Assembly (NCBI GenBank): GCA_003635305.1
Contig: PYJE01000200.1
Location: 27,171-89,769 of the forward strand
DNA length: 62,599 nucleotides
Source of the DNA: Candidatus Poribacteria bacterium
GTDB taxonomy: Bacteria > Poribacteria > WGA-4E > WGA-3G
Reading direction: 5' to 3'
Shown piece after piece: positions 1 to 62,599 of the stretch. How positions within the stretch are numbered: the first letter of the stretch is position 1; every line of letters begins with the position of its first letter. Made by a program: the position numbers and the translations under genes. The notes below the pieces were generated by a model. The model was not told the origin of the DNA. It made no database searches and worked only from the letters and a program-made list of their open reading frames with translations.

Positions 1-994
1 CATCAACGCCGGCAATCGGCAGCGATGCCACATAGTCCGGCATCAGTTCAAAATCGTTGTAAACAAAAACGAGTAGGTTCACTAGCAATTCCGCCGTGAC
101 GAGGTTGTAACGAGAGAGCCCTGAGCCGTCCACAACCCGAAACCCCGAGCCCATCTCCTCCAAAAATTCGCCGATGACTTGCCTCCCTTTTTGCCAAGTC
201 CCCGGTTCACCTTTCACTTCCGCACCGAGGGTTTTGAAAATCAATTCGGCGATGACGTTATCACTCGGCTTGTTCATCAACCTGAGGATATCCATCAGCG
301 GCGGCGACAGATGCGTGGCAATAACGACAGCACCCGATGGCACAGTGCCGTGCGATACCTCTCCGTTGACAACGATGCCTTCTTGCTGCAGCCTCGTCTT
401 CAGCACAGTGCCGCAGGCGAGGGCTCTATCCTCAACGGTGCTGCCTCGGAGGGATAACGCGCTGAGTCGCAACGGTTTATCGTCCCACATCCAGCCGGGC
501 CCTTCCCGCACAGCGTCAAGATACGTTTCATCAACGACGATACCACCGCAGACCGATTGAACACCAGCATCGCGTAACGCGATAACCATTTTCTCCAAAT
601 CGCCTTCTTGGAGAACCGGGCTTGCCTTGCCTTTGAGGTAGACATTCCCTGCCACGCGCTCATTAACGATGGTATCGGCATAAAGCGTCGTTTCAAACCG
701 AAAGGCACTCCCCAATTTCGTCAAAGCCGCTGCCGCCGTGATGAGTTTCATCGTGGAAGCAGGATGGTGAAACTTGTGGGCGTTTTTGGTATAAAGCACT
801 TCTCCTGTCTTAACAGCGACAACCTTGATACCGAGATGCGCCGACGTGAGGAGTGCATCTTGTAAAACGCTGTCGATCTCTGCTTGTAGGTTTGCGTGCG
901 GATGGATTGTTACGTTCGGTGTTGTGGTGGATATCCCACAACCTACGAGTAGCAACGCGACACAGCAGAGAAACATCATCGTGAAGGTTTTCAT
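1..994 (-). CDS. dacB: D-alanyl-D-alanine carboxypeptidase/endopeptidase, PBP4-like (peptidase S13); C-terminus lies beyond the window edge
   Basis: Not in the ORF track because it runs off the window. My translation from ATG (994) gives MKTFTMMFLCCVALLLVGCGIS, a lipoprotein-type signal. It then shows HHPASTMKLITAAAAL (SxxK), NKPSDNVIAE (SxN) and VDGSGLSRYN, the PBP4 signature blocks. Confidence 0.8.
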   Translation of the reverse strand, partial: MKTFTMMFLCCVALLLVGCGISTTTPNVTIHPHANLQAEIDSVLQDALLTSAHLGIKVVAVKTGEVLYTKNAHKFHHPASTMKLITAAAALTKLGSAFRFETTLYADTIVNERVAGNVYLKGKASPVLQEGDLEKMVIALRDAGVQSVCGGIVVDETYLDAVREGPGWMWDDKPLRLSALSLRGSTVEDRALACGTVLKTRLQQEGIVVNGEVSHGTVPSGAVVIATHLSPPLMDILRLMNKPSDNVIAELIFKTLGAEVKGEPGTWQKGRQVIGEFLEEMGSGFRVVDGSGLSRYNLVTAELLVNLLVFVYNDFELMPDYVASLPIAGVD

Positions 995-1037
995 GGGGTT
1001 AATGATAACAGATTTTGTTGAATTAAGAAAGGGAAAT

Positions 1038-1075
1038 CTGAAGCAGGATTTCCAAGATTAGAGGATTTGCAGGAT
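1038..1075. repeat. Left copy of a 38-bp inverted repeat built from ~9-nt AGGATT/AAGATT iterations
   Basis: ctgaagcaggatttccaagattagaggatttgcaggat matches the reverse complement of 4787-4824 at 36 of 38 positions (hand alignment). Confidence 0.8.
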
Positions 1076-1112
1076 TAGGAGATCTCTCGGCGCAGTTAAG
1101 GTTGTCTCTCCG

Positions 1113-1597
1113 GTAGGAGAGCCCTCCCGCGTCTCGGCCCCCCGTATGCGCGGTTTCAAACCGCGCATACCAGAGGGTTACCATAGGGCGCGGTTTGAAA
1201 CCGCGCCTACCAGAGGGTGCCCGTAGGGCGAGGGCCTGTCCCTCGCCACGCATAGATCTCCTTTTTCATGCCACGCATAGATCTCCTTTTTCATGTGCAC
1301 CGGCCCCACTCTGTAAGTCAAGATCGCCTGATCTTGACCCCTCTCCATTTTTTATCTTTGACATTTTTTGCACAATTTGCTAACATAACGCCATGACTTA
1401 AATCACCGACAACGCTTATGGAAATCCTATCAGTGGTGCTCGTCTGAAGACCTATTTGCGATCAGGCGATCGCAAACTACAGAATGTCCGTTTTTAATGA
1501 CAACCGCGGCAATTAGAGACGGGCCCATTCTCTGTAGGTGGTGCTCGCCTGATCTTGACCTGTTTGCGATCGGGCGATCTCAAACTACAGAATAAGA
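1113..1597. repeat. Composite repeat module, copy 1 (several REP hairpins plus a promoter-like box), direct repeat of 4271-4721
   Basis: Long collinear identity with 4271-4721. It runs gtaggag..ccgcgc..ggcgcggtttgaaaccgcgcctaccagagggtgcccgtagggcgagggcctgtccctcgccacgcat..tttgacattttttgcacaatttgctaacataacgcc..gcgatcaggcgatcgcaaactacag. The two track ORFs 1195-1383 and 4353-4658 share the MKPRLPEGARRARACPSPRIDLLFH prefix. Confidence 0.85.
1358..1386 (+). promoter_or_regulatory. Sigma70-like promoter candidate (TTGACA-17 nt-TAACAT) facing the WD40 gene; an identical copy lies at 4491-4519
   Basis: Hexamers and 17-nt spacer read directly. It lies ~285 nt upstream of the 1671 start. Confidence 0.4.
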
Positions 1598-1670
1598 TCG
1601 CCTAATCGCCTCGCAACGCCTGATTGAATCACAATGCCACCCGCTTTTGTAGGCGAGCAAAGGAGCATTT

Positions 1671-4274
1671 TTGATGATGAAATATGAAAACACGCCGACG
1701 TTAGCAGCGGTGCTTTTAACCCTACTGCTAACCGCCACGCTAGCACTGACACCTGCTACCGCCCAGGATTACCAGCGGTGGGAATTACCCGAAGGTGCAA
1801 CCCTCCGCCTCGGCAAAGGCGGCATCAGCGGCGATATTACGTATTCTCCCGATGGTACCCTGCTCGCCGTTGCGACTTCCATCGGGATTTGGCTCTACGA
1901 TACAGCAACTTACAACGAAGTGGCACTGCTCACCAGACACACCGACCGTGTTTGGAGCGTTGCGTTCAGTCCGGATGGCACCACCCTTGCCTCGGGGAGT
2001 TCGGAAAACACCGTCAACACCGTCCGGTTGTGGGATATCGCCACCGGCAAAACCCGCCAAACCCTCCAAGGATACACCGGCAATGTCGAGAGCCTTGCGT
2101 TCAGTCCGGATGGACAAACACTCGCCAGTGGTGCTGGTTACGACTACCTCGTCCAATTGTGGAATGTCGCCGCCGGGGAACCCCGCCACTTCCTCCCCGG
2201 ACACACCGACTATGTTTCTAGCGTTGCGTTCAGCCCGGATGGACAAACGCTCGCCTCGGGGAGTCACGACCGCACCGTCCGGTTGTGGGATATCGCCACC
2301 GGCAAAACCCGCCAAATCCTCCGACACACCGGCAATGTCGAGAGCGTTGCGTTCAGTCCGGATGGACAAACACTCGCCAGTAGGAGTTGGAACGACCCCA
2401 TCGTCCGGTTGTGGGATATCGCCACCGGTGAAATCCGCCAAACCCTCCCCGGACACACCGACTATGTTTCTAGCGTTGCGTTCAGTCCGGATGGACAAAC
2501 ACTCGCCAGTGGCAGTTGGGATGAGACTATCCACCTGTGGGATACAAACACCGGCGACACGCTAACCACCCTCACCGGGCATACGGCCCCTGTCTATAGC
2601 GTCGTCTTCAGTCCGGATGGAAAAACACTCGCCAGTGGGAGTAGGGACGGTACCATCCGCCTGTGGGATGTCGCCACGGGCGACACACGCCACACCCGCA
2701 CCGGGCATACGAACTGGGTCGAGAGCGTTGCGTTCAGTCCGGATGGAAAAACACTCGCCAGTGGCAGTGGGGACGACACCGTCCGGCTGTGGAACGGCAC
2801 CACCGGTGAAATCCGCCACACTCTCACCGGACACACCAATTCGGTCACTAGCGTTGCGTTCAGTCCGGATGGAAAAACACTCGCCAGTGGCGGTGCTTAC
2901 GACCGCCTCGTCCGGCTGTGGGACGGCACCACCGGTGAACCTCGTCAAACCCTCCACGGACACACCGTCGGTGTTTGGAGCGTTGCGTTCAGTCCGGATG
3001 GACAAACACTCGCCAGTAGCAGTGAAGATGGCACCATCTGGCTGTGGAACATCACCACCGGCGCAATCCGCGACATCCTCCACGGACACACTTGGCACTG
3101 CGAGAGCGTTGCGTTCAGTCCGGATGGCACCACCCTTGCCTCGGGGAGTAGTTGGGACAAAACCGTCCGGTTGTGGGATATCGCCACCGGCGAGATACGC
3201 CGCACCCTCATCGGGCATGCCTACAGTGTCGTCTTCAGTCCCGATGGCAAAATACTCGCCATTGGGAGTTCGGACGGTACCATCCGCCTGTTGGATATGG
3301 CCTCGGGCGACACACGCTACACCCGCACCGGGCATACGGCCAGTGTCAATAGCGTCGTCTTCAGTCCGGATGGCACCACCCTCGCCAGTGGGAATGATGA
3401 CGCAACCATCCGCCTGTGGGATGTGGCTACCGGCAAGATGCTATACACCCTCACCGGGCATACGTCCGTTGTCTTAAGCGTCGTCTTCAGTCCGGATGGC
3501 ACCACCCTCGCCAGTGGGAGTGATGATGGCACGGTGCTCCTCTGGAACCTCGCGCCGCCTGCCGCCACACTCGAACCTGTCGCCAAAGATATCAACGGCG
3601 ATGGCGTTGTCAACATTCAGGACTTAACGCTCGTCGCCGCGCAGTTCGGGGAAACAGGCGAAGACATCCCTGCCGATGTCAACGGGGATGGCGTGGTTGA
3701 CATTCAGGATTTGGTGTTGGTGGCAGCGGCGTTTGGGGAGGCAGCCGCCGCGCCGATGTTCGCGCAGGCAGAGAACCTTGAGTTCGGAAGGGGCATCGAG
3801 ACCTGGAGGTCTCTCCTACAAGGAGAAAGCGTCGAGACCGGGGGCCTACAAGCGGCAGACGTGCAACAGTGGCTCACGCAGGCGCGGCAGATGCACCTCA
3901 CCACGCCCGCGTATCGGCGCGGCATTGCCGTGCTTGAGCAGTTCCTCGCCGCACTCAGTAGGAGGGACATCCCTGTCCCGAAAGAGACTGCATTGCTTGC
4001 CAACTACCCGAATCCGTTTAACCCGGAAACGTGGATACCGTACGAATTGGCGGCCGCCGCCGAGGTGACGCTGACTATCCACGCTGCAGATGGGAGACTC
4101 GTCCGCACTTTAGCATTAGGTCAACTACCCGCCGGCACCTACCAGAGCCGCTCTCGCGCCGCCTATTGGGATGGCCGGAATGCGCAGGGAGAACCGGTTG
4201 CAAGCGGTGTCTATTTCTATACGCTGCAAGCCGGAGATTTCTCGGCGACGCGGAAGATGGTGATTCGGAAGTAG
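1671..4274 (+). CDS. Secreted 14-blade WD40-repeat protein with two dockerin-like Ca-binding repeats and a T9SS/FlgD-Ig-like C-terminal domain
   Basis: An N-terminal signal (AAVLLTLLLTATLALTPATAQ) is followed by 14 (F/Y)SPDG..LAS..D.T(V/I)RLWD units. Then come DINGDGVVNIQDLTLVAAQFG and DVNGDGVVDIQDLVLVAAAFG. The C-terminus reads NYPNPFNPETWIPY...GVYFYTLQAGDFSATRKMVIRK. Confidence 0.9.
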   Translation: MMMKYENTPTLAAVLLTLLLTATLALTPATAQDYQRWELPEGATLRLGKGGISGDITYSPDGTLLAVATSIGIWLYDTATYNEVALLTRHTDRVWSVAFSPDGTTLASGSSENTVNTVRLWDIATGKTRQTLQGYTGNVESLAFSPDGQTLASGAGYDYLVQLWNVAAGEPRHFLPGHTDYVSSVAFSPDGQTLASGSHDRTVRLWDIATGKTRQILRHTGNVESVAFSPDGQTLASRSWNDPIVRLWDIATGEIRQTLPGHTDYVSSVAFSPDGQTLASGSWDETIHLWDTNTGDTLTTLTGHTAPVYSVVFSPDGKTLASGSRDGTIRLWDVATGDTRHTRTGHTNWVESVAFSPDGKTLASGSGDDTVRLWNGTTGEIRHTLTGHTNSVTSVAFSPDGKTLASGGAYDRLVRLWDGTTGEPRQTLHGHTVGVWSVAFSPDGQTLASSSEDGTIWLWNITTGAIRDILHGHTWHCESVAFSPDGTTLASGSSWDKTVRLWDIATGEIRRTLIGHAYSVVFSPDGKILAIGSSDGTIRLLDMASGDTRYTRTGHTASVNSVVFSPDGTTLASGNDDATIRLWDVATGKMLYTLTGHTSVVLSVVFSPDGTTLASGSDDGTVLLWNLAPPAATLEPVAKDINGDGVVNIQDLTLVAAQFGETGEDIPADVNGDGVVDIQDLVLVAAAFGEAAAAPMFAQAENLEFGRGIETWRSLLQGESVETGGLQAADVQQWLTQARQMHLTTPAYRRGIAVLEQFLAALSRRDIPVPKETALLANYPNPFNPETWIPYELAAAAEVTLTIHAADGRLVRTLALGQLPAGTYQSRSRAAYWDGRNAQGEPVASGVYFYTLQAGDFSATRKMVIRK

Positions 4275-4721
4275 GAGGGACCTCCTGGTCTCGATGCCCC
4301 GGTAGGCGCGGTTACAAACCGCGCCTACCAGAGGGTTACCATAGGGCGCGGTTTGAAACCGCGCCTACCAGAGGGTGCCCGTAGGGCGAGGGCCTGTCCC
4401 TCGCCACGCATCGATCTCCTTTTTCATGTGCACCGGCCCCACTCTGTAAGTCAAGATCGCCTGATCTTGACCCCTCTCCATTTTTTATCTTTGACATTTT
4501 TTGCACAATTTGCTAACATAACGCCATGGCTTAAATCACCGCCAACGCCTCTGGAAATCCTACTTGATCTGTTTGCGATCAGGCGATCGCAAACTACAGA
4601 GTGTCGATTTTTCATGTGCCCCGGCCCCACTCTGCAGGTCAAGATCGCCCGATCTTGACCTGTTTGCGAACAACTGGCACGTGTGCCAGATTTTCAGGCG
4701 AGCGCAAACTACAGAATAAGA
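4271..4721. repeat. Composite repeat module, copy 2 (direct repeat of 1113-1597)
   Basis: Same order of REP hairpins and the same TTGACA-17-TAACAT box (4491-4519). It begins at the TAG stop of the WD40 gene (the GTAGGAG of the REP). Confidence 0.85.
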
Positions 4722-4786
4722 GACAGGCCCCGCGCTACGTGATTCGGTATAGAAAGAAGAAACTTCACCTCAACAAGAGCCCTCGC

Positions 4787-4824
4787 ATCCTGAAAATCCT
4801 ATAATCTTGGAAATCCTGCTTCAG
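4787..4824. repeat. Right copy of the 38-bp inverted repeat
   Basis: The reverse complement ctgaagcaggatttccaagattataggattttcaggat matches 1038-1075 at 36/38. Its outer end contains the TGA stop of the 4821-5969 gene. Confidence 0.8.
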
Positions 4825-5969
4825 ACAGGAACCTCTGTCCAACCCACACTTCCCCGAATTGCATCAATCGCGATTTGATAACGCCACCCATCGTGAAGCG
4901 TCAAATACGGTTCGTGCGGACGATTTTCAATGTCGGCTAGGAAGTCGCGAACAAGCGCGGTCCACTTGTTTTGGATGTCATCGCCGATGCGCGGAAGGGC
5001 ATCTGAAAACGCCTGCGGAATAGGTAATTCCTCTACTGTATCACCGCGATATCGGGTAACCGGCGATAAGATGTGTCCGCCTCGTCCGACGAGCGTGCCT
5101 TCTGTCCCGTAGAAATACCAGCCGCCGCTGGGAGATTTTGTCGGCACACCTGGCTTCGGCCGCATCGTCACGAGGACAGGATTTTCCGTTCCTCCCAATT
5201 TGAAGAGTGCCGAATATCCCACCTCTGCGTCGCACTCGCGCCACTCCAATTTGGCAGCCTCCTCCATCGTAATCTCTTTGCTGCGCCAGACCCGGAAGTC
5301 GCGTATCTCTGGCACGACAGGTGCTTTTCTCGGCGCGAATCTCGCCTCGCCAACGGCGGAGACTACTTGCTGTCCCGTCATCTTTTCAAGCATGCCGAGT
5401 TGGTGCGTGAGCCCATTGTTAAGCGCGCCGCCGCCGTGCGCAAGGGAGTTCATCCAATTCCACGGCCTCACCCTGTTCGTCGGAGTTCCCGGAAGTCGAC
5501 GGGTGTATCCGATGTCAACCTCTTTGAGTTCGCCGATGCTCCGTTGCTGCGTAATCAGGTGTCGGACATACGCAACACTCGGTTCATACAGATGCGTCGC
5601 GGCGAAGGCGTGTTTGACCCCGGCCTCTTTGACGAGCGTGTAGAGTCTTCCCGCTTCCGCGGCGGTGAGTGCCAACGGCTTTTCGCAGATAATATGGCAG
5701 CCGAGTTGCGCCGCTAATTCGATCGGTTCGCTGCGCAAAATCGCAGGAGTCGTGATAGCGACGATGTCCGGGCGGTGTTTAAGCAGGCTCTCGCGCCAAT
5801 CAATGGAGGCTTCGGGGATACCTAACCGGTTGGCGTGTTTTTGCACGATATCAAGTTTGCGTGCACATAAGGCGAGGACTTTGACACCGTAATGTTGAAA
5901 AGCATTGGTGTGTCCTTCGGCAGACCAGCCTGCGCCGACGATGACTGCCGTTAAGTGGTTTGAGCGCAT
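4821..5969 (-). CDS. Gfo/Idh/MocA family oxidoreductase
   Basis: N-terminal Rossmann motif AVIVGAGWSAEGHTNAF, then the EKP motif (IICEKPLALT) typical of the family. 382 aa. Confidence 0.8.
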   Translation of the reverse strand: MRSNHLTAVIVGAGWSAEGHTNAFQHYGVKVLALCARKLDIVQKHANRLGIPEASIDWRESLLKHRPDIVAITTPAILRSEPIELAAQLGCHIICEKPLALTAAEAGRLYTLVKEAGVKHAFAATHLYEPSVAYVRHLITQQRSIGELKEVDIGYTRRLPGTPTNRVRPWNWMNSLAHGGGALNNGLTHQLGMLEKMTGQQVVSAVGEARFAPRKAPVVPEIRDFRVWRSKEITMEEAAKLEWRECDAEVGYSALFKLGGTENPVLVTMRPKPGVPTKSPSGGWYFYGTEGTLVGRGGHILSPVTRYRGDTVEELPIPQAFSDALPRIGDDIQNKWTALVRDFLADIENRPHEPYLTLHDGWRYQIAIDAIRGSVGWTEVPV

Positions 5970-6064
5970 TCCTTTGAAAATCCTTTCGTCAGATTGTCAG
6001 AGTAGATGTTGCAACACATGGGCGAAAACTAGGGCATCCGCCATTACGTTCTAGGGGACAGGCG

Positions 6065-7231
6065 TTAACTCCGGCTGGCTAGCTTATTCGCGAAAATGCT
6101 GATGAGGCCGCCGAGCATGAGATAGCCTAAGATAACCTCAACCGTCACAAGGAAGCGCGCGGGGCCGTTCTCCGCGACGACATCGCCGAATCCGAGGGTG
6201 GTAAAGGTGACGACGCTGAAGTAAAAAGCACTGCCAAACGTGAGCCGGGAACCAGCGGCATCTCCTGCGTTTTGAATGATATTGGGGGCAAAATCGCCCA
6301 ACTCAAAATTCTCTAACACCGGTGGAAAAATCGAATAAGCCCCAGCGAACACCACGGCGAGGAAGAGGGACCAGAACGCCCAAAGCCCTAAGCTGCGTCC
6401 ATAATCGGAACTCCATCGCCAGAGTTGTGCGCCGAGAGGGCTCCGCTGTTTGAAAACACGGATGAACTGCTGGTCTGCCACATATCGCTTGAAGAATGGG
6501 TTGGAGACTTCGTCGACATGATGGCTATCTAAATAGAATTCGGTTGGCGGACGCGCGTCGCGTTTCCACTTGTTCTGAAACCATTGTTGCAGCGTATCGG
6601 ACATGAAGCGAATGTCGCGATAAGAGGCGACAAAGGCAAAGCGCGCGGAAGTAAAGTCCGCTGTCGTTCCGAACGTTGCTTGTTCAAAGGTTACCGTATC
6701 ACTGAAGCGCGTGTAACTGAAGTCCAACGCCTGTTGGAAGACAGTCTGCCCAAAATGTCCCACGCCGTGGAAGCGAGTTTTCCCAAAAATCGCGCCGTCT
6801 TGGAATTCAACCTCGTTGAAATCGGCCATGTCGTGAAAATTCGCCTGCCAAAAGTTTACCTCGTCTTGGAAAACGGCACTCCGAAAACTGACCCGGGCGC
6901 GGAACTCCGCTTGCCCGAAATCGCAGTGCCCTTGGAACGTAGAACCCCGAAAATCGACAGGCTCTTGGAACACAGTTTCGCTGAAGACGAGCTCTTTTCG
7001 GAACGCGGTCTTGGGGAATTTGACGAGATTTTCAAAGGTGCAGTGAATACACACGATGTCTTTATCCAGAATGAGCGCGCCGTTCTCGTCCTTTTCAAGC
7101 GAGAGGGAAGCGATGTCAACAACGCCTTCAACGGTGCAACTCGTCAAAAAGACGCTCTCATATTCATCCCCTTCTAATGCCTCAAGCAAGGTGGCTGCAT
7201 CAATTTTATCTTCAAGGTTCTGGTACAGCAT
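6065..7231 (-). CDS. Pentapeptide-repeat protein fused to a two-TM potassium-channel pore domain
   Basis: The N-terminal half is A(D/N)LxF-type pentapeptide repeats (FRGSTFQGHCDFGQAEFRARVSFRSAVFQDEVNFWQANFHD...). The C-terminal part has TM helices and the selectivity-filter signature TTLGFGD. Confidence 0.8.
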   Translation of the reverse strand: MLYQNLEDKIDAATLLEALEGDEYESVFLTSCTVEGVVDIASLSLEKDENGALILDKDIVCIHCTFENLVKFPKTAFRKELVFSETVFQEPVDFRGSTFQGHCDFGQAEFRARVSFRSAVFQDEVNFWQANFHDMADFNEVEFQDGAIFGKTRFHGVGHFGQTVFQQALDFSYTRFSDTVTFEQATFGTTADFTSARFAFVASYRDIRFMSDTLQQWFQNKWKRDARPPTEFYLDSHHVDEVSNPFFKRYVADQQFIRVFKQRSPLGAQLWRWSSDYGRSLGLWAFWSLFLAVVFAGAYSIFPPVLENFELGDFAPNIIQNAGDAAGSRLTFGSAFYFSVVTFTTLGFGDVVAENGPARFLVTVEVILGYLMLGGLISIFANKLASRS

Positions 7232-7278
7232 TGAATCTCCTTATCGGATGCGGGACCTCCTTATCCCGCTTATTTGGG

Positions 7279-7555
7279 TAGAGAGGGACATCCCTGTTCT
7301 GGTAAATACCTTGTTGCGCGGTTTCAAACCGCGCCTACGGCTTGCAGAGAGGGACATCCCTGTTCTGGTAAATACGCTCCCAAGACAGGGAGAGTTCTCC
7401 TACACACATGTCGAGACTGGAAGCTAAGCGTCTGTAGTTTACGATCGCCAGATCGCAAAGCTCTCCTACGCACGTATCGAGTCTGTAGTTTGCGATCGCC
7501 AGATCGCAAAGCTCTCCTACGCGCGTGTCGAGACCAGGAGGCCTCTCCTACCCAA
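7279..7555. repeat. Cluster of REP-like palindromic elements (three families)
   Basis: gagagggacatccctgttctggtaaatac occurs twice, flanking gcgcggtttcaaaccgcgcctac. ctgtagttt(a/g)cgatcgccagatcgcaaagctctcctacgc occurs twice. Confidence 0.85.
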
Positions 7556-7598
7556 CGGAACGGAAGAGGGCCCGCGGCGTTGCGGGCCCCACCGACGT

Positions 7599-9089
7599 TT
7601 ATGCTAACACTTCGGTGACAATCCGCGCTTTATCCTCAACGCCTGTCAACCGATGATCGAGCCCCTGGAACTTGAACGTTAACCGTTCGTGGTCGATGCC
7701 AAGTTGATGCAGAATCGTCGCGTTCAAATCTCGGATATGAACGGGATCCCGGACGATATTGTAACTGAAATCGTCGGTCTCACCGTGAACGACTCCGCCT
7801 TTGATGCCGCCGCCTGCCATCCAATGCGTGAAGCATTTCGGATGATGGTCCCGCCCATAGTTATCTCGGCTAAGTTTGCCTTGACAGTAAACCGTGCGTC
7901 CGAATTCGCCGCCCCAAGCGACTAACGTTTCATCCAACATGCCGCGCTGCTTCAGGTCTTGGACAAGCGCGGTTGACGGCTGATCGATGTCGCGGGCCTG
8001 ATTCCGAATATTCTTGGGCAGGTCGCCGTGCTGGTCCCACCCGCGATGGAAAATTTGGACTAAGCGCACATCCCGCTCCATCATCCGGCGCGCAAGGATA
8101 CAGCAGTGTGCAAACGTGCCCGGTTTATGCACATCAGGACCATACATCTCCAAGATGTTTGACGGCTCATCTTTAAGGTCGATGAGCTCCGGAACAGAGG
8201 ACTGCATCCGGAATGCCATCTCATACTGCGAAATGCGCGCATGCGTCTCCGGATCACCCACTTCCTCATAGAGTTTCTGATTCAAGTCTACCAGGGCATC
8301 CAGCATCCGCTTCCGTGCGTTTTCACTCACCCCTTTCGGGTTCGAGAGAAATAGCACCGGATCGCCGTGACTGCGAAGTAGCACGCCCTGGTGTTCAGAA
8401 GGCAGGAATCCAGAGCCCCACAAGCGGTTATAGAGAGCCTGCGCGCCCTTTGGCCCAGACCACGTCGCGTTCATCACAATGAAAGCGGGCAGGTTCCTGT
8501 TTTCACTGCCGAGTCCATAGCTAAGCCATGCGCCGAGACTCGGTTTCCCCGGACTCTCATCACCTGTGCAAATGTAAGTGATGGCCGGATCGTGATTAAT
8601 CGCCTCCGTATGCACCGTCTTGATAAACGCCAGATCCTTCACCATCGTGGCGGTGTGCGGCAGCAACTCGCTGAGCCAGACCCCATCGCCGCCGTTATCA
8701 TACTGCTTGAATTCAAAGATAGATGGCGCGATAGGGAACTTATCTTGCCCCGATGTCATCGTTGTCAGGCGTTGCCCCATGCGGATGGACTCCGGCAGAT
8801 CGGTGTCAAACCATTCGCCCATCTTCGGTTTGTAGTCAAACAGGTCGAGTTGTGATGGCGCGCCGGACATGAAGAGGTAAATCGCGCGCTTCGCCTTCGG
8901 TGCGAAGTGCGGCAGTTCAGGCAAGCCGCCGAATCGCGGCGCGGCGGCCTGGCTCTCCAGCGCATTCACGACGGTGTTCGGCAATAGTGTAGCGAGTGCC
9001 GCGCCGCCGAGCCCTGTCGCGCACTTGCCAAAAAATTGGCGGCGCGTCTCAAGTTTTAGATATTCTTTAATCGCATCCATGGGTTTCAC
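7599..9089 (-). CDS. DUF1501 (sulfatase-like) protein with a twin-arginine signal
   Basis: [23 protein letters not shown] Tat motif. 496 aa. Sits in the characteristic pairing immediately downstream of a DUF1549/DUF1553 gene. Confidence 0.8.
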
Positions 9090-9113
9090 TCCAATAATAC
9101 CAAATCAAGCTCA

Positions 9114-9173
9114 GTAGGAGAGCCCTCCCGCGTCTCGATGCGTTAGGTATCGGGACAGGGATGTCCCTCCTAC
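9114..9173. repeat. Two REP hairpins between the DUF1553 and DUF1501 genes
   Basis: gtaggagagccctcccgcgtctcgatgc and cgggacagggatgtccctcctac. The second supplies the TAG stop of the 9170-12730 gene. Confidence 0.8.
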
Positions 9174-12100
9174 TTGTTCACCACTTCGTCTAGATTCAGA
9201 ATCAGGTTCGCAATCAGTGTCCATGCGGCGACTTCAACTGCGTCTAAAGTCTCATCGGATGCCGATTCCCCGACTTGGACGAGTTCCGTTGCCGCCTCTG
9301 GATTAGCTGCAAGTTCTTCCGTTTGCGCTTCCAACGTCGCGAGGAGCAGTGCCGCTTCATCTGACTTTGGCAGCCTAGCTGTGGCTATCTCAAAGGCATA
9401 AGCGATGCGCGCCTGTGATGTCGTTCCGCCTTCGTTGAGGATGCGTTCGGCAAAGGCACGCGCAGCCTCAAAATACTGCGGGTCATTCATCAACATTAAC
9501 GCCTGCATCGGCGTATTAGTTCGTTCGCGTCTGACTGTGCAGGATTCGCGCGAAGGCGCGTCCAAGATGTTCATCTGTGGCGGCGGCGAGGTGCGCTTCC
9601 AGAACGTATAGAGACTCCGGCGATGCACTTTATCAGGGCCCGTATCTTGGACAAACTTGTCGGTATTAGAGCCCGTAAACCCAACGGCGGCCCAAAGCCC
9701 ATCGGGTTGTGGTGGTTTGACACTCGGCCCGCCGATATAGGTATACAACAAACCACTAACAGCGAGGGCGTTATCGCGCAAGGTCTCCGCATCAAGGCGG
9801 AACCGCGGGCCACGGGAAAGAAGGCGGTTATCCGCATCCAATTCCAATTTTCTCGCCGTTATCTGCGCGCTCTGCCGATAAGTCGCGGAAGTCAGCATCA
9901 ACTTCAGCATCTGCTGGACATCCCACCCGGAGGCGATGAATTCGGTGGCGAGCCAATCCAGTAGTTCCGGATGCACCGGCGGTATGCCTTGCGTGCCAAA
10001 GTCCTCGGCGGTTTTCACGATGCCCGTGCCGAACAGGTTCTGCCAGAACCGGTTAATCGTCACTCGCGCCGTGAGCGGATGCTCCGGTGAAAGCAGCCAT
10101 TTGGCGAGGGATAGACGATTCGGCGCAGCATCGGCCGCCATCGGCGGCAGTGCTGCAGGCGTTTGCGGATACACCTGTTCGCCGCGGCGTTCATACTCAC
10201 CACGCTCCAAAACATAAGCACCGCGCGGCTCTGTCCGCTCTTGCATGACAAGCGTCGTCGTCAGAGAAGCGTCCAGCGTATTCCGTTTTTGTCGCACCTC
10301 GGCCAACTCAGCAAAGAGTGCCTTCAAGTCGGCATCCTGCGTGACGTTCCCTCGGTAATAGTCGCGAATCTGTGCTTGCGGTGCTTCTTCACGTTCGCCG
10401 CGGGAAGTCGCCGCGATGTCCACAATGTCCGCCGGCACCAGCGGCACATCGGTTTCAATGCGGAAGTAGAAACCGGAAGGACCGGAATAGTTGACAACCT
10501 TGAGGAGTAAGGCGTTGTTACCGGGGTTAAGCTGCACCTGAAGTTGCTCCTGCTCTGCCGCTGCATCGCGCTGGACGTTTTTGGCGAAAATCTCCGTGTC
10601 GTTCATCCAGACTTTCAGCGCATCGCCGCTGCCGATATGCAAAAGTGCCTTCTGCCGCGTGGCAGAATTGATGTTCCGATGGAGATAGGTAGCACTGTTT
10701 TCGCCCACGATGTCGTTATGCACCTGCGCATCAATCCAATGCGTTTGCTGTGCCCACTTCAAGGTTTTGCCGCCGAAGGTGAACTCATCGCCTGTTTTGA
10801 CAGGTTTTGTCTCCGGTTCGTAAACTTGATAAAAGGCGAGATTGCCATGCGCAGCGGTGAAAGGGCCGACAGAATGCCAATTCCCTAATGTCATTTTGGA
10901 GCCTACTGGGTAAATCGTCGGCGCGTCTGTAACTGCAAGCCGGAACCGGCCGAACTGTTTGTGCCTCAAGTCATACTCATGCTTAAGGCGAATCTTCAAT
11001 GCGCCGCCTTCACTCCCGAAGGGTGTTGCGACGAGGAAGATTGCCTGCCGATTCTCCTGTCGTCTGTCCAGGGCCCATCCCGTTTCCGGTTTATCGTCAA
11101 TTGCATTTGCGACGACAAAGTCCCCGCCGGCCTGCTCGTGGTCTGCCCAGGAACGCACTATCGGAATCGGTGTCCACACTTCTGCGTCAGCCGCCGTGGC
11201 GATTTCCAATGAGAAATCGGTGAGGACGACGTTGCTATTATTGCTTCTGCCAACACCACCTTTCGGCAGAGATTTGTGCTTAATGCCTTCCAACCGAACG
11301 GCACTCCATTGGTTTCCGGCAGGCAGTTCCGCAACGATTTCATAAGTCTCCTGTTCCGGGTTCGTGCCGCTGGCGAGGATAGAATTATCCTCAAGCAGTT
11401 CCAACGTCGCGCCGCCTTTTGAGTGCATCTCGGTAGGTTTCAGGAGCGTCCAGCGCGGCATCCTGTTTTCCCAAGCGATTTGCGTTGCATCGACTCCGGG
11501 GATAGGTGCCTTCGTCTGGGCATCCAATTCACCGATTTGCGCGTCAAACGCGGCGAGTTCTGCTTCCTGTTCCGGTGTCGGCAATTTCACGACAGGCGGC
11601 GAATCCTTGCGGTTGCCATCCATCGCTTTTTCGGTGATGTTGTTGAAATACGCGTAGAGTTGATAAAACTCCTTCTGCGTAATCGCGTCATACTTGTGGT
11701 CATGGCATTGTGCGCATCCGACAGTTAACCCCATCCAGACGGTGCCAGTCGTATTCGCCCTGTCTACGGCGTATCGGACATAGTATTCCTCGTCAATGGA
11801 ACCCCCTTCGCTCGTCGTCACGTGGCATCGGTTGAAGCCGGTGGCGATGCGCTGTTCAAGCGTCGGTTCAGGCAGCAAATCCCCGGCGAGTTGCTCAATC
11901 GTAAACCGATCGAACGGCATATTGGCGTTGAAGGCATCGATTACCCAGTCTCGATAGGGCCACATTTCGCGGTAGTTATCCAGATGCAGTCCGTGCGTAT
12001 CGCCATAGCGCGCCGCATCGAGCCAGAACCGTGCGACATGTTCGCCGTATTCAGGCTTCGCCATGAAGGCATCGATGAGTTTCTCATAAGCGTCGGGAGA

Positions 12101-12730
12101 ATCGTCTGCGAGGAACTGATGCACCTCTTCGCGCGTCGGCGGTAAACCGGTTAGATCGAAGCTGAGCCGTCGGATGAGCGTCCGCTTGTCAGCTTCTTGC
12201 GCGGGCGTTAATCCCTCTGCTTCCAGTCGCGCGAGGATAAACGCGTCGACAGGGTTACGCACCCAGTCGCCGTTTTTAACAGTTGGCGGCGTTGGACGCG
12301 TCGGTGTGGTGAATGCCCAGTGTTCCTCCCACGTCGCGCCATCGCGTATCCACTGCGCGAGCATCTCCACCTGCGTCGGCGTGAGCGTCTTATTGAAATC
12401 CGCCGGCGGCATGCGATAATTGTCATCGTCAGCGGTGATACGCCGATAGAGCTCACTCTCATCTGGGTTCCCGGGGACGATTATCGGATACCCACTCGGT
12501 TCAGAAAACGCGCCTGCTTTCGTATCCAGCCGCAGTTCCGCTTGCCGAGCCTTTTCGTCGGGCCCGTGACAAGCATAGCAGTTATCAGCGAGAATTGGAC
12601 GAATATCGAGGTTGTAATTCAGTTCCGTTTGCGCCGCTCGTCTGCCGGGTTCAGCGGATGCCATCGGTAAGATAGCGAGGCAGCATACCAACGCGAGTAG
12701 TAGTGGAACGGTGTTTTTAGCAATGTTCAC
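9170..12730 (-). CDS. PSD1-type protein: planctomycete cytochrome-c domain + DUF1549 + DUF1553
   Basis: CYACHGPDEKARQAELRLD heme-binding block, PVDAFILARLEAEGLTPA...LSFDLTGLPPT (DUF1549), and CAQCHDHKYDAITQKEFY (DUF1553). GTG start with an AGGAG RBS. Confidence 0.85.
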   Translation of the reverse strand: MNIAKNTVPLLLALVCCLAILPMASAEPGRRAAQTELNYNLDIRPILADNCYACHGPDEKARQAELRLDTKAGAFSEPSGYPIIVPGNPDESELYRRITADDDNYRMPPADFNKTLTPTQVEMLAQWIRDGATWEEHWAFTTPTRPTPPTVKNGDWVRNPVDAFILARLEAEGLTPAQEADKRTLIRRLSFDLTGLPPTREEVHQFLADDSPDAYEKLIDAFMAKPEYGEHVARFWLDAARYGDTHGLHLDNYREMWPYRDWVIDAFNANMPFDRFTIEQLAGDLLPEPTLEQRIATGFNRCHVTTSEGGSIDEEYYVRYAVDRANTTGTVWMGLTVGCAQCHDHKYDAITQKEFYQLYAYFNNITEKAMDGNRKDSPPVVKLPTPEQEAELAAFDAQIGELDAQTKAPIPGVDATQIAWENRMPRWTLLKPTEMHSKGGATLELLEDNSILASGTNPEQETYEIVAELPAGNQWSAVRLEGIKHKSLPKGGVGRSNNSNVVLTDFSLEIATAADAEVWTPIPIVRSWADHEQAGGDFVVANAIDDKPETGWALDRRQENRQAIFLVATPFGSEGGALKIRLKHEYDLRHKQFGRFRLAVTDAPTIYPVGSKMTLGNWHSVGPFTAAHGNLAFYQVYEPETKPVKTGDEFTFGGKTLKWAQQTHWIDAQVHNDIVGENSATYLHRNINSATRQKALLHIGSGDALKVWMNDTEIFAKNVQRDAAAEQEQLQVQLNPGNNALLLKVVNYSGPSGFYFRIETDVPLVPADIVDIAATSRGEREEAPQAQIRDYYRGNVTQDADLKALFAELAEVRQKRNTLDASLTTTLVMQERTEPRGAYVLERGEYERRGEQVYPQTPAALPPMAADAAPNRLSLAKWLLSPEHPLTARVTINRFWQNLFGTGIVKTAEDFGTQGIPPVHPELLDWLATEFIASGWDVQQMLKLMLTSATYRQSAQITARKLELDADNRLLSRGPRFRLDAETLRDNALAVSGLLYTYIGGPSVKPPQPDGLWAAVGFTGSNTDKFVQDTGPDKVHRRSLYTFWKRTSPPPQMNILDAPSRESCTVRRERTNTPMQALMLMNDPQYFEAARAFAERILNEGGTTSQARIAYAFEIATARLPKSDEAALLLATLEAQTEELAANPEAATELVQVGESASDETLDAVEVAAWTLIANLILNLDEVVNK

Positions 12731-12782
12731 GATAGCTATCTCCTATTTTCTCAATGAGCCAAACGTTTACGCGTAATTTTAC

Positions 12783-12812
12783 ATTTTACAAAAATGCTGA
12801 TTTTTTGTCAAA
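12783..12812 (-). promoter_or_regulatory. Sigma70-like promoter candidate (TTGACA-18 nt-TAAAAT) for the 9170-12730/7599-9089 operon
   Basis: Hexamers read on the minus strand, ~55 nt upstream of the GTG start. Confidence 0.4.
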
Positions 12813-12827
12813 CATTTTTTGTTGACA

Positions 12828-13595
12828 TTACTGTCCGTCGATTTTCTCAAAAACGATTTTCTCAAAAATGACAACGTGCTGCCACGGTAAATCGTCGTGT
12901 GTCTCCACCCAGACTAACGGATGCGGCGTTGCCTCCTTGATTACCTGCAGTTCACTCATCTTGTGCAGCGGCTTAATAGGCACGGTATCATCCTCGGCGC
13001 GGTATTCCACGAAAACGACGCGGCCTCCCGGTTTCAGCGCGCGACAGAGGTTTTCCATCATCTCATACGGATGCGAGAATTCATGATAGACATCTACCAT
13101 AATCGCCAAATCTACCGAATTCTCCGGTAGCCTCGGGTCTGTGATAGTGCCTAACACGCCTTTGACGTTCGTAATGCCAGCCGCTGTCATCTGTTCGGCG
13201 AGCAAATCCAGCATCTCCTGCTGAATATCAACCCCGTAGACGATACCTTCGTCCCCAATTTTCGGTGCGATGCGCCGGGCGATATACCCTGTGCCGACAC
13301 CGATATCGGCGACGACATCGCCCGGTTTAAGGTTCAGCAATTCAACGAGGCGGTTCGGCATCTCTTCGCGTTCGCGTTCCGGGCGTTCAAGCCATCCTGC
13401 GCCGAGGTGCCCCATCACTTGCGAGATTTCGCGTCCCATGTAGAATTTACCGATGCCGTCTCGGCTTGGGGCGCGCTGTTCATACCGCGTGCTTGCAGGA
13501 CGTTCAGAAGGCGCAGTCGCCGCAGAACTCAATAAAATAACCACGCCAGCAATGCCGGCGAGAAGATAAGGTTTCCTGAACATCGATTTCACCAC
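12828..13595 (-). CDS. Class I SAM-dependent methyltransferase with an N-terminal signal/anchor
   Basis: VVADIGVGTGYIARRIA (motif I) and AIMVDVYHEF. 255 aa. Overlaps the upstream gene by 7 nt, suggesting an operon. Confidence 0.75.
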   Translation of the reverse strand: MVKSMFRKPYLLAGIAGVVILLSSAATAPSERPASTRYEQRAPSRDGIGKFYMGREISQVMGHLGAGWLERPEREREEMPNRLVELLNLKPGDVVADIGVGTGYIARRIAPKIGDEGIVYGVDIQQEMLDLLAEQMTAAGITNVKGVLGTITDPRLPENSVDLAIMVDVYHEFSHPYEMMENLCRALKPGGRVVFVEYRAEDDTVPIKPLHKMSELQVIKEATPHPLVWVETHDDLPWQHVVIFEKIVFEKIDGQ

Positions 13596-14632
13596 CTTCC
13601 CAAGTAGAGCTCCCTATTTTCCATCGGGAGATGCACCCGCGCGCCGTTTTGACGTTGCGAGTCCACGATAGCAAACACCATCTCGGTGCTTTGATGCGCG
13701 AGATGGATGTTCCCCAGCGTCTCGGTATCTGTCTCAATTGCTTCAACGATGTCCTCGATGCAGCCGACGGTGCCGCTTTTCCGTTCAAAAGGCGGGAATT
13801 CGGCATCCAAAATTTCACTGAATTGTCCCTGCCGTTTGCGGAGTTGGAAACCGAGTCCGTTGTTGAGCGAACGCACGGTGCCTTCACTGCAATTCACCTC
13901 AAATTCATAAGCAGTGCCGGGGATGCTGATGCCGCGGATACCGTTCTGAAATTGGACAAATCCCATCACAATGCCCGGGTCTGCCTCGGTGCGGTTGTCG
14001 TCAAAATCGGCATCGTCAACGGCGACGTTTCCCTGCACGTAGTCAATCGGCGAATCGCTTGCCAGAAAAAGTAGCATATCGGCGGCGTGCGTATAACCCC
14101 AGAGTGCGGCTCCACCGGAATAGGCGATAACCGCGCGCCGTTCACCGAGTTGCCCACTCTCAAGAATCTCGCGCATCTTGAGATAGCCCGGCGTGAAGCG
14201 GCGTTGCGTGCCGAGGTTGAACTTGACGTTATGCTTCTCGCACACCGCCACCATCGCATCCGCCTCCGCCATCGAAGCACAGAGTGGCTTGTCGCAATAA
14301 ATGCCTTTCACGCCGTTTTCGGCGGCGAAGTGCGTAATCTCGGCGTGGTTTCCCGGGCGCGTGGCAATGCTGACAATATCCGGTTTCTCGCGTGCGAGCA
14401 TCTCGCGATAGTCCAGATAACGTTTGGGGATATCCCATTTATCACAGACATATCGCGCGTTTTCCTCCACTATATCAGCGGCGGCGACGATAGTTGTCCG
14501 CTCGCACGCGGTATAGCCCGCGGCGTGCGAGTAAGGCAAAGCACCGTGCGGCGTGGCGCGCACCTCTTCGTCAATAGTGCCGCCCATTCGGCCGCAGCCG
14601 ACAATGCAGACGCGGTATTTAGGGGTAGCCAT
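13589..14632 (-). CDS. Gfo/Idh/MocA family oxidoreductase
   Basis: YRVCIVGCGRMGG Rossmann motif and IYCDKPLCAS (EKP-type motif). 347 aa. Confidence 0.8.
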   Translation of the reverse strand: MATPKYRVCIVGCGRMGGTIDEEVRATPHGALPYSHAAGYTACERTTIVAAADIVEENARYVCDKWDIPKRYLDYREMLAREKPDIVSIATRPGNHAEITHFAAENGVKGIYCDKPLCASMAEADAMVAVCEKHNVKFNLGTQRRFTPGYLKMREILESGQLGERRAVIAYSGGAALWGYTHAADMLLFLASDSPIDYVQGNVAVDDADFDDNRTEADPGIVMGFVQFQNGIRGISIPGTAYEFEVNCSEGTVRSLNNGLGFQLRKRQGQFSEILDAEFPPFERKSGTVGCIEDIVEAIETDTETLGNIHLAHQSTEMVFAIVDSQRQNGARVHLPMENRELYLGRW

Positions 14633-14660
14633 CGGCTTTCCTCCCTGCGAAATGCGCCAG

Positions 14661-14918
14661 GCCGTCAGCGCGCTTACAAAGCGCGCCTACCGGCTCGTTC
14701 CGTCAGCGCGCTTGAAAAGCGCGCCTACCGGCGCGTTTGGATTCAAAGCGCGCCTACCGGTTTGTTCCGTCAGCGCGCTTGCAAAGCGCGCCTACCGGTT
14801 CGTTCTGTAAGCGCGCCTACCGGTTTGTTCCGTCAGCGCGCCTACCGGCTCGTTCCGTCAGCGCGCTTGAAAAGCGCGCCTACCGGTTCGTTCTGTAAGC
14901 GCGCCTACCGGCGCGTTT
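14661..14918. repeat. Dense array of ~8 GC-rich REP elements (GCGCGCTTnnAAGCGCGCCTACCGG family)
   Basis: GCGCGCCTACCGG recurs 8 times in ~260 bp. The intervening segments are related, not unique. Confidence 0.85.
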
Positions 14919-14923
14919 GGACA

Positions 14924-15766
14924 TCAGGCCTGTGTCAATGTCACGACATCTTGTTTCACAATTTCCTTCGTGTGTTGATACGCCGCGGTTTGCACCAATT
15001 CCTGAACTTCCGGTGATAACCGCTCGATAATCGCCTCCGGCAGACTCGGTTTGCCATCATATTGCGGACGATACCGCAAGATGAGGAAACGTCTATCCCT
15101 GTCCCTCGCTCTCCACAGCAAGACACCGTGTGTTAAGAGCTCGGAGATGACGACAAAATCGCCAGCCTTCGGCGTGATGTTGGTGAAGACATCATCAGGC
15201 TCCGGATCGATGTTATCGGGCCCGGGTGTGAGGAGTGCCTCCGGGCGTTCAAATTGACTCTTATGCGAACCCGGAATGACGATGAGCCCCCCATCGCCGG
15301 GGTGGACATCGGTAAGATAGAAGAAGGCGACGAAATCGTTGCAGTAAATGCGGCCGTCCTTAGTCTCATAACGCGTCATCCAGTGTCGCCCCTCGCGGGC
15401 GCAGTGCAGCCCGGCCGGATTCGTCCCCATCGGCTGTCTATCCGGATTGTGCTGTTCCAGCGTGAGTGTGCCGGTGACAAACCTCGGTTTGTCAAAGGTG
15501 AATTCCTTGACGAGGGGCCAGATAGCGGGATGCACCGTCATCGCCTCCAGTGCCCTGTCGAAAGCGAAGCCGTGTTCGTATCTACCCCCTTTGCCGGGTT
15601 CCAAGTCGCGCGGACGCGTCGTGAACCCCGCCGGCCTCTCGTCAATCGGTGTATGGATGTATCTGTCAACAGCCTCCTGTGCTTCCTTCAACGCGTCGCC
15701 GGTGACAGCGTTTTCGATGTGCAGGTAGCCTGTAACGTCAAACAGATAGCGTTGTTCAGGTGTCAT
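14924..15766 (-). CDS. Phytanoyl-CoA dioxygenase (PhyH) family Fe(II)/2OG oxygenase
   Basis: MTPEQRYLFDVTGYLHIENAV start. HxD-type site context (LHCAREGRHW... HPGDGGLIVIPGSH). 280 aa. Confidence 0.7.
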   Translation of the reverse strand: MTPEQRYLFDVTGYLHIENAVTGDALKEAQEAVDRYIHTPIDERPAGFTTRPRDLEPGKGGRYEHGFAFDRALEAMTVHPAIWPLVKEFTFDKPRFVTGTLTLEQHNPDRQPMGTNPAGLHCAREGRHWMTRYETKDGRIYCNDFVAFFYLTDVHPGDGGLIVIPGSHKSQFERPEALLTPGPDNIDPEPDDVFTNITPKAGDFVVISELLTHGVLLWRARDRDRRFLILRYRPQYDGKPSLPEAIIERLSPEVQELVQTAAYQHTKEIVKQDVVTLTQA

Positions 15767-15853
15767 AATCCGGTCTCCTCGCTTTTCCTTGTTTATTGCT
15801 AGAGAAAATTATATCATATTTTCATCAGTTTTGAAAGAAAAATAAATAGGATA

Positions 15854-15946
15854 CCCGGTAGGCGCGGTTGGAAACCGCGCCTACCAATGGGCGATGTGCA
15901 GGTGTGTGCAAACCCCGGTAGGCGCGGTTTAAAACCGCGCCTACCA
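15854..15946. repeat. Two REP hairpins (GGTAGGCGCGGTTnnAAACCGCGCCTACC family)
   Basis: cccggtaggcgcggttggaaaccgcgcctacc and ccccggtaggcgcggtttaaaaccgcgcctacc. Confidence 0.9.
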
Positions 15947-15980
15947 GTGGAGAATTAACAAATCTTGGAGAAACGCTATC

Positions 15981-17150
15981 GTGTCATATCTATCTGACGA
16001 TTGGTTAAAAACAGAATACGCAGCCCTTAAACAGGCAGGTTTATCGCGGCACCTTCGCACCGTGATGAGCGCGCCGACTGGCAGAATTATCCTTGATGGA
16101 CGCGAAGTCATCAACCTTGCTTCCAACAACTATCTCGGTTTAAGCACGCACCCAAAAGTGCTTGATGCCGCGGTGGAGGCGACGCGCGCTTTTGGCACAG
16201 GCGCGAGCGGCTCTCGCCTTATTTCCGGTAACAGTGAACTTTACGCAACGCTGGAAGCCGCCCTCGCAAAGGCGAAAGGCACGGAGGCGGCTCTCGTCTT
16301 TAGTTCAGGTTACGCCGCCAATACCGGTGTCATCCCAGTGCTTGCCGGCGAACGCGCGCTGATTTTGAGCGACGCACTCAACCACGCCAGTATCATAGAC
16401 GGATGCCGGCTCAGCCGTGCGACGAAGAAGGTTTATCGGCACTGCGATGTCGCACATCTGAAAGCGTTGTTGGCGGAATCCGCAGGGTTTCAGCGACGGT
16501 TGATTATCACCGATGGCGTTTTCAGCATGGATGGCGATATCGCGCCGCTGCCCGATATTTGCGAAGTCGCGGCGCAACACGACGCGATGGTATTGGTAGA
16601 CGACGCGCACGGGTTCGGCGTTTTAGGCGAAAATGGCGGCGGCACCGTCGCGCACTTTGGATTACAACACCAAGGGATTATCCAGATGGGCACGCTCAGC
16701 AAGGCAATCGGGGGACTGGGCGGCTATATCGCAGGAAGCCGTGCCTTAATTGAATTGCTCATTAACCGTGCGCGCGGCTTCATCTTCACGACAGGGCTCC
16801 CTCCCGCGACATTAGCCGCTGCAACGGCTGCGCTCAATATCATGCGTTCCTCGCCAGAGTTGCGACAGCATCTGCTTTCACACGCGAAACGCCTCAAAAC
16901 GGCGTTGGTGGAATTAGGGTTTGATTTACTGCCGAGTGAAACGCAAATCTTGCCTGTGGTGCTTGGCAGTCCTCAGCGCGCGGTGCAAGTTGCAGAGACG
17001 TTGCTTTCGGCAGGCGTATTCGCTCCGGCGATTCGGCCGCCGGCTGTTCCATCGGGAACAAGTCGCTTGCGCGTTACGGTGATGGCATCGCACACCGATG
17101 AGGATATTGAGCAGGCGATTGATGCGTTTGCGCTTTGCGCGCAAATTTGA
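15981..17150 (+). CDS. bioF: 8-amino-7-oxononanoate synthase (alpha-oxoamine synthase family; KBL not excluded)
   Basis: INLASNNYLGLS, GSRLISGN, DDAHGFGVLG and GTLSKA (PLP lysine). 389 aa, GTG start. Confidence 0.7.
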   Translation: MSYLSDDWLKTEYAALKQAGLSRHLRTVMSAPTGRIILDGREVINLASNNYLGLSTHPKVLDAAVEATRAFGTGASGSRLISGNSELYATLEAALAKAKGTEAALVFSSGYAANTGVIPVLAGERALILSDALNHASIIDGCRLSRATKKVYRHCDVAHLKALLAESAGFQRRLIITDGVFSMDGDIAPLPDICEVAAQHDAMVLVDDAHGFGVLGENGGGTVAHFGLQHQGIIQMGTLSKAIGGLGGYIAGSRALIELLINRARGFIFTTGLPPATLAAATAALNIMRSSPELRQHLLSHAKRLKTALVELGFDLLPSETQILPVVLGSPQRAVQVAETLLSAGVFAPAIRPPAVPSGTSRLRVTVMASHTDEDIEQAIDAFALCAQI

Positions 17151-17159
17151 AATTTTCAT

Positions 17160-17189
17160 TTGACAACATTGCGCAATTAATGCTATTAT
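17160..17189 (+). promoter_or_regulatory. Promoter candidate TTGACA-18 nt-TATTAT upstream of the first TIR-like gene
   Basis: Read directly. The spacer shares gc..attaatgcta with the box at 17885-17914. Confidence 0.4.
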
Positions 17190-17300
17190 AGTTTTGAGGA
17201 AGGGCAGAAGTTCTGCTTCATGGAGATGAGGCTAAATGATGCCAGTCCCATAATTTTTTAGTAAGGAGTCTGCCTCTTTTCAGCAATTTGAGGCACTATC

Positions 17301-17756
17301 ATGAATGAAAAAGTGTTCATCGTCCATGGACAGGATGAAGCGGCAAAACTTGCTGTTGCTAGGTTCGTGGATAAAGTTGGCCCAAACTTGGAACCAGTCG
17401 TTCTTGACGAACAACCAAGTGAAGGCCGAACGATCATTCACAAGTTTAAAGAGCATGCCGCCGAGGCCTGCTTTGCGGTGGTTTTGCTGACACCCGACGA
17501 TGTTGGCGGACCGAAAGATAAACCAGACGAACGTAACCTGAGAGCTCGCCAAAACGTTGTCTTGGAACTCGGTTATTTCTTGTCGGAACTCGAACCTGAA
17601 CGAGTCTGTGTTCTCTATAAAGAAGGCGTTGAACTCCCCTCGGATATATATGGCTTAGTCTATGTCCCGATGGATAGGTTTGATGGTTGGCAACTGAAAC
17701 TAGCGAGGGAAATGAAGGCGGCGGGCCTCTCCATCGATCTCAACAGACTTTTTTAA
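17301..17756 (+). CDS. Stand-alone TIR-like nucleotide-binding domain protein (CAP12/PycTIR type, COG4271-like)
   Basis: VFIVHGQDEAAK...FAVVLLTPDDVG...RARQNVVLELGYF...RVCVLYKEGVELPSDIYG matches my recollection of the PF10137 block order. 151 aa, domain only. Confidence 0.75.
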   Translation: MNEKVFIVHGQDEAAKLAVARFVDKVGPNLEPVVLDEQPSEGRTIIHKFKEHAAEACFAVVLLTPDDVGGPKDKPDERNLRARQNVVLELGYFLSELEPERVCVLYKEGVELPSDIYGLVYVPMDRFDGWQLKLAREMKAAGLSIDLNRLF

Positions 17757-17860
17757 CTGGGGAGCGTCACAGTTCTGTTTGCGATCTGGCGATCACAAAC
17801 TACAGAGACTGGGGAGCGTCACAGTTCTGTTTGCGATCTGGCGAGCGCAAACTACAGAGG
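17757..17860. repeat. 2 x 52-bp tandem repeat, each unit carrying a CTGTTTGCGATC..GATC.CAAACTACAG REP hairpin
   Basis: ctggggagcgtcacagttctgtttgcgatctggcga(tca/gcg)caaactacagag occurs twice, starting right after the TAA stop. Confidence 0.9.
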
Positions 17861-17884
17861 TGGAAGACTTTTCTAACTTTTGAT

Positions 17885-17914
17885 TTGACACCGTTTGCGG
17901 ATTAATGCTAGAAT
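17885..17914 (+). promoter_or_regulatory. Promoter candidate TTGACA-18 nt-TAGAAT upstream of the second TIR-like gene
   Basis: Read directly. Homologous to the box at 17160-17189. Confidence 0.4.
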
Positions 17915-17984
17915 TGGTTCAGTGTTGTCTTTATTTTTCACTGGCGACCGCCGCGCTACATCAGCGTGGAAATGGAGAGAGAGT

Positions 17985-18542
17985 ATGAATGCGAAGAATC
18001 ACGATGTGGGAGCCGCTCTCACAACACCGCCCCCGCTGCTGGGCAGCAGCAAAGCCGCATCTCTGAAAAAACATCGACGCGGCTTCGGCAACGATGTGTT
18101 CATCATCCATGGGAATGACGAGACAGCGAAAACTACCGTCGCGCGGTTCGTGGATAAATTGGGCTTAAAGCCTACTATTTTTCACGAAGAACTTCACAAC
18201 GGACAGCCAGCCCCAGGGAAGTTCAAGCGACTCGCGAACGATGCGGATTTCGCTATCGTCTTGCTTACGGATGACGATGTCGGCGCAGAAAAAGATAAAC
18301 CCGCACAGGATTTGATGCCTAGAGCGCGCGAAGACGTTATCTTTGAACTCGGATATTTCTGGGGAGAACTCGGACATGAACGAGTCTGTGTCCTCTATAA
18401 GGAAGGCATTGAACTGCCATCGGGCATTCAAGAACTTGGCGTTCCGCTGGAGAACACCGAAGCCTGGCAGACGAGATTAACCCGAGAAATGGAACAGGCA
18501 GGCCTCCCTGTCAACTCGGATAAAGCCCGCGATAACCGATAA
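17985..18542 (+). CDS. TIR-like domain protein (CAP12/PycTIR type), paralogue of 17301-17756 with a ~40-aa basic N-terminal extension
   Basis: VFIIHGNDETAK...FAIVLLTDDDVG...RAREDVIFELGYF...RVCVLYKEGIELPSG. The start is moved from the track's 17895 to the ATG at 17985, which has a GGAGAGAGAG RBS and lies downstream of the promoter box. Confidence 0.7.
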   Translation: MNAKNHDVGAALTTPPPLLGSSKAASLKKHRRGFGNDVFIIHGNDETAKTTVARFVDKLGLKPTIFHEELHNGQPAPGKFKRLANDADFAIVLLTDDDVGAEKDKPAQDLMPRAREDVIFELGYFWGELGHERVCVLYKEGIELPSGIQELGVPLENTEAWQTRLTREMEQAGLPVNSDKARDNR

Positions 18543-18554
18543 AGGAGAATGGAA

Positions 18555-18764
18555 ATGTCACATTATACCGCGCAAATCCAATACACCGGCGAATGGTGGA
18601 TTGGATGGATGCATGAGATTTCTGGCGTAAATTGCCAAGAACGGACGCGGGAAGAACTGTTGGAAAGCCTGCAATCCGCGCTTCGCGACATTTTGGAATA
18701 CGACGCGCAGCAAGCAAAACGCAGCGGGGAAGACGCGTTTGAGGTAGTTGACATCGCCGTATGA
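18555..18764 (+). CDS. HicB-family antitoxin-like small protein (UPF0150 fold)
   Basis: YTAQIQYTGEWWIGWMHEISGVNCQERTREELLESLQSALRDILEY fits the short HicB pattern. The AAGGAG RBS overlaps the stop of the TIR-like gene. An alternative ATG is at 18549. Confidence 0.55.
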   Translation: MSHYTAQIQYTGEWWIGWMHEISGVNCQERTREELLESLQSALRDILEYDAQQAKRSGEDAFEVVDIAV

Positions 18765-18823
18765 AATCCAACTCGTCCGCCGCTATCACCGACTCATAGC
18801 AAGGACAAAACTAGGAAAACCGC

Positions 18824-20914
18824 ATGCCTACTCTCGATTTCAGAGGCAAACAATTTATCTATTCGCATCACCTTACCGTGCCTTTTCGCACGCTGGAGGT
18901 AGATGCGGCTAAGTCGTTCAAAAGTCCACCCTTGGATGAGCACGTGCGAGGGACAGGCCCTCGCGCTACGGGCGACACCGGAGGAAACCATCTTTCCTTG
19001 GATGAGCACGTGCGAGGGACAGGCCCTCGCGCTACGGACGACACCGGAGGAAACCCTCCTTCCTTGGATGAGGACGTGCGAGGGACAGGCCCTCGCGCTA
19101 CGGACGGCCCCGGCGGAAACCATCTTTCCTTGGATGAGCACGTGCGAGGGACAGGCCCTCGCGCTACGGACGGCCCCGTCGGAAACCACCCTTCCTTGGA
19201 TGAGAATCTCATCATTCATGGCGATAATTTGCACGCGCTGAAGGCACTCCTCCCGAAATATGCAGGGAAAATTAAGTGCGTTTACATCGATCCGCCCTAT
19301 AACACCGGCAACGAAGGCTGGGTTTACAATGATAATGTCAACAGCCCGATGATGCAAGGGTGGTTGTCGAAAAACTCGCCGATTGACGTTGAAGATATGG
19401 AACGGCACGACAAGTGGCTGTGCATGATGTGGCCGCGGTTGCACCTCTTACGGGAGCTGCTCGCCGAAGATGGCGTGATTTTTATCTCCATTGACGATAA
19501 CGAGGTGCATCTCCTCCGCGCTATCATGGATGAGATTTTCGACGCGCAACGGATTTTCCCCGATGGAAACTTCGTCGGACAATTTGTCTGGGCGGCCGGA
19601 CGGAAAAATAACGCGCGGCTCTTCTCCAACTCGCACGATTATATCTTGTGCTACCTCAAAAATCACGAGTTCCTGAATCAATCGGGAACTACGTGGCGCG
19701 TTCGGAAACAGGGACTGGACGACATCTATAAAAAACACGCCGCACTCCAACGGAAACACGGACAAGATTTTGCGACAATTGAGGGGGAATTGGCGGCATG
19801 GTTTAAAGGGCTCCCCGATGGCCATTCGGCGAAACGGCACAGCGACTACTGTTATGTGGATGGCCGAGGCCCTTACAGTTCCTCAAATACATCCGCCCCA
19901 GGTGGCAATGGGGACAGGTATCCGGTTATCCATCCGACAACGGATAAGCCGTGCGCCATTCCCGCAGGCGGTTGGCGTTATACCCGACAAGAAATGGAGG
20001 CACTTATTGCGGATAACCGCGTCCACTTTGGGACTGATGAAACCTCTGTCCCCAGACGCAAACTTTATCTGAAGGAGACTGAATACGAAGTTCCCTACAG
20101 CGTCTTCTACAAAGATGGCCAAGGGGCAACGAAGCGATTGCGTAGACTTCTTGGGCAGCCTTTCCCGTTTCCGAAAGACGAGGAAGTGCTCAAACCGCTT
20201 TTTGAGGCAGTAACAGGACCGGACGACATTATCCTTGATTCCTTTGCTGGTTCTGGCACCACGGCGCACGCTGTCCTCGCGCTCAACAGAGAAGATGGCG
20301 GCAACCGTAAGTTCATCCTTGTTGAATGTGAAGACTACGCCGACACCATCACTGCTGAACGCGTCCGGCGCGTGATGAACGGCGTGGATTCTGCCAGAGA
20401 TGCAACTCTTCGGCAAGGCTTGGGGGGTTCGTTTACCTATTGCACTCTCGGCGGGACTATTGACGAGGAAGGGATGCTTACCGGTGAAACTTTACCGACT
20501 TATGAGAATTTGGCGAGTTATATTGCGTATGTGGCGACTGGGAGTTCGGTTGCGATGGGGCGAGCGCAACCTACAGGCAGAGATGCGATGGGGCGAGCGC
20601 AACCTACAGACTGCAAACCGGAACGGCATCGAGACTGGGAGAGCTCGCCTACCGGGCAAGAGGACTACTTTTTCGGTGAGACTGAGACCCTTCGTTTCTA
20701 TCTCATCTATGAACCAGACCTTGCCTTTTTGGAGAGCGATGCGGCGGCGTTAGATGGAAATCGGGCGGCGCGGATTGCGGAACAGTGTAAGGCATCGGGG
20801 AAGAAGGCGTATGTCTGGGGTGCGCATAAGTTTATGAGTCAGAAGGAGTTGACTCCGATGGGGATTACGTTTTGTCAGTTGCCGTATAATATTTATCCTA
20901 TTATGGATGGGTAA
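18824..20914 (+). CDS. mod: Type III restriction-modification methyltransferase (Mod; beta-class N6A/N4C MTase) carrying in-frame repeat insertions
   Basis: NLIIHGDNLHALKALLPKYAGKIKCVYIDPPYNTGNEGW (motif IV DPPY) lies N-terminal to ILDSFAGSGTTAHAV (motif I FxGxG). mod-then-res gene order. Confidence 0.85.
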   Translation: MPTLDFRGKQFIYSHHLTVPFRTLEVDAAKSFKSPPLDEHVRGTGPRATGDTGGNHLSLDEHVRGTGPRATDDTGGNPPSLDEDVRGTGPRATDGPGGNHLSLDEHVRGTGPRATDGPVGNHPSLDENLIIHGDNLHALKALLPKYAGKIKCVYIDPPYNTGNEGWVYNDNVNSPMMQGWLSKNSPIDVEDMERHDKWLCMMWPRLHLLRELLAEDGVIFISIDDNEVHLLRAIMDEIFDAQRIFPDGNFVGQFVWAAGRKNNARLFSNSHDYILCYLKNHEFLNQSGTTWRVRKQGLDDIYKKHAALQRKHGQDFATIEGELAAWFKGLPDGHSAKRHSDYCYVDGRGPYSSSNTSAPGGNGDRYPVIHPTTDKPCAIPAGGWRYTRQEMEALIADNRVHFGTDETSVPRRKLYLKETEYEVPYSVFYKDGQGATKRLRRLLGQPFPFPKDEEVLKPLFEAVTGPDDIILDSFAGSGTTAHAVLALNREDGGNRKFILVECEDYADTITAERVRRVMNGVDSARDATLRQGLGGSFTYCTLGGTIDEEGMLTGETLPTYENLASYIAYVATGSSVAMGRAQPTGRDAMGRAQPTDCKPERHRDWESSPTGQEDYFFGETETLRFYLIYEPDLAFLESDAAALDGNRAARIAEQCKASGKKAYVWGAHKFMSQKELTPMGITFCQLPYNIYPIMDG
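18930..19193. repeat. 4 x 66-bp tandem repeat with a GCGAGGGACAGGCCCTCGC REP hairpin, in frame inside mod
   Basis: Units start at 18930, 18996, 19062 and 19128. Each encodes LDEHVRGTGPRAT(G/D)..GGN..S, just before the conserved NLIIHGDNL block. Confidence 0.9.
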
Positions 20915-20962
20915 GGGATTTGGAACGTAGGGTGGGGGCCTGTCCCCCGCCGTGTTAGAGCT

Positions 20963-21195
20963 GCGAGGGACAGGCCCTCGCGCTACGATGAAGGGGCGTT
21001 TAGATGAGGCGGCGTTTAAGCGAGGACTAACGATGGCACGCAACGTTGCGAGGGACAGGCCCTCGCGCTACGATGAAGGGGCGTTTAGATGAGGCGGCGT
21101 TTAAGCGAGGATAACGATGGACCCAACGTTGCGAGGGACAGGCCCTCGCGCTACGATGAAGGGGCGTTTAGATGAAGAGGCGTTTAAGGAAGAAT
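20963..21195. repeat. ~2.8 x 85-bp tandem repeat (REP hairpin plus flank) filling the mod-res spacer
   Basis: gcgagggacaggccctcgcgctacgatgaaggggcgtttagatgaggcggcgtttaagcgagga..aacgtt starts at 20963, 21048 and 21131. The last copy runs into the res RBS. Confidence 0.9.
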
Positions 21196-21199
21196 AACT

Positions 21200-24037
21200 A
21201 TGGAACTTAAAGACTATCAACAGCAAGCATTAGATACCTTGGAACGCTATTTAGTTGCACTGAGGGAGGCGCGCCAGAAGGCAGAGGAACTCGCGGCGGC
21301 ATTAGCATCGCCGGAACTCCCTTCTGTCTTGCAAGAACAAGCGGCGGCCCTGGCAGCGGATGCTGAAGACTACCCGCGGAAAGCGTGGGAAAATCTCCGA
21401 GAAAAGGGAATGTTGCCGGGTATCGCCGCTCAGGTGCCCGAGTATATTCCTCGCGAAACCGCTTCTGGTGCACCTATCCCGCACGTCTGTCTCAAAGTGC
21501 CGACAGGTGGTGGGAAGACGTTGCTTGGGGTGGAAGCGGTGCGTCGTCTTAAACTCGGCAGAGGGTTTCTCTTATGGCTTGTGCCGACGAAAGCGATTTA
21601 TACGCAGACGTGGGATGCGTTTCGGAACCGCGAGCATCCGTATCGGCAGAGCTTGGATCGGGCATCAGGTGGCCGCGTCAAACTGCTCCAAAAAGACGAC
21701 AGGTTCACGAAGCGAGACGTTGAGGACTATCTCTGTGTTATGCTCCTCATGCTGCCTGCCACGAACCGCAATCGGAACAAGGAATTTCTCAAAATGTTCC
21801 GCGATAGCAGCGGCTATGCATCCTTTTTTCCGGTCGAAGACGACATTCGGGAACACCAGGCGTTATCGGAAAAATACCCAGACCTTGAGGTAGTAGGCGA
21901 GCTCGGAGGGGGCGCGGTTACAAACCGCGCCTACGAGGGAGAAGAGCTCGGAGGGGGCGCGGTTGCAAACCGCGCCTACGGGGGAGAAGAGCTTGGAGGG
22001 GGCGCGGTTGCAAACCGCGCCTACGGGGGAGAAGAGCGAGGAGTGGACGCGGTTGCAAACCGCGCCTACGAGGGAGGAGGGGGAGGAGAGTTCGGAGAGC
22101 CCTCCGGTTCCCGAACTGAACCGCATCAACTTCGCGGCATCCTCGCTGTTAATCGCGCGGATAGGTTGATTAAGCAGAGCCTTTTCAACGTGCTGAAATT
22201 GCTACGTCCGACGGTAATCTTGGACGAGGCGCACAAAGCATACGGGAGTCGAAATGCAGAGAACAATCAGCAGTTCGTGGCGGCTGTAAACCGTCTGAAT
22301 CCGCGCTTTGTGTTGGAGCTCTCTGCCACGCCGCAGCTGGGTATCAGCAACATCCTCGTGAACGTTTCCGGTGTCGCTCTCAAGGAAGAGGAGATGGTAA
22401 AACTCCCCATCCACCTGCGGAATTTTCCGGATTCGGATTGGCGGTATACCCTTGCGCAGACGAAGGCGGAACGTGATAGCCTTGAGGAAGCGGCAAGGCA
22501 GTTTCAGACTACCGATGCCCGTTATATCCGTCCCATCGCGGTGATTCGGGTAGATAGGACGGGCAAAAACCAGCGCGATGGCGTTCGGGTGCATGCCGAA
22601 GATGCCCGCGAGGAACTGATGAACGCCCTCGGTGTGCCAGCATCGCAAATCAAGGTGAAATCGTCGGAGCAAGACGAACTCGCTGGTATTGAACTGCTCA
22701 GTCCGTTTTGCCCGGTTCGCTACATTATCACGAAAGATGCGCTGAAGGAGGGATGGGATTGTCCGTTCGCTTATCTGTTGGCACTTTTGGATAACACCAC
22801 GGCGAAGACAGCGATGACGCAGCTCATTGGCAGAGTGATGCGGCAGCCGCATGCCCGCGCCACAAACGTCGCGCAATTGGATAGCTGCTATATCTACTGC
22901 TTCAACCAAAAAGTCGGCGATGCCGTTGGCAATGTCAAGAAGGGGTTAGAGGCGGAAGGGTTAACCGGGCTTTCCGATTACGTTGAGAGTTCGGCGACGG
23001 TGCGTGTTCAGAAAACCGTTCAACGCAGGCAGGAATACCGTGAAGTGGACATCTTTTTACCGCGCGTGTTGCATAAGGAGGGACGCGGCTGGCGAACCCT
23101 CAATTATGAGCGCGACATCTTGAGCGCGCTTGACTGGTATCAGATTGGTGCGGTGGAGCCGGTGGATTTGGAATCGCAGGGGCTCTTTCAGGAGATTCGT
23201 GCCACTATCCATCTGCAGGACGAGGCGGTGATTGAAAAGGCGCGGCAAGACGGTGCCGATGCTGGTTTGGAGCTCGCCTTTTTCGTGCGGCGTTTAGCGG
23301 ATGTCGTGCCGAATCCGTGGCAATCTGCGCGCATTGTCAAAGCAACGTTTAAACTCTACCGCGAACAAGGGATTTCTGAAGAGACCTTGGTTCAGAATAG
23401 GCTCTATCTCTCGGAGGTGTTGAAACACCGCCTGCGCGAACGCATTGAGCAGTTGTCTGAAAACATCTTCCGTGAGAAGTTGGCGACTCACAAAATTCAG
23501 TTTCGCCTGGAGACAGATGTGGCGTTAAACTACGAGTTAGAAAAAACGCTTGAGGTTAACCTGTCGCAGGGTGCCAGACCATTGACGCGGCCGCATGGAG
23601 ATGCGTTGCAACTGAACCTATTTGAGCCGGTTTTCGAGGCGGAATTCAACAATTTAGAGAAAGATTTCGCGCTCTATCTGGACGAAAAATCGGCGATTCA
23701 GTGGTGGCATCGTATCGCGGCGAAGCAGGGATATTTCTTGCAGGGGTGGCGGCGCGAGCGGGTTTATCCCGATTTCATCGCCTGTCTCCAGCGGCGAAAC
23801 CATCATCCGCGACGATTGCTCATCTTTGAGACGAAGGGACAGCAGCTTGAGGGCAACAGCGATACGACTTACAAGCAGCGGTTGATTGCGACTTTAGAGG
23901 AGGCGTATCGGAATTCAAGTTCGTATGGTATGATGAACGCTGCCGGCCCGAATGATTCGGCGATGTCGTTTCGGATGCTGTTTGAAAATAGTTGGCGGGT
24001 GGAGGTTAATGAGGTGATTGGGGCTCGCTGCAGGTAG
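21200..24037 (+). CDS. res: Type III restriction enzyme Res subunit (SF2 DEAH helicase + C-terminal PD-(D/E)xK nuclease) carrying an in-frame repeat insertion
   Basis: LKVPTGGGKT (Walker A), VILDEAHKA (DEAH), QLIGRVMRQ (motif VI), and C-terminal YPDFIA...LLIFETKGQ nuclease motif. 945 aa. Confidence 0.85.
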   Translation: MELKDYQQQALDTLERYLVALREARQKAEELAAALASPELPSVLQEQAAALAADAEDYPRKAWENLREKGMLPGIAAQVPEYIPRETASGAPIPHVCLKVPTGGGKTLLGVEAVRRLKLGRGFLLWLVPTKAIYTQTWDAFRNREHPYRQSLDRASGGRVKLLQKDDRFTKRDVEDYLCVMLLMLPATNRNRNKEFLKMFRDSSGYASFFPVEDDIREHQALSEKYPDLEVVGELGGGAVTNRAYEGEELGGGAVANRAYGGEELGGGAVANRAYGGEERGVDAVANRAYEGGGGGEFGEPSGSRTEPHQLRGILAVNRADRLIKQSLFNVLKLLRPTVILDEAHKAYGSRNAENNQQFVAAVNRLNPRFVLELSATPQLGISNILVNVSGVALKEEEMVKLPIHLRNFPDSDWRYTLAQTKAERDSLEEAARQFQTTDARYIRPIAVIRVDRTGKNQRDGVRVHAEDAREELMNALGVPASQIKVKSSEQDELAGIELLSPFCPVRYIITKDALKEGWDCPFAYLLALLDNTTAKTAMTQLIGRVMRQPHARATNVAQLDSCYIYCFNQKVGDAVGNVKKGLEAEGLTGLSDYVESSATVRVQKTVQRRQEYREVDIFLPRVLHKEGRGWRTLNYERDILSALDWYQIGAVEPVDLESQGLFQEIRATIHLQDEAVIEKARQDGADAGLELAFFVRRLADVVPNPWQSARIVKATFKLYREQGISEETLVQNRLYLSEVLKHRLRERIEQLSENIFREKLATHKIQFRLETDVALNYELEKTLEVNLSQGARPLTRPHGDALQLNLFEPVFEAEFNNLEKDFALYLDEKSAIQWWHRIAAKQGYFLQGWRRERVYPDFIACLQRRNHHPRRLLIFETKGQQLEGNSDTTYKQRLIATLEEAYRNSSSYGMMNAAGPNDSAMSFRMLFENSWRVEVNEVIGARCR
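21899..22078. repeat. 4 x 45-bp tandem repeat with a GGCGCGGTTnCAAACCGCGCC REP hairpin, in frame inside res
   Basis: Units start at 21899, 21944, 21989 and 22034. Each encodes ELGGGAV(T/A)NRAY(E/G)GE, between helicase motifs I and II. Confidence 0.9.
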
Positions 24038-24152
24038 CAATAACCTAGACAAATGCCGATAAATCTGCTATCACCTATATCAACTGCTTTTTTAATGTGA
24101 CGTTTCTATAAAAGGGGTATAATATAGGTACATGCAAAACAGATGAGTTAAG

Positions 24153-24293
24153 ATGGGTGAGGCCGCAGAATTACTCGGCACCACCCGTGAAACGCTGCGT
24201 CGCTGGGAAGAGACTGGCGAATGGCTACCCGCGCGGCAGACGAAAGGCGGGACGCGCTACTATGCCACAGGCGACTTGATGGGCCTGAAATGA
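24153..24293 (+). CDS. MerR/excisionase-type HTH peptide (46 aa), probably the N-terminal remnant of an IS607 serine-recombinase TnpA
   Basis: Below the track's length cutoff. My translation is MGEAAELLGTTRETLRRWEETGEWLPARQTKGGTRYYATGDLMGLK. This is the HTH pattern that precedes the resolvase domain in IS607 TnpA, and no catalytic domain follows. Confidence 0.55.
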   Translation: MGEAAELLGTTRETLRRWEETGEWLPARQTKGGTRYYATGDLMGLK

Positions 24294-24352
24294 AGCCCTC
24301 ACAGAGGCACACAAAGCCTCTCAACCGAAGCAGATAGAGTTGGAGTTGGACG

Positions 24353-25564
24353 ATGGCACTGCTAGCCCACAAGACAGCATTGCAACCGAATAAGGCGCAG
24401 AAGAAGGTGCTGAACCAGCACTGCGACTTCGCGCGCAACGCCTATAATGCCGCCCTGTCCGATTTTAAAGCAGGTTTGGATAACGGCGAATTCCGTTCGG
24501 TTTACGATTTGAAGAAGCTCTTCAACGCACGCAAGCGTGAGGCGTTTCCCGAAATCGATGGAAACCTGTCCATGAACGCAGGCAAGAATGCTATCCACAA
24601 TTTCCACGATGCTGTCAAACGCTGGCAGTCAGGACAGAACAACTTCCCGAAGCGGAAGAAGCATAACAGCCGTTCATCATTCCAAATTGATAACGGCGTT
24701 GGCAGTGTCAAGGTATCGGAGGATGGAAACCAGCACGTCATCCTCCCGAAAATCGGTAAGGTTCGCCTCGCTGAGAAACCACGCTGGACAGGTAAAGTCA
24801 GGCGTGCTGTCATTTCACGGACAGCTCACAGGTGGCAGATTAGCATGCTATTTGAGGTGGACGAACCCGAACCCCCCGATACATCACGTCTTCCCGCTGA
24901 AGGATGTGATGTCGGTATCAGCCAATTGGCAACCCTCAGCGATGGCACGACTTTTGAAAATCCACGCGCACTCCGTGTGCAAGAACGTAAACTGAAACGC
25001 CTGAACCGCAGTCTCTCCCGCAAAACATACCGCAGTGGCGGTTGGTGGAAAGCGAAGGAACTGCTAGCACGGTTGCATTTGCGAATTCGGCATATTCGGA
25101 TGGATGCACATCATCAGGCGACGCACAGGATATTGCAAGGCATTTCCGCGCTAGGCATAGAAAGCCTATCCGTCAAAGGACTGATGAAGAATCGCAAATT
25201 GAGCAAGGCATTAGCCGATGCCAGTCTCGGCGGTTTCCTCGTGAAACTGAAATATAAGGCGGTTCGGCGTGGCATTCGCATTGTGGAGGCAGACAGATTC
25301 TGGCCCTCTACCAAGCGGTGTAGCTCCTGTGGATATGTGAAAAAGAAAGTGTCATTATCCGAACGTGACTACCATTGCGGTGTCTGTGGTTTTCAAGCCG
25401 ACAGAGACGTGAATGCCGCGATAAACCTTAAGCAACTCGCTTCCAGCACGGATGAGCGTCTAAACGCCGTTGGAGCGTCTATAACACCTACCGCGGTAGG
25501 CTGGACGCGTGGAAGGCGGAAAGTCAAACCGAACCAAACGCTAATTGATTTCGCTACTGCGTAA
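24353..25564 (+). CDS. tnpB: TnpB (OrfB) RNA-guided endonuclease, RuvC + zinc ribbon, apparently intact
   Basis: GCDVGISQLATLSDG (RuvC-I D), LGIESLSVKGLMKN (RuvC-II E), CSSCGY...CGVCGF (Zn ribbon) and ADRDVNAAINL (RuvC-III D). 403 aa. Confidence 0.9.
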   Translation: MALLAHKTALQPNKAQKKVLNQHCDFARNAYNAALSDFKAGLDNGEFRSVYDLKKLFNARKREAFPEIDGNLSMNAGKNAIHNFHDAVKRWQSGQNNFPKRKKHNSRSSFQIDNGVGSVKVSEDGNQHVILPKIGKVRLAEKPRWTGKVRRAVISRTAHRWQISMLFEVDEPEPPDTSRLPAEGCDVGISQLATLSDGTTFENPRALRVQERKLKRLNRSLSRKTYRSGGWWKAKELLARLHLRIRHIRMDAHHQATHRILQGISALGIESLSVKGLMKNRKLSKALADASLGGFLVKLKYKAVRRGIRIVEADRFWPSTKRCSSCGYVKKKVSLSERDYHCGVCGFQADRDVNAAINLKQLASSTDERLNAVGASITPTAVGWTRGRRKVKPNQTLIDFATA

Positions 25565-25641
25565 CCTGACGGTACGCAGATTATAGCACATTTGATTAGA
25601 TGTGTCTAGGTTTACTAGTGCGGAGGGGTATGCTGCGGGAG

Positions 25642-25738
25642 AGTAGCACCGCCGCCGTATGTATGCCAAAACGTGGTTGCGCGCTTACAAAGCGCGCCTA
25701 CCGGCTAAGTAGCACCGCCGCCGTATGTATGCCAAAAC
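25642..25738. repeat. REP hairpin flanked by a 31-bp direct duplication of the dcyD-like 3' end
   Basis: agtagcaccgccgccgtatgtatgccaaaac occurs at 25642-25672 and again at 25708-25738. gttgcgcgcttacaaagcgcgcctaccgg lies between the two copies. Confidence 0.9.
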
Positions 25739-26691
25739 AGCACCGGCTCCTCTTCACAATCCTGCGCCTTGACATAGTGTATCAACCCCGCCAACGTCTT
25801 GCCAGTATAGGTATTCTCAAGAGCGATGCCTTCTTGTTCCATCATCATTTCTACTGCGCGCATGCTTGCTTCTGTCGGAATAGCGTAACCTTTGCCGAAA
25901 TCGTGATGCCAGAGCTCAACCGGACGCGGGTTCATCAAGCCGCCATCTGTTGCGCCGACGAGACGCAAGGTCTGCCGCTCCATGCGGGCAACCGTCCACG
26001 CATTAGCGATTATCCAATCGGAGACGCGAATCCCAACGACTTGACTCCGCAACCCCGCAAGCCGCACGCCTGCTATCAAGCCTGCCATCGTGCCGCAAGT
26101 GCCGACAGGAACGAAGATAAATCGCGGTTCTGGCAAAATGTCCTCCTCAATCTGCGATTTGAGTTCCATAACCGCTGTCACGTATCCCACGGAGCCGAGG
26201 GGCGACGAACCTCCTGCGGCGATGAAATAGCGTTCCGGTCCGGTGCCCAACGCGTGCCTCGCTTTCTCATACGCATAACGCGCAAACAGAGTGTGCATAC
26301 GCCGCACCTCGTGAATCTCCGCCGCATTTTCACAAATCGTTTGGTAGTTCAACTCGGAATACTCGGTGCGCGGCTGTCGGAAAAGGAGACACGCCACGCG
26401 GAAGCCTGCCGCTTTTCCGTGAACCACCGTCGCGCGAACGTGGTTGGAACCGGTGGGCCCGATGGTGAAGAGCGTTTGGTAATTTTTCTCCCGCGCATCC
26501 GCAAAAAGATATTCCAATTTTCGCACTTTGTTGCCGCCGCCTAGCGGCCCGCTTAAATCATCGCGTTTTATCCAGAGTGAGTCAATGCCGATGGCGCGCC
26601 CTAAGCGCGGGAGACGATGCACCGGCGTTGGAAAGTTGCCGAGAGAGAGGCGTTTTTTTGTTGTTCGCATGGCGTTTTTTGTTGTTCGCAT
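25705..26691 (-). CDS. PLP-dependent D-cysteine desulfhydrase / ACC deaminase family protein
   Basis: FPTPVHRLPRLG...LWIKRDDLSGPLGGGNKVRKLEYL...GSNHVRAT. The N-terminal MRTTKNAMRTTKK is repeat-encoded, so the true start is uncertain. Confidence 0.8.
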   Translation of the reverse strand: MRTTKNAMRTTKKRLSLGNFPTPVHRLPRLGRAIGIDSLWIKRDDLSGPLGGGNKVRKLEYLFADAREKNYQTLFTIGPTGSNHVRATVVHGKAAGFRVACLLFRQPRTEYSELNYQTICENAAEIHEVRRMHTLFARYAYEKARHALGTGPERYFIAAGGSSPLGSVGYVTAVMELKSQIEEDILPEPRFIFVPVGTCGTMAGLIAGVRLAGLRSQVVGIRVSDWIIANAWTVARMERQTLRLVGATDGGLMNPRPVELWHHDFGKGYAIPTEASMRAVEMMMEQEGIALENTYTGKTLAGLIHYVKAQDCEEEPVLFWHTYGGGAT

Positions 26692-26880
26692 GGCGTTCGG
26701 ATAGGGTTTTGGATTCGATGATGTTTTCTACGTCATCCGTCATTGACGTTGTCAATGACTCCGTTCACTCATGCCGCTTTTTTGTTGTTCGCATGGCGTT
26801 CGGATAGGGTTTTGGGTTCGATGATGTTTTTGACGTAATCCGTCATTGACGTTGTCAATGACTACGTTCACTCATGTTGC
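26659..26880. repeat. 2 x 103-bp tandem leader module (minus orientation) plus a 21-bp partial unit, between the GMC stop and the dcyD-like start
   Basis: gttgttcgcatggcgttcggatagggttttgg.ttcgatgatgtttt..acgt.atccgtcattgacgttgtcaatgact.cgttcactcatg occurs at 26681 and 26784. It contains the dyad GTCATTGAC-aac-GTCAATGAC. Confidence 0.9.
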
Positions 26881-28434
26881 AATTGTCCTTACAATTTGAT
26901 GCGCGACGTAGTCTGCCAAAGCGGCGATAGTTAACGTCGGCGGCACGCCAATCGAAGCAGGAAACAGACTCGCATCGGCGACGAAGAGGTTCCGGACAGC
27001 GCGCGCTTCCCCGGAAAAAGTGACGACAGAAGTCGCCGCATCTTCGCCCATGCGGAGGGTGCCTTGCGGATGACTCGATGCCAGCATCACATCGTTCGGC
27101 ACAACCCCGCGCTGACAGATAATTTCCAAGTCTGCCTCCGTTTTGATGCGAACGTGTTGTGTGTAAGGCATCAAAATTTCTCTTGCACCCGCGGCGAATA
27201 GCAGGCGCGCGGCGTTGATTGCCCCTTCAATCAAAACCGCTTTATCCTCGCGGTTTAAGCGATACGCAATGCGCGGCGTGCCATCGCGATTGAGAGACAC
27301 GCGGCCTGATGTCTTGTCATGCAAGAGGACGAGGAGCGCGGCGATGTGCCGGTAGCGTTCCATCAATTCGCGATGGCTTTTCCCAAATCCCGGTAGACTC
27401 GCCGCGACTATCATCTGTGAGCCAAATGCCGGCATGAGAAGGTATCCGCTGTCGGTGTGAGGTGGGTTACAAACCCTGTCTGCGGTGGAGATATGCGCGC
27501 TTTGTAAGCGCGCATCTTCCACATCCAAAAACTCATCAATATAATAACTTTGCGGAATGCCGAGGTGTCCATCAATAATTTCATCAAAAATGCCGCCGAC
27601 AAACACCGCGGGATGCAGATGCAGATTACGTCCGACATGTCGGTTTAGTTCTGGCAGACGGCTTTTTAACCAGAGTTGCGGCGAATTAATCGCCCCGGCG
27701 GCTAAGACGACTGCCTTGCTGCGGATAGTTAGTTCGCCTGAGGGCAAACGCGCCGAAACGCCGACTGCTTTCCCATTTTCAACCAGCACTGCCTCGGCGA
27801 GGCAGTTGCTGTAAAGTCGCGCGCCGGCCGCAAGTGCCAACGGGATATAGGTGACAGCCATGCTTTGTTTGCCTGCAGCGCGCTTGGAAACCGCGCCTAC
27901 CGGTTCCGTGGGCGTAGAGTTTGGGCATCCAAAGAGACACCTCGCGCCGCACGCAGCGCACGCGCCGCGATTATGCCGTTGGACAGTCCCGCGCCACCCC
28001 ATCGCCTCGCAACCGCGGCGGATCACGGCATTAAGGCGGTTCACTTCAGACTCCTCAATTTGTTTAACGTTAAGCGTTTCTTCCACGCGCGCTAGAGCAG
28101 AAGAAAGTTCTGGGATACCCCATCTGTCCAATAACGGTTGCGGCGGCCGCACCGCGTAACAGAAATTATGCACCGTTGAACCGCCGACACCTCTGCCTTG
28201 CGAGATAAGAATGGCACCGTCGCGCGTCCGACGCAAGCCGCTATCCCAAAAAAGGCGGCGCAACATGTCGGGTTCATATTCGGTGAAGGTGCTCGGTTCG
28301 TGATGCTCGCCTGCCTCTAAAATGATGACAGAAATCCCAGCTTCGGCGAGCTCTTTGGCGACAACCGCGCCGCCCGCTCCGGAACCGATAACGCATACGT
28401 CGGTGGTTTCTCGCGCGTGCCTACTTTTGTTCAC
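26872..28434 (-). CDS. GMC-family FAD-dependent oxidoreductase
   Basis: DVCVIGSGAGGAVVAKELAEAGISVIILEAG FAD fold, and a C-terminal GMC block (HPQGTLRMG). The track ORF extends to 28578 but would overlap the TPR gene by 158 nt. The GTG at 28434 leaves a 14-nt overlap. Confidence 0.8.
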   Translation of the reverse strand: MNKSRHARETTDVCVIGSGAGGAVVAKELAEAGISVIILEAGEHHEPSTFTEYEPDMLRRLFWDSGLRRTRDGAILISQGRGVGGSTVHNFCYAVRPPQPLLDRWGIPELSSALARVEETLNVKQIEESEVNRLNAVIRRGCEAMGWRGTVQRHNRGACAACGARCLFGCPNSTPTEPVGAVSKRAAGKQSMAVTYIPLALAAGARLYSNCLAEAVLVENGKAVGVSARLPSGELTIRSKAVVLAAGAINSPQLWLKSRLPELNRHVGRNLHLHPAVFVGGIFDEIIDGHLGIPQSYYIDEFLDVEDARLQSAHISTADRVCNPPHTDSGYLLMPAFGSQMIVAASLPGFGKSHRELMERYRHIAALLVLLHDKTSGRVSLNRDGTPRIAYRLNREDKAVLIEGAINAARLLFAAGAREILMPYTQHVRIKTEADLEIICQRGVVPNDVMLASSHPQGTLRMGEDAATSVVTFSGEARAVRNLFVADASLFPASIGVPPTLTIAALADYVAHQIVRTIAT

Positions 28435-29584
28435 GATGTGTCTCGTTTCGTGAGCGATAGCGTTGGTAAGCCTTCGCCGCCTTCTCCTGCTCGCCGATTT
28501 GGCGATAAGCGTTCGCCAGATTTCGGTAAACTTGTGGATTATTCGGAGCCAAACGCGCCGCAGTTTCAAACTGCACAATCGCCGGCCGAGGTTTCTCCAA
28601 CATCATATAGACAACGCCGAGGCTATTCCGATACACCGCGCTTTCGGGGCGCGTTTCAACGAGATGCCCGAATACCTCACGCGCTTCAGTGTAAGTCTCC
28701 GTTTGCAGATAACTATAGCCGAGCAGTTCATACCCTTTCTCGTCGCGCGGCGCGATAGCGACACACGCCTTGAGTTCCGCGATAGCGGCATCCCACGCTT
28801 CTCTTTTGATAAGGAGCTCGGCGAGTTGATAGCGGCGTTCTAACCCCTGGGGACTATCCTGAATTGCCCGCCGAAGGCTGGCGAGTTGCTCCTCCTCTTG
28901 CGTCAGTATCTCAAAAGTGCGCAGGGCCTTCCTCCCTTTTGCAATCTCACCGGTGCGGAGATAACAGTTTCCGAGGTTAAAGTGTGCCTTCGCGTGCCGT
29001 TTTTCGCGTTGAATCACTGCTTCAAAGTGTGGCATCGCTTGCGCAAAGTCACCTTTCTGGAAATAGGCGAGCCCGAGCAGATACCGCGCCTCTGTGTCCG
29101 ATGCTTGCTTCAATTGCTGGATAGCGTCCTCAATGCGGTTTTGACGGAGGTAGGCGGTGCCGAGCAGTCTTCGCGCCCGTGGCAAATCTGGCTGCACCTG
29201 CAAGGCGCGTTCCAGCGGTGATATTGCCGCTTTCGCTTGTCCTAGTCCGCTCAGGTATGCTTCACCGAGGCGGCAGTGTGCATCGGCGAAATCTGCATCG
29301 AACCGAATAGCCGTTTGGAACGCTTGAACAGCCTTTCTCCACTGCGATTGTTGTCCGTAGCACAGCCCGAGTTGGTAGTGTGCTGCCGCGAACGATGGCT
29401 CAAGTGCTATCGCGCGCTGAAATTCGGCAAAAGCCTGCGCTGAGGAGAGTGCTTGCATCCCGGCCTGATAGGCGCGCTGCGCCTCGCTCACGTCGGCGCA
29501 GTAGACGGAACCTTCCAGTCCTGATATGGATAAGAAGACTATGAAGATAAAGCGGATAAAAGTAGTTTTCATTTTGGTGTGCAA
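28421..29584 (-). CDS. Secreted tetratricopeptide (TPR) repeat protein
   Basis: Signal peptide, then repeated A..Y..A...P....A...LG..Y 34-mers throughout. 387 aa. Confidence 0.8.
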   Translation of the reverse strand: MHTKMKTTFIRFIFIVFLSISGLEGSVYCADVSEAQRAYQAGMQALSSAQAFAEFQRAIALEPSFAAAHYQLGLCYGQQSQWRKAVQAFQTAIRFDADFADAHCRLGEAYLSGLGQAKAAISPLERALQVQPDLPRARRLLGTAYLRQNRIEDAIQQLKQASDTEARYLLGLAYFQKGDFAQAMPHFEAVIQREKRHAKAHFNLGNCYLRTGEIAKGRKALRTFEILTQEEEQLASLRRAIQDSPQGLERRYQLAELLIKREAWDAAIAELKACVAIAPRDEKGYELLGYSYLQTETYTEAREVFGHLVETRPESAVYRNSLGVVYMMLEKPRPAIVQFETAARLAPNNPQVYRNLANAYRQIGEQEKAAKAYQRYRSRNETHREQK

Positions 29585-29930
29585 TTTGCATTAGACATTA
29601 TTCTGCATTTATGATAACATATTTCTGTGCGCGTGTCAACCCTTGGGTTACTTGTATTAAGACTATTCAGTTTTCCATTTGGCACTGGCATCTCCTGCGC
29701 GGTGCTGAGCGGAACTGTCACTTTCAACAGGTCAAGGTCTGGGGATTTTGACCGGCGAAGGGGCGCGGAAATGTGAAAATTGAATCGCTCTGCACTTGTA
29801 TTTTCAAGAAAGTTTGACACCGTATTGTTTTTTGTGGTATTATTGCGGTACCGTATCGTATATAATCGGATCTCGAATCAATTCGTTCCAGTTCAACCTA
29901 ACCGTATAAAACAAAGAGGATTTAGACCTA

Positions 29931-30194
29931 ATGAAGAAAACTCCTGTATACAACCTCAAGCCTAGGAAGGAGTATTTCCGCACACCTATCCTGGAGACTC
30001 TGAAGGAGCGTGGTGGCAGAGCTCGGAGACATGACGTTTTAAACGCTCCGTTGGTTCAGGCTGCCGCAGCAAAAATGAGGGAAGATTATCGGCAGAACAT
30101 TTGGAAAGAGTACTGCGACAATATGCGCGCTAAATTGGTGGGGGAAGGCTCCTTGCGCGATAAGTCCCCTCGTGGCGTGTGGGAACTTTCATAA
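29931..30194 (+). CDS. Small winged-helix protein resembling the Mrr N-terminal DNA-binding domain
   Basis: PILETLKERGGRARRHDVLN...NMRAKLVGEGSLRDKSPRGVWELS resembles the Mrr_N pattern, which ends ..SRGVWSLT. There is no nuclease domain. Confidence 0.4.
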   Translation: MKKTPVYNLKPRKEYFRTPILETLKERGGRARRHDVLNAPLVQAAAAKMREDYRQNIWKEYCDNMRAKLVGEGSLRDKSPRGVWELS

Positions 30195-30422
30195 AAGCAG
30201 TGAACGTTTAAGGCGGCTAGTTTCACAAGGTTGAGGCTGCCTTTATCGCCGAAACGCCACCAATAGGCGAAAACCGTCGTACCGATTACGACTGAGCGCG
30301 TTGTCTAGTTTCGGAGGCGTTAAATTCGCTCTGCTAAATCGCGCGAGCAAAGGAAACTTCGGCTCGCGCGAACACGCTATAATCTTGTAAATCATGATTC
30401 AGACAGACGAAGGAGAGTCCCT

Positions 30423-31271
30423 ATGGAATTTGTTCAGTTGACAGCCGCGCAACGCCAAGAATTCAACGAAAACGGCTACCTCATCGTGCGCGAGGCGATT
30501 GATGACGAAATGATTCGCTGCCTCACCGAAACCGGCGACCGGCTCATGGAATCGTTTGAATACCACGGCTACTACGCGCATCGACGGGACGGATTGGTGC
30601 AAGAACCTGCCTTCGCGGCTCTCGCCACGCAGTCAAAAGCGGTGCCGCTCATTCTGCAACTGCTCGGCACAAATCTCCATATTACGAACACCGCGCTCAT
30701 CTATAAACATCCGCAACCCCCGGAGAAGCCTGAAAACCGCAACTGGCACCGGGATGTCGGCGTGCATTTAGATGTCGGGCACGAAGGATGTCCGCGCGTC
30801 GGATTGAAGGTAGGCTATTGCCTCACCGATTTCAGCGTGCCGAATTCCGGCGCGACATGGTTTGTGCGGGAAAGCCATACTTTCAGTGAACCATTGCGCA
30901 TCCCGGCAGGCGAGACAGATCCGCCTGTGTATGACGAGCCGCTCCTCCATGCAGGAGACGCATTCCTCTTTGAAAGCCGTATCTATCACGCCGCCGGGTT
31001 GAACTTCACCACGAACGTGTCCAAAGTTGTCATCTACGGCTACCACTATCGCTGGGTGAAACCCGACTATTACCTGCGGTATTACAACGACACGCTGCAA
31101 CCTGACGCGTCCATAGTCTCTCATCTGGATGACCTGGGTAGGCAGTTTCTCGGCGCAGCTGAAGATACGCAGGGCCGCCGGGACCTGAACGGTGTTCACT
31201 GGGCTGGCACGGAATGGGCGGCAGCGCATCAGTTGCAGTTAGAACAGGCTCCGCAAGTTGTCTTCCAATAG
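30423..31271 (+). CDS. Phytanoyl-CoA dioxygenase (PhyH) family oxygenase
   Basis: LTAAQRQEFNENGYLIVREAI, WHRDVG (HxD), and IYHAAGLN (distal His). 282 aa. Confidence 0.7.
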   Translation: MEFVQLTAAQRQEFNENGYLIVREAIDDEMIRCLTETGDRLMESFEYHGYYAHRRDGLVQEPAFAALATQSKAVPLILQLLGTNLHITNTALIYKHPQPPEKPENRNWHRDVGVHLDVGHEGCPRVGLKVGYCLTDFSVPNSGATWFVRESHTFSEPLRIPAGETDPPVYDEPLLHAGDAFLFESRIYHAAGLNFTTNVSKVVIYGYHYRWVKPDYYLRYYNDTLQPDASIVSHLDDLGRQFLGAAEDTQGRRDLNGVHWAGTEWAAAHQLQLEQAPQVVFQ

Positions 31272-31415
31272 GAACAGCACAATGCCGGTAGGCGCGGTTG
31301 CAAACCGCGCACTCTTACGAACAGCACAATTCTGGTAGGCACGGTTTGCAACCGCGCACTCTTATGGAGCAGCGCAATGCCGGTAGGCGCGGTTTCCAAC
31401 CGCGCACATCATAAC
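31272..31415. repeat. 3 x ~48-bp tandem units, each with a GGTAGGCGCGGTT..AACCGCGC REP hairpin
   Basis: gaacagcacaatgccggtaggcgcggttgcaaaccgcgcactcttac and two variants. Confidence 0.9.
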
Positions 31416-31474
31416 ACCTGTCGCGCTTGGAGAGCTCGCCTACCAGCATCCGATGCGTTCACAAAGGAGAAATT

Positions 31475-32503
31475 ATGAAAGAGAGCAGAGTCGGTATTAT
31501 CGGTTGTGGTGGCATTGCGGGCGGCAAACACCTCCCCGGCCATCAAAGCGTCAAAGGCGTTTCGATCATCGCCGCCTGTGACATTGACGAAGCGCGCGCG
31601 AAGGCGTTCGCCAAAAAGCATGAAATTCCGCACGTCTTCAGCGATTACGAAAAACTGGTGGAGATGGAAGAACTCGATGCGGTGAGCGTCTGCACGCCGA
31701 ACAATTTCCACGCCGGTCCGACTATCGCCGCGCTTAACGCGGAAAAACACGTGCTTTGCGAAAAGCCTATCGCGGGGAATGCAGTTGATGGACAAGCGAT
31801 GGTAGATGCGCAAAAAGCAAGCGGTAAAGTCCTCCAGATCGGGTTGCAATCCCGCTTCCGCGCCGCATCCCGCACGCTACGCAAACTCTACGATGAAGGC
31901 TTCTTCGGCGACATCTACTACGCTCGCGCCATGGCGATGCGGCGACGCGGTGTCCCGGCATCTCCATCGTTCTTAAGCAAAGCGATTGCCGGCGGCGGAC
32001 CGCTTATTGACATCGGCGTGCATATCCTTGATGTGCTACTTTGGATGATAGGCTGCCCAAAACCGGTTGAGGCGTTCGGGATGACAGCGAAGAAATTCGG
32101 GCATCGCGCCGATGTTATCAACCCGTGGGGCAAATGGGACCCGGAGCAATTTGAAGTGGAAGACTTCGCGATGGGAACTATCCGCTTTGAAGGCGGGCTC
32201 ACCGTCACGTTAGAGACAGCGTGGGCATCGCATATCGCGAACATCGGCGGCACCTTCTTCATGGGAGAGCTGGCGGGCGCGACTTACGAACCCCTCCAAA
32301 TCTACCTTGACAAGAAGGACGAGATGGTGAACTACACCCCTGAACTCCTCAAAGGATTGCCGGGTGAATTTGAATCGTTCCACACTGCAATCCGCGAAGG
32401 ATTGTCGTCACCGGTGCCAGCCGAAGAGGTGCTGAATGTCGCGAAAATCTTCGACGCGCTCTATGAATCGGCGAGAATCGGCCGCTCCGTGCCGATTCCG
32501 TAA
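31475..32503 (+). CDS. Gfo/Idh/MocA family oxidoreductase
   Basis: MKESRVGIIGCGGIAGGKHL after an AAAGGAG RBS, and VLCEKPIAGN. The track's start at 31427 lies inside the REP array. Confidence 0.8.
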   Translation: MKESRVGIIGCGGIAGGKHLPGHQSVKGVSIIAACDIDEARAKAFAKKHEIPHVFSDYEKLVEMEELDAVSVCTPNNFHAGPTIAALNAEKHVLCEKPIAGNAVDGQAMVDAQKASGKVLQIGLQSRFRAASRTLRKLYDEGFFGDIYYARAMAMRRRGVPASPSFLSKAIAGGGPLIDIGVHILDVLLWMIGCPKPVEAFGMTAKKFGHRADVINPWGKWDPEQFEVEDFAMGTIRFEGGLTVTLETAWASHIANIGGTFFMGELAGATYEPLQIYLDKKDEMVNYTPELLKGLPGEFESFHTAIREGLSSPVPAEEVLNVAKIFDALYESARIGRSVPIP

Positions 32504-32995
32504 GATATTCCGCGCGGCCGTTAATCCGTGCGCGCTTACAACGCGCGCCTACGGTGGGGCCGATGCCGTAAGATATTCCGCGCGGCCGTTAATCCGTGCG
32601 CGCTTACAACGCGCGCCTACGGTGATGCCGATGCCGTAAGATATCCCGCGCGGCTGTTAATTCGTGCGCGCTTACAACGCGCGCCTACGGTGATGCCGAT
32701 GCCGTAAGATATCCCGCGCGGCCGTTAATCCGTGCGCGCTTACAAAACGCGCCTACGGTGATGCCGATTACGTAAGATATCCCGCGCGGCCGTTAATCCG
32801 TGCGCGCTTACAACGCGCGCCTACGGTGATGCCGATGCCGTAAGATATCCCGCGCGGCCGTTAATCCGTGCGCGCTTACAACGCGCGCCTACGGTGATGC
32901 CGATGCCGTAAGATATCCCGCGCGGCCGTTAATCCGTGCGCGCTTACAACGCGCGCCTACGGTGGGGCCGATGCCGTAAGATATCCCGCGCGGCC
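32498..32995. repeat. 7.3 x 68-bp tandem repeat (minisatellite) with an embedded REP hairpin; not CRISPR
   Basis: Units start at 32498, 32566, 32634, 32702, 32770, 32838, 32906 and 32974. The unit is ccgtaagatat.ccgcgcggccgttaatccgtgcgcgcttacaacgcgcgcctacggtg..gccgatg. The first unit includes the stop codon of the preceding gene. Confidence 0.95.
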
Positions 32996-33074
32996 CGTAG
33001 CGCGAGGGCCCGTTCCCTCGCGTTCCCTAAACTGAATAGCACGGCGAGGGCCTGTCCCTCGCCCTACCTTCTTT

Positions 33075-33476
33075 TTAATCGGTGTTTTTCTGATAACTCG
33101 CGCGCACAACCGTTTTAATCCCACCCCGCACATTAAAATCGCCGATGACTTCCACCTCCCTCGGTTGGCATGCAGCGACGACATCTTCAAGCACCTTATT
33201 AACGACATGCTCATGAAAGATACCGACATCCCGATAGAAAAGCAGATACTCCTTCAACGATTTGAGCTCAACGCACTCCTTGTCTGGCACGTAGGTAACG
33301 CGCAGCGTCGCGAAATCGGGCAAACCTGTCTTCGGACAGACTGCGGTAAACTCTAGGTGCGTTATCTCAATCGTGTAATCGCGATGCGGATATTGGTTTT
33401 CCCAAGTCTCGAGCGGCGGCGTTTTCAGTTGACGAATATGGGTTTGCAAGTTGGCGTAGTTGGAATTTTGGGGCAT
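33075..33476 (-). CDS. queF: NADPH-dependent 7-cyano-7-deazaguanine (preQ0) reductase
   Basis: EFTAVCPKTGLPDFATLRVTYVP and ELKSLKEYLLFYRDVGIFHE signatures. 133 aa (type I QueF size). Confidence 0.9.
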   Translation of the reverse strand: MPQNSNYANLQTHIRQLKTPPLETWENQYPHRDYTIEITHLEFTAVCPKTGLPDFATLRVTYVPDKECVELKSLKEYLLFYRDVGIFHEHVVNKVLEDVVAACQPREVEVIGDFNVRGGIKTVVRASYQKNTD

Positions 33477-33696
33477 TGATGCTCCTTTTACGTTCCGTTT
33501 TTTTCATAATACCCTAGGTTCGGTTTAAAATGCAAATTTTGATAACTCTCAACCTGTTAACACATTTGAAATGTGCAGAACTTAATCAAATCAGGCTCAA
33601 TTATTTTTCTACTATCCTTTCTAGCCTGAGGTGACTCTATATAACAAAACAGACGCGAAACGCGTCCATAGCGCGTGAATGAATTAAGGAAAACAA

Positions 33697-35289
33697 ATGG
33701 AAAAACAGACTTCACTCCACAAACGCAGACGTTCCGCAAAAACTAACTGCGCACGAATCTGGTGCGCCATCCTGGGGCTTGGTATTTTTCTATCGGGATG
33801 CATGGGGACAGCGGGAGACCGGATTCATCTGTCCGTTGCCGCGGCGGAATTCACTTTTCAACGGGAGGAGATTATCACCGGCACCGCGAAACAGCAGACT
33901 GTTTTAACCGGGTTCCTGCTCGGTGGCCACGTCGCGGAAATTGTCGTGGTGAACGGCGACCGGGGTGTGCGCATCTATGCCTTTGACGAAGGCACCTGGG
34001 GGCAGAAACTTGAGGCAACGCTGCGGCCCGATGTGTTGTTCGTTGACGTGGCGAACATCGACGGGCGCGACCGGCTGATTACCTACGAACCCGGGCGGCT
34101 GAATTGGTTTGAACCCGAATCGGCGACAGAATACGCGCTGGCGGAAGTCACGTCTATCGAACCGCCGCCCGGAGGCCCACTCCCGCATGTCGACATCACT
34201 CATGACGTGAACGGGGACGGACTGGATGATCTAGTAGTGCCAGCCCTTGATGGATTCTGGATATTCGTTCAGATGAAGGACAGCGCGTTCGCTGAACCTA
34301 TGAAACTCGGCACCTCCACCGAAGAGGATAGCCTCTATGCAGTTGATGGGTATCGGCATCAACCGTGGACGCAGAGCCGCATTCACGAGATGGACTACAA
34401 TCGAGATGGACGCATTGACCTGGGATTCTGGAACGAAACCCATTTTGAGGTGCACCTCCAGAACGCGCAGGGATTGTTTAACCCGGAAGCCGAGACGTTC
34501 ACTACCGAGGTGGCGTTTGACTCCGATTTGCTATCCTCGCTTGCCGCGCCGCATGAGACTCGCCAACGACAGAAGGACCACGGCTTGACCGGAAAAATGA
34601 CGGGAAGCGTGCTGCACGCATTCACCGACATGAACGGTGACAACATCGCCGACCTCGGGGTATTCTCATTGCACGGCGACTTATGGAACATGCATGCCAC
34701 CTACGCGGTGCATTTCGGGAACCCGACACCCGATGGCGGCACCGTGTTCTCGCCTGAGGCAAGCACTGAACTCCTATCGGACGGCATTCAGTTTGGCATG
34801 GAGCAGCACGATTTTGACTTTGATGGACAGAGCGACATGATGTTCACAATCCTCAAACCGCGCGTCTTCAAGGCAATCGGCATGATTATTGACTCACTGG
34901 TAACCGGTGAGGTATCAATGGAACTCACGTTTTACCGCATGGAAAACAGCAGTTACTCGGACAAACCCACTACCTCGCGTTCTATCCGAGTCGAAACCAC
35001 CGGCAAGTCAGGAGAGAGATCGCGCTATCCATCTGTGCTCATCGGGGATGTCAACGGCGATAAACGCGCTGATTTGTTGGTGCAACACGGCGAAAAAGAG
35101 TTGCGCGTCTTTCTGGGGATGCCGGGGCCGGCGTTGTTTGCAAAGCGGCCTCAGAAGGTAAAGGTTGAGATGCCGCATGAAGAATACACATGGCTGGTAG
35201 CTCTCAACAAGGATGGCAAGCAGGACGTTCTCATGCATCATCCATCCGCTACCGAGCCGCATCGGGTAACCTTACTCATCGCCCGATGA
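33697..35289 (+). CDS. FG-GAP/VCBS-repeat lipoprotein
   Basis: Lipobox LSGC. Repeated Ca-binding DxNxDGxxD loops: DVNGDGLDDLVV, DYNRDGRIDLGF, DMNGDNIADLGV, DFDGQSDMMF and DVNGDKRADLLV. Confidence 0.75.
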   Translation: MEKQTSLHKRRRSAKTNCARIWCAILGLGIFLSGCMGTAGDRIHLSVAAAEFTFQREEIITGTAKQQTVLTGFLLGGHVAEIVVVNGDRGVRIYAFDEGTWGQKLEATLRPDVLFVDVANIDGRDRLITYEPGRLNWFEPESATEYALAEVTSIEPPPGGPLPHVDITHDVNGDGLDDLVVPALDGFWIFVQMKDSAFAEPMKLGTSTEEDSLYAVDGYRHQPWTQSRIHEMDYNRDGRIDLGFWNETHFEVHLQNAQGLFNPEAETFTTEVAFDSDLLSSLAAPHETRQRQKDHGLTGKMTGSVLHAFTDMNGDNIADLGVFSLHGDLWNMHATYAVHFGNPTPDGGTVFSPEASTELLSDGIQFGMEQHDFDFDGQSDMMFTILKPRVFKAIGMIIDSLVTGEVSMELTFYRMENSSYSDKPTTSRSIRVETTGKSGERSRYPSVLIGDVNGDKRADLLVQHGEKELRVFLGMPGPALFAKRPQKVKVEMPHEEYTWLVALNKDGKQDVLMHHPSATEPHRVTLLIAR

Positions 35290-35450
35290 ACAAAACGGAA
35301 CCTCTGTCAAATGGAGAGGGGTTCTAAAAAAGGACAGGCCTTACGCAAATGATGGAACTCGCCACCGGTAGACGCGGTTTCAAGTAGACGCGGTTTCAAA
35401 CCGCGCCTACAAGACTTGTGTTCTGCGTAAGCCTTAAAGGAGAAAAAACC

Positions 35451-35963
35451 ATGACACGCTTAATTTTTTGCCTTATATGCATCTTTTTGGGGTTAATCCT
35501 CAGTTTCTCGGTGCAGGCACAAGAGACAGAACTCGTCAAAGATTACGCAATCGGCTTTCACGGAGCTACGCCCGCGTTTGGCGGAATTAGTTTTCGCTAT
35601 TGTGGACTCGCACCCGTCTATCTACAGACTGTCGGGCGTTTTATCCTCTTGGACCAGGAGAGTGACCATATGTTGGGCGCGGGTGTCTCATACGCCATCT
35701 TTGAGAAGCAAACACGGTTGAACATCGCTAGACTTTACTTCGCCTTGCAAGGCGGTTGGCGATATAAGACCGAAGGCACTCTCCAGACAACGACACTCGG
35801 TGCCGGGCTGGCGTTTGGCGGCGAACTAGTGTTTTCACTCGGTGGCATCCCACTCGGTTTGAACTTGGAAATCGGGCAGGGGTTCGGCAGGGAAAACACA
35901 AGCACTGAATCGAATCCGATGGCCGGCGTTTACGTCGGCGCGGGGATACATGCCTATTTTTAG
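35451..35963 (+). CDS. Small outer-membrane beta-barrel-like protein (hypothetical)
   Basis: AAAGGAG RBS, signal MTRLIFCLICIFLGLILSFSVQAQ, alternating Gly/aromatic beta-strand pattern, and a terminal ..GIHAYF. Confidence 0.55.
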   Translation: MTRLIFCLICIFLGLILSFSVQAQETELVKDYAIGFHGATPAFGGISFRYCGLAPVYLQTVGRFILLDQESDHMLGAGVSYAIFEKQTRLNIARLYFALQGGWRYKTEGTLQTTTLGAGLAFGGELVFSLGGIPLGLNLEIGQGFGRENTSTESNPMAGVYVGAGIHAYF

Positions 35964-36096
35964 GGTGCTTTTGCTATGTAGGCGTGATGGCGCGGTTTCA
36001 AACCGCGTCTACTAGGCATCTTGTATCAATAGGCGCGATGGCGCGGTTTCAAACCGCGCCTACCGGTGGAGGGCGTTGCCGGTGTTGCGTGCTGCA

Positions 36097-36667
36097 GCAG
36101 GATTTTCAAGATTTGCAAGATTCACAGGATTTTTTTGTCGCCGAGCGTGCAGGATCAGGCGATCCTGCTCTATAAAGAGTGGCGGTGCATGGCAGTAGGA
36201 GAGACCTCCCGCGTCTCGATGCGCTTTCGGTGAGTCCGACGGTGGCGTGGGACAGGCCCTCGCCCTACGTTAGCAAGGGAGATGCTGCGGCCCCGTAGCG
36301 CGGGGGCCTGTCCCCCGCGCTCGCCGCGGCCGCGCGAGACAGGCCCCTGTAGTTCGCGATCGCCTGATCGCGAACGGGTCAGGATCGGGCGATCCTTACC
36401 TACAGAATGGGGCGGTGTGGCGGCAGTAGGAGAGACCTCCTGGTCTCGATGCTTTCTGTGATACCGACGGTGGCGAGGGACAGGCCCTCGCCCTACGGTA
36501 AGGAAGGAGCATCGCCCGACCTACCGTCGCGCGGTGTCTATAGACATTAAGGTCCTACGGACCTTTTCGCCATGCTACTGCCGAACGTCTATAGACATTA
36601 AGGTCCTTACGGACCTGAAGACGAATTTCCCTAATCCTGCTAATCTTGCAAATCTTGAAAATCTTGC
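36097..36667. repeat. REP cluster bounded by 35-bp inverted repeats of the AGGATT/AAGATT 9-mer family
   Basis: 36097-36131 gcaggattttcaagatttgcaagattcacaggatt matches the reverse complement of 36633-36667 at 32/35. At least 8 REP hairpins from 5 families lie between them. Confidence 0.8.
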
Positions 36668-36674
36668 TTTTAAT

Positions 36675-36703
36675 TTGACAAAAATAAAAAAATAATGTAT
36701 AAT
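36675..36703 (+). promoter_or_regulatory. Consensus sigma70 promoter TTGACA-17 nt-TATAAT
   Basis: Both hexamers are perfect and the spacer is AT-rich. It lies upstream of the TonB-dependent receptor gene. Confidence 0.55.
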
Positions 36704-36944
36704 TAAAATAGTGGTTTAAGTTTTCCACGATATTTACCGAAAAAAAGGAGATAACTCAATGACTTATCTATTTTTCTTCACAATAGCGGGCATTGCATCC
36801 CGCTTGAAAACGTCCGTCACCGGGCTGTTGCAGGGTTCCCTGCAAGAGTTTCGCGCGCTCGCGCGGTTAGGTGACGTATCCTACCCTGAAGACCCCCGTG
36901 CTTTACGGCCGTTAAGGACTGAAGATACCCCAGGAGAAGTCCTT

Positions 36945-39374
36945 ATGAGACACTTTTTCTCGCTACTGCTGGTGTTCACATTGCCAGTGGCCGCCTTTGC
37001 CCAATCCGAATCCGCCGAGACTGGGACAATCCAAGGCACCGTCGCTGAACAAATGACCGGCGCGCCGTTAGCCGATGCCGATGTGCAGCTGCTTGAAACT
37101 AACGAATACCAAACCTCCGCCGAAGATGGAACGTTTTGGTTCACCGATGTCGCACCCGGCACCTACACGCTATCTGTCTCGCATGCTACTTATGGCACCG
37201 CGCAGGAAAGCAAAATTGAGGTGCGTGCAGGTGATACAACGCTGGTGAAGATTTCCCTCGGTGATGTCTTTGAGCTTGAGAAGGTTATCATCGAAGGCGA
37301 GCGCGTGCCACCTACCGTGAGTCGGCAGGAAATTCGGGGCAGTGAATTGCTCCGTCTTCCCGGTACCGGCGGCGATGCACTCAAAGGCCTCATGACACTA
37401 CCGAGCATCGGTATTCCAAACGATTTCGTTGGCTCGCTCTATATCCGTGGGAGCACGCCGGGGGACAATCTCATCTATTTCGATCGGACACCGATGGGTT
37501 ATCCGTTCCATTACGGCGGCATTGTTTCAACCATCAGTTCGGAAATTATTGACGACATCCACATCTATGCAGGTGGATACGGCGCAGAATTCGGGTTGGA
37601 CGCGCAAACGGTGATTGACATCCGCTCGCGGGATAAATTGGAAGATGAGACGTTGAGCGGCACTTTCAACCTGAATATTCTCTATTCGGAGGGGCTACTG
37701 GAGGGGCAAATCGGCAAGAAGGGATATGCTTATCTCTCTGGCCGGCGGAGTTACCTCGATCTTGTAGTCGGTCCGTTCATAGAGGGAAATAACGTGTTGC
37801 CCTACTTTTCAGATTACCAATTCAAGTATGCCCACGACTTGGCGGAGAAGCATCAACTGACGTTCAACGCCTTTGGTGCAACCGATCATTTTGAATTTGA
37901 CATCGTCGCCGCGGACGCAGACTCTGAAGCCACGCTTTCAAACCCTGAAGGCGTTGAAGGCTCGCCTTCTTCTGCCTATTTCAAAAACGGGTTTGAGGCA
38001 CAAGGGATACATCTCCGTTCACATTTCACGGAAAAACTCACCTCACACCTCTCTCTCACGCGTTCCCACAATTTTCTCAACGTCGACTTCGATTTGGTGA
38101 CAAACGAAAGTTTTGCACAGGGCCCAGATGGTGAGTGGGAAGTGGCATCCACTGAGTATTCGCACTATGACATTCAGGTGAACGTTCCGGTTTACACGCT
38201 GCGCGAAGACGTGTCCTACAAAATCACACCGACGCTTCAGTTTGAACCAGGGTTTCTTTTTGCTGTCAGCCCCGCAACCAGCTTTTCTTACACCAATCTG
38301 CCAGTCACCGAGGAAACGGAAGTGACAGAAGGGGAAGACCTGGGTGAATTGCTTGAAGAGGCTCGGGCGGATGGAGACGAGGCAATTATCTTCAGGAACG
38401 ACTCCGATGGCAGCGAGGAGATTTTTTTACAGGAGACGTGGACTGAGGAAACTCGCGAAGAATTCAACAAACAGTTCCGCCGTGCCGAAGGTTACCTCCA
38501 AACGCGATATGAACCGTTTCCGTTTCTATCGGCGGCACTAGGCGTTCGGTTAGATTACCTCAACGTGACAGACGAAATCTCGGTGCAGCCGCGGGCCAGT
38601 CTTGCCTTCAAGATGCCGAGCGGTGCAGCCCTGCGCCTCGCTTACGGACGGTATGAACAGAGCCCGAAACCGAATGAAATGCTTGCCGAAGACGGAAATC
38701 CGGCGTTAACCTCAAGCGTCACCAGCCACTACATCGTGGAATTGGAGCAGGAGCTCACGTCTCAAACCGAACTTAAGTTGGCGGGCTATTACAAAACGCA
38801 GGCAAATTTGGTAACGCCGGATGAAGCAGAAGGGTATCTCAATCAGGGTGTGGGCTATGTCGGTGGCGCGGAGATGTTCCTGCGGCACCGTATCACTGAT
38901 AAATTTTTCGGTTGGATTTCGTATGCTTGGACGCACGCGGAACGCCGCACCCATCCTGATGCTGAGTATGCCCCCTACCTCTTTGATAACACGAGCGTTG
39001 TCAGTGTCGTCGCGAATTACAATTTCTCGCCGACATTTGAGATAGGGGCGAAGTGGCAGTATTCCAGCGGCACGTCCAGCGTCCCGGTCGCCGAGATTTT
39101 CTTAGTTCAAGACCCGGTTACGCGCGGGATGCGCAAACTACCCTTTGAAACTGAAGACGACGACTTAATTGCGCTGCCAGCCTATCACCGGTTGGATGTG
39201 CGGATAAGCAAAAAATGGGATTTTGACGGTTGGAAGATAGGCGGGTTTCTGGAAATTTTGAACGCCTATAATCGGCGAAATGTCATGCAATTTACGAATC
39301 CTGAGGATGGCAGCGTGGAAGAGATAGAGCAATTTCCCATCATACCGTATCTCGGGCTGACGGTGGAATTTTAA
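36945..39374 (+). CDS. TonB-dependent receptor-like outer-membrane protein with an N-terminal carboxypeptidase-regulatory-like domain
   Basis: Signal MRHFFSLLLVFTLPVAAFAQ after an AGGAGA RBS. GTIQGTV..TGAPLADADVQL...GTFWFTDVAPGTYTLSVSH (CarbopepD_reg), GDALKGLMTLPSIG plug, and terminal YLGLTVEF. The track ORF starts at 36759, 62 codons upstream; that start is also possible. Confidence 0.75.
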   Translation: MRHFFSLLLVFTLPVAAFAQSESAETGTIQGTVAEQMTGAPLADADVQLLETNEYQTSAEDGTFWFTDVAPGTYTLSVSHATYGTAQESKIEVRAGDTTLVKISLGDVFELEKVIIEGERVPPTVSRQEIRGSELLRLPGTGGDALKGLMTLPSIGIPNDFVGSLYIRGSTPGDNLIYFDRTPMGYPFHYGGIVSTISSEIIDDIHIYAGGYGAEFGLDAQTVIDIRSRDKLEDETLSGTFNLNILYSEGLLEGQIGKKGYAYLSGRRSYLDLVVGPFIEGNNVLPYFSDYQFKYAHDLAEKHQLTFNAFGATDHFEFDIVAADADSEATLSNPEGVEGSPSSAYFKNGFEAQGIHLRSHFTEKLTSHLSLTRSHNFLNVDFDLVTNESFAQGPDGEWEVASTEYSHYDIQVNVPVYTLREDVSYKITPTLQFEPGFLFAVSPATSFSYTNLPVTEETEVTEGEDLGELLEEARADGDEAIIFRNDSDGSEEIFLQETWTEETREEFNKQFRRAEGYLQTRYEPFPFLSAALGVRLDYLNVTDEISVQPRASLAFKMPSGAALRLAYGRYEQSPKPNEMLAEDGNPALTSSVTSHYIVELEQELTSQTELKLAGYYKTQANLVTPDEAEGYLNQGVGYVGGAEMFLRHRITDKFFGWISYAWTHAERRTHPDAEYAPYLFDNTSVVSVVANYNFSPTFEIGAKWQYSSGTSSVPVAEIFLVQDPVTRGMRKLPFETEDDDLIALPAYHRLDVRISKKWDFDGWKIGGFLEILNAYNRRNVMQFTNPEDGSVEEIEQFPIIPYLGLTVEF

Positions 39375-39402
39375 GTTCTTCGCCGCGCCTTGTAGGCCCA
39401 TT

Positions 39403-39498
39403 CGTTTGCCTCTGGCACACATCCAGACGAGGGCTGTTCGCGATCAGGCGATCGCGAACTACAGGGGCCGTTTGCCTCTGGCACACATCCAGACGAGG
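39403..39498. repeat. REP hairpin flanked by a 30-bp direct duplication
   Basis: cgtttgcctctggcacacatccagacgagg occurs at 39403-39432 and again at 39469-39498. They flank ctgttcgcgatcaggcgatcgcgaactacagg. Confidence 0.9.
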
Positions 39499-39551
39499 AG
39501 GGCCCTCCTACACTGCTCTTACAACTCCTTAAGGAGCTGAATGTCTATAAA

Positions 39552-39744
39552 GTAGAAATCGACAACGTCGATTTCGGGTTACGCAGAGAGATGTCAAACT
39601 GACGTTAAACCTACGCCGAACGCCTCGCGAACAACAAAAAAGATGCTGAAATGTAGAAAACGACAACGTCGTTTTCGGCTTTACGAGGAGATACATTCTC
39701 GAACCAAACAACGTCCGCCGAACGCCTCGCGAACAACAAAAAAG
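39552..39744 (+). repeat. 2 x 100-bp tandem leader module (hairpin + CCGAACGCCTCGCGAACAACAAAAAAG box)
   Basis: Copies start at 39552 and 39652. The hairpins are aaatcgac-aac-gtcgattt and gaaaacgac-aac-gtcgttttc. Same family as 26659-26880, 57291-57384 and 58248-58353. Confidence 0.85.
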
Positions 39745-39762
39745 CAAAATCTCGCATTTTTG

Positions 39763-39791
39763 TTGCAATTTCCGCAGTTTTGTGGTATAAT
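39763..39791 (+). promoter_or_regulatory. Promoter candidate TTGCAA-17 nt-(TGg)TATAAT, extended -10
   Basis: Read directly, ~30 nt upstream of the 39823 start. Confidence 0.5.
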
Positions 39792-39822
39792 ACATACATA
39801 TCTCTTTTGACACCTTGTCCTG

Positions 39823-42180
39823 GTGCTGTTTATGGTTTTACATTTTGCTCGCAAACGCTATCTTTGGGTTGCATGTGTATGTGGGACGCTATTTGCCTGC
39901 ACCGCGGTAGCCGCATCGCCGAAGGCACGCACCCACCTACCAGCGAGTTCTGTCGCCGTAAGTGACGATGCCTTGGCGACGTTTTTCAATCCTGCAGGAT
40001 TAGGCGCAGGCCGCGCGTTGAATCTCTATTACCTGCGGACGTACCAAAGTGAGTCGCAACCCGGCGATGACGCTTTTTTCATCGCCGCACCGGGCGCGGG
40101 GTTCAGCATGGAGTTCGCAACGACTGCGGACGACATTGACTTCACACGGTATAGTCTCTCCACCGGACGACATTTAGGGAGCGCGCTTTACTGGGGCACG
40201 AGTTACAGTTGGATAAATTCCGACGACAAAGGCTACGACACATTCCGTTCGCTTTCGTTGGGATTAATGTATCGTCGCCGCTATTTTTCAATTGGCGCGA
40301 TAACTCGGAATCTGAACCGTCCGAAGTTGTTAGGCGAAAAGTTGGGGCGCGCTTATGACATAGGTGTCGCGCTGCGTCCTGGCACTTGGCGGGCGACGTT
40401 CTCCCTTGATATGCAAAAAATGCAGGGCATCGGAGGCGTTGACTTTCAATACGCGTTGGAGTTGCGGCCTATCCGAGAAGTGATGCTCCGCGGCATGCTA
40501 AACAGTGACAGGAGTTTTGATATCCGTTTCGGCATCAACATCGGGAATTGGGGCGTGGGGACAGACAACCGTTTTGATGCGGACAGCGCGCAAACCGGTG
40601 TCGGGTATTTCCAATTCTCTAGCGCGCCGAAAACAAGAGCCATTCCGCGTCGACGCAAGGTTCTCGATTTGTCCATGGGCTCGCTGGAACGAACGCTGCG
40701 CATCGCGAAGCGGGACAAAGATGTCGCGGGCGTGCTGATTCGCATCAACGGCAGCGGCTACGGCATGGGACAGCTGCAAGAGATGCGCGATGCTGTCATT
40801 GAATTCAAGGAATCTGGCCGCGTCGTTATCAGTTATCTCTCTAGTTGTTCCACCGGAGATTACATCGTCGCCTCCGCGTGCGATGCGATTTTGATGCACC
40901 CTTCGGCGGAGGTGCGGCTCATCGGGCTGCGCGCCGAACGTTCGTTTTACAAAGGCGCGTTGGATATGCTCGGCATCAGGGCAGATATTGAACAGATTGG
41001 GAAGTATAAATCAGCGGCGGAAACGTTCACGCGGCGCGATATGTCCGAAGCACATCGCGAAGTCCAAAACGTGATTCTCGATGAACTCTATGAGCAGTTA
41101 GTAACGGCGATAGTTAAAAACCGTGGCTGGACCCCGGAAACCGTCAAAAACCTTATAGATGGCGGGCCCTATACCGCGCGAGGGGCACGCAATGCCAAAT
41201 TGGTTGACAGACTCGTCTATGAAGACGAATTGCCGAATGTTGTGGCTACCCTCACGGACTCCGCTACGGAATTAGTCACACTCGGCGAGTATGCGAATAG
41301 CGGGCTTTACGTTCACGAGTGGCGGGTGCAGCGGCCGAAGATTGCGATTATTGAGGCAGAAGGGTTGATGATGACGGGAGATAGTTTCACCGATGTGCTG
41401 ATGGGCACACAGGTGATGGGTTCGGATACAATCGCCCGCGCCATTCGCACCGTGCGAGAAGACGAAGCGATAAAGGCAGTCGTATTGCGGATAGATAGCG
41501 GCGGTGGGCTCGTCGTCGCCGCAGATATTTTGTGGCGTGAACTTGTGCTGCTCGCAGAAGCCAAACCGCTTGTCGTCTCAATGGCAGATGTAGCGGCATC
41601 GGGCGGCTACTACATTGCCGCGCCAGCCGATGTCATCGTCGCCGAACCCGGTACCATCACCGGTTCTATCGGCGTTATCGGCGGCAAGTATAGTCTCAAG
41701 GGATTTTACGAAACATTCGGCATCCGGAAGGAGATTCTGAAACGCGGCAAGCACGCCGATTTTTACACCGATTACGGCGACTATCCCCCAGCAGAACAAG
41801 AAATCGTCCGCAGACAAATTGCAGAGATTTACGACGATTTTATCACAAAAGTCGCTATCGGACGGCCCGGGTTGACGAAGGAAGAGGTAGATAGCCTCGG
41901 ACGCGGGCGCATCTGGACAGGCGAACAGGCGAAGGAGAACGGACTTGTTGATGAACTCGGCGGGTTAAGCCGCGCCCTTGAAATCGCACAAGAAAAGGCA
42001 GGATTGGAGAAACAGGTTGTGGAAATCGTCCGGCTCCCAAAACAGACATGGGTGTCGCAGCTCGTCAACAACTATCGTTTGCTTTCAACGCCTCACACTT
42101 TTGTGGACAGCGGTGTGCTAAAAATCGTGAGGCATAGGCTTTTTCTATTGATGCCGTATCAGATGCCACTGAGCGATTAG
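39823..42180 (+). CDS. sppA: Signal peptide peptidase SppA (67K type, two S49 domains) with an extra ~270-aa N-terminal beta-barrel-like domain
   Basis: VAGVLIRINGSGYGMGQLQEMR (domain 1), and VVLRIDSGGGLVVAADIL...MADVAASGGYYIAAPADVIVAEPGTITGSIGV (domain 2 with catalytic Ser). The N-terminal part contains SDDALATFFNPAGLGAG. Confidence 0.8.
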   Translation: MLFMVLHFARKRYLWVACVCGTLFACTAVAASPKARTHLPASSVAVSDDALATFFNPAGLGAGRALNLYYLRTYQSESQPGDDAFFIAAPGAGFSMEFATTADDIDFTRYSLSTGRHLGSALYWGTSYSWINSDDKGYDTFRSLSLGLMYRRRYFSIGAITRNLNRPKLLGEKLGRAYDIGVALRPGTWRATFSLDMQKMQGIGGVDFQYALELRPIREVMLRGMLNSDRSFDIRFGINIGNWGVGTDNRFDADSAQTGVGYFQFSSAPKTRAIPRRRKVLDLSMGSLERTLRIAKRDKDVAGVLIRINGSGYGMGQLQEMRDAVIEFKESGRVVISYLSSCSTGDYIVASACDAILMHPSAEVRLIGLRAERSFYKGALDMLGIRADIEQIGKYKSAAETFTRRDMSEAHREVQNVILDELYEQLVTAIVKNRGWTPETVKNLIDGGPYTARGARNAKLVDRLVYEDELPNVVATLTDSATELVTLGEYANSGLYVHEWRVQRPKIAIIEAEGLMMTGDSFTDVLMGTQVMGSDTIARAIRTVREDEAIKAVVLRIDSGGGLVVAADILWRELVLLAEAKPLVVSMADVAASGGYYIAAPADVIVAEPGTITGSIGVIGGKYSLKGFYETFGIRKEILKRGKHADFYTDYGDYPPAEQEIVRRQIAEIYDDFITKVAIGRPGLTKEEVDSLGRGRIWTGEQAKENGLVDELGGLSRALEIAQEKAGLEKQVVEIVRLPKQTWVSQLVNNYRLLSTPHTFVDSGVLKIVRHRLFLLMPYQMPLSD

Positions 42181-42192
42181 GGAGTCAGCGCG

Positions 42193-42837
42193 ATGGACTA
42201 TGCAACACAACGACAGGAAATGGTGCAACACCAACTTGAGAATCGCGGTATCCGCAACCCACAGGTGCTTGCCGTGATGCGCAAGGTGAAACGCCACCTC
42301 TTCGTCACACCGGAAAATGTCAACGCTGCGTATCAGGATAGTCCCCTCCGGATTGCGTATGGACAGACAATCTCGCAGCCCTACATCGTGGCATTGATGA
42401 CAGAACTGCTCGCGTTAACGCCGACATCAAAGGTGCTTGAGATTGGCACGGGGTGCGGTTACCAAACCGCCGTTTTAGCGGAATTGGCGGCAGAAGTCTA
42501 TTCGGTTGAGATTCTGCCTGAACTGGCCGACAGCGCGAAGGTGAGGTTAACAGAAACCCTCAACTATCAGAATATCCGATTCAAACTCGGTGATGGGCAT
42601 TACGGCTGGCAAGAGCACGCGCCTTATGACGCTATCCTCGTTGCAGCCGCACCGAAAGAGATTCCGCAACGGCTGGTTCACCAATTGGGCGAAGGCGGCA
42701 GGCTGGCTATTCCTGTCGGCGATATAGTGCAACACCTGCTTTTGATTCAGAAGACAGCGGGAGAAACAGAGACACAGACGGTTACCGGTGTCAATTTTGT
42801 GCCAATGACAGGGGTTTCCGGTAGGCGCGCTTTGTGA
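42193..42837 (+). CDS. pcm: Protein-L-isoaspartate O-methyltransferase
   Basis: ISQPYIVALMTELL and VLEIGTGCGYQTAVLAEL. 214 aa. The last 7 codons and the stop are encoded by a REP element. Confidence 0.9.
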   Translation: MDYATQRQEMVQHQLENRGIRNPQVLAVMRKVKRHLFVTPENVNAAYQDSPLRIAYGQTISQPYIVALMTELLALTPTSKVLEIGTGCGYQTAVLAELAAEVYSVEILPELADSAKVRLTETLNYQNIRFKLGDGHYGWQEHAPYDAILVAAAPKEIPQRLVHQLGEGGRLAIPVGDIVQHLLLIQKTAGETETQTVTGVNFVPMTGVSGRRAL

Positions 42838-42930
42838 GTGTGCATCCAACGCCTCTGCGATTGCAAACCGCGCCTACTCATGACTGGGTTTCCGGTAGGC
42901 GCGCTTTGTAAGCGCGCACTCAACGCCTAC
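42812..42930. repeat. Two 42-bp REP units (period 74) plus a half REP; the first overlaps the pcm 3' end
   Basis: gggtttccggtaggcgcgctttgt(g/a)ag.g.gca..caacgcc occurs at 42812 and 42886. Confidence 0.85.
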
Positions 42931-42983
42931 CGGCGAGAAGAAAAGGAGCACCGACGGAGGCTCACGCCTCCACAATAACACCT

Positions 42984-43961
42984 ATGATGCAGATACACAC
43001 ATTCTCTAACCTAACGAAACTCGGCATGCTTGTGCTGTTTATCGCACTTATTCTCTTTGCAATTCCCACCTTTGCTGCGTTTAACGACATTGGCGTGGGG
43101 GCGCGTCCGTTGGGACTCGGCGGTGCCTTCGTCGCACTCGCTGACGATAGCAACGCCGCAAACTACAACGCCGCCGGATTGGGCTACATTGATGCAATCC
43201 ACGCCGGCGTAACGCGCGAGCAGCGGTTCAACGGGCTCATCACCTATAACGCGTTGAGCAGCATTGTTCCAGTTGGCATTCTCGGTTCCATCGGCGCGCA
43301 TATCGGCATATTAGCTGAGGATTCGGATATCTATCAGGAGCAGACGTTGGTATTCTCTTACGGCAAGGCGTTCCTCAAGCAATTCGCCATCGGCGTTAAC
43401 CTGAAACGGTTCAGCACTGCTTTTGATGAAACCAACGAATTTGTCGCGGGGAACGACTATTTCACGCAAACTTCCGCCTCGGCGATTTCGGTGGACATGG
43501 GGATAATTGCCAAGCCTGTCGCCGGGCTGAGCATCGGCGTTGCCGCGGAAAATCTCGCGCCAGCGGACATGAGTATCTCCGACGCGTTCACCGATTCGGT
43601 GCCTCGCAATATTCGGGCGGGGGTGGCGTATCGGCTTGCATCTATCGCAGAAATGAGCGCGCAAGGCGCAACGGTGAGTAATATCCTGAAATTCAGTTTG
43701 GCGACGCTGGAGGTGGCACTGCGCGAGGGAGAAACGCACGTCCGCGCCGGTGCCGAGGTCTGGTTCAATAAACATATCGCCGCGCGGGGAGGATATGGAA
43801 TAAAGAGCGGCGTGGATTCCGCCTCCACCATCGCCCTCGGCGCAAGTCTGAAAATCCCGGTTAGTGCTACCGATTTACAATTGGACTACGGATTCCAACT
43901 GCTTACCGGCGTTTTCCGCGATAATACAACGCAGCGGGTGTCGGTGAATTGGGTTTTCTAA
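42984..43961 (+). CDS. PorV/PorQ-like outer-membrane beta-barrel protein
   Basis: Signal peptide, then GVGARPLGLGGAFVALADDSNAANYNAAGLG (my recollection of the PorV/PorQ family N-terminal motif), and a terminal VSVNWVF. Confidence 0.45.
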   Translation: MMQIHTFSNLTKLGMLVLFIALILFAIPTFAAFNDIGVGARPLGLGGAFVALADDSNAANYNAAGLGYIDAIHAGVTREQRFNGLITYNALSSIVPVGILGSIGAHIGILAEDSDIYQEQTLVFSYGKAFLKQFAIGVNLKRFSTAFDETNEFVAGNDYFTQTSASAISVDMGIIAKPVAGLSIGVAAENLAPADMSISDAFTDSVPRNIRAGVAYRLASIAEMSAQGATVSNILKFSLATLEVALREGETHVRAGAEVWFNKHIAARGGYGIKSGVDSASTIALGASLKIPVSATDLQLDYGFQLLTGVFRDNTTQRVSVNWVF

Positions 43962-43974
43962 AGGTTGGACAAAT

Positions 43975-45432
43975 ATGAGGAACAAAAAACGGACTGAGAA
44001 GACAACCCGCCTATCTAAAAGGAACATGAACAACGCATTGCGACATACAAAAATAGTGATTATCAGTCTGCTCATCGCCATGAACAGTTATGGCGCGGTT
44101 ACGTCTGTCGGCGAGATTAACGTTGAAGGGGAGGCGCAAGGCGTTGTCCCCGCGAGCTCCACCGTGCCGCTCATCGTTACGCTCAGCGTAGATCGTTCGT
44201 TAGCGGAGCCAGGCGAGGAGATTAAGACAATTGAAATTGAGTTGCCGCCCGGCTTCTTAACCCGCTCAGCCGATTTTAGAGGCATCACGCGCGATGGCAG
44301 CAGGCTTGCGGCGCGAGCTGTCGTCTCCGCTACTCAGTTGCGCATTGAACTCGCCGATGTCATCATCGATCTTCAGAATTCTGTCTACGACATTCGTTTT
44401 GACTGCCGCACCCCGAATATCGTGATGCTGGCGGCAACGTTCCGCGCGCGCCTCCGCAATCTGCAAGACGGCCCCATCGGCGAATTTATCCGCGCTGGAC
44501 AAGCAGATGGGAGACTCAACAACGACGACTTCACCTTGCAAGTGATTCCGAATGTGCCACCCGCGCCTGTCACTGGATTTACTGCTGAGGCAGACGCGAC
44601 AGGCGAAAACGATGTCACACTCCGCTGGCAAAAATCGGCAGACCCGGATGTTAACGGCTATCTTATCTATCGGGATGGAAATCGGGAACCGCCTATCAAC
44701 GTCGAAAACGCTTCTTCAACCACCTATCGCGATGTGAACGTTTTGCCGGGGAGTCACACCTACGAGATAGCCTCTTACAAGACGTTGCAACTCCGTTCGG
44801 AACGTTCGGCTATGCAGACGGTGAACGTCTCGGAGGATACCGCGGCCCCGGTACCCCCGGCGACATTTGACATCGTTGCGCTGAGCGAGGGAATTGAGCT
44901 CACGTGGACACCGAGCGTCAGCCGGGACGTTGAGCGGTACCAACTCTCCTTCGGTTCATCCCCTACTTCGCTGAGTCCGCTGGAAGATAGAAATGTAGAG
45001 GCATCTGAAAGCACCTATAAATTTTTAGATGCGCGTCCGTTAGAGGTAGGCAGTTTCGTTTACGCGATTGTCGCAATTGACGAAGCTAAGAACGCCTCTG
45101 AACCGAGACAGGAAATCCTGCGGATATTAGATGAACCGTATCCGAACCCGTTTACGCCGCTCTCGCCGAATGCAGATTTCAACCGCGTGATATTTCCGGC
45201 GCGCGCGCTTGAAGGGGCGGTAGCAAGCGGCGCACTACAAGGTGAATTCAGGGTGCTTATTTTTAACATTGAAGGCATGCTCGTGAAAACTCTAACCGCG
45301 CCTCTCGGCGAGACGGAACTTATCTGGGATGGCACCGACGAAACGGGCGAAATCGTCGAAAGCGGCGTGTATGTCTATCAACTTCAGATAGGCGAAAGTT
45401 TCAAGACTGGCACCATAATTGTTGCGAAATAA
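43975..45432 (+). CDS. Secreted protein with Fn3-like domains and a T9SS/FlgD-Ig-like C-terminal domain
   Basis: PAPVTGFTAEADATGENDVTLRWQKSADPDVNGYLIYRDG (Fn3-like). C-terminal PYPNPFTP...LIWDGTDETGEIVESGVYVYQLQIGESFKTGTIIVAK. The likely real start is the MNNALRHTKIVIISLLIAM signal at 44027. Confidence 0.65.
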   Translation: MRNKKRTEKTTRLSKRNMNNALRHTKIVIISLLIAMNSYGAVTSVGEINVEGEAQGVVPASSTVPLIVTLSVDRSLAEPGEEIKTIEIELPPGFLTRSADFRGITRDGSRLAARAVVSATQLRIELADVIIDLQNSVYDIRFDCRTPNIVMLAATFRARLRNLQDGPIGEFIRAGQADGRLNNDDFTLQVIPNVPPAPVTGFTAEADATGENDVTLRWQKSADPDVNGYLIYRDGNREPPINVENASSTTYRDVNVLPGSHTYEIASYKTLQLRSERSAMQTVNVSEDTAAPVPPATFDIVALSEGIELTWTPSVSRDVERYQLSFGSSPTSLSPLEDRNVEASESTYKFLDARPLEVGSFVYAIVAIDEAKNASEPRQEILRILDEPYPNPFTPLSPNADFNRVIFPARALEGAVASGALQGEFRVLIFNIEGMLVKTLTAPLGETELIWDGTDETGEIVESGVYVYQLQIGESFKTGTIIVAK

Positions 45433-45636
45433 ATTCTTTGTCGTTCGCAATGCGTTCGATGTGCATCGCCTCTCATGTCAAGTCTCTCTGCATTCTTGAT
45501 ACAATTATCCTGAAAAATGTTGACTTAATTTTCCATTTATGCGATACTTGTCAACACGGCTAAAAACCTCTCGCCCTTCATCGGGCTCAGGACGTGGGAA
45601 ACCACTTTAAACCACAACATAGGAGACACCATAACG

Positions 45637-46644
45637 ATGAACAAATTCAGGACATGTCTACTTGCGGTAACCCTTATGTTCTTGGCAATCGCCTGCTTGT
45701 CTGCCGCAGCCGGCTGGAACGTCTTACAAGAACGCGATCCGGAAGTTCGGGACTATATGTCTATCACCTTTACCAGCCCGCAGACCGGCTGGGTAGTCGG
45801 TGCCGCCTCGTTTGAAGATTTTGAAAACCCCGGCTTCGTCGGGTATACCGTGGATGGCGGCAAAACGTGGCAGAAATCCGACATTAAAATCAGCGCGGAC
45901 CTCGCCGAAGTCTACTTCTTAGATGAGAAACACGGCTGGGCCGTCGGCGCGAAAGGCTCAATAGCAGCCACCAAAAACGGCGCAGACTGGGAACTCCAGA
46001 CTAGCAAGGTTGCTAACGGGCTGAAAGGCATCTACTTCGTCAACAAAGATGTCGGGTATGCTGTCGGGGAAAGCGACACCATCCTATCCTCTAAAAACGG
46101 CGGCCGCTCATGGAAAGTGCTGCAAGGCGGACAGGTGGGTGCTGTCGGCGATGACGACGCGAATATGTATAACGCGCTGCAGTTCCTTGACGAAAACACC
46201 GGCTGGGCAGCCGGGGTGCGCGTTAGTCCAAGCACGCAGAGCCAGAGTGCCCTCATCCAAAAAACTACCGATGGGGCGGAAACCTGGGTGATGCAAGAGA
46301 CAGAGAGAGAGGATATCCTTGAGGATATTTTCTTCCTGAACGCCTCACTCGGCTGGGCCGTCGGCGAAAACGGCACCATCCTCCACACCAGCAACGGTGG
46401 GGAGAAGTGGGAAGTGCAAACCAGCGGCACCGAAGAGACGCTCAGAAGCGTTGGATTCGCAGATGAGATGAACGGCTGGGCCGTCGGCGGCGACTTCGGT
46501 GTCGGAGCCATTTTGCACACCACGGATGGCGGCAAAACGTGGGAAGCGGAAGAGTCCAAGGAAAAGCTGGTCAAAGTTTTTGTGCTAGATGGACAAAACG
46601 TGTGGGTTGCAAGCTCCACCGGTGCCATCTTACAGACAGATTAA
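45637..46644 (+). CDS. BNR/Asp-box beta-propeller protein, Ycf48-like
   Basis: Signal peptide and repeated S/T-x-D-x-G-x-T/S-W boxes: TVDGGKTWQK, SKNGGRSWKV, TTDGAETWVM, TSNGGEKWEV and TTDGGKTWEA. Confidence 0.7.
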   Translation: MNKFRTCLLAVTLMFLAIACLSAAAGWNVLQERDPEVRDYMSITFTSPQTGWVVGAASFEDFENPGFVGYTVDGGKTWQKSDIKISADLAEVYFLDEKHGWAVGAKGSIAATKNGADWELQTSKVANGLKGIYFVNKDVGYAVGESDTILSSKNGGRSWKVLQGGQVGAVGDDDANMYNALQFLDENTGWAAGVRVSPSTQSQSALIQKTTDGAETWVMQETEREDILEDIFFLNASLGWAVGENGTILHTSNGGEKWEVQTSGTEETLRSVGFADEMNGWAVGGDFGVGAILHTTDGGKTWEAEESKEKLVKVFVLDGQNVWVASSTGAILQTD

Positions 46645-46748
46645 CGCGATTTCATCCGCGGTAGGCGCGCGTTCAACGCGCGCCATCACGCCGAAACTCG
46701 CCGCCAATTATTATCATATCAGCACAAACGCATCGTGCAACAGAGGAG

Positions 46749-47957
46749 ATGCAATTGCACCACAAAACCAATCCGAACGCATTGCGACATACAAACGTAT
46801 TCGCCGAGCGGATGAGCCGCTTGGGAACAGAATCTGCTTTTGAGGTGCTCGCGAAAGCCAAGGGGTTAGAAGCACAAGGCAGAGACATCATCCATCTCGA
46901 AATCGGACAACCGGATTTCCCAACACCGATGAATATCTGTGAAGCGGCGTTCAAAGCCATGAAGGATGGGCAGACCGGCTACGGGCCCTCCGCAGGCCTG
47001 CCTGAATTTCGCGAGGTAGTCGCGCAGCACATCACTGAAACACGCGGCGTGTCCATCCACCCCGATGAAGTCACCGTCACACCCGGCGCGAAGCCTATTA
47101 TCTTCTTCACCATTTTGGCCCTCATTGACGAAGACGATGAGGTTATCTACCCCGAACCCGGCTTCCCTGTTTACGAATCTGTCATTGACTTCATCGGCGG
47201 AAAGCCGGTGCCGCTGCTGCTGCGCGAAGAAGTCGATTTCCGCTTCCGTATCGAAGAACTCGAGGCCGCCATCACCGCGCGCACAAAGCTGCTAATTCTC
47301 AACTCGCCACAGAATCCCACCGGGGGCACGCTCACGGCGGCAGACCTCGGGGCCATCGCCGAACTCGCGCAGAAACATAATTTTTATGTGCTTACCGACG
47401 AGGTCTACTCACGCATCCTCTACGAAGGCACGCATCAGAGCATTCTTAGCCTCCCCGGTATGAAGGAGCGGACTATCCTCATCGAAGGACACTCGAAAAC
47501 CTACGCGATGACAGGCTGGCGTTTAGGTTACGGCATCGCGCCGCAAGCAATTGCAGACAAGATTACGCAGTTGACGATTAACTCGAATTCCTGCACCGCT
47601 ACCTTTACACAAATCGCTGGCATTGAGGCACTGATAGGACAGCAAGACTCGGTTACAGAGATGGTAACCGAGTTTCAGAGACGGCGGGACGGCATCGTGG
47701 ACGGATTGAACGCGCTGGAGGGAGTCAGTTGTATCAAGCCGCTCGGTGCGTTCTATGTGTTCCCGAACGTAACGCAGCTGCCCATGGCGTGCGAACCCCT
47801 CGCCGATTATCTGATGGACGAAGCGGGTGTCGCGCTGCTGCCCGGCACCGCCTTCGGCAAATATGGCGATGGATATCTCCGGCTCTCCTATGCGAATTCG
47901 TTGGAGAACATCCAAGAGGCACTCGGCCGAATCGAAAAGGCGATTGCCAAACTGTAG
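46749..47957 (+). CDS. Class I/II pyridoxal-phosphate aminotransferase (AspC-like)
   Basis: IIHLEIGQPDFPTP, NSPQNPTGG and HSKTYAMTGWRLGY (PLP lysine). The exact start is uncertain because the first ~17 codons overlap a repeat box. Confidence 0.85.
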   Translation: MQLHHKTNPNALRHTNVFAERMSRLGTESAFEVLAKAKGLEAQGRDIIHLEIGQPDFPTPMNICEAAFKAMKDGQTGYGPSAGLPEFREVVAQHITETRGVSIHPDEVTVTPGAKPIIFFTILALIDEDDEVIYPEPGFPVYESVIDFIGGKPVPLLLREEVDFRFRIEELEAAITARTKLLILNSPQNPTGGTLTAADLGAIAELAQKHNFYVLTDEVYSRILYEGTHQSILSLPGMKERTILIEGHSKTYAMTGWRLGYGIAPQAIADKITQLTINSNSCTATFTQIAGIEALIGQQDSVTEMVTEFQRRRDGIVDGLNALEGVSCIKPLGAFYVFPNVTQLPMACEPLADYLMDEAGVALLPGTAFGKYGDGYLRLSYANSLENIQEALGRIEKAIAKL

Positions 47958-48010
47958 CGGCGCGCAATTTTGAACGTAGGGCGAGGGCCTGTCCCTCGCC
48001 GTGTAACCAT

Positions 48011-48949
48011 ATGCGAACAACGAAAAAAACGGCAAAGAGAGTGATAGCACGCATTCCGGCCAGCACGACAAACCTCGGCCCCGGATTCGATGTGCTGGGG
48101 CTCGCTTTGAGACTCTACAGCACGGTGACGCTGGAAGTGACAGAGACATCCGGCAATGAAGTCGTCGTCACTGGGGTAGACGCGGATAAGATTCCGAGCA
48201 CCACCGAGCACGTCGCGTTTCAAGCGGCTGAACTGGTTCTCAAGCGGGATGGAGGGAAAGTCCCACCGGGCCTGAAGTTATCCATAGACAACGGTATCCC
48301 TGCGATTCGTGGGTTAGGCGGCAGCGGCACAGCCATCCTCGGTGGCCTGATGACTGCGAATGAACTCTGCGACTCGCCGCTTTCCAAGGAGGAACTGCTG
48401 AACCTTGCCGCGAAACTAGAAGGGCATCCCGATAACGTCGCCGCTTCTTACCTTGGCGGGCTGGTTGTCTGCGCGCAGGAAAAGGGACATGTCCATACTG
48501 TTCAGTTGCGGTGTCCAGATGAACTTTCCGTGGTGCTAGCAATTCCCAATTTCACGCTTTCAACGCAACAGGCGCGCAGCGTGCTGCCTCAGCAGGTAGA
48601 ACTCGCGGACGCAATTTACAATACCAGCCGCAGTTCGCTGTTAGTCGCCGCCATCGCCACCGGGAAATTGAGCCTAATAGCGGTTGCGATGAAGGACCGG
48701 CTGCATCAACCCTACCGTGCTGCGCTCATTCCGGGGTTTGATGATGTCGGGGAAGCGGCGGTGAACGCCGGTGCCTTCAGCGTCGCACTGAGTGGCGCGG
48801 GACCGACCTTGGCGGCCTATTGTTACCGACACCTCGCGAAGCAGATTGCGGAAGCGATGCAAGCCGCTTTCCACGTCCATCAAATTCAGAGTGAGACCAG
48901 GATGCTAGAGCCCGATATCCGAGGAGCCCAAATCGTATCTTCCGAATGA
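48011..48949 (+). CDS. thrB: Homoserine kinase
   Basis: RIPASTTNLGPGFDVLGLAL and GLGGSGTAILGG (GHMP motif). 312 aa from the ATG at 48011. The track ORF from 47729 would overlap the aminotransferase gene. Confidence 0.9.
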   Translation: MRTTKKTAKRVIARIPASTTNLGPGFDVLGLALRLYSTVTLEVTETSGNEVVVTGVDADKIPSTTEHVAFQAAELVLKRDGGKVPPGLKLSIDNGIPAIRGLGGSGTAILGGLMTANELCDSPLSKEELLNLAAKLEGHPDNVAASYLGGLVVCAQEKGHVHTVQLRCPDELSVVLAIPNFTLSTQQARSVLPQQVELADAIYNTSRSSLLVAAIATGKLSLIAVAMKDRLHQPYRAALIPGFDDVGEAAVNAGAFSVALSGAGPTLAAYCYRHLAKQIAEAMQAAFHVHQIQSETRMLEPDIRGAQIVSSE

Positions 48950-49029
48950 TAATTGCACAGGACTTACGCGCGTTTCATCATTCTGCGTCCGGCCTATTGT
49001 AGCATGCAACACCCTGCGAACCACGAAAA

Positions 49030-51864
49030 ATGTTCCATACGAACGGTATTTCATCGATATTGAATCAATTTAACAGCGATTTGGAAAACGGATTGAGTGC
49101 CGATGCCTTGCAGAAGGCGCGCGCGCAATACGGCAAAAACGAAATTGGCGCGACGCAAAAAACAGGACAGTTCGCCGCCTTTTTGAAGTCATTGCTGAAC
49201 TGGCGAGTGTGCGTGTTGGCTGTAGCGACTGCTGTCCTTATTGCTCCCTTCATCATACCAGATATTTTCGCGGTTTCCGACGTGCCGCACACAACCACCG
49301 CGGGGGGTGTCATCGGTGCGATGCTCGTCTTGCATATCGGATGGGCATGCTTCACCGAATACCGCATCCGTCGCCGCGAAGCACAGGTTCAGGAGTATCT
49401 CGGGCTTAGCATTCAGGTTATCCGGGGCGGCAAGCTCGAAAAATGCGCGCCGGAGGACATCGTGCCGGGCGACTTAATCTCTGTGAGCAAAGGCGACTAC
49501 ATCCCCGCGGATGCCAGAATCGTTGAGGCGTATGGGCTCGTAGTAGACGAATCTGCGCTATTCGGGACGAAAGGCACCGTGCAAAAAACGAGCGATACGC
49601 TTGCGGATAAACCGGCAGAGGGCGAAGGGGATGCTGCAACTCCCATCCCTCCCCAAGAACAGAAAAACATGGTGTTCGCTAGCACCTACGTAGAGGCGGG
49701 CCGCGGGCAGGCGGTTGTCGTGCAAACGGGACAGCAGACTGAATTCTGGAAGCAACGTCCGAACGCGCAGCAGACTCCCGATGTCACAACATACGCGGAA
49801 GGCGAACTGAAATTCCTGCACAACCTCATCAAGATAGCCGGGGTATGTGTCGCGGCGATAGTTGTCGCAATCGCGTGGTGGGCTGATTCTCAAGAACCGG
49901 GCACAGACTGGTTCTCACTTAGCTCGCTCGGTGTCCTTTTCCTCCTCGCCGCCGCACCGCAAGATGCCGTTTCGCTGTTGCGCATGAATTTCTCGCAACA
50001 CGCCAGAAAATTGCTGAAGAAAGGGGTGGCACTGCGGCATTCGCGTCTCCTTGAAAAACTGAGCCGCATCACCACTTTTTGCGCGAGTGAGGAAGGGCTT
50101 TCGACAACACGCGCCCTCGCGCTCTCCTATATGTTCGTTGATGAACAACTCGTTGAGGGAACAAAGTGGCAAGCGTGGCTGCGCTCCGTCCAAAATCTAT
50201 CGGCTGAAGAGAAGCGACAAGCGGTTGACGCAATGCCATCTACGCCGCTGAAGAAAAATCAGATTCCGCCGAATGCGCCGGGGTTGGTACTGACGGCGGC
50301 ACTCGGCACTTCCGGCGAACGGCATCAACTCGGTAAAAGGAACAACGAAGACACGTCACCCCGGGGGGTGCTCCAAAAGCAGCTCCGACAACTCGGGTAT
50401 GAACTAGACGAACTCAAAGCAAATCTCCCACTCGTTAAGGAATATCCGTGGACTCCCAACTTTGGGTATCAAATGGGCGTTTTTGAGGCAGGTGATGAAA
50501 ACTATCTCAATATCATCTTTGGGAACGCCCGGAAGGTGCTGGATGCGTGTGATTTCACACTCACGCAAGGTGAGATGATATACCTGCAGGACGAACGGTA
50601 TCATCAGTACGGGGAAGCACTTGATTACCTCAGGGGCATGTCTTCGCAAGGCACGCTGGGCAATGTCTACGGTGTCGCGTCGCAGTCTTCGGATGTCATG
50701 CGCACACCGCAGGATATGGAGGAGGGTTCAACCTTTTTAGGTTTCATCGCTTTCTCTGTCAGCGATGACGAAGAGACAAGAGCCGTTGTGAAATCTAGCC
50801 TTGACACCGGACTGAAAATTATCCTCATCACTCAACGGGATGCGCAACAGACAGGCGTGCTCGGGAAGGCACTCGGCCTCATTCACACGGCGAAAGCCAT
50901 CGCCTCCCGAAAGGCACTGAACGCACTTTCGCGTGAGGAATTGGACGAGCAGGTGCGAAAGGCTTTGGCATATTCCCAACCGAGCCGAGAGCAACGCCGT
51001 GAGATTGTTTTCAGTTTGAAACGCCACGGCCATACCGTCGGGTTTCTGGGGCAAACCGGCATCGATTCGCGTGCAATGACAGCCGCGGATATCGCATTTG
51101 CGAACAAGCGCGATGCCTCAGACATAGCACAAACACAGAGCGACGGGCTCATTCTGAAAAGCGGCTTCCGGGCCGTGCGGGATGCACTGCTGCACGCCCG
51201 CGAGGCTTATCAGAACCTGGCGGGTTACATCAGATGGGGACTCTCGTGCACGCTGGCACTCCTGCTCACCCTCGTTTTTGGCACAATTCTGCACTACGTG
51301 TATCAACTCCCGATGCCGCTAACATTAACCCACATCGCATGGGTGCAATTTCTCGGAAGCCTGCTTCCCACCCTCGGTGCCGGGTGCGAACAGATATTCG
51401 CCGACGAGAAGCACCACCGTCCTGCTATGTTCTCTGTCTCGCGATTTCTGCCGAAAACCGCCTGGTTAGACATCGTCTGCCGCGGCGTGACTATCAGTTT
51501 AATGTCGCTCATTCCGTTTTTCTTTATGCTGTGGCGTTCAGACATGAACGACTCGGCAGTGATAGCCGTTGCACAAACGATGGTGGCCACCACGCTGATT
51601 TTCACCCAATTGGCGACATGCTGGCAGGCACTGCGGTATCCCTGGGAATCGCTTTTTCAACGGATGTTTGCCAACACGCGGCTGCTCATTATCTTCTTCG
51701 GGGTTATCGGGCTCCACGTCGCCGCGCTCTATGTCGCACCTGTCAATGAACTTCTAGGGTTGACACCTCTGAAATGGGAGTGGCAATGGACGTTGCTGTT
51801 TAGTTTCACCTTGTTTTTATTGCCGCTTAATTTGGCGATTAATCCACGTCCGCATCGGGAATAG
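49030..51864 (+). CDS. P-type ATPase homologue with degenerate catalytic motifs (probably not an ATP-driven pump)
   Basis: Cation_ATPase_N-like start (GLSADALQKARAQYGKNEI) and P-type topology. However, DKTGT is replaced by SEEGL (FCASEEGLST), TGES by FGTK (DESALFGTKG), and GDGVND by GQTGID. Confidence 0.75.
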   Translation: MFHTNGISSILNQFNSDLENGLSADALQKARAQYGKNEIGATQKTGQFAAFLKSLLNWRVCVLAVATAVLIAPFIIPDIFAVSDVPHTTTAGGVIGAMLVLHIGWACFTEYRIRRREAQVQEYLGLSIQVIRGGKLEKCAPEDIVPGDLISVSKGDYIPADARIVEAYGLVVDESALFGTKGTVQKTSDTLADKPAEGEGDAATPIPPQEQKNMVFASTYVEAGRGQAVVVQTGQQTEFWKQRPNAQQTPDVTTYAEGELKFLHNLIKIAGVCVAAIVVAIAWWADSQEPGTDWFSLSSLGVLFLLAAAPQDAVSLLRMNFSQHARKLLKKGVALRHSRLLEKLSRITTFCASEEGLSTTRALALSYMFVDEQLVEGTKWQAWLRSVQNLSAEEKRQAVDAMPSTPLKKNQIPPNAPGLVLTAALGTSGERHQLGKRNNEDTSPRGVLQKQLRQLGYELDELKANLPLVKEYPWTPNFGYQMGVFEAGDENYLNIIFGNARKVLDACDFTLTQGEMIYLQDERYHQYGEALDYLRGMSSQGTLGNVYGVASQSSDVMRTPQDMEEGSTFLGFIAFSVSDDEETRAVVKSSLDTGLKIILITQRDAQQTGVLGKALGLIHTAKAIASRKALNALSREELDEQVRKALAYSQPSREQRREIVFSLKRHGHTVGFLGQTGIDSRAMTAADIAFANKRDASDIAQTQSDGLILKSGFRAVRDALLHAREAYQNLAGYIRWGLSCTLALLLTLVFGTILHYVYQLPMPLTLTHIAWVQFLGSLLPTLGAGCEQIFADEKHHRPAMFSVSRFLPKTAWLDIVCRGVTISLMSLIPFFFMLWRSDMNDSAVIAVAQTMVATTLIFTQLATCWQALRYPWESLFQRMFANTRLLIIFFGVIGLHVAALYVAPVNELLGLTPLKWEWQWTLLFSFTLFLLPLNLAINPRPHRE

Positions 51865-51876
51865 TCATGCTATCCA

Positions 51877-52040
51877 TCGGTAGGCACGCGTTGCAATCGT
51901 GCTCCAAAGCCAGGTTTTCGCTTGCAGCCGATGCTGTAACCGGGGTACGCGTGTTTTGCAAGCACGCTCCAAACCAAATCATCGCTTTCGACGATGCGCG
52001 TTGCCGTGGGTAGGCGCGCTTTGCAAGCGCGCTCCAAACG
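51877..52040. repeat. Three REP variants (GGTAGGC.CGC.TTGCAA.CG.GCTCCAAA)
   Basis: ggtaggcacgcgttgcaatcgtgctccaaagcc, ggtacgcgtgttttgcaagcacgctccaaacc and ggtaggcgcgctttgcaagcgcgctccaaacgcc. Confidence 0.85.
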
Positions 52041-52056
52041 CCGCGTGCTTCTCCTA

Positions 52057-54030
52057 TTAAACCCAAAAACCGTAGGTGGGAATGCCCGCGATGATGCCGA
52101 TAATCGTCCATAGGCTACCAACGGTGAACTCACCCAAAATTAGGCCTAGAAAGAAGGGCGCGATTTTCCGATGCCGCACTACGCCGCCGTATTGGAGGAT
52201 GAGCAGCTTAATCAACCAGCTCATGAAAAGGCAGCTCCACGTCACGTTCATACCCCAACTCGTTGAAATAGCGAACCCGGCGGGATGAAAGGGCCACCAC
52301 ACAAACCGCATCCGAAATAGCATCAAGACTGTCGTGAGTAGGAAACCGAGCCCCATAAACCCACTTTCGGCAATCAGCGTCTCCTCCGGTGCTTGCAGCC
52401 ATCCCGTGAGCCGGCGATACGGTTCTATCCCGAAGGCACTGAGCGAGGGCCAATACGCTCGTACCTCCATGCCTAACCGATACCCTCTGTCAATGAGAGC
52501 CCAAAATCCTGCCAGCGAACCGAGCACCGCGGCGAGCGTCAAAGCGAAGATAATCCGCGGCATCGTCATGTGAGTGCGTTCCATAATCTTGAAACCTTCC
52601 AATTGATGCGGCATCGGATGGCTTCGATAAGCGCGATTGATAAACCAGAACATGGAGAACATGACGAGGTTGTCTCTACCCAACCGGCGCGTGCCTACTG
52701 TTCGTGTCAAAATTTCATCAGGTCCGGAATAGTGAAGATCATGCACTGGGGTGCCTAACTCGGCGCGCATGCGCGTAATGGCGATGGAAATCATATAGTA
52801 GATGACGAAAAAGACGAACATCACCCAGATTTCCGCGCCGCCATAGTAGCAGAAAAGGACGAGAAACGCCATTACCCCGATGAGACAAAGCACTGCTGCG
52901 CGATAGGACATCGGGCTGTCTGAATCATCGCGCGCGGTATCGGTATGCAAGCCGATAACTGTTTTGCCGACATGCAAAAGATGCCGGCGGCTTGCCCAGA
53001 TAGCCAAAACGCACAAAGCGAGGTAGCCGCCGGACGCTTGTTCGTTCATATACGGAAAACGCGGCAGACTCCGCATCCCGATGGCGGCACCGACGACGCG
53101 CATCACCCGCCAATACCAGAAGAAAAACCAGCACGAAAACGACAAATCCAGCGGAATAAAGAAGCCGAGCCCTATCGCGAACGGATAAAGCGAAAACGGA
53201 ATTCTTCCCATCGCATTCCACGGGCTTTCTGTGAACACCTGAAAACTTCGCACCCGCGTCCGCAACTCCGGTAAAATCGGGTACAGGAAATTCACACCGT
53301 TCCACAGCGCGAGCGCGCCTGCGATGCCGAAACCGAGCCACATCAACTTGTTCCGGAAGAAGCGGTTCTGCTGCGGTTCTAGGAGCGAACCGGCTGCGTG
53401 TCCTGATTGCGCCATCTGCAGCGGCAATTGGATGATGGGGTAACTCAACTTTTCATGTTCAATCCACTGCTTTCGGACGATGATATTAATGCATAGCATC
53501 CCGAAAATCAAGACGGTAATGAACACTGTCCACCAGAGCACCGGTTTTGCCCATCCGAGAAGCGTCTCGGCGGTGTAGAGCGGCAATTCTCCCTCATAGT
53601 AGCCTTGCAGCAACTGGCTGTCGCTCACGGTGAGCCAATTTGGAAGAAATGGGGTGAACAGCTGCTGCCACTCGTTTTCAGCGGTTGCAAAGCGGAAGGC
53701 GTGTCCGAGCATCGGCACCAGAATTTCAAGCATGTCGTGCCCCGTAATTCCGGATGCAATTGACAGCATCAAATAAACGATGACGAGTTCGCTTTGCGCA
53801 AGTGCCAGCGTTGGGACGAAACGCTTAAATAGTTCGTTCACGCCGATAACGACGAAGAGACTAAAAATAACGTTAAAAAAGAGGGAAATCGTTACGGGAT
53901 GTCCTGAGTAGCGGATTACCTCCATCTCGATTACCCAGTAGCAGTTGATGGGAATCAGCAGCATGGCGATACTGACAGATTTGAAGGTAACCCCGTGCGC
54001 GGGGATTTGCGATGTGCTTTGAGATTTCAT
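52057..54030 (-). CDS. Large polytopic membrane protein of unknown function
   Basis: At least 14 hydrophobic segments and no motif I recognise. The start is moved to MKSQSTSQ (54030), because a TTGACA-17-TACACT box (54074-54102, minus) lies inside the track's 41-codon extension. Confidence 0.6.
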   Translation of the reverse strand: MKSQSTSQIPAHGVTFKSVSIAMLLIPINCYWVIEMEVIRYSGHPVTISLFFNVIFSLFVVIGVNELFKRFVPTLALAQSELVIVYLMLSIASGITGHDMLEILVPMLGHAFRFATAENEWQQLFTPFLPNWLTVSDSQLLQGYYEGELPLYTAETLLGWAKPVLWWTVFITVLIFGMLCINIIVRKQWIEHEKLSYPIIQLPLQMAQSGHAAGSLLEPQQNRFFRNKLMWLGFGIAGALALWNGVNFLYPILPELRTRVRSFQVFTESPWNAMGRIPFSLYPFAIGLGFFIPLDLSFSCWFFFWYWRVMRVVGAAIGMRSLPRFPYMNEQASGGYLALCVLAIWASRRHLLHVGKTVIGLHTDTARDDSDSPMSYRAAVLCLIGVMAFLVLFCYYGGAEIWVMFVFFVIYYMISIAITRMRAELGTPVHDLHYSGPDEILTRTVGTRRLGRDNLVMFSMFWFINRAYRSHPMPHQLEGFKIMERTHMTMPRIIFALTLAAVLGSLAGFWALIDRGYRLGMEVRAYWPSLSAFGIEPYRRLTGWLQAPEETLIAESGFMGLGFLLTTVLMLFRMRFVWWPFHPAGFAISTSWGMNVTWSCLFMSWLIKLLILQYGGVVRHRKIAPFFLGLILGEFTVGSLWTIIGIIAGIPTYGFWV

Positions 54031-54217
54031 ATTGTTTTGGCGTGCAGCATCTGTCTCTCGTTGATTTTCGTAAAGTGTAGCATAGATGCTTAAAGTTGTC
54101 AATAGCTGAATGCATTTGACGAATAAAAAATAAATTTGCTTTTTTTCCCGCATTTAGGGTATACTATTAATATGCAAGGAAAAATAGTTTTTTCTTCAAT
54201 CCGAAAAGGAGGCAAAG

Positions 54218-54991
54218 ATGAAATCCGTATTTATCATGTTAATCCTGTTCGTGTGTGCGGCATCGTTCGCCTATGCGCAAAACGAACCGGATGAGTCGCT
54301 CATCCTCTACTTCTCTTTTGATGAACTTGATGGCGACAACACCATCGATCATTCGCGATATGAGAATCACGGAGAGATAGCCGGTGCACCGAAACACGTT
54401 GACGGTAAATTCGGCAAGGCATTGCAACTCAACGGTGAAAGCGACTGGGTGGAAGTCCCCCACGAAGACATCCTCACCGTCGATGAAAGCGTCACCGTGA
54501 TGGCGTGGATTAATACCGAACGCCACCAAGGCCCCGGCGGCCAGCGGTGGCAGGGCATCGTTGCCAAGAGTAACGGCCCCCGTTCCTACAGTTTCTATAC
54601 CGAATTTCCGAGCGAATGCTTGCATCTCAGCGTCGGCGGAGCCGGTAGCGTTTGCAACGGGAAAGTTAAACTCGACGAGTGGCAACATGTCGTCGCGCAA
54701 GTTGATGATGGCACACATCGCTATTGGATAAATGGTGAAAACGTCGGTGAATTCCCGGGGAAACCACCTCCCCCTGGAAAAGCCGATACCGACAGTGTCC
54801 TCGTCGGGAAAACGCATGAAGGACAACGCGAATTCCTCGGGCTCATTGACGAAGTCCGCATCTGGAACCGCGCCCTTGACGAAGACGAAGTAATCGAACA
54901 GATGGAAATAGGGTATTTCGAGATGTTCGCCGTCGACCCGAGAGCAAAATTAGCCACGACTTGGGGGAACCTTAAAGCACCCCAGCGATAA
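54218..54991 (+). CDS. Secreted LamG/concanavalin-A-like lectin domain protein
   Basis: Signal peptide. LILYFSFDE..G....D.S.Y.N.G.I.GAP..V.GKFG.AL.LNGE.DWVEVPH and DEVRIWNRAL are typical of Laminin_G_3. Confidence 0.75.
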   Translation: MKSVFIMLILFVCAASFAYAQNEPDESLILYFSFDELDGDNTIDHSRYENHGEIAGAPKHVDGKFGKALQLNGESDWVEVPHEDILTVDESVTVMAWINTERHQGPGGQRWQGIVAKSNGPRSYSFYTEFPSECLHLSVGGAGSVCNGKVKLDEWQHVVAQVDDGTHRYWINGENVGEFPGKPPPPGKADTDSVLVGKTHEGQREFLGLIDEVRIWNRALDEDEVIEQMEIGYFEMFAVDPRAKLATTWGNLKAPQR

Positions 54992-55085
54992 AACTGTACC
55001 GCGGAGCGCGGTTTCAAACCGCGCTCTGGCCAACAAAGCGCGCGGCATAACCGCCCGCCGCTTGAATATTGCATCTGGAGGAAAA

Positions 55086-55856
55086 ATGAAATTCCTATTT
55101 ATTTTCTTACCACTGTTCATGTTCACAGCCTCCTTCGCTAACGCGGCAGACCAAACTGATGCATCGCTCATCCTCTACTTCTCTTTTGATGAGATTGATA
55201 GGGACATCGTCCCAGATCACTCGCAATACGCGAACGATGGAACGATTGCGGGGGCACCGGAATCTGTCACCGGTAAGTTCGGCAACGCGTTGAAACTGAA
55301 CGGCGAAACCGATTGGGTTGAAGTCCCGCACGCGGACATTCTCTCTGTTGAGGAAACCGTAACCGTCATGGCATGGATTAATGCCGAACGACACATGGGC
55401 CCTAATAGCCAGCGGTGGCAAGGCATCCTCTCAAAGGGCAACGCGCCGCGTTCTTACAGTTTCTACACGGAATCGCCTAGTGAATGTTTGCATCTCAGCG
55501 CAGGCGGCAGCGGCAGTGTTTGCACCGGAAAAATCGCGCTGAATGAGTGGCAGCATGTCGCCGCGCATGTTGAGGACGGTGTCCATCGGTATTGGCTGAA
55601 CGGGGAAAACGTCGGCGATTTTCCCGGAAATAACCCGTTACCGGGGCTTGAGGATACTGCTAGCGTCCTCGTCGGGAAAACACATGAAGGACAACGCGAA
55701 TTCCTCGGGCTCATTGACGAAGTCCGCATCTGGAATCGCGCCCTCAGCGAAGACGAAATTATCCAGGAAATGGAGACAGGACATGTCGGGCTTACCCCTG
55801 TCGATGCTCGTGAAAAATTGGCGACAACTTGGGGCACCTTAAAGTCTCGAAAGTAG
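55086..55856 (+). CDS. Secreted LamG-like domain protein, tandem paralogue of 54218-54991
   Basis: GGAGG RBS and MKFLFIFLPLFMFTASFANA. By eye, collinear and roughly 70 percent identical to the upstream gene. Confidence 0.75.
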   Translation: MKFLFIFLPLFMFTASFANAADQTDASLILYFSFDEIDRDIVPDHSQYANDGTIAGAPESVTGKFGNALKLNGETDWVEVPHADILSVEETVTVMAWINAERHMGPNSQRWQGILSKGNAPRSYSFYTESPSECLHLSAGGSGSVCTGKIALNEWQHVAAHVEDGVHRYWLNGENVGDFPGNNPLPGLEDTASVLVGKTHEGQREFLGLIDEVRIWNRALSEDEIIQEMETGHVGLTPVDAREKLATTWGTLKSRK

Positions 55857-55901
55857 TCACAGCGTAAACCCGCGAACCCTCTTAAGGAGAATTGACACGC
55901 A

Positions 55902-56303
55902 ATGAACGGAAAATTTATCACCGCAGCGGAAGTGGAACGCGTTCAACTCGGATGGGGCACAACAGGCTGGCTCAGCCGCCCACAAACTACCGGCGCGAAA
56001 GATATCGTCGCAATGGAAGTAAGCCTCCTGCCCGGCAATGGCCACGATTTCCATAAGCACCCAGAGCAGGAAGAGGTTATCTACGTTATTGAAGGCAGTG
56101 TTGAACAATGGCTGGAGGACAAGAAGCAGACGCTCAACGCAGGCGACGCTGTCTTCATCCCGGCAGATATCGTCCACGCCTCCTTTAACGTCTCCTCTCA
56201 GCCGGCGAAGTTATTCGTTACCCTCAGTCCCTGCAAAGGCGAAGAGGGGTATCAGTTGATAGATGTCTTTGACGAGGCACCGTGGAATACGCTCCGCGCA
56301 TGA
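55902..56303 (+). CDS. Cupin domain protein
   Basis: GNGHDFHKHPEQEEVIYVIEGSV......AGDAVFIPADIVHASFN (two-His cupin motifs). 133 aa. Confidence 0.75.
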   Translation: MNGKFITAAEVERVQLGWGTTGWLSRPQTTGAKDIVAMEVSLLPGNGHDFHKHPEQEEVIYVIEGSVEQWLEDKKQTLNAGDAVFIPADIVHASFNVSSQPAKLFVTLSPCKGEEGYQLIDVFDEAPWNTLRA

Positions 56304-56329
56304 TTTGACAGGGCATCGCACGATGGGTT

Positions 56330-57232
56330 ATGATAAGGCGCGAGGGTTTAACAATGGGAACTATCGCGGCACGGCGAGGGACAAGCCCGCGCCCGACGAT
56401 GAAACGGGAGTTTTCAACTGTGCCTGAGAGGAAACCACTCCGGCAGCAGATGCGCGAATTCTACCAAACGTCGGAGGCATATAAGGGACTCCTCGCCGCG
56501 CACGATGAGGTATACCTCCGACACTACGTTGAATTGGTAACCCGCTACGCGCCACCCGGTTCCAAAATCCTCGAACTGGGATGTGGGAACGGCATCTCCG
56601 CGCGGCTCATCAATCAGGCAGGATACGACGTTGTTGGCACAGACATTTCTCACCTCTTCTTACAAGAAGCACGGGCATGGGAAAATCCGCAGCTGCAATA
56701 CCAAGTCTGCGATGTGCTGGAACTGCCGTTTGAAACGCAGTCCTTTGACGTTATCTGCTCAAACGAACTCATTGAGCATCTGCCCGACGTTGAAACCGCG
56801 CTCGCCGAGATGATTCGGGTGGCGCGAAAGGGCGGCCACATCATTCTTTCCGGACCGAATCTCTGCTCACCGATGACTCCGTTTCTGGATTGGCTCGGGC
56901 TTATCATGGGCAAACCGGGCAGACCGGTTTGGGGTGAGACGAAGCGGCAGGCGTGGGAACAGTTCGTCAAGAACTGCCGACTCTGTGTGACGAAGCGATT
57001 TGCACGCCGCTCAGCGCAATTCTTATACCGCGCGCCGGACTTGCAGGCGGATGCCATCGGCGGCGACTCTGACAGTGCCTATTATGCATCTCCCATCGAT
57101 CTGGCGCGATTTTTCCGAGCGAACGGGCTCCAAATCCTTAAAAAGTGCGTCGGTTTTGGACGCAAAGGCAGCATCGTCGCAGCGGCGTTTCCCTATCTGA
57201 GCCCCTACATCAGCATGGTTGTTCAGAAATAA
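56330..57232 (+). CDS. Class I SAM-dependent methyltransferase
   Basis: ILELGCGNGISARLI (motif I) and FDVICSNELIEHLPD. The start is uncertain (ATGs at 56330, 56354 and 56399). Codons 11-23 are encoded by a degenerate GCGAGGGACA.GCCCGCGC REP. Confidence 0.75.
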   Translation: MIRREGLTMGTIAARRGTSPRPTMKREFSTVPERKPLRQQMREFYQTSEAYKGLLAAHDEVYLRHYVELVTRYAPPGSKILELGCGNGISARLINQAGYDVVGTDISHLFLQEARAWENPQLQYQVCDVLELPFETQSFDVICSNELIEHLPDVETALAEMIRVARKGGHIILSGPNLCSPMTPFLDWLGLIMGKPGRPVWGETKRQAWEQFVKNCRLCVTKRFARRSAQFLYRAPDLQADAIGGDSDSAYYASPIDLARFFRANGLQILKKCVGFGRKGSIVAAAFPYLSPYISMVVQK

Positions 57233-57290
57233 CCCTACATGCAAGTCTTGACAACGGTTCGGCTGCACCTATTTAGGGAATAGCATCAAA

Positions 57291-57384
57291 AACCGAGTCA
57301 TCGACAACGCCGATGACAGCATTACGCAGAGGGACGTTCTCGCATCAGAACGCTTATTGAACACCTCGCGAAATACGAAAAATG
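57291..57384 (+). repeat. Degenerate leader module (hairpin gtcatcgac-aac-gccgatgac + cctcgcgaaatacgaaaa box) ending at the ATG of the next gene
   Basis: Collinear with the 39552-39744 and 58248-58353 modules. Confidence 0.6.
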
Positions 57385-58248
57385 AACATTTGTCCTGGTG
57401 ATTTTGTCCTAGAGATAGGGAGCGGCCACAATCCGAAGCCCCGCGCAAATGTCTTGTGCGATAAATTCATCGAAGATGATGAACAGCGCGGCGGCGGCAT
57501 CATCGCAGACCGGCCCCTCGTCGAGGCAGATGGGCAGTATCTCCCCTTCGCTGACAGCGCGTTTGACTACGTCATCTGTTCGCACGTGCTGGAGCACGTG
57601 GAAAAGCCTGCTTTGCTCCTCGCCGAGTTAATGCGAGTTGCTAAACGCGGCTACATTGAAACGCCATCGGAAATCGCCGAACGCATTTATGGATGGCCCT
57701 ATCACCACTGGGTTGTCAACAAAATTGACGGCCGGCTCGTTTTACAAGAAAAAGTGTGTGAGGCGAAGAACGCGGCGGACAGCCCCCCGCACTACGGTGG
57801 TTTTGGACAACTGTTCCACACATTAGCAGCCGAGGACAAGCAGTGGAAGCGGTTTCATCTGACGCATCATCACCTCTTCCTCGTCCAATATGAATGGGAA
57901 GGCGAGATTGACTATGAACTCCTGCCACCGGGAAAATCGCCGCTGGATTTGGAATCACCGAAAACACTCGCGGCGTTGCGCAACGCCTATCCGAAAAATC
58001 AGTGGCTGCCGATTATCAAAAACGCAATTCCAAACGGCATCATTTCGCGTCTGAAAACTGCAGTAGGAGCTATCTACCGCTCGCGACGCGGTGCCGAAGG
58101 CATCGAGAACGGGAGGGCTCTCCTACAAGAAATTCTGGTATGTCCGCAGTGCAAAGGCGAAATTAGCTGGGAAGAGGACAACCTCCAATGCGCAACTTGT
58201 GAGCGGAATTATCCGATTATCAACGGAATCCCTCGCCTGACTGTGTGA
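57382..58248 (+). CDS. SAM-dependent methyltransferase fused to a C-terminal Trm112-like zinc ribbon
   Basis: VLEIGSGHNP, FDYVICSHVLEHV, and C-terminal CPQCKGEISWEEDNLQCATCERNYPIINGIPRL. Confidence 0.7.
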   Translation: MNICPGDFVLEIGSGHNPKPRANVLCDKFIEDDEQRGGGIIADRPLVEADGQYLPFADSAFDYVICSHVLEHVEKPALLLAELMRVAKRGYIETPSEIAERIYGWPYHHWVVNKIDGRLVLQEKVCEAKNAADSPPHYGGFGQLFHTLAAEDKQWKRFHLTHHHLFLVQYEWEGEIDYELLPPGKSPLDLESPKTLAALRNAYPKNQWLPIIKNAIPNGIISRLKTAVGAIYRSRRGAEGIENGRALLQEILVCPQCKGEISWEEDNLQCATCERNYPIINGIPRLTV

Positions 58249-58353
58249 AAACAATCAAGAACCGAGTCATTGACAACGTCAATGATGGATTACGTAGACT
58301 GACGTTATGCAACAAAACAACCTTATTGAGCCCCTTGTGAACAACAAAAACGT
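58248..58353 (+). repeat. Leader module (hairpin tcattgac-aac-gtcaatga + gtgaacaacaaaaacg box) overlapping the trxB 5' end
   Basis: aaccgagtcattgacaacgtcaatgatggattacgtagactgacgtt... is collinear with the other copies. Confidence 0.65.
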
Positions 58354-59293
58354 AGAAGAACGAAACATCGTCATCATCGGCGGCGGCACCGCTGGGTTTG
58401 CCGCGGGTGTCTATACCTCCCGCGCGATGTTGGAGCCGTTCTTGATTACCGGTGACGCGCTCGGTGGACAACTCTCGCTCACGTTGGACCTCGAGAACTA
58501 CCCCGGCTTCTTCGGTAACGAAGCCGCTGTCTTCATCCAAGGCATGCAGGCGCAAGCGGAAAAGTTCGGCACCGAAGTCCGGTTTGATACCGTCACCGCT
58601 GTCGACTTCACCCGACAACCGCTTGTCGTTGAAACTTATGAGAATACCTATCACGCTAAATCCGTGATTATCTGCACCGGTGCTTCACCGCGCACACTCA
58701 ACGTTCCCGGTGAAGAGGAATATGGGGGCCGCGGCGTATCCTACTGCGCTACTTGCGATGGGTTCTTTTTCCAAAATCAGCGGCTTATTGTCGTCGGCGG
58801 CGGAGACGCGGCAATTGAAGAGGGCATCTTCTTAACCAAATACGCCTCCGAGGTCTATGTTGTTCATCGCCGGGACCAACTCCGCGCGAGCCAGATTATG
58901 CAGGAACGCGCCTTCAAAAACGACAAAATCAAGTTTATCTGGGATACCGTCGTTGAAGAGATTTGCGGCGATGCCGAAAAAGTCACCGGTGCCAAACTCA
59001 AAAACGTCAAAACGAACGAAACGGAACTTTTTCCCATCGACGGTGTGTTTATCTTCATCGGGCACATCCCTAACACAGAACTCTTCACCGACATCATTAA
59101 GATGGACGAACAGGGTTATATCATCGTTGACAGCCTGCAACGCACCAATATCGATGGCGTTTTCGCGGCGGGAGATGTGCATGACCGGATATTCCGTCAA
59201 GCCATCACCGCTGCGGGGGCAGGCGCGGCGGCGGCTATCGCCGCGGAAAAGTTCGTCGCAGAATTGGATAACCGCGCGTATCCGGGGAACTAA
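58307..59293 (+). CDS. trxB: Thioredoxin-disulfide reductase
   Basis: IVIIGGGTAG, CATCDG redox centre, VVGGGDAAIEE and GVFAAGDV. An alternative GTG start is at 58337, inside the A-rich box. Confidence 0.9.
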   Translation: MQQNNLIEPLVNNKNVEERNIVIIGGGTAGFAAGVYTSRAMLEPFLITGDALGGQLSLTLDLENYPGFFGNEAAVFIQGMQAQAEKFGTEVRFDTVTAVDFTRQPLVVETYENTYHAKSVIICTGASPRTLNVPGEEEYGGRGVSYCATCDGFFFQNQRLIVVGGGDAAIEEGIFLTKYASEVYVVHRRDQLRASQIMQERAFKNDKIKFIWDTVVEEICGDAEKVTGAKLKNVKTNETELFPIDGVFIFIGHIPNTELFTDIIKMDEQGYIIVDSLQRTNIDGVFAAGDVHDRIFRQAITAAGAGAAAAIAAEKFVAELDNRAYPGN

Positions 59294-59296
59294 CTC

Positions 59297-60955
59297 ATGA
59301 GTGACTCGACAGGAACAAGACTGGCCCTCGGTTTGGATTCTAGCACGCAGAGCCTCTCTGCCATTGTCATTGATATAGACACGGCAGAGAAGTGCTTTGA
59401 GCATGCACTAGACTATCGCGCCGATGAACGGCTCAACCGATTCGGCATCGGTGAGGACTACATCCTGCCGCCGCGCGAAGAAGGCGAAGCGGAGCAACCG
59501 CCACTCATGTATCTCGCCTCCCTTGATGCGATGTTTGCAGCGTTACAGACAGCGGACATCCCGTTGGGGAATATCGTCGTTGTCAACACCTCAGGGCAGC
59601 AGCATGGGCATGTCTATCTGAACCATCGCGCCGCCGAGATTTTCTCCGAGTTGACGCAACCAGTAGGAGGGACATCCCTGTCCCGATTTGAAAGCAGTCA
59701 ACGCGATTTGGCAACGGTGCTGGCGAAGTGCTTCGCCTATCCCACCGCGCCTATCTGGATGACTGCCAACACGGTGGAGCAAACCACCCACGTTCGGAAC
59801 GCAGTCGGCGGCAAAACGCGGATGATTGAGCTCTCCGGTTCCGATGCTCCCCTTCGGTTTACGGGAGCCGTTATGCGGCGCGTCGCGCAGCAGTTCCCAC
59901 AATGCTACGAGGAAACGGCGAATATTCAACTGATTAGCAGTTTCATCCCAGCGGTGCTGACTGGCGAGAGCCACGTGCCGATAGACTACGGTAACGCATG
60001 CGGGATGTCTCTCATGAACTACCGCCGCAAAGACTGGGCCGCAGCATTGCTCGCGGCAACGGCAGATGGATTGCCCGGCAGTGTGGCAGAATTCCGCAAG
60101 AAATTGCCACAGCTCGCGCCGCCCGACACGGTTGTCGGAGAGATTGCAGCCTATTTTGTGAACAAATACGGCTTCAATCCAAACTGCAAAGTAGTCGCCG
60201 GTTCAGGCGACAATCCGCAGGCGAAAGTGCCAGTCGCGGGAGAACTCCTCAGCCTCGGCACTAGTTTCGTGAACATGGTGTCCACAGATGGCGATACGCT
60301 TGACGCTGCAGGATTCGCCAACGCGATGTATGATGGTATCGGAAGACCATTTATGTTCGGGTGCCGCACGAATGGCGCGATGGTGTGGGACGCAGTCAGA
60401 AACCGCTATGGATTAGCGAAAGAGGACTACACGCCAGCAGAAGCAGCACTGCGTGAGACTTCACCCGGACGCTTCATGACGTTCTGGCAGCCCAAAACCG
60501 AGTCGTTTCCTGTCTCACCTGCCTGTGAACTGATTCGATGTGGGCGCGCCCTCCCTGTCCCGAATACACTCGCCGGTGACTACGCCGGTGTTGTGGAGAC
60601 AAGCCTCGCCGCCGTTTATGTCTATTCACAAGGATTTGCGAAGAAAACTAAGGCACCCTTGTTTGTCACCGGTGGTGCAACAGAAAGTCCTGAAATCATG
60701 CGGCGCATCGCAGGGATTTGGAACAGAACCGTCGTCCCTGTCGAAAAAGGCGGCGCAGCACTCGGTGCCGCTGTCGCCGGTGTGAAAGCCTATTGCGACG
60801 ATAACGGTGAGGCTTTTGACATTGAGGCGTTCAGTTCGGCGGTGCTGAAACGCGGCGAACCGATTCTACCAAACCCTTCAGATGTCGCTGCATACCACGG
60901 CGAAGGAAGATACCTCCAACAGTTTCGCGAGGAATATGAGCGAATTAACAGATGA
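59297..60955 (+). CDS. FGGY-family carbohydrate kinase (xylulokinase-like)
   Basis: [23 protein letters not shown] and [10 protein letters not shown] motifs. 552 aa. Contains an in-frame REP copy at 59663-59687. Confidence 0.7.
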
Positions 60956-61428
60956 ATAAACTGACACATTTTGACGAAAAAGGCAACGCGCGGATGGTAA
61001 ACGTAGGTGAGAAACCCGAGACGTTGCGCGTCGCCATCGCGCGAGGACAAGTAATTGCCAAACCCGAGACGCTCCAACTCATCGCGGAACAGCGCATCAA
61101 AAAAGGCGATGTCTTGGAGATAGCCCGGCTCGCGGGCATCATGGCGGCAAAACGCACCGGTGAACTCATCCCGTTGTGCCATCCCCTCGCGCTCACTTCT
61201 GTCCGCGTCGCATTAGCAATCGTGGATGAACACATCGAGATTGAGGCGGAAGTCCAAACAGTCGGAAGGACCGGCGTGGAGATGGAGGCACTCACTGCCG
61301 TGTCAGTAGCAGGCTTAACCGTCTACGATATGTGCAAATCGGTAGAGCGGGGGATGCGCCTCTCCGAGATACGGTTAGTCAAAAAGACAGGCGGAAAAAC
61401 TTCTGTCGTTCGCGAGGCTTGCGATTAG
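60952..61428 (+). CDS. moaC: Cyclic pyranopterin monophosphate synthase
   Basis: [50 protein letters not shown] and [27 protein letters not shown] overlap with the upstream gene. Confidence 0.95.
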
Positions 61429-61550
61429 CATCCTTTGCGCAGTCAACCTAGTAAAAATCGCTGAGCAATAAAAGAACAGAAACCTGTAGGAGAGCCCCCC
61501 GCTCTGGATGCTCTATCGGGTGCATTTGCATAAGAACTCGGAGACAAACG

Positions 61551-62599
61551 ATGATAAAATGTTATCGCAACCTATCCATACTCGCGGTGCTCGCCGTTTT
61601 CCTTATCCCCGCGGTGGGGTTTGGCGGCACCGAACACGTCCTCATCATCGGCGGCGTGGGCGGCGAAAAATCCTTCTACGATGCATTCTGGAGTGCAACC
61701 TCCCGATTCCATCAACTGCTCACCGACGAATACGGCTACTCGCCTGAACAAATCACCTTCCTTTTTGAAGACGAGGGGAACATCCCGGGCATCGTCGATG
61801 GAACGGCAAAGCGGGAACCGATTTTAACGGCATTCGCGCAACTCGCGGAGAAGATTCAACCGGCAGACCGGTTTCTGCTCTTTATGATAGGACACGCGGC
61901 TCGTTCTAGCCAGGGGTTAAAATTCAACCTACCGGGGCGCGATATTAGCGAAACCGAATACGCCGACAGCATCAACGGCATCGCCGCGGCGCAGAAAATT
62001 CTCATCTTCGGGTTCCCTTACAGCGCGAGGTTCGTGCAGCGCGTCAGCGCGCCGGGAACTATTGTCCTCACCTCCAGTTCACGGAACGAAGGATACTCGC
62101 TACAAGCGGGATTTGGCGATATTTTCGTCGATGCATTTTCTACCGCCACTGCCGACACAAACAGCGACGGTGCCATCTCGTTGTTAGAAGCGTTTTTATG
62201 GCTGCGGGGACAAACGAAGGCGTGGTATGAGAATGATGGCTCCGTGCAATCGGAACACCCGCATCTGGACGATAACGGCGACAGAAATCCTTCCCGAAAA
62301 AATTTGGAAGACACCGGTGAAGGGAAACTCGCCGAGCAGACGTTCTTAGGCGAACGGCGTTCTGCCTTGCCTGTGCAAGCCGAACCGCCGGAACTCGCCG
62401 ACGCATCGGAAAGAGGACGCGGCTCTGCATTAGATGGGCACACCCACACGCCCGGTGAACCGCACGCCTACGAGCATAGGAATAGCGGCAGGATAAACGA
62501 AACTGCCCCCACTATTCCTTACGACTTCATCAGCGAGGCAGACGAACAGGCAATCCAAACCGCGCTTGAAAACGTGCCAAATGAAAAAGCCAAAATGCC
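61551..62599 (+). CDS. Secreted hypothetical protein, distantly peptidase C13/caspase-like fold; 3' end beyond the window
   Basis: Not in the ORF track because it is open at the window end. My translation is MIKCYRNLSILAVLAVFLIPAVGFGGTEHVLIIGGVGG...RFLLFMIGHAARS...KILIFGFPYSARF...DTNSDGAISLLEAF. The His block and the DxNxDGxISxxEAF tail resemble C13-like proteins. Confidence 0.4.
   Translation, partial: MIKCYRNLSILAVLAVFLIPAVGFGGTEHVLIIGGVGGEKSFYDAFWSATSRFHQLLTDEYGYSPEQITFLFEDEGNIPGIVDGTAKREPILTAFAQLAEKIQPADRFLLFMIGHAARSSQGLKFNLPGRDISETEYADSINGIAAAQKILIFGFPYSARFVQRVSAPGTIVLTSSSRNEGYSLQAGFGDIFVDAFSTATADTNSDGAISLLEAFLWLRGQTKAWYENDGSVQSEHPHLDDNGDRNPSRKNLEDTGEGKLAEQTFLGERRSALPVQAEPPELADASERGRGSALDGHTHTPGEPHAYEHRNSGRINETAPTIPYDFISEADEQAIQTALENVPNEKAKM

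Follow-up and report, generated by a model that had tools for sequence, protein, structure and literature searches.

The palindromic elements of Rickettsia (RPEs) are selfish palindromic repeats of approximately 100–150 bp, mostly present as single insertions, which lie in frame in functional proteins and are tolerated there as surface-loop insertions; to our knowledge they have not been described as variable-number arrays. Repeats are also a feature of restriction-modification (R-M) genes. In type III mod genes the phasevarion repeats, with units of 1–5 nt, shift the frame on or off and change length rapidly between strains, while in the type I HsdS subunits of EcoR124I and EcoR124II the number of in-frame 4-aa TAEL repeats determines how far apart the two target-recognition domains lie and alters specificity. 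The REPs tagged with GTAG or CGTC can likewise be intragenic, including clusters that encode 43–82 aa, with many in helicase and repair genes (PMC3733652). In EcoP15I, the RecA1 domain of Res carries lineage-specific excursions, among them the 'Ic-extension' loop (aa 198–211) between motif Ic and motif II (PMC4490356).

The res gene and the site of its insert

The window analysed here, a stretch of 62,599 nucleotides of Candidatus Poribacteria DNA (contig PYJE01000200.1), was found to carry at 21200..24037 (+) an uninterrupted frame of 945 aa, identified as a type III restriction subunit Res from the open reading frame list, its translation, Pfam (ResIII) and PADLOC. The PADLOC model REase_III (PDLC03653) matched with an E value of 9.8e-232 in two stretches, split exactly at the insert described below. 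Searches of PDB sequences gave just weak, colinear motif matches to EcoP15I, and the best fold match of the Res model was EcoP15I Res (4zcf_C, E 1.3e-10). The PADLOC and fold matches and the adjoining mod gene bear out the type III assignment made in an earlier note on this DNA from the letters alone.

In the two N-terminal RecA lobes, the motifs of SF2 helicases numbered I, II, III and VI (PTGGGKT, DEAH, SATP and QxxGRxxR) are all present and conserved. In motif I, or Walker A (21500..21520, +), residues P101, T102, G105, K106 and T107 do not vary across 95 homologues, and in motif II (ILDEAH, 22217..22234, +), with strand 338–342 of the model, D342 and E343 are invariant. At the C-terminus, a YPDF ... 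FETKG motif (23765..23839, +) has D858 invariant and P857, E877 and K879 conserved in at least 90% of the same 95 homologues, and this part of Res is assigned by motif to the PD-(D/E)xK nucleases.

The ratio dN/dS was 0.11–0.12 at dS 0.49–0.57 in comparisons with the alleles of three related loci (L001–L003), and approximately 0.11 on each side of the insert. The frame was intact in 25 of 25 full-length res alleles examined, and the mod-res pair keeps its synteny across nine related loci. A large insert inside RecA1, and a TnpB element inserted directly downstream of res that has altered the last Res residues, could suggest that repeat invasion inactivated the gene and that the open frame is coincidental. 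This is highly unlikely, given the dN/dS of 0.11 on both sides, the intact helicase and nuclease motifs, a structural model that is confident outside the loop, an intact Mod, and dozens of res alleles that are all in frame. Frameshifts that would make res a pseudogene had been named beforehand as an outcome that would speak against a tolerated insertion; because the frame is intact in 25 alleles and dN/dS is 0.11, that objection fails. Judged by its sequence, Res is under purifying selection with all catalytic motifs intact and is not decaying.

The insert site was located by comparison with 94 homologues of 29–89% identity, in which the column segment L229–S327 measures 8–33 aa (median 16) against 97 aa in the window's Res. 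In a search of 1.84 billion representatives, nearly all full-length matches broke at query residue ~320–325. The insert is absent from distant Res homologues, and therefore the other objection foreseen, conservation of the region in such homologues, fails as well. An AlphaFold model of Res built with 95 diverse homologues (pLDDT 85.4, pTM 0.73) is confident everywhere except in the insert loop. Residues 237–308 form its only long low-confidence segment (pLDDT 29–46), without secondary structure, flanked by helix 216–225 on one side and by helix 328–335 and strand 338–342 on the other. Thus the insert is predicted to lie in a disordered surface loop of RecA1, between the motif Ib/Ic region and the helix preceding the DEAH strand; as for RPEs, the host site is by prediction a surface loop, and its length varies across the Res family. 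The position may be roughly that of the EcoP15I 'Ic-extension', an equivalence that can only be inferred because the fold search gives no residue mapping.

Repeat units and their dispersed relatives

The insert contains four head-to-tail 45-bp units at 21899..22078 (+), starting at 21899, 21944, 21989 and 22034, as seen in the sequence, in a unit table and with Tandem Repeats Finder (21899..22076, period 45, 4.0 copies, 93% matches, 0 indels, score 300). Each unit consists of a REP hairpin followed by a CTAC tag and a 21-nt spacer and encodes 15 aa (ELGGGAVxNRAYxGE). Units 1–3 carry the perfect hairpin GGCGCGGTT-(A/G)CA-AACCGCGCC, with the loop ACA in the first (21911..21931) and GCA in the second (21956..21976) and third (22001..22021), while the fourth (GGACGCGGTT-GCA-AACCGCGCC, 22046..22066) has one mismatch, in GGACGCGGTT, and is without the outer stem pair; the hairpins are listed without strand. 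A single unit folded as DNA gave a hairpin of -12.3 kcal/mol.

The four in-frame units, their 15 aa each (ELGGGAV[T/A]NRAY.GE), the 945-aa open frame and the position of the array between Walker A and DEAH are all as the earlier note had described them. Three of its details had to be revised. The hairpin loop, given there as '.caa', is 3 nt long (NCA), its final A belonging to the stem, and the 4-nt-loop pattern matched nothing. The insert, put at ~75 aa, is a net gain of 62 aa over the closest unit-free alleles (945 versus 883). Finally, the segment 'GEPSGSRTEPH' does not belong to the new insert, since it has a counterpart in unit-free alleles and is an older fragment of the REP family GGTAGGAGAGCCCTCC.

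This last point follows from the flanks of the array, which is nested in an older REP-like element that bears a GTAG tag (family 3). The 5' remnant of that element, GTAGGCGAG, is at 21893..21901 (+), and its 3' remnant (GAGAGCCCTCCG, 22095–22106) lies within a linker, GGGEFGEPSGSRTEPH, at 22079..22126 (+). In the unit-free allele of L003 an intact GGTAGGAGAGCCCTCC occupies the array site, and the family-3 sequence GTAGGCGAGC also occurs at 1649, 20643 (-) and 31434 (-). A counterpart of the linker is present in unit-free alleles (GEPSLSQTPGHPH in P0005), and 21 nt of it are missing from some unit-bearing alleles; the linker predates the array.

The hairpin of the Res units belongs to a dispersed family (family 1) whose core, GCGCGGTTnnnAACCGCGC, occurs 28 times in the window with up to two mismatches, against 0.11 expected from shuffles. 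Allowing at most one mismatch leaves 19 copies, of which 14 are intergenic although non-coding DNA makes up only ~13% of the window, in agreement with the earlier description of this hairpin as the commonest in the window. The consensus of the dispersed copies reads ccGGTAG-GCGCGGTT-nnn-AACCGCGC-CTACCgg, and most intergenic copies have the form (G)GTAG-hairpin-CTAC(C); one with a 13-bp stem folds as DNA at -17.3 kcal/mol (z = -8). Over 24 nt, the hairpin and TAC of the Res units are identical to intergenic copies, among them the copy at 4305, which establishes that the units come from the dispersed REP, as had been supposed. The family has the properties of GTAG-tagged REPs, namely a GC-rich palindrome with a stem-loop, GTAG at one end, and dispersed, mainly intergenic copies.

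An exact 23-base pattern was found in at least 76 stretches, which among the matches listed came from Poribacteria-type genomes only. In 76 other REP-bearing Poribacteria loci, none of 87 family-1 hairpins lay within a long frame, in contrast to the clustering of intragenic copies at the locus studied. Between genes, REP arrays repeat with periods of 40, 38, 25, 29, 67, 88, 83, 47/48, 68, 23 and 65 bp, and within genes with periods of 45 and 66 bp, besides a 27-bp triplication in L002 recognized by eye, a difference that points to a filter for frame. Pfam scans of the ~50 open reading frames of the window found no Y1 transposase or RAYT, and tblastn with E. coli RayT against 0.79 Mb of Poribacteria loci gave no credible match, the matches at E 2–9 being spurious open reading frames on inspection. 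No Rfam family matched within the window, and a literature search found nothing specific on Poribacteria REPs.

Copy number and constraint in R-M alleles

Unit number varies among closely related alleles, as the earlier note had proposed to check. Res alleles at least 90% identical in protein carry from one to six units, and one such 90% cluster contains alleles with 6, 6, 6, 5, 4, 4, 4, 3, 2, 1, 1 and 1 units, the next cluster having 1–3. The Res core of these 1–6-unit alleles is 96–97.5% identical in nucleotides, and a single sample yielded alleles with 6, 6, 5 and 1 units on long contigs. REP arrays are often broken or collapsed by short-read assemblers, and a separately deposited JGI contig (L005, 3665 nt) starts 41 nt upstream of the repeat array at 20962, so that an origin of the units from mis-assembled REP-containing reads had to be weighed. 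It is exceedingly improbable: the same contig is identical to window positions 20922–24586, contigs of 0.3–5.9 Mb from other samples, apparently long-read assemblies, have one to six units at this same codon, and the differences in unit sequence between alleles keep a consistent register.

Across 37 units, the 16 core stem positions, which include all six third-codon positions, were off consensus at 3 of 592 sites and the 21 spacer positions at 121 of 777, mostly at codon positions 1 and 2, a contrast whose observations are not independent because the units share a common ancestry. At least 36 of the 37 intragenic units have C at position 30 and TAC at positions 31–33, which reads GTAG on the bottom strand. 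Because core and CTAC are near-invariant at third positions and changes in the spacer are mostly non-synonymous, constraint falls on the DNA of the REP hairpin and its tag, not on the encoded peptide. The near-invariance at synonymous sites exceeds what is expected of a neutral passenger, and leaves room for a function of the hairpin itself.

The peptide itself could instead be what is selected, as a GAVANRAY-Gly-rich tether or interaction motif that merely resembles a REP; the frame is kept in 25/25 full-length alleles, and N-R-A-Y and G-A-V hardly vary at the amino-acid level. This is very unlikely, because third codon positions are invariant too and the stretch without variation coincides precisely with the REP core, while spacer residues change freely (L/Q/R/F/I/P and G/K/E/R/W). 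Moreover, the module is missing from nearly all homologues, ranges from 0 to 6 copies and is predicted to be disordered, and the 24-nt identity to intergenic REPs cannot be coincidence.

The second subunit was found to carry repeats as well. The type III methyltransferase Mod (696 aa, 18824..20914, +; Pfam N6_N4_Mtase) adjoins Res in the same orientation, has its DPPY motif at 19289–19300, and matches PADLOC MTase_III with E 1.2e-168 from residue 120, past an in-frame array at 18930..19204 (+). This array comprises 4.2 copies of a 66-bp unit encoding 22 aa (LDEHVRGTGPRATxxxxxNxxS), built on a family-2 hairpin, GCGAGGGACAGGCCCTCGC, followed by GCTAC, and its copy number among alleles is 0–4. 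Both subunits of the R-M system therefore contain amplified in-frame REPs of different families, as the earlier note had stated. Near the C-terminus of Mod a second in-frame insert, VAMGRAQPTGRDAMGRAQPTDCKPERHRDWESSPTGQ (20549..20659, +), is a mosaic of REP-derived pieces including GGTAGGCGAGCTCTCCC on the minus strand. Between mod and res, 2.9 copies of an 83-bp unit with a family-2 hairpin occupy 20962..21204 (+), and every unit repeats the ribosome-site and start context of res (TAACnATGG). The mod genes of L001 and L002 have a frame-shifting G8 tract at the Mod array site, and the window's mod is without it.

In-frame REPs are not confined to the two R-M genes: the GMC oxidoreductase in their neighbourhood has a single family-1 copy (PVGAVSKRAAG, 27878..27896, -), present in the window, L001 and L002 and absent in L003, and a family-1b copy (ARLQSA, 27495..27513, -).

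It could be argued that the res, mod and spacer arrays are kept as an adaptive contingency or tuning locus, in which copy number would alter R-M behaviour between strains by way of loop length, the assembly of Mod with Res, mRNA stability or the rate of translation; a hairpin-specific recombinase may cut at GTAG and add or remove exactly one period. Such a role would accord with the conservation of hairpin and CTAC at synonymous sites while the peptide drifts, with three independent variable arrays in one R-M operon, with the coexistence of different copy numbers within one sample, with the G8 tract of L001 and L002, the classical means of phase variation in type III mod genes, and with the triplication of the res start context by the spacer array. 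It is nevertheless considered unlikely. The in-gene periods are multiples of three and therefore give no on/off switching, a housekeeping-type GMC oxidoreductase has in-frame REPs likewise, the insert is predicted to be disordered and lies outside every conserved motif, and neither Pfam scans of the ~50 window frames nor tblastn over 0.79 Mb of Poribacteria loci turned up a recombinase. A specific form of this idea, in which a RAYT-like, GTAG-specific single-stranded DNA recombinase adds or removes exact 45- or 66-bp periods so that loop or mRNA variants tune the balance of restriction and modification between co-resident strains, is markedly improbable; if it were true, the conserved synonymous sites of hairpin and tag would be due to selection for the element to remain recognizable. 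Classical phase variation of the res and mod arrays was rejected, as the 45- and 66-bp periods are divisible by three and the alleles with 1–6 units are all in frame.

Proposed origin and comparison with known systems

The sequence data are probably best explained by the tolerated insertion of a selfish REP followed by local amplification. A family-3-like REP fragment would already have occupied a naturally short, variable and solvent-exposed RecA1 loop when a GTAG-tagged REP lodged in that loop of a functional type III Res. The hairpin, with a few native flanking nucleotides (GGCGAG), would then have been amplified locally, head to tail, likely by replication slippage or unequal recombination between hairpin units. 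Because 45 bp is divisible by three and the frame used contains no stop, any copy number leaves Res intact, and the added peptide would be a disordered Gly-rich loop, presumably neutral, that the enzyme tolerates. The hairpin may be kept intact by conversion from REP copies elsewhere, by intrastrand correction of the palindrome or through recognition by a REP transposase. The same process would have shaped Mod and the mod-res spacer, and the GMC oxidoreductase shows it as well. Speaking against this explanation are the near-invariance of the hairpin at synonymous sites, the absence of a RAYT from the ~50 window frames scanned and the 0.79 Mb searched, and the lack of family-1 hairpins within long frames (0 of 87) at the other Poribacteria loci.

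The locus would thus be an unusually clean natural experiment on the entry of selfish palindromic DNA into a motor enzyme without breakage, and on the evolutionary speed of such an insert: one species-level population holds Res alleles with 0–6 extra 15-aa units and Mod alleles with 0–4 extra 22-aa units. The near-frozen hairpin and the drifting peptide point to a DNA-level element within an open reading frame, whose conservation is easily misread as protein constraint, and in annotation, REPs can be the source of length outliers and 'low-complexity' stretches in Poribacteria proteins. As regards R-M systems, the RecA1 loop appears to tolerate at least 90 extra residues, where 'tolerate' is a statement about sequence conservation.

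Among described systems, the RPEs resemble the Res array in being in frame and tolerated, and here too the gene that holds the insert is under purifying selection (all alleles in frame, dN/dS 0.11), although RPEs are longer and unrelated in sequence; a literature search for structural work on them gave nothing usable. Phasevarion repeats and the Poribacteria arrays are both repeat tracts in type III R-M genes, but the periods of the latter are 45 and 66 nt and do not shift the frame. The TAEL repeats of HsdS are likewise in-frame R-M repeats with allelic copy number, whereas the Res array is located in a predicted disordered loop of the motor subunit. EcoP15I Res (4ZCF, PMC4490356) is the best structural match, with colinear helicase motifs, yet shares only ~14% sequence identity, and its accessory loops are structured elements in contact with DNA or Mod, while the Poribacteria insert is repeat-derived and predicted to be disordered.

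The GTAG-tagged REPs described by Di Nocera, De Gregorio & Rocco in 2013 (PMC3733652) are alike in their short GC-rich hairpin (9–13 bp stem, 3-nt loop) and GTAG tag and in their hundreds of dispersed, mostly intergenic and often clustered copies, some of them in frame in genes of known function. Poribacteria were not covered by that survey; unlike the REPs reported there, the intragenic copies described here are direct tandem arrays of fixed period, with 1–6 copies among alleles at least 90% identical in protein, and both subunits of one R-M enzyme are hit. Since intragenic GTAG REPs and the RPEs of Rickettsia (Ogata et al. 2000, as cited in PMC3733652) are known precedents, this is not a new kind of system; it adds a clear new case, in the sponge symbiont Candidatus Poribacteria, to a phenomenon already known.

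A REP array in the helicase region of Res

The gene for the restriction subunit (Res) of the type III restriction-modification (R-M) system occupies 21200–24037 and encodes 945 aa without a stop, as an earlier note had read from the sequence. The four tandem 45-bp REP units which that note had described were confirmed at 21899–22078: Tandem Repeats Finder (TRF) returned a perfect-register repeat (period 45, 4.0 copies, 93% matches, 0 indels, score 300), and each in-frame unit consists of GGCGCGGTT-(A/G)CA-AACCGCGCC followed by TAC, unit 4 having lost one outer stem pair. Across the 62.6 kb of the window, the hairpin core GCGCGGTTnnnAACCGCGC was counted 28 times at ≤2 mismatches, against 0.11 expected from dinucleotide-preserving shuffles. 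Intergenic copies of this family (family 1) read, with their flanks, ccGGTAG-GCGCGGTT-nnn-AACCGCGC-CTACCgg, and the hairpin is a GTAG-tagged REP sensu Di Nocera et al. 2013 (PMC3733652). At ≤1 mismatch 19 copies were counted, 14 of them intergenic, which makes it the most frequent of the four definable hairpin families; it had already been proposed as the commonest intergenic REP of the window. A separately deposited JGI contig (3665 nt) is identical to 20922–24586. The largest REP array of the window is intergenic (32490–32995, 68 bp × 7.4, 95% matches) and carries the hairpin variant GCGCGCTTACAACGCGCGCCTAC.

The res ORF matches ResIII (Pfam) and PADLOC profile PDLC03653 for type III restriction enzymes (E 9.8e-232), the latter match being broken into two stretches at the insert. 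The motifs PTGGGKT (Walker A, 21500–21520), ILDEAH (DEAH motif, 22217–22234), SATP, QLIGRVMRQ and the C-terminal PD...ExK (D858, E877, K879) are conserved across 95 homologues. An AlphaFold model with 95 diverse homologues as input reached pLDDT 85.4 and pTM 0.73, and its best PDB match was EcoP15I Res (4zcf_C, E 1.3e-10, probability 1.00). The names borne by homologues and by REP-bearing genomes assign the DNA to Candidatus Poribacteria, a sponge symbiont. The dN/dS (Nei-Gojobori) between the window and three related loci (L001, L002, L003) was 0.11–0.12 at dS 0.49–0.57, and 0.07–0.12 in the stretches flanking the insert on either side. The low dN/dS, the intact motifs and the confident predicted fold therefore rule out that res is a pseudogene, and the frameshifts that would have pointed to one are absent from all 25 full-length Res alleles.

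An alignment of 20 homologues places the units in the least conserved region of Res, bounded by the invariant blocks PDLE and KQSLFNV. Between the conserved positions L229 and S327 lie 97 aa in the window, against 8–33 aa (median 16) in 94 homologues of 29–89% identity, and the Walker A–DExH distance is 235 aa, against 145–171 in homologues. Among 1.84 billion cluster representatives searched, nearly all full-length matches (820–880 aa) were split, the second stretch beginning at query residue ~320–325; thus the insert is not conserved in distant homologues, where its presence would have spoken against an insertion. The sole long low-confidence segment of the model is 237–308 (pLDDT 29–46, without secondary structure), flanked by helix 216–225 and by helix 328–335, which leads to the DEAH strand 338–342. 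The insert lies between Walker A and DEAH, as the earlier note had it, and its predicted site is the RecA1 region between motifs Ib/Ic and II. A separate 13–14 aa insert (LHLAPFASQTLLFK) was seen in the Res homologues P0041, P0068 and P0072 (alignment A1, columns 473–485, in the helix after motif III); it is present in P0008 in a shorter form of 6 aa, is absent from closer relatives of the window's Res, and may be another repeat-derived insertion.

Copy number and conservation of the units

Alleles that cluster with the window's Res at 90% identity carry six units (965 aa; P0121, P0126, P0129), five (950 aa; P0123), four (945 aa in the window's own P0001, 935 aa in P0122 and P0133), three (920 aa; P0128), two (905 aa; P0131) or one (900–903 aa; P0125, P0132, P0134). 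Unit number, suggested earlier as something to check, is therefore variable from 1 to 6, in genes of 96–97.5% nucleotide identity outside the array, and in the neighbouring cluster alleles have 1, 2 or 3 units. A single sample, ERZ25070167, yields alleles with 6, 6, 5 and 1 units, the first three on contigs of 1.5–5.9 Mb and the last on one of 335 kb, which excludes an assembly artefact.

In this lineage only, a TnpB gene (IS605 OrfB/Cas12f-like; 24353–25564) without TnpA lies between res and the PALP gene, and Res ends in GARCR, against GEGYAAGE otherwise; this terminus is attributed to the TnpB element directly downstream of res. P0125, with one unit, and the window's Res, with four, have GARCR in common, so that, if the attribution holds, copy number changed even within the TnpB sub-lineage. 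A short MerR-like HTH ORF stands ahead of TnpB in the JGI contig. The same res–PALP junction in three related strains (L083:9107–13361, L084:9089–13398, L087:8920–14465) has SIR2_2/HATPase_c_4 genes and a 493-aa ORF, and no TnpB; it behaves as a variable defence-gene hotspot.

Conservation was tabulated for 37 units of nine alleles. At the 16 core stem positions, including all six third-codon positions, 3 of 592 sites were off consensus, and at the CTAC tag (C30, itself a stem position, plus TAC; GTAG on the bottom strand) 3 of 148, counts that are not independent since the units share ancestry. The 21 spacer positions were off consensus at 121 of 777 sites, mainly at codon positions 1 and 2, with residues freely exchanged (L/Q/R/F/I/P, then G/E/K/R/W). 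The first two loop bases are variable (A/G/T/S in the protein), as are the two outermost 5' stem bases, without compensation. Stem and spacer thus differ ~30-fold inside the same units, themselves related by descent. Selection on the repeat peptide was rejected, the pattern being the opposite one: stem fixed even at third positions, spacer residues free. The contrast shows the REP core, and not the peptide, to be what is maintained; candidates for its keeper are conversion from the numerous genomic REPs, intrastrand palindrome correction and recognition by a REP transposase.

REPs in Mod and neighbouring sequences

The methyltransferase gene mod (18824–20914; Pfam N6_N4_Mtase; PADLOC MTase_III, E 1e-168; DPPY at 19289–19300) lies upstream of res, co-oriented, and encodes 696 aa; the L003 allele, which has no units, encodes 587. 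Its in-frame N-terminal array (18930–19204, 66 bp × 4.2) is built on a different hairpin, GCGAGGGACAGGCCCTCGC plus GCTAC, coding for VRGTGPRAT; each unit re-copies the native SLDE codons, and alleles carry 0–4 copies. Both subunits, as the earlier note had it, hold amplified in-frame REPs of different families. A second, mosaic in-frame insert of Mod, C-terminal (20549–20659), is even more variable. The hairpin of the Mod array recurs in the mod–res spacer array (20962–21204, 83 bp × 2.9), where the res ribosome-site/start context (TAACnATGG) stands three times, 83–85 bp apart; the last is the real start, and short decoy ORFs begin at the copies upstream. The length of the mod–res spacer is 171–585 bp among alleles, and the REP families in it differ among nine related loci.

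Where the window has the 66-bp array, L001 (4150–4180) and L002 (4070–4100) have a G8 homopolymer (GATGGGGGGGGTAGG) that puts the conserved 37-aa Mod N-terminus in a different frame from the methyltransferase body, where G7 would keep the two in one frame; it looks like a classical type III mod phase-variation tract or a homopolymer error of short-read assembly. Just upstream of the R-M genes are two adjacent TIR-domain proteins (17301–17756 and 17895–18542; Pfam CAP12-PCTIR_TIR; PADLOC candidate system PDC-S35), present in some related loci and missing from others (L001, L082, L083). Between them and mod is a conserved small ORF (18549–18764; 71 aa here, 63–87 aa in relatives) with no Pfam match, which looks like a HicB-like candidate.

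The neighbouring GMC oxidoreductase gene (26872–28578, minus strand) contains two single REPs in frame, PVGAVSKRAAG at 27878 and ARLQSA at 27495; in the second region L001 and L002 have an additional REP, of the Mod-array family (family 2; RGTGPRPT), and the L003 gene has none of these. The periods of REP arrays inside genes are all divisible by three (TRF gives 45 and 66, and a 27-bp triplication was seen by eye in L002), which is the expected filter; intergenic periods are 40, 38, 25, 29, 67, 88, 83, 47/48, 68, 23 and 65. In 76 other REP-bearing Poribacteria loci among the matches listed (585 kb), 0 of 87 family-1 hairpins lay inside long frames: intragenic placement is rare, but concentrated at the locus described here. 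Elsewhere in the window, an 867-aa WD40 beta-propeller protein (1671–4274) has repeats that are visible in the DNA as tandem arrays of 126/252/381 bp; sponge symbionts typically have repeat proteins of eukaryote-like type.

Origin of the insert and comparison with described elements

The history of the insert was read from DNA comparison with three syntenic loci. Where the closest unit-free allele, L003, has GAG ACG GTA GGA GAG and then CCC TCC TTG TCT CAA ACT, the window has GAG GTA GTA GGC GAG, the array (ending GGA GAG), and CCC TCC GGT TCC CGA ACT. The L003 linker holds GGTAGGAGAGCCCTCC, a 16-mer identical in a dispersed element at 1117; its GTAG-started 15-mer is also at 9118 and 58111 (minus strand), with a near copy at 61490. 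The segment GEPSGSRTEPH, which follows the units, is therefore older: it had rightly been said to contain a REP fragment but not rightly counted with the new insert, having a counterpart in L003. The hairpin array is nested within this REP-derived segment. Every unit ends in GGCGAG or GAAGAG, a repeat of the native bases immediately 5' of the array and the mark left when a REP and its flank are duplicated locally in tandem; this re-copied flank argues against repeated independent REP insertions. The old linker was later shortened by 21 nt in some alleles (EPYQLRG in place of EPSGSRTEPHQLRG), and in L002 it was amplified to three copies of period 27 bp. The composite REP clusters at 1117–1250 and 4290–4400 are nearly identical to each other, share the fixed order family 3 (the older element under the res array), 1, 1, 2, and resemble BIME-like mosaics; the family-3/family-1 adjacency is also present inside res.

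We consider it probable that a RecA1 loop which tolerates insertions, and which already contained REP debris, received a selfish REP of the GTAG type, and that its units were amplified and contracted via slippage or unequal exchange between hairpin units; the insert would persist because the frame stays open at every copy number and the added peptide forms a disordered loop. As a sub-mechanism, a transposase that adds or removes exact periods from one GTAG site to the next would be attractive but is unsupported; no Y1 transposase was found in the window (Pfam scans, ~50 ORFs) or in 0.79 Mb of related Poribacteria DNA (tblastn, E. coli RayT). An adaptive tuning role of the arrays is quite unlikely, given that they switch no frame, that like inserts occur in a metabolic gene, the GMC oxidoreductase, and that the Res insert is predicted to be disordered.

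In-frame RPEs of Rickettsia have already been described. Intragenic GTAG and CGTC REPs are likewise known, with clusters that encode 43–82 aa and a preference for genes of helicases and repair (PMC3733652). The present elements differ from these in the host phylum, Poribacteria, and in their strict tandem-array form; also new are the copy series of 1–6 (Res) and 0–4 (Mod) documented within one population and the demonstration of hairpin rather than peptide conservation. EcoP15I has an accessory 'Ic-extension' loop (aa 198–211; PMC4490356) that would lie in about the same place as the Res insert.
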